Position numbers and translations under genes: made by a program. Below the pieces are notes generated by a model. That model did not search any database and had not been told where the DNA came from. It was given only the letters and a program-made list of their open reading frames with translations. A stretch of 62,756 nucleotides of DNA, counting the filler, from Hausera hauseri (taxonomy: Eukaryota): NCBI GenBank assembly GCA_046269625.1. It is 13 parts of 13 records of this genome, joined end to end, with 100 filler letters (N's around TTAATTAATTAA, not from the genome) between each part and the next. Parts side by side here need not be neighbours in the genome. Positions count along the whole stretch, not along the records: positions 48,698 to 53,691 come from JBJURY010367482.1; 12 more parts are not named here. One strand, written 5' to 3'. Below, piece by piece: positions 1-62,756 of this stretch (positions are counted from its first letter, which is position 1; every line of letters begins with the position of its first letter).

Positions 1-1139
1 TTTTAGAGTTAGAAAACACATGTTGGTCAATTAGGCAATTTTAGAAAATGCTTGCGAAATTGGAGCTAATGGAACATGTGCGAAATTTTAAAATGAAATT
101 TAACAAATTGGAGCTAATAGAACACGTGCAAATAAACACTGTCGAAATGCATATTGAAATTAAATATGATGATTAGTCAATAATGAAATTAATGCAAATG
201 ACGGTGAATAGCCGAATTTGAAAAATCAATTTGCTATATTGAAAACAACATTAGGCCCATATGACGAATAAAACGGATGATATATAAACCACCACATTAC
301 TTGTCGAACAACATTAACATTAACACTAACACATTTTACTCTTACTAACATTCAAGAAATTTTGTTACGAAGTGATCAACCTTAAACAGGTTAGATTCTG
401 CCTTTTGTTTATTGAATTTATTGGATGCAGAATTGAATTTAGCTAAAAGGAAAATAATCTTCAATTACAATTGGAAAGGAATTAGATAAAAGAAATCAGG
501 TAAAAGAAATCATACTGTCGTACTAACCTTTAATTGAACCTAGAAGTTGAATAAATCATTAGATTACTATATTATTGACTAATCGACACGATGAACGCTA
601 GAGGAAACACGAATACGCAATCAGGAAACAATTCTGAATTACATGGTAATTTAATTATGAATTGAATATTTTCAATTGGCCGCTTAAAAGTTTTTATTCT
701 TTTGTATAAATTTGTTTATCTAAATAAATGTTTATTTAATAAAATTATCGAGGAAGATCTTGTTTGGTATCTTCGAATATTCAGTACCGACGGATGCTCA
801 AAAATTGATAAAATATGACTCAAGAAGTTGTTATTTGTAAGCGATTCTGAATATTAAATGGATGATTAATATACACTGTTTGAAAAGATGTCGATCTGTC
901 CATAGAATGAAAGAGGATCCAGAATGACGAAAGGAAACCAAGTATATCTAAATTGTCTGAATTATGACTATGAAAACGCTCTGGCGTTACGTAAGAACTT
1001 ATAACACTCGGTTTTATAATTCATTAATTATTATGAGAGTAGATAATAATGAAGGGATTCACTTGGTTCGGAGTTAAACATAGAATCGAATTTATAATTT
1101 CAGATTTATAAATAGATGTAGATGAGTTTGGATCAGTAT

Positions 1140-2410
1140 AATGAAATATTATGTTGGAGAAAGATTGGCTGACAGTATTCTTCCTTAAAAGGATTCAATC
1201 TAATGAGGAAGACCTTGATTGGCAGTATTGAGAATTATATTCTGATACAAAGTTGAGATACGCATTTGAGGACAAATGAATCCGTTAAATATAACGCGTA
1301 AGTCATGGTGTCCGGTTGAAGTCTTGAATGATAGATGAATGAACAGTAAACGGAGATCGATGATACAGATGATGAAGAATATGATAAGTGTATGCGATAT
1401 CCATAGTTTGTTTGGAAATGGTATATACATATGAAAGAAGTATAATCAGATTATCTTTTAGTATTATAGAAATAGTAATTTTGATATACGAGAGTTGTTG
1501 TCACATGGATGTTAAATTTAAAAATTTTAAATTTATATGATTAATTGACCGTCTATAATCACCAATTTGAAGGAAAAATAAATGTAGTCAGAATATCAGT
1601 GATTTCTATTAATAGTGGAAACTGGGATATGAGGAATTAAATGATTACCCTATTTTGGTGTCGAATTTAGAGTATATCTTTATTTGAATAACCCTTTTAG
1701 ATGTACAATTTTAATTTTTCACAAAGATCCTCATATCAGAGAAATAATATAATTAATAAAGAGTAACTGAAAGACGATACGATAAAGGATTGTGCATATG
1801 TCAGATAATTCGTTGATAATGGTGTTTGTGGTTATACAAATAGGATTTTTATTCTTTAAATTGCGATTATTGCCACTTTGATCGTTCGTTATTATGGACT
1901 GGTTTTGATTGAGAGTTGCTGAAGAAATAAAATGAACTCTTACTAAGGGGGAATAAATTTCTTATATTAAGAAAGCTTTAACAGCAAGAATATGAGAAAA
2001 GAAGAAGAATATATAATTAGATAAGATATACGAACCAAACTACGTTAAACAAATGTATTAATATCGAAATATATATGGAATTTGGATCAAATATAAATAC
2101 TCACGCCGGAATCCCTTAGTTCTGTATGGAATAATAATTCAAAATATTAGGAATAAGAATACCTTGTCAATATCGTCTTTATCATAAGTCATTACGAAGG
2201 AACAACATGTTATATGATGAACCAAATAAACCATTGATTGTGAGATATAACATTGGATGAAAAAGATAACTGAATTTTTACTGGTGTATAGGTCAACAAG
2301 AAAATAAAATAGAGAATCACTATAAAATTTATGACGGTACAATTTAAAGTTTAGAATAACTCCAATACCCAAACAAGTATGGAAGAAAAATGGAGTAACA
2401 ACCGACATAT
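1140..2410 (-). mobile_element. Highly degraded non-LTR (CR1/L2-like) reverse-transcriptase remnant
   Basis: Broken minus-strand peptides DIDKVFLFL (RT 'D.IYLDF'-like), MDIAYTYHILHHL and QGLPH...NLFSNII resemble the LINE RT C-terminal 'DL...YKILH' and 'RGH...NFFSNR' motifs. Many stops. Confidence 0.3.
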
Positions 2411-3157
2411 CGGAATGTTGAACACATTGATTTAAAAAATCAATTCAAAATATAGGCGCAGATCATCTGACTTGATCGGACCGCCACCGAACGAACACGC
2501 GTTCAGGTTTTATATGTTGGAGAACAATGGGTATAACGAGTAAGAATCACACAATAGAAATAAGACATACTATGAATGGCATACGTATCACTTCATATGT
2601 CCAAGATGCAACAGTCGGATAACATGATTTCAAATTAATTTGGTTAAAATTACCAGAACATAGCTTAAGGAAAACATGATAAATAGGAATATTACATTTT
2701 TTACATGACGATACCCGCAACACGAAATTACCCAACACTTGTAAGTAATTGTTGTCTTAATAATCCTTTCCAATAATCTACTAATCCTATTTTTCCAGTT
2801 ACTTCTGTATTTGGTCTTGTTTCGTATTGTAATCGACGAAAAATTGTAATCTACATTCGGGATATATTCCTTTGAAATCAACTGTACCTGTTTGATATGT
2901 TGCTTGTGCATTCATAAATTTGATTTTTAAGTGTTTCGGTCTCCAATATTCATAAAATGTCATTAAATCATTTAATTGTTTTGTCTACATGTATGGTTGG
3001 AAATATTGTGATTTCAGTTCATGCCATTTCGTTAAGCCATTTTGAAATACGATGCTGAATGTCATGTTAATTGGAATTTTTATTGTTATTGTATCTTCAA
3101 AATTCATATTTCTTTGGATTTTCTAATTCTCCGCCTTCAATCACATCTGGTGGTATG

Positions 3158-3460
3158 CTATCTTCTTCTACCATGTTTTAAATGTTTTCTGCGTCTGCGT
3201 CGTCGTTTATATATTGATGATTTTGTTCGTTTTCGTATGATTACCTTTCGTTTTGAATCGTGTTCATCTGATGTGGGAACATGTGTCTGTAGTGTTATCT
3301 GTGTGTGTGTATTTGTTGTTTCTAATTGTTCCATTTGTTTTTTTATTGTTAAACCTATTGCTGTTCCTATTAGTGCACCTCCTGCAATACTTCCTGTTCC
3401 TGCTGCCAGTAATTTCTGTTTATTGATTGTTTTTGTTGGTCGTTCAGTAATTGGTTGCAT
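3158..3460 (-). CDS. Short orphan ORF: Gly/Ala-rich hydrophobic helix plus Arg-rich basic tail (possible virus-like structural protein fragment)
   Basis: LLAAGTGSIAGGALIGTAIGL...YKRRRRRRKHLKHGRRR. Lies in an A-rich coding-like minus-strand block (about 3000-4160). Confidence 0.3.
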   Translation of the reverse strand: MQPITERPTKTINKQKLLAAGTGSIAGGALIGTAIGLTIKKQMEQLETTNTHTQITLQTHVPTSDEHDSKRKVIIRKRTKSSIYKRRRRRRKHLKHGRRR

Positions 3461-4362
3461 TTCTATAGCTTCTTTTTCTCTGTATGATGTTTCTTTTCCT
3501 TTGGTTATTTTGCCGTTTCCTTGTTATTGGTTGTCCTTTGTCTAATTCTGACAATTGTTTTGGTTGTTCTGTTCTCAATTTACTTGATCCTGCTGTTAAT
3601 GATTCCTCTATATAAGCTGGATTTTTGTTCTGGTGGTGTTTTCTTTGGTGTAAAATTTTTTCGGTTGTGTTGGTGTTGTTGTTATTGCATTACTTCCGTG
3701 TGGTGTTATTCCTCCAGTTGATGTTCCTGGTTCGTTGTCCATTTTTAATATTTAAATTTCCAGTGGTATCTTTTGCATTAATACTATATTTAATGTTTTT
3801 GTCTCTCTTCTTGCTCCTCTGATGTATTTTTCCTGCGAGGTAGCCACAGTCACCAGCCTGAGCGTAAGCCCTTAGTCCCCATTCAACTATTTAAATGTCA
3901 GAGTTTGTTGCAATGCTTAAATGTCAGAGCAGGAATTTATAATAATTTATAAACCGTTTGTCGATTGCCATATCTGTTTTATCAGGATTCGGTGTTTCTA
4001 TGTATATTGGAGGTGGTTCTCGAATTATATGTTTGCGTAATTCATCTCTTGGAAGTGTATATTTCTTTGCGTATTTCTTAGGTATTTCAGTATTTAAATA
4101 ATTTAAAAAATATATAGTATCAGTATATAATGACGGACTCGCCTTCTGTAATTGGGTCACTGTCGTCTAATTCTGTCCAATTTCGCATATGCTCCTTTCT
4201 CTTCTCCCTTTCCCGCTCCTCCTCCTATTCATTGCTGTCTCTTTCTGTTCGGTACCACGCTGCAAAGCAACCTCCGAAATTTTCTGTACCACTTTAGGTT
4301 TCTCCCTACTTCCCACGCCTTTCATTTGTACACTTCACTCCTGCTCTAATCCATTTTTGCTG

Positions 4363-4462
4363 NNNNNNNNNNNNNNNNNNNNNNNNNNNNNNNNNNNNNN
4401 NNNNNNTTAATTAATTAANNNNNNNNNNNNNNNNNNNNNNNNNNNNNNNNNNNNNNNNNNNN
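4363..4462. other. Artificial contig-joining linker (N44-TTAATTAATTAA-N44); first of 12
   Basis: Identical 100-bp spacer with stops in all six frames at 4363-4462, 9616-9715, 14090-14189, 18690-18789, 23449-23548, 29319-29418, 35002-35101, 39867-39966, 43929-44028, 48598-48697, 53692-53791, 58364-58463. Plain scaffold gaps at 12351-12360, 21401-21410, 38573-38672. Confidence 0.98.
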
Positions 4463-4539
4463 GTGTAATAGATATCTACTAGATTTCTATGTATGAAGAC
4501 TACATCTAAATGGAGGAACAACTTAAATTCTTCTTTATG
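4463..4539. repeat. 77-bp exact terminal direct repeat, left copy
   Basis: GTGTAATAGATATCTACT...TTCTTTATG, identical to 9539-9615. Confidence 0.97.
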
Positions 4540-5213
4540 GTTCTTAGGAAAGTGGAAATATTGTGATGATCGTAAGAAATGTGGAAATTGACTGCAGCTA
4601 ATTTTAAAGCAGTGCTTCTGATAAGAGAGTTTAAAACGGGAAATTAATAAATTGTATATGAAATATTTAAAATTTATATTTTAATCAAATTGGTATTAAT
4701 TTTTCATCTGTATTTATTTATATAAATTACTACAATTAATTTAGATTTCAACTTCAGATATACATTTTAATTCAAATATAATAATAAACATTAACAAGAT
4801 TTTCTGTATCATATTTGTGTGAAAGATAGGAAAGTTAATTTTGTAATATATTATATAGCGACTAAAATTACTGTAAATGACAGATAGAATAAAATATTTG
4901 TAAATGTTGTATTGGATCAGAGGAAAACATTTATTTGGGTAATGCAAGCAATGCGGAATAAGTCCAACATTATAAATTACATTATGAGTTAAATAAAATT
5001 AAAACAACCGCAAAAATCTGTTATCAAGTATTATTTATAATTATTCTGATTGATATTTTAAAACAATTTTATATCGGTAACTAAACTGTTAACATTCATG
5101 TATTACTTATCGCGCCAATTAAAAGAAAAAATCTAAATAACAAATTAATTCATTTATTAATTATATACAAACAACTATTCGTAGTCTACAACTAATCAAA
5201 AAGAACATGATAA

Positions 5214-6302
5214 TTAATCTTCCAAAAGTGTTGTTCTGATTATGCGTTCGATAACTTCATATGGGTCACAGTTCGAAGCCGGTCTACGATCTTCGAAATA
5301 TCCATAACCATCCTTAGCAACTTGTTGAGGAATTCTGATCGAAGCTCCACGTTTTCCAACTCCCCATGAAAAATCCTCAAATTTACTAGTTTCATGTAAA
5401 CCAGTCAAACGACGTTTGTTGTCTTCTCCATGTTTTGGATCGTAACAAAGCATGTGTTCTTTATGGTTATTAGAGAGTTTCTCTATTGCATATAGAATGT
5501 GTTTCATTCCACCAGGTTCTCTCATTTCAAGTGTTGAGTAATTTGTATGAGCACCAGAACCATTCCAATTACCAGAAATTGGTTTCGGATCAAATGTAAC
5601 AATCACATTATAATACCAAGCAATTTTATGCAGAAGATATCGAGCCATCCATAAGTGATCACCAACTTCAATGCCTTCACATATTCCAATTTGAAATTCC
5701 CATTGGGATGGTAAAACTTCAGCGTTTGTTCCTGAAATATTTATTCCTGCGTAGATGCAAGCGTCATAATGTGCATCAACAATATCTAACCCAACAACTT
5801 TGTCTGCACCAACTCCGCAGTAATATGGTCCTTGAGCATCAGGATAACCATCTTTAGGCCAGCCTAACGGACGTTTGTCCCTGTCTAAAAATACATATTC
5901 TTGCTCAATTCCAAACCATGGACGATGAACTGATGCTTTTTCCATTGCCTCGTTACATGAATATCGGAGATTAGTTTTGATTGGCTTCTCATCATTTGAA
6001 AGTGTTTCGCATAGAACCAATTTATGTTTACCTGGTTTAAAAGGATCCTTAAATAGAGCAACCGGTTTTAGTAGGACTTCTGAGTCACTTTCATGTGCTT
6101 GTCCAGTTGAACTACCATCAAAATTCCAAATAGGAACATCGGACGGTTTGACTGGTTCGAAATTTAAAGTCCTTGTTTTCTCACGTAAATTTTCGCCTGT
6201 TCCATCTATCCATACATATGTAACTTTGATTTTATCATCCGATTGAGGAAATGCCAAACGTCTAACTTTTGGTAATTCATTTTCGTTTAGTCTATTGAAC
6301 AT
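5214..6302 (-). CDS. GLUL: Glutamine synthetase type II, intact and intronless (362 aa)
   Basis: Motifs YVWIDGTG, WNFDGSSTGQA, PWFGIEQEY, QGPYYCGVG, NAEVLPSQWEFQIG, FDPKPISGNWNGSGAHTNYST, RLTGLHET, RGASIRIP, GYFEDRRPASNCDPY. Confidence 0.97.
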   Translation of the reverse strand: MFNRLNENELPKVRRLAFPQSDDKIKVTYVWIDGTGENLREKTRTLNFEPVKPSDVPIWNFDGSSTGQAHESDSEVLLKPVALFKDPFKPGKHKLVLCETLSNDEKPIKTNLRYSCNEAMEKASVHRPWFGIEQEYVFLDRDKRPLGWPKDGYPDAQGPYYCGVGADKVVGLDIVDAHYDACIYAGINISGTNAEVLPSQWEFQIGICEGIEVGDHLWMARYLLHKIAWYYNVIVTFDPKPISGNWNGSGAHTNYSTLEMREPGGMKHILYAIEKLSNNHKEHMLCYDPKHGEDNKRRLTGLHETSKFEDFSWGVGKRGASIRIPQQVAKDGYGYFEDRRPASNCDPYEVIERIIRTTLLED

Positions 6303-9300
6303 TTTTCACAAATTTAAGTTAAAGATATCTTTGATTTTAAGTTAAATGATTTTAATTTATCTGAATTTTATATTTATTTGAAATTACATTGGATGTTTTA
6401 TATTATTTAATAATTTTATCTTAAATTGATTTAAATTTTTATCAAATTAAAATATTATATTACTAATGTCAAAAAATTCTGTTTATTATTAAGTTTATTA
6501 TGTAATTTGCTTCTTAATTCTAATGCTAGTTTGGTCGCATGTTACATTTAATATTTTAATTGAGCTTTGTTTTATATTTCAGTCTATGGTTGTAGACGAA
6601 ACTTCTGGAATAATCAAAATTTTTCAATGACCACTTATGTAATCCTCTTAGTATACAATTTATATACTTTATATTTAATTTTTTATACGTTATTTAATAA
6701 ATTTATGTTTTCATTTAAACGTTAGTCATTATTTTGATTACAATTTTTAGTCTAAATGGGTCATTATTTCTTTTGCTAAGGTAGTGGACGGAACAGACAG
6801 TTCGTTTGGCTCAGTTATATAGAATCGAGAAAAAAGAAAAAAGAAATAAATAAAATAGAATAACAAATAATAATAAATTAATTAAGAAATAATCAATCGT
6901 CTCTATCGACAAGCCCAAGAAATAAATAACGACGGAAAATGACGATATAGAGCAAAATTATTCCAAATCACCCAATCGTCAAAACCACATAAGAATATTC
7001 TTTTTTAAAATTTTCTATTTTTCTGGTTTTGCTTATTCGAATAAAAGTAAAGGAATTTAGTTAATTTGTGACGTGGAAAAGATGAAATTTTAGTGAGATT
7101 TTGAAACGTTACATGACGGATATTAGTGAAGAAGAGATTCTTGATACTGAAAATGGTTGTTGAACTTTTAGAAAGAGAAGTTAATTTTTCTGAGAGAGTA
7201 AAGAACATTGTTGAAGGTAAAGTCCGTCGATAAATTGTAAATGTTAAAGATTTACGTGAGAAATACAAAGGCAGAAAAAAGAAGTTGTTAAATAACAGTT
7301 TTGTTGAAGTCTACATTGCATGTCAAAATACATTGGAAAGAAACATAGCAAACGTAAATCTAGAATATGGAAATAAATTGGTAAAATTGCTTTTTGAAGT
7401 TGAAAGAAGTATTGGTGGAGAAGAAAGTTACGAGGAATTGATATTCATAATGCCGTGATCTAGAGATGGTTTTGTGAGAGGCGATTGTGAAATGTTGAAA
7501 TTTGTTGGATGAGTGTCTCAGGTGACAAATCTCATCTACGTTGAAGTTGAGGTGATATCGAATGACGTGAGGTAAGAGGGCTCTTCTTCAATGATCAGTG
7601 AATAGTTGATCATTGTAGTGCGGTTGTTGAAGAATAGCGTTAGGGTGGTTATTACAATATGGAAATTGAGACAATTATGTTACCATAAGGTTGTTATCAA
7701 TGTATTTGCTTTTAAAATTTCTGGTGACGGTGTAACGATATTGATGACTACCGGTACCGACGAATTTGAGACGCAGACGATAATTGGTGTTGATAAAATG
7801 GATTCCACGGAACATCCATCTAATAAAACCAGCTTTACCTAAAATTAAAATGGAGTGTGATCATATTTGAAGAAAGTTGGTTACATTCCAGATGTCGTAA
7901 CATTTTCATTAATTACCGGTTGGAACAGAAATAACATAAATATTGCAAGTTCTTGTTTGAGGCATTTTGGGATTGAATAAAAACTTAATAATAAATATTA
8001 CTGTTTGTTTCTTTTGAAGTTTGGAGGAGCAACGATTTTATAAGGGCCAGAAATTTGCGAAAGATGAATTCCATAAACAATGTTGGAATTCAACAAGCAA
8101 TATATTAAAGTTTATTTCCTATCATAATGGACTCTAGGCAAATTTGTTTAATCTTATTGATTACTTGTAAATGGGAATTTAAAATAAAATATACTTCTAT
8201 GCTTTATCTTTGGTTTTAGTTTTCCACATCTGCCTTTTTATTGGTCAATAAATTATTTGCTAGTTATTTGTAATTTATGTATTTATAAATTTGTTAAATT
8301 CAACGTTATTGTTAGTGCAAAAATGAAAGTGAATAAAATTTATTGAAATATTAAAAATTTGAAATTGAACACCGAACCAAAAAACTCTAAGTTTATCAAA
8401 TTTCACCACTGTAATTAACTGTAATTCAGCCATTTCTCAGGAAAGTAAAGTAAACGTTAACAAACAGGAAAATATAAAAATTATTGACCTTTCATTTGAC
8501 ATTTTCCATAGGTTTCTATGGGATTCAAATAAGGTGAATGCAACGGATGTTCAAACAGTTGACCATCACTATATTTTGTAGTAATGTAAATGAACTGTTA
8601 CTCGCCGATATAAACTGATATATCTTTCGTTCATTGAAAACTTAATCTAGTTACACAAAGAATTAATGCAAATATAAGCATCCATTATATTTAATATTAA
8701 TTCGGTGATGTTCGATGCTACTGACATTATAGCAGAAATTTCGCATTTGATTTCTTTTTCAAATGTCACAAAGTTATACGTTTCTACATATCAAAAAAGT
8801 TATTCGATACTTGCTCATTATCCTCACAAAAATGAATTACCAGAATAATGCAATTGATTCATTAGGATAAATTTTGCCAACAGAAGTAATTTTTGAATAT
8901 TACAATAGTTGATATTAATTTAATATAATATTTTGTATATTTGAGGTATTATTTTACATTAATCATTTTATTTGACTCCAATTCACGCCGTATACTCACT
9001 TTCTATTTTGATATAAAGTATATGCATTTACAAAAATTGAAAATTCTGTTTGTAAAATTTACATTATATCAAGCTTTTCTTTAAAACATCATTATCTTCA
9101 ACATATTATATGTTCGATTAACATATTCTATAAATATGTCATACTCTCAATTACTCATAACTTTTTTCTTTTCCGTTTGATTTCAACTCTTTAAGATTAG
9201 GAATACAACTGAAATGCAGGTGACTTGGAGTATAGATAAAAATAAAATTTAATAATGAATTTTAAAGTTAAATATTATAATGGTGAAACAGTACAAAATT

Positions 9301-9538
9301 AAATTTTAGAATATTTTGAATGCATACCATTTATAATGTATTGCTAAATCAAATATACATTAAATATTGTTTGTTGTTTTAGTTATGTATAATTTATGTA
9401 TATATTTAATACAGTTTATTAGCATTTTTAAAGATTCATAGTTTTTAATGTGTACGATAAATAATGTCACATGATATGGACATTTTAAAAATGAAGAGTA
9501 GAAAGCAATATTGGTTCGTGTGGAATTATCAATAATCT

Positions 9539-9615
9539 GTGTAATAGATATCTACTAGATTTCTATGTATGAAGACTACATCTAAATGGAGGAACAACTT
9601 AAATTCTTCTTTATG
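9539..9615. repeat. 77-bp exact terminal direct repeat, right copy
   Basis: Identical to 4463-4539. Confidence 0.97.
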
Positions 9616-9715
9616 NNNNNNNNNNNNNNNNNNNNNNNNNNNNNNNNNNNNNNNNNNNNTTAATTAATTAANNNNNNNNNNNNNNNNNNNNNNNNNNNNN
9701 NNNNNNNNNNNNNNN

Positions 9716-9830
9716 ATGGGCGAACTCCCATGACCCCTCGAGGACCCTAGTGAGGGTAAATAGCTGGTCTAGTCTTACACGAATAGGACAGAACCCACAT
9801 TGTTCCATCTGAATCTGAGGATTGCACATC
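9716..9830 (-). mobile_element. RTE-clade LINE reverse-transcriptase fragment
   Basis: Translates NPQIQMEQCGFCPIRVRLDQLFTLTRVLEGSWEFAH, matching the RTE 'EQCGFRPGRG..DQLFTL....EGSWEF' motif. Confidence 0.7.
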
Positions 9831-10691
9831 ATACAGTTTCATTGTATTAAATCTAATGTAATTCAGTCTAAATGGTTTATTTAAAAACAGAAATGTCAAC
9901 TTTTATGTGTGCTGCTTGAATAATCCCCTATATTGCTGCAAAAATAATTGCGATATTACAACATAATTTATTTAAGACACTACGTTTATATGAGCTGCCC
10001 AAAACTCCCAAATTTGCCTCCGGACTTTCTAAATCACAAAGACTAAACTGAGAGGGGTTCCAGACATCTGTGACCACTCTGGTTGTTTTAACACAAAATT
10101 TCTCTGGCAAAGTTTCATGGTTGAGTTCAAAATTCTCGCAACATGAAAGCGAGGCCCTGAAACACACTGAAGCATTGAGCCTGATGGGGTTTATTTCGAT
10201 TTCCTGAAATCTGCAAAGTTTATTTTAAGCTTAAGTTATAGATTCTCGGATTAAAATCCGAAGTTTCCTGGACATGTAAGGACGTCAGTATTATGCACTA
10301 TTAGCCAATATTTGATGCTGAAGAAAGAATTTTTCTTCAGTGATATTTTGATATACATTGGAATTGATGGTGATACGATTTGAAACACAATACAAGCAAC
10401 ATCTTCCATGGCTACTGAAGCAATCGTAAATCATAATGTTTTCCGCCTTTATGACTATTGGATTGGTGTGCCTAACATCATAACGTTTGTGTACTGGATA
10501 TTATGTTACAAGAGATACACAGTAGGACATATCGCTGTTTGTCGTACAGTAAAACATTATAATCATCGTAAGTCCTGCGAATAAACTGTTTTTCAAAATT
10601 ATCACCTACTTTAAACGTATGTACAATTTAACAGTGGCTTCTTTCATGGACATGTTTCCATTTGTCTTAACATTTTTGGTATGATAAGCAA

Positions 10692-13454
10692 TAGGGCGGG
10701 CGAAAATATTGGCATATGCTAGTTATGCTTTCAAATGTTGCTTCAATGCTTTGTCAATATTGGGAAAAAATTTTGAGTTTTGAAACATGCTGGAGTATCC
10801 CACCCTTTACTGAAAACTTACATTCCTTTAGATTTACTAGTTTTCATTTACATGCATGACCTGGACTACTAGCACTGCCAAAGCATTCTAGCACATACAC
10901 ATTTACATACACAATTCACAGTAATTAATGTATGAAGTCTTTTTGATGCAGATGGTACATTTTAATAAATTTACAGTTGGAAACAAAATTAATACCAGTT
11001 TCATAAGGAAATAGATTTAAGCTTCAAATTGCCATATTTGGTTTCCTCAAATCTGCTGTGTTTGATCATTTTTGATTGTCTAAATTTACTTTTACCAACT
11101 AGATATCAATAATGTCAGTTGTTTCAAAAGTTTGTACAAAGAAGGATACGTCAAACTCTGCGTTTGATCAGCCTGAGATATCATCTGGTCATCAGTTGCC
11201 AATTAAACTTAACGTGTTTAAGTGTTACATGTGGTATCGTCATCATATAATGTTACGATAACAAGATTATTAGTTCGTTTGATATAATAAAGCAAGTTGT
11301 TGAAGATATAAGTATTTGGAACCAAGCAAGTATTCCAACCATAGCTCATAAAAGCATTCTGAACAGTCTGAAGAGAGTTGTGCAGAAAGGTAAAGACTCG
11401 AAAGTACTCAAATTCGAGGAAAATTTTCCAATTGTTTCAAGCGGAAGAAAGAAGCTTTATTGAACTTTTTGACATCTGTTCTTGCAAATGTGTTAGCACA
11501 AGAATACGTGATCGGTTGCATTGCAAGTGCAAGTTTAAGGTTCCTGCAATAGAATGGGAACTTTGGTTGGATCAGAAACGTGGACGGAGAAGGATTGAAA
11601 GAAAATATAGATTGGAGGATCTTCTGACAGTGAACCACAAAGTGATGCAGTTGAAGGTGCATCCAGTAATCCTTTGTGACTTGGTGATAAGTTTTGATGA
11701 AACTAAAAATAACAGCCTTGATTACACATCTAACACTGAACCGGTGCTTAATGCTCAAAATAGAAATCAATATCCAGAGCTTTGTCAAATGATGGAGAGA
11801 ACAGACGTAAGTAATCGGGACGCTTATAAATTAATTAATACCTACTTACTGTACATAGGACTTAACAATCCAGAAAACCTGTTAGAATCGACGAAACTAA
11901 GGAGACAACGAAATCTAATCAGAAACAAAGAGGTCGCCGCAAAACTTACTAACCAGTGTAGATTGACTTGTATTGGATTTGATGGAAGAGTAAACGATAC
12001 CAGGTTGTTGGTGTCTGAAAGCCTTCAGCGAACCAAGAAAGAGGAACACTACGTGATGGTGTCATTTTCTAAGGGAGAGTATGTTGACCACGTTTCTCCG
12101 CAAAGTGGAGGATCAGAGGACATTGCAAAAGAGATCATGTCCGTTTTACATAGCATTGCATCAGTAAACAGTTTGTGGGAAGTAACATCTGATAGCACAA
12201 ACGTTAACAGTTGTGAGCACAATGGTGTTACCAGGCTGCTAGAACAAAGTCTCAACCATCCAGTACAGTGGCTCGTATGCATGCTGCACTTGAATGAACT
12301 TCCATTCCGAGAAGTATTCAAGGTCATTTATGAATGCACAGCAGGACCGCNNNNNNNNNNATGATTCCATTGGAAGCTGTCTAAATTTCGATCCATGTGC
12401 ATTGCCTATTGTTGCCATCTCTCCTGTTGAAGGCAAGACAAGAGATATACCACTGGACATCAATCAATATTTAAGTGAATATTAGCTCTACATGTTACGA
12501 GCTTGTTTAGCAGTTCAACAAGGCTACAGCTGTGCTGATCCTGATGACATCAAATTTCTGAATACAGCTTCACCTGGTCTTCTGTGTCATTCCAGATGGT
12601 TTACTTTGGCAGAGTACTGCGCTTATTTATGGGCTCAATAAATCTATCAGCTGAATTAATTAAGTTGATGGAGCTCGAAATTTCTTCTTCATTCACGAAA
12701 GATAAAGAAACCTGTCTGATGAAACTATGACTACAACTGTCAGAAACTCGTTGAAATGTAAAAGTCACCTCTTCTCTGGTATCTGATAGATGAAGACATA
12801 CTTGTCAAACAAAAAGCCGTTCAGACAGTTATTTCAGCAATGAAAGCACAGCTTGCAGATTGTATTAGGAAATTCTCTAAAACCAATAGTATACTGAACT
12901 TTGATGAAGATCACTATTACTCAGTTATTGACTGGTCCACTTCAACAATCACTCCATCATCCATTCATCATTCTCTCTCTGTGATGAGGAATTACGGAGA
13001 ATGTCTGAGTATGGTCCAGTGGAAGTGTCCAACTATCCATACCACACACAAGCCGTTGAAAAGGCTATTAAAGAGGTCTATCGTGCATTGGCAACGGTTT
13101 ATGGTCACAGTTTTCGGCACAGTTTGATTGCTTCGGCGGAAGCATTACGTCAAAAGAGGCCAAATTGGACGGCAAATGGTCATTTACTGCAACTTGCTGA
13201 AGTCTGTTTTCTGTAATTTAATTCGGCTCATTTCACATAACCTCATCCCACCATTATCATGCTTGACTATTAATGTGTGCGCTTGTCATCTTCTTTTGTT
13301 ACTTGCAAAATTCTTTGCTTGTGTACGGTTGTGGTGGTATCCTATGTTAAGGTGTGATTTCACTGAAATTTTAAGAATATACGTTAATATGGAGCAACTT
13401 TTCGTAACACAGCCCATAAAGGTTTTAATAAAAATAAAATGTCGTTCTGCCCTA
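10692..13454 (+). mobile_element. Decayed hAT-related (hATm-like) DNA transposon; transposase pseudogene about 11112-13216
   Basis: Motifs FDICSCKC, KVP..EW..W.DQ, IGFDGR..DT, EEHYVMV, SD.T.VN...NGV, QWLVCMLHLNELPFR, HSRWFTLA, YHTQAVEKAIK, with frameshifts. Candidate imperfect TIRs TAGGGCGGGCGA (10692) and TCGTTCTGCCCTA (ends 13454). No TSD found. Confidence 0.75.
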
Positions 13455-14927
13455 TTGTCACCCATATCCTTTTGAAAAAAATGTAAAATAAAATAAAATT
13501 CATGGAAATAGTTGCTGTTTTCCCGCTTTTTTGCAACTTCAACAGTTATAAGCGGGTTCTTACTAAAGATCAAATTTTCAATTCCAAGTCACTTAATCTG
13601 TTGTTTTTGAAGTCCCAATATTGGCCAATAAATCCCACTAACCTTTTACTGAAAGTCTGAGTTTTCAAAGTACAAAATTTTATGCTGATTAATAATATGG
13701 AAACAATTTTTGCAAATGAAGATAAGATTTTGGAATACAGGCTTCGAAATGTTACGTCATTTCGCACTTCTTCAATTCCCCCCCCCCACTAAAATGCACA
13801 TAAATTTTAAAATTTCGTAAACTTTCGTTCATGTTTGCAACCAATATTTTACTAAGTTCGGATTTCCAGTTTGTCGTTCATGTTATGTCAAAGATGTTGC
13901 TTCCTTCTATAAAAATATTAACCGTTACGCATGAATGATGACATGTTACGAGTCAAATATCAGATGGATATTTATTAGGTCGACAGAACAAAGAAAACGC
14001 AATTAGTCAAATATGAAGGATGACATGGAGGATAAGTTAATGTTTGTCGATATCTGCTTGAAGTTTTAATTTAATGTAATTTTCATTAANNNNNNNNNNN
14101 NNNNNNNNNNNNNNNNNNNNNNNNNNNNNNNNNTTAATTAATTAANNNNNNNNNNNNNNNNNNNNNNNNNNNNNNNNNNNNNNNNNNNNTTTTTACTTAT
14201 TCAGAAATACTTTTGCATTCTTCATTAATCATAATGCATTTACATGAATTCTGCATTTTGATCAAATGTACAAGGTACAGTTGTTACTGGTAAAAATCTT
14301 TTGTAAAATATTTCTCCATTTACAGAAATATCCGCGAGCTTTTCAACACTTTTTTTCAAACTTTCCTTCACGTTTCGGCTGGCAATCATCCTCAAATTAT
14401 CTTCCAATCTTGGATAATTTGGTATTTCGGTATTGTATGTTGGTTGGGGTTTTTCTGGTAAGTAATCAAAATCACACTAATAACAAATTATAAGGTGATT
14501 AAAAATAAACATTAAGCATTACCTTTATTTCATCACTAGATAATAACGTACAAAATGGAGATTCTTTTTTTCTTTTCTGTTTATTTAAATGTCATACTCA
14601 CATTTTGTTCATGACCCCTTTTGCTCATATAAGACAATGACTTGACCACCAAATTACCCTGACTTCATGTGACTGGGGGACAATAAATAAGTACCACTCG
14701 GGGATAAAAATGTGTCAATTACGGATTCGCCCTATTATGAATAAAAAATTAGTGTAAAATTGACTTTTGTTTAAATACGTCAATTTATTTAAGTGGTTGG
14801 TGAGCTTTGATCCAGAACTTCCATTCTTCCACTATTAATATTACCTAAATATACTATTTATTTATTGTTATTTTATTCACACAAAAGCTAAATATTGTTA
14901 CAATTGTATACAAGTAGAAAAGTTCTA

Positions 14928-16650
14928 CTACCAAACATACACATTAAGGTAAATATATACGCTTAGAGATTTTTCTAGAATTTTCAACCTGTGGGCAATC
15001 TCGCCTGATGCTCCAACAGTAGTCAGCCATAATATGTACATGCCATCTACCTGATACCGTGTCTCCATGATCTTCAAATCTTGATGAAATCGTTCATCTT
15101 GCTCATCACTGACTGCACCAAGGTTTTCCATGAAATCAGCAAGATGGCTGTGCAGAAAATGCATTTTAATTCTCATGTTGCAACCAAGCATTTTGAAGCT
15201 CTCCAAGAGTTTCTGAACAATTTCAGTGTAGTTCTGTGCTCGTATATTTCCAAGAAAGTCCTTGACAGAGTTTTTGAATGACAACCAAGCAGTATTTTGG
15301 AGTTCTGACACACCACCTTTTATCTTTTCATATGACAGGTTAGGAAATTCCAAAATGACATACTTGAAACAGTTTCCTTCAGTAGTCAAAGCTTTAACAA
15401 ATTGCTTCATGAGACCTAGTTTTATGTGCAGAAGTGGAAATATAATGTTCTTTCTGTCAACAAGTGGCTTATGTAGAATGTTTGAATCACCAGGTTTGAG
15501 GTCTGATTTTGGAGGCCAATTCGATTCCACAGATCAACAGATCAATGACTCGTTTTGTCTTAAAATTTTTCACGTAAACAAACTGAATAACCAATTGGGA
15601 CTGTATCAAATAAATAGCCATTATAGAGGCGAACACTTCAAATTCCGCTTTGAGCTATCGGTGAACAGTCGCCGTTCAGTTAGATTAGGATTTCTAATTC
15701 CCCCATTAAACCATATATGTTATGGCAATACTCAAAGCCACCGTCACTTTGAAAGTACTGCAGAAATGTACTTTCTCTTGATCGAAAGTAGTATACCTTC
15801 GCTCCTTTTTCAAGCAAGTTTTTCTCGTTCTGTCTTGGTGCTAGGAGTTATGAAGACTTGTTTGGATGGCCTCATATTTCGTGCCAAATCATTCAACACA
15901 TGTTGATCAAATCCCCTACGAACTGAGTCGTCTTCAATTTCAAAATCGTCAGCTCTTCGCCATAATATTTTCGAAACAGGGTTGGTCAGTGAAAACTTGC
16001 ACTGGAATTTCTGCTGAATGAGGCACTGAGCGTTTTCACTATCCAAAAGTAACAATCATCTGAATGATCTCTGGCCTGTCGCAAAACCATAGGTATTCCA
16101 AATGGCAATTTATCACGTGTTCCCTTTGTCCACATCCGTAAACTCTCGACACACTGCTTGCCCAAGACTTTACTTTAAATATGCAAAATAAACTTGTCTG
16201 ACAAATGCGCTGATGTGTGTCCTTTGTTTGCGATTGGTGAAACTATCACAGATATAACAAAATGAATCAGAGTTGCTTAGGCACTTATGGCGAGAAATAG
16301 CTAACTCCTTGTATACGTACAAGAAGTCGGACTACACTTTAGAAATGACATCATAATCCTGAGTTTAGTGGAAGATGTTGGATAAATGTAGATAAGATGT
16401 AATGTATGTTGACACATGTATGAATGCAGCATGTCATGGAGGACTATAAAACTTGGTGGAAACATGGAGGTTTGCTATCAGCCAATAGGAAGGCACTAGT
16501 GATTCCTTTCCAGCCTTGAGTGGTCGCATTAAGATAAGATGTAGGGAAAAAGTTGACGTGATAGAAGAAAATTAACAACAGTTTTGAAATCATGTCTATT
16601 TAAATCTGAAAAATCGAATTCAACAGGAATTATATAAAAATTGTTGGAGA
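14928..16650 (-). mobile_element. Decayed Chapaev-like (RAG1/Transib-related) DNA transposon
   Basis: N-terminal HKCLSNSDSFCYICD zinc motif (about 16250-16290), then LHIKLGLMKQFVKAL, KMHFLHSHL, LGAVSDEQDERFHQD, ADYCWSI. Internal deletions. Subfamily call is from memory of motifs. Confidence 0.65.
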
Positions 16651-16854
16651 AAATTAGAAAGCTCGGTCATGTGCACCGATAGGGGAGGGGCATGTCATGC
16701 AAAGTTACAAAATGACAAAATATGATGTATAAAAATAACCAGTAGTTCATGTAAATACGTACGGTTTATTGACATTTACGAGATGTTTATGGGCAGCAAT
16801 TGCGATTATTTGTACAAACTGGTGCTGGCCGAACTAATAGCATTCCACATTTAG

Positions 16855-17229
16855 AATGACCAACACCAGTCAGACAATTGTGATAAAGACCTAGATTGCC
16901 TCGTAAAATGGTCAAAAACAGCGCTGGAATCCAAACCGGCATTCAAAGATGTAGATATCGAAACGCTAATAGAACTGCTGATATCAGTTGAGTCACCGTA
17001 TGAAGTCGAGGCCATGCTTCGAGAGAACGTACCAGATTTTGATAGCAGCTCAGAATTTCTCAAAGTATTCCTGGAGAAACGAAGGCCAGTCAGACAGAAA
17101 CTGATGGACGAAGGTCAGAAAAAAAAGGGCAAGAGCCAATCATCAAAAAACGGTGATGCCGGCAAATGGCAGATGAGGCCGAAGAATCCCGGTTCAACAA
17201 AGAGAAAGAGGAAAAACAATAAAAACTAA
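16855..17229 (+). CDS. Terminal coding exon of a GIGYF1/2 (PERQ)-like gene
   Basis: Branch point CTAAT then TTAG acceptor ending at 16854. In-frame VKWSKTAL...DVDIETLIELLISVESPYEVEAMLRE...SEFLKVFLEKRR matches GIGYF C-terminal 'DVPTFV.FLKEVESPYEV...EFAKQFLERR'. Confidence 0.7.
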   Translation, partial: NDQHQSDNCDKDLDCLVKWSKTALESKPAFKDVDIETLIELLISVESPYEVEAMLRENVPDFDSSSEFLKVFLEKRRPVRQKLMDEGQKKKGKSQSSKNGDAGKWQMRPKNPGSTKRKRKNNKN

Positions 17230-18379
17230 ATTGTTATTCTTTAATTTGGAAGTTGCGTGATGTTCATTTGTTTCTTCGTTGAAATTACCTAAGGTCCTGG
17301 CGTTGACTGTGAGTGGGGTATAGAGATAAATAATTCTATGGTCTAGCCGGTAGTGCCATCCGTGTCCGTGCGCTTACTGGGTTCGTTCGTTCGTTTTTGT
17401 TTTGTCTCTCTGTGCAGTCGTGTTTAACAAGGGTTCTCAAAATTCGTACATTGAACGAACATAGGCACGTATGTACGTACGTTGAGTCACCCATTGATAG
17501 TTGCAGTAAGGTAAACATGGACTTGTGTGTTTATCAGCCACCGTTGAGCGATTGCATTATTATTTATGTATTTTACCAACCGATAATGTGTCAATCAATA
17601 ATTCACCATCGACCAACGGTTTGACTGTGTTTGTGTGCGTGTATGTGTGTGTCTGTGTCTGTCTGTCCACGTTACGGTATTCGATGAGACGCAATAAATT
17701 TTTTCTTCGGGATTTTGTTTTTCTTCCAATTCCTGTTGATTCTCACCGTTGCGGGTTTCCGACTGATTTCAAGTTGACTTTCGAATTAATTTACGATTAC
17801 GAAAAATATGATGTTACGAATTGATGTTAATTTCATTTTCATAATTATTAATGAAGGTGGAAAATAATGAAAATGTTTTCATTGACTAATTTTTATGAAG
17901 TCATGTTCAGTTTACTCAATGCCATTTCGTCAAATAACTAATTGATACGTAGGCGTTTATAAAATGGCAGATCTAAAATAGAATCTCATTGAAATGTAAT
18001 TTTAGAAATATTTTCTAATTTATCGGTAATTTTGCGTCACTTTAATGACGTAATTCAGCAAGATGTAAAATTAAATTATGTGGATTATTGCAAGATGACG
18101 TACGTATGTGACATAGGGTTTCGAAATTTTATCCCAAAAATTTATCTCAGGACTTATTTTTCAATCCCCAAAACATACGTGAATCTTAGCTTAGACTTCT
18201 GTTATTTTAATGTGTTGACCTTAAATCGAAATAAAATGATAATGCTTAGTAAAAATTAATATAACTCATTTAACATTGGCAATCCGGTGTTTTATCACCA
18301 AGGATTAATCCTGGTTTCCACTGACAGTTCGTTATCATTTATACTATTAAAATCGAGCGACCAATTCAATTCTTTCTCT

Positions 18380-18689
18380 TAGAGAATTACTGATTTCTTC
18401 TTGGAGTCGTTATTCTACATTAAAATCGTTATCTGAAAGATCAACGTCTGAATCATCAGTATTATCGTCGTAGTCAAAATGAACCGGCTTTATTTTCAGT
18501 TTTCCCACATATTAGATAAAATTACTTGCATTTGTTGACTTGTGTGGATTACGTAAAAATTCAGAATTGTGAAGCCCGTGATTTTCATTCAGTTGAAAGA
18601 CCCGTAAGAGCGAAATAAATTATCGCCTCTGCTACAATCAAGTTAGTATTTCTTCGATACAGTGCTTCCACAGCTGCCTTCAAAGATTT
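18380..18689 (-). mobile_element. hAT transposase C-terminal fragment
   Basis: KSLKAAVEALYRRNTNLIVAEAIIYFAL resembles hAT 'K.AVEALCRRDA.LL.AE'. Cut by the contig end. Confidence 0.45.
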
Positions 18690-18789
18690 NNNNNNNNNNN
18701 NNNNNNNNNNNNNNNNNNNNNNNNNNNNNNNNNTTAATTAATTAANNNNNNNNNNNNNNNNNNNNNNNNNNNNNNNNNNNNNNNNNNNN

Positions 18790-19200
18790 TAAGTCTGAGT
18801 CAGCCAGGAATCCTATGATACCGTAAGTGGGAATATGTATATTTATGTTTGATTTCCGTTTGGCAATATATCCATCTTGATCAGGGGTTTTAATACCACG
18901 GAAGAAGTGTAAGAAGTATTGTATCGCAGTAGACAACATATTTTACGGTGTTTTTCCGGGATTGAACAAATGGTCAATACATTATCTGATGATGTAAATA
19001 CAAGTTTTATTTCGTGTCGCGGATAAACTGGTAAAGGCGTTCTGAAGCAAATACTAGGTTTGCTTTTATTTACATGTGTAATGGTTGTACGTGGATCAAT
19101 TCAGTATTGTTATCTGCAGCGGCTGAGTTTCAACAACGCAAAAAAAACAAATAAAACCATACCGAAGTATTTACCCGAAATGAGGTGAACTCGGTAACCA
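18790..19200 (-). pseudogene. Possible envelope-like ORF downstream of Gypsy integrase
   Basis: Hydrophobic signal-like start, Cys-containing pieces and QYFLHFFRGIK, in the env position. Frameshifted. Confidence 0.3.
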
Positions 19201-19345
19201 TTAGATTCATGACTATTTATATCTTTTCTCAGAGTCAAAACTGCTACTTTTAATTTTACCGTTTCTGGTGATTCTAACTCTGTTTTTTAAAGTCATTGTA
19301 CGAAGAGGGAGCTCTCGTAACTCTTTGTATGGATACGGCTTCGTA

Positions 19346-22300
19346 TTAGTTTGATTCTTTTTGGATAAAAATTGTTTGTGGGCGTACATCCACGACTTTA
19401 TATGGTCCCTGACCTGTGCGTGTCAGTTTCAACGATTTTCCTCTCTTTACAGCGGTATAATGTATCATTACACAATCACCAATTTTGTAAGTATGTGGAC
19501 GTGCCTTTTTATTAAAATGCTTCTTGTAACCGGCTTTGTATTTGCGCTCAAATTCTTTACATTCCTTTTGAAAATACTCAAGTCGCTTAAGTAAATCTTG
19601 GTATAGTACATCCATATGGTCACTCGGTTTCAAGGAAGATGGTAGTAATTCAGTATCTAATGGTAGTAATGATAATCGTCCGAACATTAATTCAAATGGC
19701 GAATGATTGGTGCTTTTCGTAGGTGTATTGTTTATCGCGAATGCAGTTGTTTTTAAATGTTGGTGCCAATATTTCTGATCATGGGTGACTTTTGTGGACA
19801 GGATACCTTGAATTGTTCGATTCATCCGTTCAACCATACCATTACATTGTGAATGGTAGGATGTAGTTAACAGGTGTTTGCATTTGAAAATCTTTGTTAA
19901 TTTCTCGAAAAATCCGCTGATAAAATATGGTGCTCGGTCAGTTAACAATTGCTTCGGCATGACTAATATGGATATTATTTCATAGAAAAAGGCTTCTATA
20001 ACAGTACTGCTTGTCATATTTTTCAATTGGACCAAAACGACGTATCTCGAATAATAATCTACGAGTGACACAATATATTTATATCCTGAATCGGATGTTG
20101 GGAAAGGTCCCAAAATGTACATTGAACAAACTTCCATAGGTTGTCGTGTTTCAGGAAGGCTTACTAGAAATGGTTTGGCACAAAATCCTCTATCTTTTCG
20201 AGTTGCACACATTTTGCAAGAGTGTACCCATCCTTAAATTTGTTTGTTCATCTGAGGCCAATAATATTTTGCGGTTATACGCCTTAGTGTTTTATTTAGA
20301 GATGGATGACCTGCTAGATGCGAATCGTGTTCTTGTAACATCACATATTTAATCGCTATATTAGGTACGATTATGAGTTTTCGTTCTCCGACATTGAGTT
20401 TTAAAATGCCATTTTCAATTTCTAATTGTTCTCTACGTTTTTCATAAAATTTCTGAATTTGACTTGATACTTGCTCAGCCATATATCCATTTACTATTTG
20501 TTTGACTTGTACAATAAATGGGTCTTGATTTTGTAAGGTTTCGATATTTCGAACCTGAACTTGTCGTTGTTCCTGTAACATGTCATTAATAATTTTCTCG
20601 TTTAATTGTCTGTCTTTCTCTTTATCCATTGATTTATATACAGCAGCTACTATTTTTTGTAAGGTAATATCGAAATTGCGTCTGCATCCGTGTTTTCTTT
20701 CACAGGTATATATTTATATTCGATGTCGTAATTTAAAAGCTCTAACTTCCATCTTTGGAGTCGGCTTGATATATGTCTGTTATCTGAGCGCAATGAAAGT
20801 AATGCTTTGTGGTCAGTGTATACTATGATTTTATATCCATGGACGTAATATTCAGTGACGTAGTCCATCACGTATTGCTGACAGTTCTAACTCCGTAGTG
20901 GAATACTTTCTTTCGGCGTTATTTAGACTATGTCCTCCATAAGCAATTACGTGTTCAATTAACTCATCTTGACTTTGTTGCGCTAGTATGTAACTAATCG
21001 CTTTTGTGCTGATGTCCGTCTTTAAAATGAATGGTAAGGAGAAATCTGGATATCTCAATACTGGTGCTGATACCAACCGCCGTTTAATTTCATCGAATGC
21101 TTCTTGATTTTCTTCGGTCCACTCACATTTCTGATCTTTCTTCAACAGCCTATACTGTGGCTGATTAATTTCGGCAAAATTTTCAATGAAGGTGGCGCAA
21201 AGTCCTCCTAATCCTTAGCCACGCTGTCATCTCGTGGACACTGGTAGGCGGGGGATACTCCAATATCTTGGATATTAAATTAGGACTTGTCGATATCCCT
21301 TGGTTTGAGACTACAAATCCTAGATATCTGAATTCAAATTTGCACCATTCGCACTTTTTGAGTTCAACTTTAATTTGGCAGTTCTAATTCGATCGAATAC
21401 NNNNNNNNNNTTGTGATGCGATTGGAATGTCATCTATATACGATAAACCACGTACCCCTTTTAAAACTAAACGAATGACGTCTTGGAAAAGGGTCGATGC
21501 TATCTTTAGACCGAAGGGCATACGCGTAAATTGATAAACTCCTGGGTGTGTTTTAAATGCTGTTTTCCAACGATCTTTTTCGGCTACTGGGATCTGTCAG
21601 AATCCACTTTGCAAATCCAATGTGGTGAAGTATTTACAGTTCTTCAATTCATCAATAATGTCTCGGATAGGTGGTATCGAATAAGCATGATTCATTAAAT
21701 GATTATTCAATGTAACGTAATTCACACACAAACGGTGTTTCGTATTATTGGCTTTCTTTGACATAACTATAGGCGATGGCCATAGTGATTGACTAGGCTT
21801 AGTGATACTTTTATCCAGCATTGCCTGTATTTGTTCCTCAACTTCCTTTTGGGGTGCTTTTGGAGGTAGATACCACTTTGTAATAGGTTGTTGCAATAAA
21901 TCTGTTTCCTTTCCTGTCTGAAGATCAATCAAAAGGGACTATTTGGATTCAACTAAGTCGGTTCGTCCAATATCAGTTTCATCTTTTGTGAATATGTCAA
22001 TATGTTCATAAATTAATTCAGAGAAATGATCTAAATGTTCAACTAATAAATTGTTCTTCGCTTTTGCGAGAACAGTGTCGAGCGTATCTTCTACTGTCTT
22101 TTCTTTATCAAAAGAAATTGTAGCAAGATTTTCGTCAATTTCCGCATGACGAACTGTTTCCTATGCTTGTCCAATTTTCATTTTCGGAAATAATGTAATA
22201 TATTTTGGTGATGGATTCAGTACCTCAATAGGGGTTGTTCCTCCGATTGTATTGACACAGTAGTGTGGTAATATAAGTCCATTTAAAAGAATTTCAGGTA

Positions 22301-22400
22301 CGAATTCAATAGTACTGTTGTCTGGAAATTTTGTTCTAGCATGAATAACCATCTTAGAATTCGGGGTATTTTCTAAGTGTGACCTATCCAAAAATCCGTT
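19346..22400 (-). mobile_element. Ty3/Gypsy LTR retrotransposon pol (RT-RNase H-integrase), frameshifted
   Basis: RT: PSQSLWPSPIVM, RLCVNY..LN, FTTLDLQSGF, RMPFGL, YIDD. RNase H: LRYPDFSLPFILKTD, ERKYSTTELE, VYTDHKAL, SRLQRW. Integrase: HDSHLAGH, VDYYSRY, LTDRA, YHSQCNGMVERMNRT, GPY. Confidence 0.95.
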
Positions 22401-23879
22401 TTTTCATAATCTCTGGGTATGTCCTCATTATTAGGACAGATAGATCCTGATATAGTCGGACCCGATCCTCTGAATTGAAAAATTCAAAAAATTACATTTT
22501 GCCAATCATGAATCGTGCTCTTGACGCCAATAACGTTCAAATTCAAGAACATTCTCTTAAATTGCTACCCACCGCAGTTTCATATGATGTCATTCAGTAC
22601 GTTAAAAAAGATAAAAGTTTTCTGTCTCGTCTGTATAGGCAAGTTAATGGAACAGCGAAATTGTCAAATACATTGCCAACAGATTTATGATTGTTCCAAA
22701 ACAAAGTTAGTCCAACAGAAAAGCAAGTTATCCTTCAAACAAAGACATTATCCGAAGCTGTGAAAAGAAATTACAGTCAGATGGAGTTGGGAAAATTTCC
22801 GTCAGGAAGAAAAGGGACCAATTAGAAAACGAAATAGTTCCAAAAGTGACAAACGGAAAACGACCTCCGATAAAAATATAAATGACATTGAACAAATGTT
22901 CATTTCACTCACATCCGAACATTTTGAAAATAACAATTTGAGTTCTCCGCACAATATCGGGAAAACCGCATTGATTGCGGGTGGTATCTGGGGACTGTCT
23001 CGACTGCTATTAAATCGTTTGTAAATCCAACGGTTTCTAGATATTTTATTCTTGATTTACCCGTGACATTGTTTTTCTTTATTTGAATTTGAACTTCTTT
23101 ATGTGTATTTGATTATTTTCTTCCCACCTCGCAATTTCATTCGATTTATCATCTCCATTGTCTATCAACATGAAGACAGGAAATGACAAGTTATCTAATT
23201 CAGTCGATTTGTATCGTTACCATTTCATATCAAGATGAATATTTTTAACTGGAACAAAATTCTCCCTTTGCCTTCTGGGTATGTTACTATAATTAATTCA
23301 TTTCAGTATTTCCTATACCGTGATCTGATAAGGTTTCATCCGAATGAGATTTGTGCTATCATACGTTTTTCATCAAGGATCCTAGTGGCGGTGGTTACAA
23401 TTACGATTGTTAATAAAGCTCTCGAAGGCCCATTTCTTTTAATTGCAANNNNNNNNNNNNNNNNNNNNNNNNNNNNNNNNNNNNNNNNNNNNTTAATTAA
23501 TTAANNNNNNNNNNNNNNNNNNNNNNNNNNNNNNNNNNNNNNNNNNNNTATTTCCAAAATCACTTCAACGAATGATAAGTTTTTTAATTGTGCTCTTCAA
23601 ATAATTGGTTGATTTTAGATGTGCAAACTTTACAGCGAATGTTTGGCTCAAACCCACGAGCTGGAAAATTGCCACAGCGTTATGAAGAAGTACTTTGGCC
23701 ATATGTACAACAGGGTTCAGTATTATATATGCCTTACATGTGAGGTAGTGTGCCAAATCAATTATGAAGACTTTTAAAATGTCCATAAACAGCACTTGAT
23801 TTCTTTCACCAAGTCTAAAAAACAAATATACAGTACCAATATGCCAATAACGACTTTAAAGGAAAATCAAAGATGCAGT

Positions 23880-26800
23880 TCATATGTGTATTGCACATGT
23901 GTTATACACATCCCTCAAAATTGTCACAATACTATGAGGAGCTATTATGGACACAAATTCAATAGGATCATCTATTTCATCTTCCCAGGATGTCAGGCTG
24001 TAAGTGATGGAGAATACATACTGACAGACTGACTTCGCATCAAAGTCAAAAAAGATCATCTTTAATGAACATAAGCCAGTTGGACAACCTGCAGTACCAC
24101 GGCCTGCGGTACCACAGCCTGCAGTACCACAGCCTGCAATACCACAGCCTGCAGTACAGCCAGATGCAGGACTAAAATGCGCATCAGGCGTAGCGGCTCT
24201 ATCAAAGAGTCAAAGACAGCGTTTTGTTGATGCTGCAGCATTAAAGAGGAAATGCCACAAATATGTCATTGATGCAACTGGTCAAACAACCATCAAGGAG
24301 TTCCTGGAGTACACAGAGGAAGAAACAATAGGAATTCTCCAGGACAATATAGTTGAGCTCAAGGCCATTAAGGCTATTATGAAACTTGAGGCCACATACG
24401 TCAAAGTTGATGGCGAAGAGTCCAAAAGGGACTTCAAAACAAGAAATACGCCTATTTTTGAAGCCACCAATATAGTAGAATGGCTGCATGAAGAGCATGC
24501 GAAGCTGATCCGTGAAGCTGGTGAGAGCCAGAGTAAGAAGAGTAGATGAACTCTAGCAACCATCAAGAAATTGCTGGTGTATGTGCACAGATTCTCCCCC
24601 ATGCGGAGTAGTTCATATATTCAGCTCCCTGATTGGATGGCTAATAAAAAGCATGTGTCAATGTCCATAATAATGACAACATGTGTTTCATGTATGCCAT
24701 TATATCAAAACTCGTGCCTGATCAACATAATGCTTCACGAGTTTGCTAATATAAGTATGTGCAGCACAACTATGACTTCCAGTGTATCACATTCCTTATA
24801 TCGTTAGATGAAATTAATAAGTTCAGCCGAATCAACAATATATCCATCAATATCTTTGGATTGGATGAGGAAGACAAATTCTATCCCTTGCAGATATATA
24901 ATACTGAATAGGAAGATTATAGGGATCTGCTCCTACTGGACGATGGAGAAAAGAAACATATTTTTTGAGCCTCTAGTCAGATTCCAAATTACGAATCATC
25001 ATGGACAAATAGAAATATGTAAACGATGTCTGTCTCATTTCAGTGGTGATACAGCAGTGGACAAGCTTGCAGAGCACAAAATGTACTGCAACAACAATTG
25101 CTGTGTAAGACCAGAATTTCCCAAGGAGGACTATATTGAATTCAAGGAGTTCAAGAAGAAGATCAAGGTCCAAATAGTTATCTATTGCGACTTTGAAGCT
25201 ATTCTCCGGCCAACTCACAGCTGCACTCCCAGTCCTCAACATAGCAGCACAACGGCATACCAATATCATAAACTCTCATCGTATTGCATGTATGTCAAAG
25301 GACTAGTCAATGAACCATTTCTATTCAGGGGTCCAGACGCAGCAGCACATTTTATGAAGAGATTAGAAGACATGGCTCATAAGCTTGAAAAGATGCTTCA
25401 GCAGCATAAGGATAATATGAGCATGTCGTGGAAACAAGCTGAAGAATGGCGCAAGGCAACAGCATGTTACTTATGCAACAAGTCCTTCACCAAGGAAAAT
25501 CATAAGGTCAAGGATCATTGCCATTTTACAGGTGCATATCGAGGAGCAGCATGCAACAAATGCAATCTTCGCTGCAAAGCATGTACTTATGTGCCTGTAG
25601 TATTCCATAATTTCAGTAGCTATGATTCTCATTTCACAGTCCGAGAATTATACAAAATTGATGGTAATATAAATGTGATCCCAAACAGTGAGAAAAAAGA
25701 CATCACTTTCACTAAGCATGTGTGCAAAATCAAGTTTCGCTTCATAGAGAGTTTCCGTATCATCTCGTCGTCACTGGACAGTTTAATGAAGAACCGACCT
25801 GCAGAAGAACTCAGGAAGACAAAGAGGTTTGTTCCCACTGAATTTGACCTCGTCAAGAAGAAAGGCGTGTTTAATTATGACTACATAACCTCATGGGAAA
25901 CACTGGATAAGACCTTATTACCGGACAAGAAGGACTTTTACAGTATCCTTTCTGATTGCAATATCAGTGATGCTGACTACCAGCATGCTCAGAATATCTG
26001 GCATGCATTCCAATGCCGAACAATAGGGGAATACTGCGACATTTACCTAAAGACGGACGTGCTGCTGCTCACAAGGTGTTTGAGAGTTTCAGGAATGTCA
26101 CAATGAAGAGCCATGCTTTGGATTCGGTTTATTCCTTTACGGCTCCAGAGATGAGCTAGTCAGCTATGCTGATATACCGGCATAAGGCTACAGATCATCA
26201 AGGATTTAAAAATGATCCTTATAATCGAGAGAGGCATTAGAGGCGGAATATGCCAGGCTATTCACCGGTATAGCGAGCCAAACAACAAGTATATGGCCCA
26301 TTATGATCCATCCTAGGAATCCTCATATATATCACACTTGGATGCCAACAACTTGTATGAATGGGCAATGAGCATCCGATTGCCATATGATAACTTCAAA
26401 TGAGTCGAGAATAATGAAAACATCCCTATATTGGACATGGATGCCACTGGAGATACGGGATACATACTGGAGGTGGATATGAAATATCCGCATTCCATCC
26501 ACGCAAGGCATTAACAGCTGCCTTTCCTCCCTGAGAGCAGGTCACCGCCCCATAAAAAGCGGAGAAAGCTGCTCTGTCATCTGGGTAATAGGGAGAGGTA
26601 TGTAGTTCACTACATCGATCTCCAGCAGGCAGTTAGATATGGACTTTGTATTACCAAGATCCATAGAGCCTTCCAGTTCAGCCAGTCCATGTGGCTGCAG
26701 CCCTACATAGATCTGAATACCAAGCTGCGTACAAATGCCAAGAACGATTTTGAGAAGGACCAGTTCAAGCTTTACAACAACTCGGTCTTTGGCAAGACCA

Positions 26801-27113
26801 CGGAGAATATCCGGAACAGGATCAACATAGAACTGGTATGTGACTGGAAGCGAGCAAAGAAGCTTATTTCCAAGTCTAACTTCCACAGCAGCATCATATA
26901 TGCTGAGAACTTGTCAGCATCCATATGATGAAAACAGCATTGGTATTCAACAAGCCCATATATGTGGGTATTGCAATCCTCGACCTGTCAAAGACTCTGA
27001 TGTATCATTTCCACTACGACATCATGGTCCCCAAGTTCAAGTCCATGCAGCTGATGTATATTGATACTGATAGTTTCATCTATCAGATCCATACAGAGGG
27101 CATTTATGAGGAC
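23880..27113 (+). mobile_element. Maverick/Polinton protein-primed DNA polymerase B pseudogene (family A), interrupted at 27113
   Basis: SSYIQLPDW, YCDFEA, DHCHFTGAYRGAACNKCNL, VFHNFSSYDSHF, KKGVFNYDY, YLKTDV, GIRGG, DANNLY, KLYNNSVFGKT.ENIRNR, KPIYVGIAILDLSK, YIDTDSF. Stops and frameshifts. Confidence 0.93.
24088..24162 (+). repeat. 15-bp coding minisatellite, about 5 units, encoding (PAVPQ)n
   Basis: CCTGCAGTACCACAG-like units in the pPolB N-terminal region. Confidence 0.85.
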
Positions 27114-27223
27114 TGTGGTGCCCAAGGCGTCCGGTGCCCTCTGGTCTATTTAGTTGGACACGGCCGGGAGTCCGCCACCGCCGCGTCGGGCCCATAGGCG
27201 GGCCCCGATCTTCCGCCTAGAAA
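27114..27223 (+). mobile_element. 110-bp GC-rich head element, copy 1
   Basis: Ungapped 91/110 match to 32341-32450. Starts TGTGG exactly where pPolB (..IYED) breaks off. Contains the hairpin TCGGGCCC-ATAGGC-GGGCCCCGA. Confidence 0.9.
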
Positions 27224-27230
27224 TCATGAC

Positions 27231-38600: not shown

Positions 38601-39866
38601 NNNNNNNNNNNNNNNNNNNNNNNNNNNNNNNNNNNNNNNNNNNNNNNNNNNNNNNNNNNNNNNNNNNNNNNNCCTTTGTTACATCGTTCGTTCTTTCGTT
38701 CGTTCCTTCTTTCTTTCGTTCGTTCTTTTGTTCGTTCCTTCTTTCTTTCCTTCGTTCGTTCCTTCGTTCGTTCCTTCCTTCGTGCCTTCCTTCGTGCCTT
38801 CCTTCGTTCCTTCGGTCCTTCGTTCCTTCGTTCCTACTTTCCTTCCTTCCTTCGCTCCTTCGTTCTTTCCTTCCGTCTTTCGTCCGATCCTTCGTTTTTT
38901 TCTTTTGTTCTATCGTTCGTTCCTTCGTCCCTTCGTTCGTTCGTTCTCTCGTTCGTTCGTTCGTTCGTTCGTTCGTTCGTTCGTTCGTTCGTTCGGTCGT
39001 TCGTTCTTTTTTTCGTTCCTTCGTCCGTTCGTTCGTTCCTTTCTTCCTTCCTTCCTTCTTTCATTTGTTTGTCCGTTCGTTCCTTCGTTCTTCCTTTCTT
39101 TCGTTCGTTTGTCGATCGTTCGTTCGTTCCTTCTTTTTTTCGTTCTTCCGTTCTTTCATTACTTCTTTCCTTCCTTTCTTCCTTCGTTCTTTCGTTCGTT
39201 CGTTCGATCGTTCGTTCGTTCCTTCTTTCCTTTGTTCTTCCGCTCTTTAATTACTTTTTTCCTTCCTTTCTTCCTTCCTTCGTTCTTTCGTTCCTTCGTT
39301 CGTTCGTTCATTCGTTCGTTCGTTCGTTTGTTCGTTAATTCGTTCATTCGTTGATTCGTTTTTCCGTTCCTTCCATTCTTCTTTCATTCGTTCCTTCGTT
39401 CGTTTGTTCGCTCGTTCGTTCGTTTGTTCGTTCGTTCTTTCTTTCGTTCCTTCGTTCGTTCGTTCCTTCCTTCCTTCCTTCCTTTCTTCCTTCCTTCCTT
39501 CGTTCTTTCTTTCCTTTTTTCGTTCGTTCCTTCGTTCCATGGTTCCTTCCTTCCTTTCTTCCTTCTTTCGTTCGTTCGTTTGATCTTTTGTTCGTTCGTT
39601 CCTTCGTTCGATCATTTGTTCTTTCGTTCGTTCCTTCATTCCTTCTTTCCTTCGTTCGTTCGTTTGTTCCTTCCTTCCTTCCTTCGTTCTCTCTTTCCTT
39701 CCTTCGTTCCTGCGTTCGTTCGTTCGTTCTTTCGTTCGTTCGTTCGTTCGTTCGTTCGTTTGTTCGTTCGTTTGTTCGTTCGTTCGTTTGTTCCTTCGTT
39801 CGTTCGTTCGTTCGTTCGTTCGTTCGTTCGTTCGTTCGTTCGTTCGTTCGTTCGTTCGTTCGTTCG
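35700..39866. repeat. About 4.2-kb compound TTCG/TTCC/TTCT tetranucleotide microsatellite
   Basis: Seen directly; becomes pure (TTCG)n at the right end. Confidence 0.98.
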
Positions 39867-39966
39867 NNNNNNNNNNNNNNNNNNNNNNNNNNNNNNNNNN
39901 NNNNNNNNNNTTAATTAATTAANNNNNNNNNNNNNNNNNNNNNNNNNNNNNNNNNNNNNNNNNNNN

Positions 39967-42900
39967 TGTTGTCAGCTTGTGGGGTCATGTGACGTTGCGA
40001 GGTTGGTACCAGGAAATTAGGTCACGAGGGTCTTAAGGGTAAGTATTCTATAGGTAAAAGGGCCCTGTATATTTTAGGCGTAGTGTGTTGTTCTTAATTA
40101 TTGTTCTTTTTATGTGTAGTTAGGGGTTATGGGGCTCTGGTGTGTTGAGTAGTGGCACGTTATGGCTTTGTATTAGTAGACGATGTATATACCAGCATTC
40201 GTTTTGATGACGTCAGCGTCTTGATGTCGTAATTTCTTGAGTTACGTGCAGTAAGGGGTGAAGGGGCTGTGATGGTGACATTTCATTGTATCGGTAGCGT
40301 GTTTGGTATCGTCAGAGGCCGTGGGTAGTGGGTCAAGGAAGGGTCATATTTTGCTGTTAATGTCGCGATTCTCAAAGGGATTGGGCGTGGTGTAGGGCGG
40401 CTTCTTCGTGTTTAGGCACATGTAAGGGTGATGTTTTCTGATAAGGGCGTGTTTCTCAAGGACGCGGGCGGTGGCTTAGGTCGTCTTCTTCGTGCTTAGA
40501 GACAGGGAAGAGTGATATTTTCTGTTAAGGTCATGTTTCTCAAGTGTGACGACAGTGGTTCAGGTCGTCTACTTCATGCTTATGTGAGCCTGATGAGGCA
40601 TTTAAAGGCAGGCGGAAGTGTGCAGAACGGGATGCACAGTCATGTGACTACAACATTACAGCACTACAAGTCCGAGTCATCATCATCATCGTGTATCAGT
40701 GGTGGACGACTCGGACTTGTAGTGTTGTAGTGATAGCTGCATAGGGGAAATGTAGTGTTGTTTTGTGTCTTGGTAAAGTTGTAGTGATAGAGCAATGTGG
40801 TGTTGAAGAAAATGTTTTATTAATAATCAACATCATTAGGTGTCTTTGGTCGGAAGGTTAACAGAAGTTCGCTGATTGGGGACATGTAGTTGGTTGTTTT
40901 TGTGTCTTGTTGTATCTTTGTAAAGTTGGACTTGTATTGGGGAAATGTTGTTTGTTCTCTCAGTCAACACTATCGTGTGTCATGGTAAAGTTGTAGTGAC
41001 AGCTGTATAGGGGAAATGCATCTTGGTAAAGTTGTAGTGATAGGGAAATGTAGTGTTGGGGACATGTTCCTTGGTAAAGTTGTAGTGATAGGGAAATGTT
41101 GTTACTTGTTGTGCTTTGTGTTTTGTTGTTCATGTATCTTGGTAGAGTTGTCGTGGCATGCAAATGTTTTATTAGTAATCATCATGACGTGCCGTTGTCG
41201 TGTAAGGTAGAATTGTGTCCGTTAAGAAGCAGACTTCATGTCCGTATGTTGTCCGTATAGTGCGGACGGCTTGCCCTTATAGTGGAAAATGTTTCCCTTT
41301 ATACTGCATAATTGGTATATGTAAACAACGAACGTGTCGGCCTTAAATTGGAAAATGTATCCCTTTAACAACAGGCGAGTTGGACTTATAGTGGAAAATG
41401 TATCCCTTTAACAACGGCCTGTATGCCCGTGTTATATGAACGACGTGTCCGTATAGTACGAACGACGTGCCCTTATAGTGTAAACTTTATCCTGTTAAGA
41501 AATGGGCGTGTTCGTGTAAGGCAGACTTGTCGTGCCCAAAATCCTTTCCGTGTGGTAAAGATTACGAGACAAACAGGTCAAATGTTTGTTTTGTACAAGC
41601 CTCGGGCGGCCTTGGTTGTCGTTAACGAATGGGTCGTCAAGATAAGTCATGACAAAAATCTTTTCCTCATTTTAAAGATCACGAGACAAACTTCGTGTTT
41701 GTATAGTGCCGATAAGGAATGTCGGAAAGCCCTTGTCGGGTCTCGATCATGATATTTCATTGGTGTGTTGCTTACCGACATTGGTTTTAGGGTCGACACA
41801 AAAAAGTTAATGGTTACCTCGGAAAAGGTTGGTCCGTAGCAAACGAGTTACTGTTAGTTTGAAAGGTCGGTTACATAAATGTTAAAAGACGTGTTTTGGT
41901 TGAGCAACAGCGAACAATGGAAGGTTTTGTACGCGTCCGAACATTGGGTTGTTGGTTAGACAAATGTTAAAATGCGTGTTTTGCTTGAACGCTTCGCTGG
42001 CCAAAGGAAGCCTTTGTACACGGACGAACACTGGAATGTTGGTTAGACGAATGTTAAAATACGTGTTTTGCTTGAGCGCTTTACTGGACAAAGGAAGCCT
42101 TTATCCCTTTGTATGGGGACGAGCATTGGAATGTTTCGCTGTTCTAATAAATGTCCTTTGTTAAGGGTCAGGGGCGTGTTGGTCGTATAGTGTAGTTTTG
42201 GTTGTCGGACTGTTCTGCTGTTGTCGGATAAGTTTGGTAAAATTTCTGTGTTTTGGTTCGTCTTTCGACCCGATTAAAATGTGAAAATGTTGGTAGATTT
42301 TTACTTTGGGAAAAATACGCATGCTCTGTTAGACTAAGCATACAACGTTAAGTTGCATGTGACAACTAAAAAATGTGTCCTTTAATGTCCCTAAACACGA
42401 CCTAAACCACCTCCCGCATCCTTCAGAAACGCGACCTTAACAGAAAATACCCCATTTACATGTCCCGACCTGTCCCTAAGCACGAAAAAGTCGACCTAAA
42501 CCACTGCCAGCACGCTTGAGAAACACGCCCTTAACAGCAAAAATGCGCCCCTTACACACAGAAGACCCCTTAAACCACACCCGCACATTTGAGAAACGCA
42601 ACCTTAACAGTAAAAATGTGCCCCTAAGCACGAAGAAGACCCCTTAAACCACCGCCCGCAGCCGTAAGAAACACATCCATAACAGAAAATATCCCACTTA
42701 CGTATCCCTAAACACGACCTAAACCACCGCCCGCAGCCGTATGAAACGCGACCTTAAGAGAAAATACCCCACTTACATGTCCCTAAACACGAAAAAACCG
42801 TCCTAAACCATACACGTTATCTACTCTCTCCTATGCTAACTACTCGAGTACACTTCAGTGGCCATCTTGATTACACTCGCCGCCTCTGGCTTTGACGTCA

Positions 42901-43928
42901 CATGATCCCGTTTCCTGTTCCACTCTCTTCTGCTTGACTTTGCCACGTGGACCATTAATTCACCATCTTGATTTCACTTGACTTTGTCCACCTTCTGCTG
43001 TCACATGACTCTGTATCCCGTTCCGCACTCTTCCGCCTGCCTTTGACCACAAAAATATGACCACTGAATGCCTCATCAGGCTCACATAAGCATGAAGTAG
43101 ACGACCTAAACCACTGCCATCACACTTGAGAAACATGACCTTAACAGAAAAAATGGGTCCTTTTAATGATCGACATCGCCCTAAACACGAAGTAGACGTC
43201 CTAAACCACAGCCCACCAACGTAAGAAACACGTCCTTAACAGAAAATATCACTCTTCCATGTCCCTTAACATGAAGAAGATCTCCTAAACCACCGCCCGC
43301 AGCCGTAAGAAACTCACCCTTAACCGAAAATATCGCCCTTCCATGTTCCGACCTGTCCCCAAACACGAAGAAACCGACCTAAACCACAACCAGCCCACTT
43401 GAGAAACAGAAAATATCACCCTTACATGTCCCTAAACACGCAGTCGACCTTTTTAAACCACGCCCGCAACCGTAAGAAACCCGCCCTTAACAGAAAATAT
43501 GCACCCCTTCCATGTCCCTAAACACAAAGAAGAAGCCCTACACTACTGCCAGCACACTTGAGAACCGTGACATTAACAGCAAAATATGACCCTTCCTTGA
43601 CCCACTACCCGTATACGACACGACCCATGATGATACATAGACCTAACACACTACAATCCCCGATACAAAGAAACGGTACCACCACAACTACATTCACTCC
43701 TTACTGCACGTAACTAAAGAAATTATGACATCAAGATGCTGACTTCATCGAAAAGAATGGTGATATAAACATCATCTACTACTACAAAGACATAATACGT
43801 GACTAGGCAACACACCAGAGCCCCATCACCCCTAACTAACTAACTAATCACCAAAAGAATGATGATAATAAAGAAGAAGAACACGTCTAAATATGTGTCC
43901 TATATAACTTATCAAAGAACACACCAGA
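39967..43928. repeat. Non-coding block with large imperfect inverted arms (about 40100-40650 vs 43000-43840) and about 70-85-bp tandem subrepeats; probable Maverick-type TIR material
   Basis: 40541-40650 is the reverse complement of about 43000-43150, and 40121-40260 of about 43700-43840. The unit CCCTAAACACGAAGAAGAC.CCTAAACCACCGCCCGCA...AGAAAC...CCTTAACAGAAAATA repeats at 42385-42810 and 43090-43590. Confidence 0.8.
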
Positions 43929-44028
43929 NNNNNNNNNNNNNNNNNNNNNNNNNNNNNNNNNNNNNNNNNNNNTTAATTAATTAANNNNNNNNNNNNNNNN
44001 NNNNNNNNNNNNNNNNNNNNNNNNNNNN

Positions 44029-45125
44029 ACCTGAATCCATGCAGACATTAAGGACACCATTTACACCGTATACGCTTTCTGATGAACTAGTCATGTTCCA
44101 TGTTTAACAGTTGGTCCAAAATTGTCATGGATATGTAATGGAAATTTTCCCCAACCTTTTTCTCTAACAGCAACAAATTTATTGGTCGTCCATTCCGGTT
44201 CGGACTTCTATAGATTACGTCCACATATGGGTTCTTGTAAATCTCTTTGTGTGCTGGTATTTCTACGATTGTGTTTTACCGGAACACCTTAATTGACAAT
44301 GTTCGGTTACGCTGCACAAAAGTCGGAATGGTTTTCAATTTCATCGGCATCTAACATTCATCAAAGTCCAGTTCGGAAAAATACTGCCGATACTGATTTG
44401 GACGACATGCATTATGTCTATCCACTTGGTCATATTTTAACACGGCCAGAATACTTTAAATGAAACAGTATTCGTCGTCAGTATTTTTTGCATTTACTAC
44501 CGTATAAGAGTGCTTTAGAGCTGCACGTGTCGGTATGAATGATCGTCCGGACAGTTAAATTACATCACTCGACTTTGTTATGATAAAGCCAAGAGTGACA
44601 ATTTTTATACTTCGCCATACACTACCCTTTTTGTTGTAGTTGGCGATTCTTTCATCGAGCTATTCACTTACACCGGCAATAAAATCGTCGGAATATGGTT
44701 TGGCTCGATGTGATAAGTACCATTGTTTCCTGTCACCCTGAAGATTTTCAAATTCTGCAAGTGTATACATCGTACTTTGCAGTGGTGTTGGTAAAATTTT
44801 CTCACTTCTAATTTCAACGGCCTGCGCACACTAGACGAAACATGCTTTAGCTGTAGTGATGTTGTCCCCGATATGTTTACTTTCACGTCCACATATGATT
44901 TGTTTAGATCGCACTTGACAGTTATGGAAGGTTCCTTCTGCTGCTGCGGCTGCTGTTCGGTACTATTGTGGATGCACTCGTCAAGACTTTTTATACTTGA
45001 TGTTTGCTGCCTGTTAAGAAGATACTGGTTTTTCTTGTCGACATTACTATTTTCTTCTTGGACTGCTGAAACTGGTTCAAGTGGTTTTTGTGTGTGTTGT
45101 AGAATTGTTTATATTTGATTTCATT
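44029..45125 (-). mobile_element. N-terminal part of Maverick pPolB, inverted relative to the rest of the gene
   Basis: Minus strand reads SFIPT...VVNAKNTDDEYCFI.SILAVL and C..CLHGF. Confidence 0.75.
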
Positions 45126-45134
45126 AACTAGAGA

Positions 45135-46870
45135 AAAACATGTTCCAATCGCCGTCGGTATGTTGGTTGTCCTAATAAAATCCGCACGTCAACTGCAATA
45201 CTATGTTTTTTCATGGTTGAAACTGCGTACACGAATTCCTGCATCAGTTGGAAACAATAGTAGAAACGGAAATCTTACCGTGGTACAATAGAAATAGCAA
45301 TAAACCTTTGTTGTGAACAGATGAATATGAACGCCTGACGTTTGCAGCCACCAATGAATGTTACCTGTGCCACAAAATATTACCTTTCCATGCACTGAAA
45401 CGGCTCGTACCGGATCATGGTCATTTTACCGGTCGACATCTCGGAGCAGCATGTAATTCATGCAATTTGGCAAGGCGTGTGCGGCCATTCCTGCCGGTGA
45501 TTTTTCATAATTTCCGGAGTTATGATTGTCATCATATTTTAAAATGGGACATAAACGGATTTCCTCAATGGAAACTATCCAGAATTCCGATTAAGATGGC
45601 GAAATACCTGTCACTGTCTGCTCGTATAATCGGTTCCAGGTACGTTTTCTCAATTCTTTGCAATTTCTCAATGAGTCTCTGGCAAAGCAGGTGAATGTCT
45701 TGCCAGATGTGTCGCTAGCATTGACTCAGTTCTCCACACATATTACACGTAGCATAGGCATATTCCCGTATAACTTTGCAATATTGTACGAGCGGCTCCA
45801 GACAACAGACGAATTACCACCGCAATGAACCGGTATCACAGAAGAAGAATATTATAAAGCACAGTCGTTTTGGCAGAGCTCGGCTGTAGAAACCTATTAA
45901 AGTATATGCTTCAATATCTTAAACTGAATGTGTACCTGTTAGCCGATGTGTATCAAGTGTTTTGAGCAAAAGCCTTGACAGAAGATAGGCTGAAGCTAGT
46001 CAAATTTTACTCAATAGCCGTAATAAGTCTGGCATCAGCTCTAATATCACTGGATTGAGACATTGAGCTGCTGCAAGGCCCAGAAATGTACCGGCTGTTT
46101 GATTTTGTTATTCGCGGTAGCATGACATCTGTTAACATGCATCAGGTCAGTGCTACCGCCTATACCACATCACTGCTGTATATTGAAATTAATAACCCGT
46201 ACGGCTGGGCGCTTTCGCAACCCTTGCCGTACGGTTCATTCGAATGGGTAGTTGATAGACAAGATCTGGACGACGTAATGGTCAACCTACCAAGAGCATA
46301 CATGGCCGGCTCAGTCGAATACCTGATGGAGGTCGATCTCGTGGACAATTTACCGGTCGCACCATTTAACCAATGTCCGCCGGGCTTGAAGATGAAGAAA
46401 CTGCTTATGACGCATGAACCGAAGCTGAATTACGTAGTCCATTGGCGTCTGTTGCAATTTTACATGCAGTTGGGTGTACGCATCACACGGTTACATCGCG
46501 CAATTCGATTTGCTCAAGCTCCCATATTCAAGGCGCACATAGATGGAAATATGGAAAATCGAGCCGCAGCTTGTACAGAGTTCGAAAAGGACTAACACAA
46601 ACTGAAAAACAATTCCCTATAAGAAAAAACAATAGAAAATTTGATAAAGCGGCTCAATGTACGCCTATGCAATACCGAAAAGCCGTTGGTCACGTACACG
46701 AGCAAGACATAGTTCAGGCGGTCAATACACATTGCAGATGGATTGGTTACCATGCTTTTAAACAGAGAAGGAGTCATACTGGACCGGCCAAGTTATATAG
46801 GACAAGTGGTACTGGATCTGAGCAAGTTGCGAATGTATAAGCTGAGGTGTCGCGATTTGAAATATGATGC
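45135..46870 (+). mobile_element. Maverick pPolB pseudogene, central and C-terminal part (family B)
   Basis: CYLCH, HFTGRHLGAACNSCNL, FHNFRSYDCHHI, GIFPY, IEINNPYGWALSQPLP, NYVVHWRLLQ, KLKNNSL, RPSYIGQVVLDLSKLRMY. Confidence 0.9.
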
Positions 46871-47081
46871 ATGTAAAATCCGATGGACAGTTGAGGACAT
46901 ACTGCCTCGGCTTCCATTGATTAAAAGGTTGTGCGTTAATGTCACACTCGGTAACATGTCCGCGATTGTTGATATTAGCTAACATTATGGAAACAGTGTT
47001 TATACTATAACTATTTATATGCGTGTAACACGATTATAAACAAATAATGTGGTTAAAAAACGTTTTATTAATATTATTTAT

Positions 47082-47735
47082 ATGAAGCTGCAGAATAATG
47101 CCATTTTCCAGATTGTAGGCCCCAGTGGAAGTGGTAAAACACACTTTGTGTAAACTATTGCAGAATTACCGTGACATGTTCCATTCAACGCCGTACAATC
47201 ACATTTACTGGCATCAGAGTGTTGATGATGATGGTAAGTCCGGTTTGGCACATCGGGAATTTTTTAAATTAAAATCGATAAGAGTAATTATCGGTTTGAT
47301 TAGAACTTGTCTGAGAAATTACGCAACTGTGAGGATATTGTCATAGACGATTTATTTGAGGAAACTGCGAAACAATCAGATTTCAACAACCTGTTCACGA
47401 AAATTGCATGACACCGTGATGTGACAGTTATTTTCATTACACAAAACATGGTCCATCAGTGCGGACAGCATCGAACAAGAAATTTAAACTTACACTATTT
47501 TGTGTTGTTCAAAAATCCCCGTGATCAGCCTATTATTGATTATGTTGCACGACAAGTATTTCCTCACAACCGAGCCTACTTGATAAATGCATGTCATGAT
47601 GCTAGGATCGAGCCACACGGATACTTGTTCATCAACTTTACACAACAGTGTCCCGATGACATGCGTGTAACAAGATACATTTTCAGTGAGAAAAATGTAT
47701 GTGTCCATAAACAAATTCGAAAATCGACGATATGA
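47082..47735 (+). pseudogene. Maverick packaging ATPase (FtsK/A32-like), frameshifted
   Basis: VGPSGSGKT Walker A, VIDDL Walker B, LFKNPRD, PHGYLFINF. Paralogous to 61177-61788. Confidence 0.9.
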
Positions 47736-47745
47736 TTGTGATAAA

Positions 47746-47916
47746 ATGAAAAATTTTCGAAAAACATTTGTTAAACATAAATTTACCAAGCGGATGTCGG
47801 GCAAGAAATGTGTATCAAAACGAACCGCTACAATCAAGCGATTAATCAATTCTGTGTTTCGAACCACAACAGCAGCAAATAGACGCAATTTACCGTCACA
47901 GTGGTCGCGATTATAA
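47746..47916 (+). CDS. Small basic Maverick protein
   Basis: MKNFRKTFVKHKFTKRMSGKKCVSKR. Same position and similar sequence in the second copy (about 60938-61116). Confidence 0.5.
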   Translation: MKNFRKTFVKHKFTKRMSGKKCVSKRTATIKRLINSVFRTTTAANRRNLPSQWSRL

Positions 47917-47956
47917 AGAACTACGTCACATCAAAATCAATACTTTTACAAAAAAC

Positions 47957-48280
47957 ATGCGATTCACACGTAGTCAACCGTACTTTATTGCTTTGCTCAA
48001 GGCACCTACGAGACATAAGCGAAACATGCGGCGATCATTCTCGCAATTTGTAGTAGACGATTTAATGGAAATTTTATACAATATCGTTGTGGGTCACGTT
48101 GAAATTAGTAGTGGAAAGCGGACTTTACTAAAGTATCGAAAACGACTCATTGGCCTTGCCAACGCTTGTAGTAAACGACTGAAACGAAGGGTCATGTACC
48201 AGCAAGACGGAGGATTCCTTGGTGCAATTCTACCGATTGTCACGTCATTGCTGGATGGACTCGTTGGTGGAACAGTTTAG
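47957..48280 (+). CDS. Maverick/adintovirus small basic protein with C-terminal QxGGFL amphipathic motif
   Basis: EILYNIVVGHV...KYRKRL..LA...QQDGGFLGAILPIV. Intact and closely similar to 60551-60877. Confidence 0.8.
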   Translation: MRFTRSQPYFIALLKAPTRHKRNMRRSFSQFVVDDLMEILYNIVVGHVEISSGKRTLLKYRKRLIGLANACSKRLKRRVMYQQDGGFLGAILPIVTSLLDGLVGGTV

Positions 48281-48420
48281 TATAAACAACGACGGTAAGT
48301 ATATAGTGATTTGCGATATGAGTGTATGGTTTTCATCTTTCTGTCTCACTTTACCGAACCTTCCATTTAAGTTTCGTTCAAATTGTTGTAATTCAAGCAA
48401 ATCTGAAGCCATCGACAACG

Positions 48421-48597
48421 ATGGGAGACGTGTGGTTCGATCCGCGTCATCCCGTCTGGTACACTGGCGTTGAAAAACTGGCAAAGTCTGTCAAACAGAC
48501 TCGCAAGAGACCCAACGTTAGCTCGGGAAACAGTTAGCATACAGCCTAAACAAACCGATAAGAAGGCGGTTTCCAACTCGTGCATACCGTGCTGCCG
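48421..48597 (+). pseudogene. Maverick retroviral-like integrase, 5' part
   Basis: WFDPRHPVWYTGVEKL...QLAYSLNKPIRRRFPTR. Cut by the contig end. Confidence 0.8.
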
Positions 48598-48697
48598 NNN
48601 NNNNNNNNNNNNNNNNNNNNNNNNNNNNNNNNNNNNNNNNNTTAATTAATTAANNNNNNNNNNNNNNNNNNNNNNNNNNNNNNNNNNNNNNNNNNNN

Positions 48698-49790
48698 ATC
48701 CAATTGTGTGTGGTATGTTCATCGTGATTTGTTAGTGTGTTTTAGTCCATCTTCCGTCGTTGAGGTTAAAGGCTGAATAGAAGTCTTTGTAACATAGTGC
48801 AAAGCCAATTTCAGTAAATAGTAATAGTTTTCGGGTGATAGGGTCCACAAATCCGGTTTTGGTTATGTTTTCATCGTTGTAATAAACCATTAATTCGTTT
48901 GTGCAATTTTCTCCTGGAGATGTTACTAACGTTACCTCTATTGGTGGGCATTAGTACACATGGAGTATTTCGCCTTGTACTCTACCAAATATTCCAGGGC
49001 GATATCCCATAATTATGACAATATATTCTGGAAATTTGCTAGCTAGCATTAAGTCATGTTGGTTCAATTTTTGAGTGATTTTGCAATCTCTCAGTACCAT
49101 CATATTATATAATTCGACCAAATCCATTTTTTGAGGTGTGATAGATATAATCTATCTTGTTATTTGTATATAGATACCACTTTACATCTTCGGTTGGTAA
49201 CTTTCCTGTATTTGCAAGAGATTCTTGGCGGTTAAGTTTAATTTTGTACTCTAATCGTAGGTTGATTAATCGTTGGGGTAAAGTACCTTCTCTCATTCAT
49301 TGATTACTTGGTAAATTAAAATTCTGGTCTACATTAAACGTACCGAAGATATCTGTTTCCTTTAATTGTATTTGCACAAATAACCATGATAATTCAATTC
49401 ATACAATAATTTTTCCACAGAGCAATTTTCTGAGATTCTCAGCGCGTTTCTCCTTTTCTAGGTGTATATTTTCTAACTCAACTATCAAGTCGCCTTCGGT
49501 ATTCTCTATTCTTATTCGGTCGATTTCTGATTCCTGCTTGTCTTCTCTAGTTTTCGCTATTGTTACGAAAGTCAATAATAAGTTCTTAATTTCCTTTCGT
49601 TCTGGCCATAACATACGGGAGCGTATTATTTTGATTGCCTGGTACTTTTCGTTCCGTTTGATCCAGGTAATTTCTTTTTATAAAGGGTCTTTCTAGATTA
49701 GACATGTTGCATGATGGTTTGGATATGATGTATTGGTGTTCCATTATTGGTTTAGCCACTAATAATCATGTAAAGTCTGATTTGGTTTGC
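48698..49790 (-). pseudogene. Chuvirus-G / herpes gB-like (class III) envelope glycoprotein fragment
   Basis: YTNNKIDYIYH...DCKITQKLNQHDLMLASKFPEY...MGYRPGIFGRVQGEILHVY*CPPIEV...NCTNELMVYYN...FVDPITRKL matches the chuviral G pattern 'YVNSK...C...L.LA...P...PGY....GEV.H...C.PVEV...C..ELPV.YN...F..P.TRIL'. Confidence 0.75.
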
Positions 49791-49800
49791 TCGTTAAAAG

Positions 49801-52295
49801 TTACTGAGCGACGAAGTGAGGCACTTCTTTCATCGCCGTTACTTTTTCTACCATCTGAAGAGTTTCCTCTTTCTTTTGTGAAACTACTCTACGGGTGAAT
49901 TGCTGAATCCACTTTTCTTTCGTTTTCTTCTGATCTGGGGGAAGGGGTTCTATTTCGATCTCTTTGAGGATATGGACTAGGATTCCTATTATATCTGTCC
50001 GGTTCTTGTCGAGGTGGGGTATAGTCACGTCTCCTGTAATGATTTCTAAACTTTGGGTCGTTATACTTGTTTCTATTATCGTTTCCTGAATTATGTATAT
50101 CTCAGCTATCGCTTCGTCGGTTATCTCTTTCTCTGCTATCATTCCTATTGAAGTTACCATATTGTTTTTGGCTATCATCTCTTCTAAACCTCTCGCGGCT
50201 TTCGCTTCGCCTGTCATTGGGATAGTTGGTTCTTAGTCCTTCTGTTCGATTAGTTGAATATCGTGTTCGATTATCATCTCGTCTGTAATATGAATTCACT
50301 TTATTATTTCTACTGTCATAGCGATTGGGATGTCGATCATCACTGTATCTTTCTCTGCCAGGGAATCGATTTCTATTGTTATTTCTATCTCTCAAGTAGT
50401 CTCGTGATTTATCGTATCTTGTATCATTCCGCTGTCAATCATTATAGTATCTTTTATTTCTTTGATATTAGGTATCTTTTTGATTACTGTTGTAGTTTCT
50501 GGATGACTGGATATAATTCCCTCTTTCTGGAGTATTGCCTCTCTCTGGTATATTACTGTATCTTCGTTTAGGGTTTTGGCTTGTCGAAGGATCTTTCCAA
50601 AGTGAATTGCTACGATTTGCTACATCTGGTCTTACTAGCAATGGTGTCATAGCTACTTCTGCGATTTGTGTTTGATTAGTCCAGAGAGGTGTTTCATCTA
50701 TCCGAATTGCCATCGGTCGGGTATATTCTATCAGCTCGTTAGAATTATTTGCTGTGTGGAATTACAGTTCTTCTCGTAAGGGCGGTAAAAGTCCAAATAC
50801 AAATTGCTTTATGACCATAGCCCCAAAGGCTTGTGCGTTCGGACCAAAATATCTATTCATTGCCGTTTCAAATGTATTGATGTACGTTAAAACTTCTTCA
50901 CTTGGTTTCTGCTTACAGTTTTGAAATTTTAGATATCGGTTTTCTTGTATATTAACCTGTTGATTTTGTAAAATTTTTTCTTGATGTTGTGCCCAGTTTT
51001 CGTCAACACGTCTAGGTAAGCGTGTTATCGTCATTCTCAGTTCAGTATTCACATGCACTGGTAAAAGGGATATTTTCCTTGCGTCATACCAATGGATGGA
51101 CGTCGCCAACGAATCATATTCGTCTAGAAAATCCTCTAAGTCCGATACTCGTCCTTCATATGATTGAAGGTGAATGAGCATTTGGTATTTATCTTCTCTC
51201 CTTCACTTATTAAGGTTTGGTGGATTCTATCCGGCGTTATTATTTATATCCCTCGGTAGACTGCCGTTGCGCTCATCATGCTGATCCAACAGATCTCTAT
51301 TATTCCTTAGTGGCTCTATGTTGTTCTATAGGTGCCAGAGGTTTCACAAGGTGTGGAACATAGTTCCGCTGAAAATTTTTGTGATTGCACATCTTTTAAT
51401 CGAACACTCAGTCGGGCTATTAATTCTTCAGCACCTACTTGTTCAAGGCGTTTGTTCAGTTGGTTAATGTTTCTAGCCAGAGCATCAATTTTATTTCTGG
51501 TAAGGCTATATTCTGCTTGTATCTGCTCTTGTTCGCACACTATAACTGCTACATGGTTTTGTATTCCATTTATTCTTTGATTCGTTTGTCTTTCGTTATT
51601 ATCAATCTGTTCTCTATTTCTATGTATTACTGCTATGTTGTAAATAATTTTCTGTTGGAAATTATGTATTTATCTAGTTTAAGCATCTATATTTGGTATT
51701 ATTTGATCAGTTCTTTCCTCGTATGCATTTAGACGTATGCCGTTATTATTTACTTTTTGTTCTATTAGTGTAGTTTTTTAATCGATTCTATCTAGTCTCG
51801 TACCATTATTTTTCGTGCTTATTTCTACCATGTCATCTCCTCTTTGTCGGGGTATATCTTGTATATCTCTAATTAGTTGTCGGATGTTAACTTCCGTCTG
51901 ATTTTTTTCACTCTCAGATCATCCACGTCTACCTGATGTACTTCTTAACATGTTCGACATTCCAATTCTTGATCAGTAATTCTCTGTGCTAACTGGCGTG
52001 AGTTAGGTGCATTGTGGTATTGACCTCGAGTTGTCTTTTTAGTCCATTGACTCCTCGTACCCAATGATATTGTAATGGAACGGGAGATAATTGTATCGGG
52101 TCAATGTCGTGTAGTGATTCTGGGGTTCATGTTGCACTTAGAGCATCTGAGCTATTAGTGAGTCTAGTGTTTTCTTCATTTGAATCAACTTCTTTAATTG
52201 CAGTCAGTTGATTTTGCATTAATCGTCCTCGGGATCGGGTATTGTATTGATGTCCTTGCGCCATTGTGATCAAAGGAGATTAAGTTGCTATCCAT
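49801..52295 (-). pseudogene. LTR retrotransposon gag-like gene (coiled coil, capsid, Arg/Asp/Ser-rich tail)
   Basis: YEGRVSDLEDFLDEYDSLA...W.DARKI.LLP, QKPSEEVLTYINTFE (major-homology-like), KQFVFGLLPPLREEL. Frameshifted. Start position inferred. Confidence 0.8.
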
Positions 52296-52299
52296 TTTT

Positions 52300-52790
52300 A
52301 TTACATGCATATGATACAAGTTTCCTCTATGAGTAACCCACAAAGTACACTGCACCAATGTGGGATGTTTAGCTACATATATTTTACAATGAATAATATG
52401 TCCACATGGTAGATGGATCGTATCTGACCGATTTTTCTTACAGATTAAACAGGTCCAAATTATGCGGCTAATAACTGTGCATCTTTCTTCCACCTCTCCT
52501 TCTTTCTCTTTTATTGCTGAGATCAAATGTTGGATTCTTTGGTAATATTCATCGTCCATCAATTGCATTTGATATATATTGGTAATCACGGAAGGTAACG
52601 CTTAATATTCGGCTTTTTCATTGGTTTTGATGGTAATCATAGTCAGATATTTTGAGTATCCTAGTTCCGTTATCCTACTGAGTAGAGGATTATTGTATAG
52701 TTTATACCATCCATAAACTATTTTAGGAGATTGATTTCTTATGGTTAATAACTGATTTGTCCAATTGTTGAGGTTGTTCAGGGTCATACT
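52300..52790 (-). pseudogene. RING-finger (IAP-type C3HC4) protein
   Basis: CLICKKNRSDTIHLPCGHIIHCKI....TLVQCTL. Confidence 0.7.
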
Positions 52791-52951
52791 GTTGGTACTC
52801 GCTAATTCTATAAACAAATTTGTTCAATATATTACATTAGATAGTTATTTAAGAGATTCATATACATATACAAATGGGCATTTATTTATTCAAATCAGAC
52901 ACGCACTAATTTATCAGTTATTGTTTGTTTAAAGTAGAGATATCCTTGCTG

Positions 52952-53691
52952 TTAATTTCTGAGAATTGGAAACGTTATTCTTCTTTCTATACAACTTCTG
53001 CAAAATGTACAATTCGTTGTTCGACTTAAGCATTTCTCGCGTGTTTTCAAATGACCACAAGGTAAAAGGATAAATTGTGATAGGTTTGCGTAGCAGATTA
53101 CACATTCAAAATCACGTAGGTAGAGTTCATTAAGAATATTTTCTTCTAATTCTCCTTCTTCTTCCGGGGAAATGCAATTGAGGTTCTGAAGTATTTCGAA
53201 TGTACTGGAAGACCAGCTTTGTTTGGTCTCTCTTTGGTATTTGATATATTGTAGTATATTTGATATATTGTAGGATATCGGGCTATTATTGATACGGCTA
53301 CAGGACTTTTTTGGTACATTTTACAAAGGTTTCCCATACCAGATTGCATTCGACATCGTCTCTTAGTGTGCCTTTCAGAAGTTTTATATATTGAATAATT
53401 GAACTTGGTGGTGTACAGTATGTTTGGACATCGCCGGTCGATATTTTCTAGTAAGAAAGTTTCTTTTAAGCATATGGTACATTTCACATATTGCTCTTTC
53501 TCTTTCAGAATTAGTATTAATCCTTGCTGGGCCAAATGTTCAATATCTTTGTTTTCTTTAAAGGTTAGCTTCCTTTTGTTTACTGTATATAAGATTAGAC
53601 GTAAGTTCTCTTCCATTATACTGTCCGTCGAATAAACCATTCATACTGGCATTGTCGTGTAATATTCAGTGTGCTTGTCTATATTGAGCTG
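52952..53691 (-). pseudogene. IAP-like gene (degenerate BIR-like region plus C-terminal RING)
   Basis: LAQQGL...YVKCTIC is BIR-like. C-terminal frame reads FECVICYANLSQFILLPCGHLKT.EKCLSRTTNCTFCRSCIERRI, stop at 52952, with minus-strand AATAAA near 52885. Confidence 0.7.
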
Positions 53692-53791
53692 NNNNNNNNN
53701 NNNNNNNNNNNNNNNNNNNNNNNNNNNNNNNNNNNTTAATTAATTAANNNNNNNNNNNNNNNNNNNNNNNNNNNNNNNNNNNNNNNNNNNN

Positions 53792-54999
53792 CACAGAATG
53801 AAAATTATCATGATGAGAAGCATTATTTTTGTTGCACGATTTTCTCGTTTCTCGGCGCGTACAATACTATTGGCTCTTTTACGTCTTCGATACAAGGAAT
53901 GATATCCTTTCTGGGATTTCATCCTTCTCGAAGAATTAAAGTCTTTATTATGATAACAACTGAGCCTCTTTCGAAAAGTTGTTTTTTCTTGTTTCTCGGA
54001 AATGTCCAATCTCCAAACCGGAGTTTGTGGAAGAAGAAAATCCACCGACCGCAATCCACTGCTATGAATCGATTTTCGTTTGGAAACGGAAAACACGAGA
54101 GCCTTCAATTCACTTGCCTGGCTATTGGACGTTGCGTCTGGGTCAGAACTGTTATCATCAGGTGTTAGCAGTTTTGGAGTAGTGAGCTCATTATTGTTTT
54201 CTTTTGGGACGTTCTTTAGTTTTATAGATCTCCTGTAGTCTGATGAATAGTCGTCGTTTGTGCTCATGGAGTCTGATCTACAGAGCAGTCGGTTTTTTTG
54301 ACTGATCATAATGAATATTTTGATGTAGAGCGCAGACATTACGATTAGCGGTAGAATGAAAGAACCAAGAGCGGAATATATTACATAATATGGTTCAGTG
54401 AATAATTGACACTGATATAGTTGAGATGAATTGTCATAGAAAAGATTACTGAAGAATTTTGTGATAGGATTCGTAAATTTTTCCCCAGTCCATCCAATAA
54501 TTTGCGGTAGGCATATGGCCAATGATAACACCCATACGAATAATATGTATGGTTTTGCTCGATCAGCTTTTGAGTTTGATCGGTACCAAATTGGGAAATT
54601 GGTGGCTGTATATCGATCAACTGCTATCATGACCAAACTCCAAACAGATGCGGTGCAATACAGAACATCGGTGTTTAACCAGATATTGCACAGAATTACC
54701 CCTAAAGGCCAATGACTGCATATGTCATTTACTATGGAGAAAGGTAAGACTGTTAGTGCTAGAAGCATATCACTTAGGGCTAAGTTGCCGATGAGGAGGT
54801 TGGCTGTGTTTCGTAGTAACCGGTTCTGCGATAGGGTTACGATAACCGTTAGATTACCTATAACAGTCCATGAAGTTAGCAGTGACAGAAATGTGCCCAG
54901 TAATACTGTTGTGAATGTTTCAAAAGTATGCGATATGGTGTGGCTAAGTGGAAAAAATAAAATGACTGAAGGCAAACTGGCAATTCCTTCAAAGATCAA
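53792..54999 (-). CDS. Class A aminergic GPCR (octopamine/tyramine/adrenergic-like), TM1 to start of TM6, truncated by contig end
   Basis: GNLTVI, NLALSDMLLAL.VLPFS, WPLG..LC..W..TDVLYCTAS (amine-binding Asp), IAVDRY, VWVLS..ICLP, YSALGSFILP, long ICL3, ENRATK. No in-frame ATG upstream, so the 5' end is probably spliced. Confidence 0.93.
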
Positions 55000-56318
55000 C
55001 CAGATTTCATAAAATTCAAAAGCACTCTAGTGTTTTAAGTTGTTCTACATTACGTCCAGCAATTGCCTTTTGACATAAGCACACTGTGTTTCATCTGCTC
55101 AAGGGGCTTGAAAGATTGTCATACGAACACCCTGCATTGTTTGTGCAATAAAAAGTCTTTCAGTGGTTTAAATGATTGCTAGTCAAACTGATTCAATAAA
55201 AAGCTGAAACATGATACAGTATATGGGAATTGGCTGCAGTCAACAGCTGATGAGTGTTTAGTCTTCTATCTGTCTGCTCTGTCAAACCCAAACCCTCCGT
55301 GTGACTTTCAGGCAGTTTTACTTAGTGTAAAAAAGTTGTTACCATAGAAATATTAAAAGGACAGCATATAAATTTGAATTTGTTGGTTTGAGCTTTTGGA
55401 ATGAGTTTGGATTGAAATTTATTTTATTAACAGACACTAACAAAGTAAACTGCTCTCATATTGTAGTAACATTTGTCAAAATAGAATTACTTATTGGTCC
55501 GTTTGTGGAAAATTGCCACAATGATTTCTGCAGAAATATGCTCAGGATTGGATTTGTGCTCGTTAGACTAACAAGTCGGTATGAAGTGTTTATAGAAATT
55601 TGTCTATATACAGAAACCAAATTTGTCATTAATTTTATCGACTGAAACATGCTGTTTATTGAAGAAATATTCCAATTGCACAGAAAACATGTCAACTTTA
55701 TCCACAATCCAAACTGTTTCAATAAACTTCCTCATATTACATGTACAATGTTTGCAATGGAAACCAGAAATAACGAATTTCAAGACTTTCATATGAAACC
55801 GTATTTGGCACTTGTTCAAATTCCCCACACGCTCTGTTCCTTTGCTCGAGATAATTTTTTAATATTCGATTTACAATATTTCCCCGATGTTCTGTCAATT
55901 TTAAATGCGTTGGTTTAATTTACAATGGCATATTTGTGTACACAAGTGTATTTTTATTTCGATTTTCTGGGCAATTATTGTATTTCGCACACATCTCCAA
56001 CAATTCTGTTTACTGGTGTGTTCATAAAGGTACCAAAATATTGAACGTATCGTAAAATAAAAACCGTGCTGGATTGTCTGGATGATAGTGATAAAAAGAC
56101 ATAAAGAAAAGTGAACAATGTTCAATTCGATACAAAAAATTGAATTACCCCTCCATACACACACACACACACACACACCAGTCGCAAAGGGACACAAACA
56201 AAAAAGCCATCGCACACATAAAATAAAACTCAACACGCCCCCCCTCCAGTAGCCACAAAGGCTACCCCTGAAAAACAAAAGACAAATCAGTTTATTGACT
56301 TTCCTCAGAGCAACGAAT

Positions 56319-58067
56319 TCAACTAACGGTCGCAACGACAGTCGTCGTCAATTTCTGGCCGTCACCATCGACCGTCCATCGGCAGTCGGTACTGACGGGC
56401 AATTTCATCTGAATTTGTCAACAAAATCCTAAAACATCAAATCAACAAACGTAATCATCCATTTCCAATCCGACATCATCCGATTTAGCCACAAACAAAT
56501 TCACGTCAGCACATCGTCGTGTCACCAACTGCAATTGATCGGCCGATGACGCCGACAGAAACAACCGCATCCCATCGACATTACGCACGATGACGTCATG
56601 GATTTCACCGAGTATTTGGCAATCAATTTGCGTACAGTCCATCAGTGTCAATGCGCCGATCATGTCGTCGATGATGATGTTGACACTGGTGCAGTTATCT
56701 TATTGACAATTTAATGAGTCAGCAATGAGTCATAGGCTACTCACCAATTGTCACTGATGACGCACCATTACTCACATGGACTGCCACATCATGGCAATTA
56801 CGAATAACTGCCCCAATAGATTCACTGCAGTCTACATCGATAACAACGGCATTGGCGGTCTCATTTTCCTGTCAATGATTATCACGTCGACATCAATTGA
56901 CAAATGACTTACAATGATCCATGAATTATTCACAATTCGCCGACCTGTCGATTGGACATCATTCAACGTCACCAGCAATTCCTTCATTGCACTTTGTTTC
57001 TTCTCCTCAACATCAGCCGGCAATTTCCGGCAACTCTCCACCAATTCGTAACTGGACTGTTCCATCCGCACAGGCCGCAAACGTGCCCGCTGATCCCCAC
57101 TTCGCAACGAATCCATCAGACTGCACATATCCGCATGCGTGATTTGTTCCGGCGCCGTTGTCCGCACAACTATCGCCTTACCAGCCTCTCCTTTGTTACA
57201 ATCATTGCTGTAATTCAATGTCACGAATGCCCGCAACACCGACCTCGGTACGGGCCCATCAATTCGCCAGACAAGAGCAATACCGCTACACAAATGCCGG
57301 GTGAGAATGGCGGATAACTCAGCCAGTACGGCAACGAATGCACGAATCCACGAACGATACCGCCCGAAATGCGGTGAATTGTCGACGATTTTACGCGATG
57401 CTATGGCGGCACCGTCGGCCACACCCTGGACAAGTTGAGTCGGATTGTCCAACACAAACGGCCAAGCGCAAATCAGTGCGGCATCGGCAGTCAGTCGGTA
57501 AATTTCACAATTCGGTCGGGATCTATCGCAATTTCTGTTGATATCGGCGATGTGACACGTGTACTCGTCGACGTCCGACGGCAGATTGGTGAAATCATAA
57601 CGGAAAATCATGTCTAATATTGATAACTGCAATTTGTACAAATTGATGAACGAATCCGACTTGAAAATGATATCCTCCGTCACCAATTCTGATTCCTTTT
57701 TCATCAATTTTACTTTACCCATGAATAAATTCGTCAAATCTGCAATTATCCCTTCTAACGAATACATTTTTGTCGGATTCCGTAAAATATTATTTCCATT
57801 TTCCATTCGCAACAATGCCACCTCCATTCTCTCCAACAATTCCTCCTGTTTTATCTTTTCCTCTAATTCTTTCTGTCCTTCGACGTCATCTGTCACCAAT
57901 GGTTTCATTTCACTCAATTCCCCTGTTTTCTCCAATTCCAACATCAAATTCCCATTTTCCAACAATTTCTTCTGATTTATAATTATCACATCATTAACAA
58001 TTTTATCTTTTCCATTTTCCAATTTTTTCTTTTTCTGTCTGACGAAACATGAAAATAATGATCTCAT
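56319..58067 (-). CDS. Divergent adenylyl cyclase-associated protein (CAP/Srv2); 4 exons, introns 56869-56912, 56699-56744, 56409-56450
   Basis: RLE-like LLERMEVALLRME; helical domain ..AW..V..NP...V....DGA...WIRAF..VLAEL...H..SG.L.W; WH2-like SLMDSLRSGD..ARLRPV. Three GT-AG introns (44, 46, 42 bp) give a continuous CARP domain: WIIENET...SVTIDNC...QILG...VDG...DYMKLPV...GQKLTT, stop. Confidence 0.8.
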
Positions 58068-58463
58068 CTTATTTTGTTCAGAATAAAAGAGGAAATTAAA
58101 ATTCGGAAAAAATACAATCTCAAAAGGAAAGGAAAGGAAAGTAAAGTTTAGCAAAATTTACGAAAATTTGTAATAGGATTTGACATGAAGACAGGCTATT
58201 GAATGCCATTTTGTGCACAATTGAAGTTTGCTGTTCTTTAACACTCTCTTGTCATTTTGAATATAACTGAGGTTTGCTGTTGTATGATACTTGGACTACT
58301 TGTGTGGACTATTAGATAAATTATCATGTGAGAACAAACTATGGGCTAATCTGATGTTGTTGTNNNNNNNNNNNNNNNNNNNNNNNNNNNNNNNNNNNNN
58401 NNNNNNNTTAATTAATTAANNNNNNNNNNNNNNNNNNNNNNNNNNNNNNNNNNNNNNNNNNNN

Positions 58464-58651
58464 AAACCCAATTGGCACCAATGCTCCCTGATTGGTCCTC
58501 TACTCCTATTGGCTTACTTCCTTCCCCACCATGACGTGTCTTCTTCCCATTCGCCAGTTTTCCTTCCCCACCATGACGTGTTCTCGTCCTATTGGCTTCC
58601 TTCCTTCCCGGGGGGGGGGGGGTTGGTGCCAAGTCCTCCCTTCTAACTACT
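58464..58651. mobile_element. Probable Maverick terminal inverted repeat end (…CTAACTACT) abutting the minor capsid gene
   Basis: Duplicated ATTGG and CCATGACGTG units, a G12 run and an ACTACT terminus. The capsid frame is cut at 58652. Confidence 0.5.
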
Positions 58652-59636
58652 CCTGGCTGCAAACAGAAATTTAATGGGTTTCAAAAATTCGTCTACTATA
58701 TACACGGAAATACTGTGCACAACATTGTGAGACAACGATAAATACATGGGCCGAATTATATTTACGTAAGCAGCTTCGCCGGTGTTTCGTACGTGTCCAA
58801 ATCCAGTCCAATAGAAGCCAATAGTTATTTACGATCTCCGCCAACATATACGAGTTATGTTAGATGTGTTAAAATATTGATTCGATGACAGGCTTCGTAT
58901 AGATGCGGTTTGTGTTTAGCATCAATGGGCCGTTTGCCGGTTTGAACGAATTCTCGTTTCTTAAAACCCAGATTCCGTGACAATAATTCATCAAAGGCAA
59001 AATATGTAACATTATCATGTAGTGTAAACGAAATACGACCATCAGAGTTTAATTCAAGTACCTTGATAGCCAATTTAGCTACCGCCTTGATGGTTGCACA
59101 CAATTTTGTTTCCCTTTCCGTAAGAAAACAAGTTCCTTTTGTATGAGAGTAAAAGAAAAATTCAGTCTTTTGCCAGTACACTGTAATATCGGTGGCTTTC
59201 GTGGAAAATTTCAGTTTTTTACTAATTGTTCTATGTCCATCGAGCTGTGGACCTTTCGAGTGCACATTGACAGATTAAAAACCTCATGCCTGAGCGTCGG
59301 CTAGTGATTTAAATTGCAATTCAATCGGATGTTTGTGTTTAGCACCAATCGATTAAATGAAAAATATAAACCGGGGAAATATTGCCGTTTGTAATTCCGA
59401 TCGTGAAATGTTCCATTAGAGTCTTGGACTAATTGCAAACGACTAGATGCAGGAGATTGTTTTTGTAAAGTATAGCATATTCCACTGTTCTCACGTATTG
59501 TTATTGGTGAAAATATAAACGTGAATTCCGCCAAAGCCACTTTCCAGGCTCCCTGGTGTATGTCAAGCGGCTGGTCCAACGCCATGGTAAACCGTTCACC
59601 GGTATTGTCACCATTTTTATCTTCTAAAACGTACAT
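58652..59636 (-). pseudogene. Maverick minor capsid (penton-like) protein
   Basis: N-terminal NTGERFTMALDQPLDI.QGAWKVALAEF, central L...LGF, C-terminal SISVYIVDEFLKPIKF. Frameshifted. Confidence 0.75.
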
Positions 59637-59639
59637 AAC

Positions 59640-60504
59640 AGGTGTTTCTTTTGTGTTAATTGCTGAAATTCAGAAAACCTCATCGCTCCTGTTCTGATTG
59701 AAATTCTTAATGAATGGTGTCGTACTGAGCTTTGAAATACGTACATAATCACAGATTTTATACTTAGGACGACGCTTAATTGGTCGTTGTCGTTGTGGTC
59801 GATTTTGATAAAGCTACATGTCCAAATCATCGATTACATCCACCAGCCGTAATCCATTGATGACACGATGAGTCGAATGATTGTATGCATGAATAATATC
59901 CGACAGTACATCTACCCAGCGTTTGTTGCCTTGCTTCGTAAAGAATTTGTTTAGGTGACCGCGCAATGTTCGATTAAATCGTTTAACGAGTGCAACCTTG
60001 TATTGGGAAAACACCGAGTAGTGGTTTACGCCGAACCGCTGCAACGTGGGCGTTGTAGAATTCCTTACTGAAATCCGTTTGTAAATGCTTCGGTTGTTGT
60101 TGTTGTTGTTGCTGTATCAGCAGTTTCTGAACAGCGTCGTCAATCTCTTTACCGGATTTATATTTCAAGGCAACTGCATGTGCAAAACGACTAAACACAT
60201 TAACGAATGTCAGTACGTACCGATAACCATCGTTGATGCTGGCGTACGGAATCATTTCCATCAGACCCATTTGCCATACATTATTTACACCGGTAGCACA
60301 ATATTCAAAAGTTGGAAACCGCCTTTTTATCGGTTTGTTTAGGCTATATGCTAATTGTTTCCCGAGCCAACGTTGGATCTTTTGCCGAGTATGTTTGACA
60401 GTTTGCCGACGCCCATCGTTGCCGTCGGTGTTGTCGTCACCGGTTTTTCTGCTTGCATTACAACAATTTTTTTCGGTAAACTGGGACAGAAAGATAGAAA
60501 CCAT
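59640..60504 (-). pseudogene. Maverick retroviral-like integrase
   Basis: NVWQMGLMEM, GYRYVLTFVNVFSRFAHAVALK, PKHLQTDFSKEFYN, KVALVKRFNRTLR, RWVDVLSDIIHAYNHSTH. Confidence 0.9.
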
Positions 60505-60550
60505 GCACCTCTATCGCCGAATCATTATATACTTACCGTCATTGTTTATA

Positions 60551-60877
60551 CTATGATGTTGTTGCAGAACCAGTGAGTCCCAGTAATGACGTGACAATCG
60601 GTAGAATTGCACCAAGGAATCCGCCATCCTGTTGGTACATGACCCCCCCCCGTTTCAGTCCTTTACTACGGGCGTTGGCTAGGCCAATGAGTCGTTTTCG
60701 ATACTTTAGTAAATTCCGCTTTCCACTACCAATGTCAACGTGACCCACAACAATATTGTATAAAATTTCCATCAAATCGTCTACTACAAATTGCGGGAAT
60801 GATCGTGTGTTTCGCTTATGTCTCGTAGATGCCTTGAGCAAAGCAATAAAGTACGGCTGACTACGTTTGAATCGCAT
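60551..60877 (-). CDS. Maverick/adintovirus small basic QxGGFL-motif protein
   Basis: Intact 108-aa ORF, paralogous to 47957-48280. Confidence 0.8.
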   Translation of the reverse strand: MRFKRSQPYFIALLKASTRHKRNTRSFPQFVVDDLMEILYNIVVGHVDIGSGKRNLLKYRKRLIGLANARSKGLKRGGVMYQQDGGFLGAILPIVTSLLGLTGSATTS

Positions 60878-61176
60878 GTTTTTCGGATTTTGTGTGTGGA
60901 CGTTTTGATATTGCTGATAATGAGATGTAGTTGTTTATTACCGTTGCCACTTTGACGGTAATTTGCGTCTAGCTGCTGCTTTTGTTGTTTGAAGAACCGA
61001 ATTGATTAATAGCTTCACTGTAGCGGCACTTCTTTTGATACACGTTTTTTGCCACCGAACATTCGCTTGGTAGTTGGTTGTTTACGTTTAACAATTGTTT
61101 TTCGGAAATTCTTCATTTTTTTTCTTAATCATGATGTCGATTTTTGAATAAGTTTATAGACACAAACACCACTTTT

Positions 61177-61788
61177 CTAATTGAAAATGTCTGTTTGTAC
61201 ACGCATGTCGACGGGACACTGTTGTGTAAAATCAATAAACAGATATCCATGCGGTTTGCTTGTAGCATCATGATATGCATCTATCAAGTTGGCTCGGTTG
61301 TAAAGAAATTCTTGTCGTGCAACAAAATCAATGATAGTCTGATCACGGGGATTTTTGAACAACACCAAATAGTGTACGTTTAGATTTCTTGTTGGATGCT
61401 GGCCGCCCTGATTGAACATGTTTTGCGTAAAGAAAATAACCGTTACGCCACGGCCTCGTGAAATCTTGGTGAACAGGTTGTTGAAGTCCGATTGTTTCGA
61501 GGCTTCCTGAAATAATTCGTCAATGACAATAACGTCACCGTTGCGTAATCTCTCAGACAAGTTTCCATCAAACCCATTAATTACCGTTATGCATTTAAGT
61601 TTACAAAATTCCCGGTGTGTCAAACCGGACTCACCATCATCACCAACATCCTGATGCCAGTATATATGATTATACCGCGGTGAATGGAACATATCACGGT
61701 AGTTTTGAAATAGTTTACACACAAAGTGTGTTTTTCCACTTCCACTGGGGCCTACAACCTGGAAAATATTATCATTCTGCAGCTTCAT
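61177..61788 (-). CDS. Maverick packaging ATPase (open 203-aa ORF)
   Basis: VGPSGSGKT, VIVIDE, FTKISR, TQNMF, RNLNVHYLVLFKNPRD, PHGYLFIDF. Confidence 0.92.
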   Translation of the reverse strand: MKLQNDNIFQVVGPSGSGKTHFVCKLFQNYRDMFHSPRYNHIYWHQDVGDDGESGLTHREFCKLKCITVINGFDGNLSERLRNGDVIVIDELFQEASKQSDFNNLFTKISRGRGVTVIFFTQNMFNQGGQHPTRNLNVHYLVLFKNPRDQTIIDFVARQEFLYNRANLIDAYHDATSKPHGYLFIDFTQQCPVDMRVQTDIFN

Positions 61789-62089
61789 CTAATAAAAATA
61801 ATAATACAACCTTTTCTAACCACATGATTTGTTTATAATTGTGTTACACGTACATATAAATAGCCATAGTATAAACACTGCTTCCATAATGTTAGCTATT
61901 ATCAATTATCGCGGATATGTTACTGAGTGTGACATTAACACACTACATTTTAATCCATGGAAGCCCAGGCAGTATGTCCTCAAGTGTCCACCGGATTTGA
62001 CATGCATCATATTTCAATCGGGAAAGTGTCGTATTATGTAATGTCGCAAACCAATCACAGTTGACAGTAAACGAAAATCAAAACCGTCG

Positions 62090-62473
62090 ATGTCGCGCCA
62101 AACACAGAAATTTTTACCGAAACGAATTTTTCGCAAGCAGGAAATGCATTTTCTACAAACGCCCATACTGATTTCGTTAAATGATCCCGTGTGTCTATGT
62201 GCACCCAAGTACAGCTATCGTGTAAAACGGCTTTTGGGTAAAAATTTGGATAAACTTTCTGATGCTCTACATCAGTTAAACGTGGACTTAAAGTTGAACG
62301 AATCGACCGTTCAACAGCAATATGTCGATTTACCGGCGCAGAAAACGAAATTGTTCGATTTTATCGGTCGCAAAATGTCTCATGTACCAAATGATGATTT
62401 AAAATGTCGACTGAACATTGAATTTCAAGGATACAAGGAAAAGCCGGTATCAAAAGCCCGATTTGGCGTGTAG
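62090..62473 (+). CDS. Hypothetical Maverick-associated protein fragment
   Basis: 127-codon ORF between the ATPase module and the dUTPase. No family recognised. Confidence 0.35.
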   Translation: MSRQTQKFLPKRIFRKQEMHFLQTPILISLNDPVCLCAPKYSYRVKRLLGKNLDKLSDALHQLNVDLKLNESTVQQQYVDLPAQKTKLFDFIGRKMSHVPNDDLKCRLNIEFQGYKEKPVSKARFGV

Positions 62474-62587
62474 AAGAAACACATTTTAGATATCCATAAA
62501 TTTTGTTTTACCGTTCTTCTTTTACTTCTTCTTTCATCAACCCAATTAAAGAGTATAACGTATAATTTTAATATTAGCATAAGAATA

Positions 62588-62756
62588 ATGATAATGAATG
62601 ATGTAAAGATTATCTTAACAGATGCAAATGCCTTTGTACCGAGACATATTACAGCAAACAGTGCAGGCTACGATGTTTTCCAATGTCAATACCACAATTT
62701 CGGCCAGAACAATCAAATGCATAACGACTGGGCTTCGATTGGCGATTCCACCCGGT
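62588..62756 (+). pseudogene. dut: dUTPase, 5' part with one frameshift; runs off the window
   Basis: NAFVPRHITANSAGYDVF / NTTISARTIKCITTGLRLAIPPG (motif 1 AGYD plus TGL...IP.G). Confidence 0.85.

Follow-up and report, generated by a model that had tools for sequence, protein, structure and literature searches.

Which kind of genetic element is represented by a single Hausera hauseri contig in which two RING genes, a gag gene and a chuvirus-like env gene are packed onto one strand? The window, the whole 62,756-nt stretch of DNA that was analysed, holds 12 linkers, and the locus is exactly one contig between two of them. The original prediction described four co-oriented, intronless, A-rich genes, and this description holds: all lie on the minus strand and lack introns, and the composition of the strand is uniform across genes A and B, gag and env, with A making up 39-42% of the coding strand in every part. 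The features are as follows.

53692..53791, no strand: assembly linker gap N44-TTAATTAATTAA-N44, the upstream contig limit
52952..53640, minus: gene A, IAP-like, with a degenerate BIR-like segment and a C-terminal RING-HC
about 53574-53353, minus: BIR-like segment of gene A, by motif only
53110-52982, minus: RING-HC of gene A (zf-C3HC4_3, E 3.5e-9)
52788..52951, minus: AT-rich spacer of 164 nt between genes A and B
52290..52787, minus: gene B, second RING-HC gene (zf-C3HC4_3, E 1.3e-5)
49607..52264, minus: gag, colinear with P0002 aa 1-935 (Retrotrans_gag)
51906-51322, minus: coiled coil of gag
about 51190-50700, minus: gypsy-type capsid of gag, 66% to P0002
49225..49614, minus: first exonuclease-like domain, DEDD-type, sharing the frame of the gag polyprotein in relatives
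49225..49227, minus: in-frame internal deletion junction, where the tblastn pieces P0001 365-494 and 1650-1682 meet without a change of frame
48699..49227, minus: C-terminal part of env, chuvirus/gB-type (class III; PF24664, E 3e-15)
48598..48697, no strand: assembly linker gap N44-TTAATTAATTAA-N44, the downstream limit, where the remaining env and any pol would lie

We consider that this contig is probably a copy of a large, multi-copy, enveloped invertebrate element of the Ty3/gypsy type (Metaviridae) with a Burro-like GAG-ENV-POL design. The copy itself is dead, internally deleted and also cut by the assembly, and its value is therefore as a pointer to its family. All of its frames are decayed, with 17 stops and five frame changes across the aligned gag-to-env segments.

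A gag-to-env polyprotein and its deleted part

Two open-frame proteins colinear with the window, P0001 and P0002 (from contigs of 7,573 nt and 6,828 nt, respectively), served as relatives for comparison. P0002 is colinear from its first methionine to the exonuclease-like domain, while P0001, a single ORF from gag tail to env, continues colinear into env. Together these relatives carry, in one frame, gag, an Arg/Asp-rich tail, two exonuclease-like domains, Bcl-2-like and hydrophobic segments, and env, giving a combined reading frame of ~2,530 aa by offset arithmetic.

In the window, gag begins with MAQGHQ, is interrupted by stops and frame changes, and matches P0002 aa 1-935 at 41-50% per segment outside the better conserved capsid. 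The Pfam family Retrotrans_gag is matched with E 0.0022 in the window and 0.00076 in P0002, each below the cut-off, and is further backed by weaker matches to other gag proteins; Retrotrans_gag or Ty3_capsid is found in four of the seven capsid relatives scanned. Capsid and profile searches against the PDB returned nothing significant. The gag tail is long and rich in Arg, Asp and Asn, with no CCHC knuckle (C-x2-C-x4-H-x4-C) in P0001 or P0002 and no zf-CCHC Pfam match in the window, P0001 or P0002. A further protein, P0003, the second match in the gag-relative search, was dropped as a repeat artefact with SUN domains.

The original prediction had gag running straight into env. Instead, the two are separated by a piece resembling an exonuclease (49614-49225) and by a deletion that keeps the frame, with the window copy missing P0001 aa 495-1649, or 1,155 residues. 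The first exonuclease-like domain, 64% to P0002 936-1065 and 52% to P0001 365-494, has no Pfam match of its own in the window or P0002 and is probably inactive. It is weakly similar to the second (pairwise E 0.002), at P0001 645-815, which Atlas assigns to the DEDDh/RNase T clan with a score of 0.90; the ten best named matches all fall in one family or clan, a result that one-third of shuffled proteins also reach. The deleted part comprises this second domain, possible ubiquitin-like, Bcl-2-like and hydrophobic pre-env segments, and the N-terminal half of env. The Bcl-2-like segment, at P0001 1284-1326 directly before env, matches TIGR00865 with E 0.0069, and 59 of the 60 PDB matches listed (of 73) belong to the Bcl-2 family, each of them weak (E 0.38-1.8). 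A single-sequence fold of P0001 1024-1327 (pLDDT 39) had no Foldseek match at E 0.001, and the best Atlas score for P0001 1180-1345, 0.76, is uninformative. At about 1030-1105, P0001 was read as ubiquitin-like by eye, with no Pfam match, and none of the calls of BIR, Bcl-2 or exonuclease reaches a curated threshold. No MATH, ankyrin or midasin-like domain was revealed when P0001 and P0002 were scanned with Pfam.

The env part that remains in the window is 58-64% to P0001 1650-1820. In P0001, env matches PF24664 with E 1.9e-63 and has a transmembrane-like segment at 1904-1933. The gap cuts the downstream end of the window env before this transmembrane segment, so that the contig stops inside env, 143 residues before the end of P0001.

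The missing pol and LTRs

As predicted, the interval from gag to env contains no protease, reverse transcriptase or integrase, whether in the window, P0001 or P0002. The further proposal that the element lacks pol is unsupported: the contig ends inside env at an assembly gap. Because both ends of the locus are assembly gaps and env is cut, this contig does not show that pol is absent, and the missing copying genes are most likely an effect of the assembly stopping inside env. Burro/GYPSM1 and the GAG-ENV-POL elements with gB-type env place pol after env, so by analogy pol would be expected there, past the contig gap. Any 5' LTR lies beyond the upstream gap at 53692..53791, and no LTR-size repeat was found inside the contig or in common between it and the rest of the window. 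Scans of viral contigs and metagenome contigs for flanking loci confirmed no relative, and no pol or LTR of the family was seen. A gypsy pol piece at 19250-22500 is on a different contig with no link shown; it has no detectable similarity to the locus, P0001 or P0002, a result that speaks neither for nor against a link.

A genuinely pol-less, non-autonomous family, encoding capsid, env and survival genes and borrowing protease, reverse transcriptase and integrase from another gypsy element, is the alternative that survives best, although we think it unlikely. It would account for the lack of pol in all three sequences and for P0001 ending soon after the env transmembrane region, and no protein with both env and pol was found among candidates of 1,079-3,436 aa (P0001 was the only protein with this env among the 2,789 in this size range). 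However, the window is cut inside env, the source contigs of P0001 and P0002 are too short for the ORF plus a downstream pol, and published gB-env elements in the same order carry pol after env.

Two RING genes upstream of gag

Two RING genes lie directly upstream of gag in the window copy. Gene A, with one frame change near 53260, was predicted to be IAP-like. Its C-terminal RING is real: the zf-C3HC4_3 match is better than the curated cut-off, and the six best PDB matches are all XIAP/cIAP RINGs (E 2e-4 to 9e-4). This RING had no match in a phage collection. The BIR half of the prediction has motif-level backing from the sequence. A loose BIR spacing pattern, picked post hoc, matches once in gene A and in none of 2000 simulated sequences. 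Neither Pfam nor PDB sequence searches detected a BIR in gene A, and a single-sequence fold of its N terminus (pLDDT 37) had no Foldseek match at E 0.001. Gene A resembles cellular and baculoviral IAPs in its C-terminal RING and N-terminal BIR-like spacing, but its BIR is undetected by any profile search, and the putative zinc site has a long spacer, with 33 residues from Cys to His rather than the usual 16 or so. Overall, Pfam recovered both RINGs, Retrotrans_gag (below the cut-off) and PF24664 from the predicted ORFs, but not the BIR.

Gene B has one in-frame stop and a degenerate last Cys pair, and its RING match falls short of the curated cut-off. Its helix and RING are related to those of gene A (36% across 53 aa, pairwise E 2e-8). 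The prediction that this second RING gene abuts the start of gag is confirmed, the end of its RING and the gag ATG lying no more than about 30 nt apart. Neither an LTR nor a target-site duplication, the boundary that would have separated the RING genes from the rest of the cassette, could fit into so short a gap. AATAAA motifs close to where genes A and B end were not used, being at chance level for an A-rich strand.

In one sequencing run, possibly made from the source sample (no RNA run is listed), 8,857 contigs map to the stretch, 7,352 of them less than 95% alike. Genes A and B have variant letters in 21-51 contigs at the listed positions, and this coverage by many diverged contigs makes the RING genes repeat-like. 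The family, RING genes included, is present as many diverged copies, of which the contig total gives no count. Single contigs from this run join 52267 to 52703 and 52901 to 53026; the first of these, which is divergent, connects the 5' part of gene B to the start of gag. For copies other than this one, the evidence that the RING genes are linked to gag comes from single short contigs of one run. The original proposal of an enveloped retroelement with anti-apoptotic or E3-ligase genes is supported by the Bcl-2-like segment in P0001, the repeat-like RING genes and the lack of space for an LTR.

It is improbable, somewhat more so than a pol-less family, that the RING genes are not cargo and instead belong to a neighbouring repeat, are host retrogenes into which the element inserted, or were brought in by a chimeric contig. 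The proteins P0001 and P0002 contain no RING, the assembly is fragmentary, and summed contig depth is lower over gene A (63-1,334) than over capsid (up to 13,781) or env (up to 17,901), although depth at the 80% cut-off also follows conservation and does not measure copy number. Against this explanation stand the narrow gap between gene B and gag, the match of the RING genes to gag and env in strand and composition, and the many diverged contigs over both RING genes, including the one that reaches the start of gag.

Burro exceeds 30 kb in total with an internal region of up to 25 kb, so that long LTRs do occur (PMC6431247). Genes A and B could sit inside a very long LTR, ending at the start of gag with a primer-binding site that overlaps the gag ATG. 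The context of this ATG is ...CA-A-TGGCGCA, the last 7 letters of which pair with the 3' end of tRNA-Ser, and the 52267/52703 contig joint coincides with the gag start. We give this arrangement very little weight and rejected the primer-binding site as unsupported: only 7/12 letters match the tRNA-Ser end given in the eLife supplement, compared with 0-2 mismatches among the rows consulted there, and the same letters can encode Met-Ala-Gln. Moreover, no pile-up of contig ends is reported, and gene A is shallower than gag, not deeper.

Relation to known enveloped retroelements

The original prediction did not recognise this arrangement, but Burro/GYPSM1 is already published as having env after gag and ahead of pol, together with BIR, RING and BCL2 cargo (PMC6431247, PMC13465017), and gypsy elements in GAG-ENV-POL order with gB-type env are known from Nematoda, Bryozoa and Platyhelminthes (PMC13524379; Sacco et al. 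2022 as cited there). The order of planarian Burro/GYPSM1 is Gag...BIR...BCL2-env-PR-RT-RH-IN, with a dUTPase between PR and RT and with upstream accessory ORFs (PMC6431247). The family described here is similar in having an env that shares the frame of gag and is related to the fusion glycoproteins of mononegaviruses, a BCL2-like segment immediately before env (in P0001, by weak matches), a coiled-coil (Smc-like) gag region, an accessory ORF upstream of gag, RING cargo with a putative, motif-level BIR, and a possible ubiquitin-like segment before BCL2, seen by eye. In contrast to Burro, which has 2-3 CCHC knuckles, gag here has a long Arg/Asp/Asn-rich tail and no CCHC; there are two DEDD-exonuclease-like domains, not listed for Burro, and no MATH, ankyrin or midasin matches; and the IAP-like gene and second RING gene are separate ORFs upstream of gag.

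With the GAG-ENV-POL Ty3/gypsy errantiviruses, the family shares a gypsy-type capsid, a gB-type env after gag with no pol between, and multiple copies, but it inserts ~1,000 aa of cargo after gag and before env, and carries two RING genes ahead of gag. The main text of PMC13524379 does not contain 'Bcl', 'apopto', 'exonuclease' or 'accessory'. The Juno/Vesta LTR retrotransposons of bdelloid rotifers are also gypsy elements with DEDD-family exonuclease cargo; however, theirs is a DEDDy exonuclease in a separate ORF3 after pol with catalytic residues intact (PMC5408684), whereas the two DEDDh-like copies here lie within the gag-env polyprotein and appear degenerate by eye. The least probable reading is that of a BEL/Pao element (Anakin- or Cer7-like), or of a chuvirus glycoprotein that became endogenised next to a gag to which it has no relation: the chuvirus-like env family has also been captured by mosquito BEL/Pao elements (PMC13524379), but gag and env of P0001 share one open frame and the capsid relatives carry Retrotrans_gag or Ty3_capsid. 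In BEL/Pao elements, env follows pol, while no pol precedes env here.

For the preferred Ty3/gypsy-type element, LTRs would flank the whole, with pol following env beyond the contig gap. The polyprotein could be cut by the element protease and host signal peptidase, after which env would enter the secretory pathway and coat Gag particles. The IAP-like protein and that of the second RING gene, as E3 ligases, and the Bcl-2-like piece may restrain death by caspases in cells that produce the element or are infected by it, and the exonuclease-like domains may bind or shield element RNA. The anti-death role is modelled on Burro1, whose BIR and RING are reported, second-hand, to be anti-apoptotic; Burro1 is said to be specific to planarians, with a captured IAP that reportedly protects stem cells (PMC13465017).

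A bolder and rather doubtful reading is that a non-planarian lineage of enveloped retroelements independently assembled a counter-defence kit in the style of large viruses, with an IAP, a second RING ligase, a mimic of Bcl-2 and a pair of DEDDh exonuclease domains, similar to that of arenavirus NP, that hide element RNA. If so, blocking host cell death would be a recurrent strategy of gB-env retroelements and not a planarian oddity. A second gag-BCL2-env family with IAP-like cargo would allow one to ask, for GAG-ENV-POL elements with gB-type env, whether anti-death cargo is ancestral or was gained repeatedly. The gag-accessory-BCL2-env-pol order was known already; the different gag, the exonuclease-like domains and the separate upstream IAP-like and RING genes set this family apart from Burro.

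Gene order and decay of the gag-env element

The stretch at 48698-53691 is exactly one contig piece, flanked on both sides by linker gaps (N44-TTAATTAATTAA-N44) in a window that strings together pieces of 4-6 kb with 12 such linkers. Because the element occupies a single piece between gaps, its neighbours across them are uninformative. Its genes share a coding strand with 39-42% A in every part:

53640-52952 (-): gene A, plausibly IAP-like, with a RING; most upstream of the element genes
164-nt spacer between gene A and gene B
52787 to ~52290 (-): gene B, a second RING-HC gene, downstream of the spacer
from 52264 (-): gag, ATG start MAQGHQ
49614-49225 (-): exonuclease-like piece, after gag and before env
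to 48698 (-): env, running into the gap and cut by the contig end

In Pfam searches the gag matches Retrotrans_gag (E 0.0022) and the env matches PF24664, a chuvirus-type fusion glycoprotein (E 3e-15). Two open-frame relatives from ENA contigs, P0001 and P0002, between them cover gag to env in a single frame. P0002 (1,339 aa) has a MAQGHQ start identical to that of the window gag and aligns colinearly with 52264-49225, with segment identities of 41-64%. P0001 (1,963 aa) aligns with the gag tail, through aa 365-494 with 49614-49225, and through aa 1650-1820 with the env. Offset arithmetic across the relatives gives a frame of ~2,530 aa from the gag start to the P0001 end. In the window copy the exonuclease-like piece and env abut in a single frame at 49225-49227, and therefore P0001 aa 495-1649 (1,155 residues) are absent, through either a real deletion or a collapsed assembly; the env stops 143 residues before the P0001 end. 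The aligned segments contain 17 stops and 5 frame changes, which makes the window element a dead copy.

RING genes and their linkage to gag

Genes A and B both encode RING-HC domains (Pfam zf-C3HC4_3, E 3.5e-9 and 1.3e-5, respectively), with gene B akin to gene A over the RING and preceding helix (36% over 53 aa). The original prediction called gene A IAP-like, which is plausible. The best 6 of 27 PDB matches (E up to 1) of its RING are XIAP and cIAP RINGs. No BIR was found in gene A by Pfam search, PDB search or folding; a permissive pattern of BIR spacing, picked after the gene A sequence had been seen, matches once in gene A, in 0 of 2,000 simulated sequences and nowhere in the rest of the window.

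Copies were surveyed in the contigs of one public sequencing run from one study, which holds 69% of the sampled words and is possibly the source sample itself. There, 8,857 contigs match 48698-53691 at a likeness of at least 80% (377 at 99% or more, 1,128 at 95-99%, 3,125 at 90-95% and 4,227 below 90%), covering 30 of 30 bins of the element. Among the 40 variant rows listed (1,675 more exist), contigs with variant letters number 38-51 in gene A, 21-33 in gene B and up to 96 in capsid and env. Since so many contigs vary in genes A and B, the RING genes belong to a diverged repeat family and are not single host genes.

The predicted grouping of these genes with gag would be broken by an intervening LTR, and none is present: ~30 nt separate the end of the gene B RING from the gag ATG, and the contig contains no LTR-size repeat. 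In one contig, position 52267, immediately before the gag ATG, is fused to 52703 within gene B; in another, 52901 is fused to 53026. Such joints come from further copies, each carrying a deletion of its own, and weakly support the same linkage elsewhere. No contig among those listed spans the whole stretch. As a tRNA-Ser primer binding site, 52264-52275 (-) was rejected, with only 7 of 12 letters matching. The 7-letter match to the tRNA-Ser 3' end overlaps the gag start and coincides with the joint at 52267 in another copy, probably by chance.

Cargo between gag and env, and the position of pol

In the region absent from the window copy, P0001 has a domain grouped by ESM Atlas with DEDDh/RNase T exonucleases and the arenavirus nucleoprotein at a score of 0.90; 10 of its 10 best named matches fall in one family or clan, as do those of one third of shuffled proteins. 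Its similarity to the exonuclease-like piece that the window copy retains is weak (pairwise E 0.002); judged by eye, neither of them has the first catalytic acidic pair. A Bcl-2-like segment follows this second exonuclease-like domain (TIGR00865, E 0.0069, aa 1284-1326), with Bcl-2 family members making up 59 of the 60 PDB matches listed, of 73 (E 0.38-1.8). A hydrophobic segment (aa 1336-1354) comes next, and env runs from aa 1345 (E 1.9e-63). P0001 also shows a ubiquitin-like beta-grasp pattern by eye (aa 1030-1105), positioned like the Burro Ubi2/SUMO-like motif, and a weak Death-domain match (aa 1200-1265, Pfam E 0.15) that overlaps the Bcl-2-like segment at its start.

The element had been described as lacking pol. 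Pol is indeed absent between gag and env in the window, P0001 and P0002, and Pfam finds no pol domain anywhere in the two relatives, which also lack a CCHC knuckle and a protease motif. This order, however, is already known: GAG-ENV-POL gypsy elements with HSV/gB-type env are reported from Nematoda, Bryozoa and Platyhelminthes (excerpts of Chary and Hayashi, PMC13524379). As the contig stops inside env, pol would be expected past the gap. Viral and metagenome contig collections yielded no locus of this family, and the proteins of 1,079-3,436 aa that were searched included no env-plus-pol protein. A decayed gypsy pol sits on another window piece (19250-22500, -): it has RT (E 2.4e-19), RNase H and integrase, a stretch resembling dUTPase precedes RT by eye, and the coding strand is rich in A (37%). 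This separate piece has no established link to the element.

Relation to known elements and other features of the window

On capsid, env and order, known here from the gag-to-env part, the element fits the GAG-ENV-POL gB-env gypsy class. Its likeness to the planarian giant elements Burro/GYPSM1 is one of working mode. In excerpts of Arkhipova and Yushenova (PMC6431247), their polyprotein comprises Gag, Smc-like, MATH, ubiquitin/SUMO-like, BIR, ankyrin and BCL2-like parts. Its env, akin to the fusion glycoproteins of mononegaviruses, is placed after BCL2 and ahead of the protease; PR-dUTPase-RT-RH-IN follows, and accessory ORFs lie upstream. The element is not filed as a Burro, because this family lacks the CCHC knuckles and, by Pfam, the MATH and ankyrin domains. 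A Hydra paper, seen in excerpt (PMC13465017), terms Burro1 planarian-specific and relates second-hand that its BIR+RING region shields stem cells from caspase-mediated apoptosis. Rotifer LTR elements are known to carry a DEDD exonuclease as cargo (PMC5408684, in part). We found no literature description of twin exonuclease-like domains, or of IAP and RING genes lying separately ahead of gag, in such an element, although subscription papers, Repbase entries or supplements may hold one.

By analogy with Burro and with Metaviridae in general, transcription from an LTR would yield an RNA for a polyprotein that the element's protease then cleaves. Ahead of env, the hydrophobic segment could act as an internal signal, making env a membrane fusogen on Gag particles, and the gag tail, with its basic and acidic residues, may bind RNA in place of zinc knuckles. 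Host cell death might be held down by the IAP-like protein, second RING protein and Bcl-2-like piece, and the exonuclease-like domains might bind or shield RNA. Splicing, internal promoters or leaky scanning could each account for expression of genes A and B from their position before gag.

Elsewhere in the window, two decayed, inverted Polinton/Maverick-like pieces (44029-48597, +, and 58464-62756, -; arms 81-93% complementary) lie on separate contig pieces, with PolB-like frames, an Endonuclease_7 match (E 1.1e-5) and a GPSGSGKT P-loop ATPase. An intronless rhodopsin-family GPCR (53792-55026, -; 7tm_1, E 9.9e-41), cut by a gap, adjoins the gene A piece across the linker. At 56400-58157 (-), a frame resembling adenylate cyclase-associated protein (CAP; CAP_C E 1.3e-11, CAP_N E 0.0095) lacks introns, contains stops and is possibly a retrocopy. 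The window also holds an intronless glutamine synthetase ORF of 363 codons (5217-6305, -), a tetranucleotide repeat array of ~4 kb whose strand skew is extreme (35600-39866; AT skew ~ -0.9), and frames whose recurring C-x2-C...C spacing resembles saposin B domains by eye (27286-28808, +).
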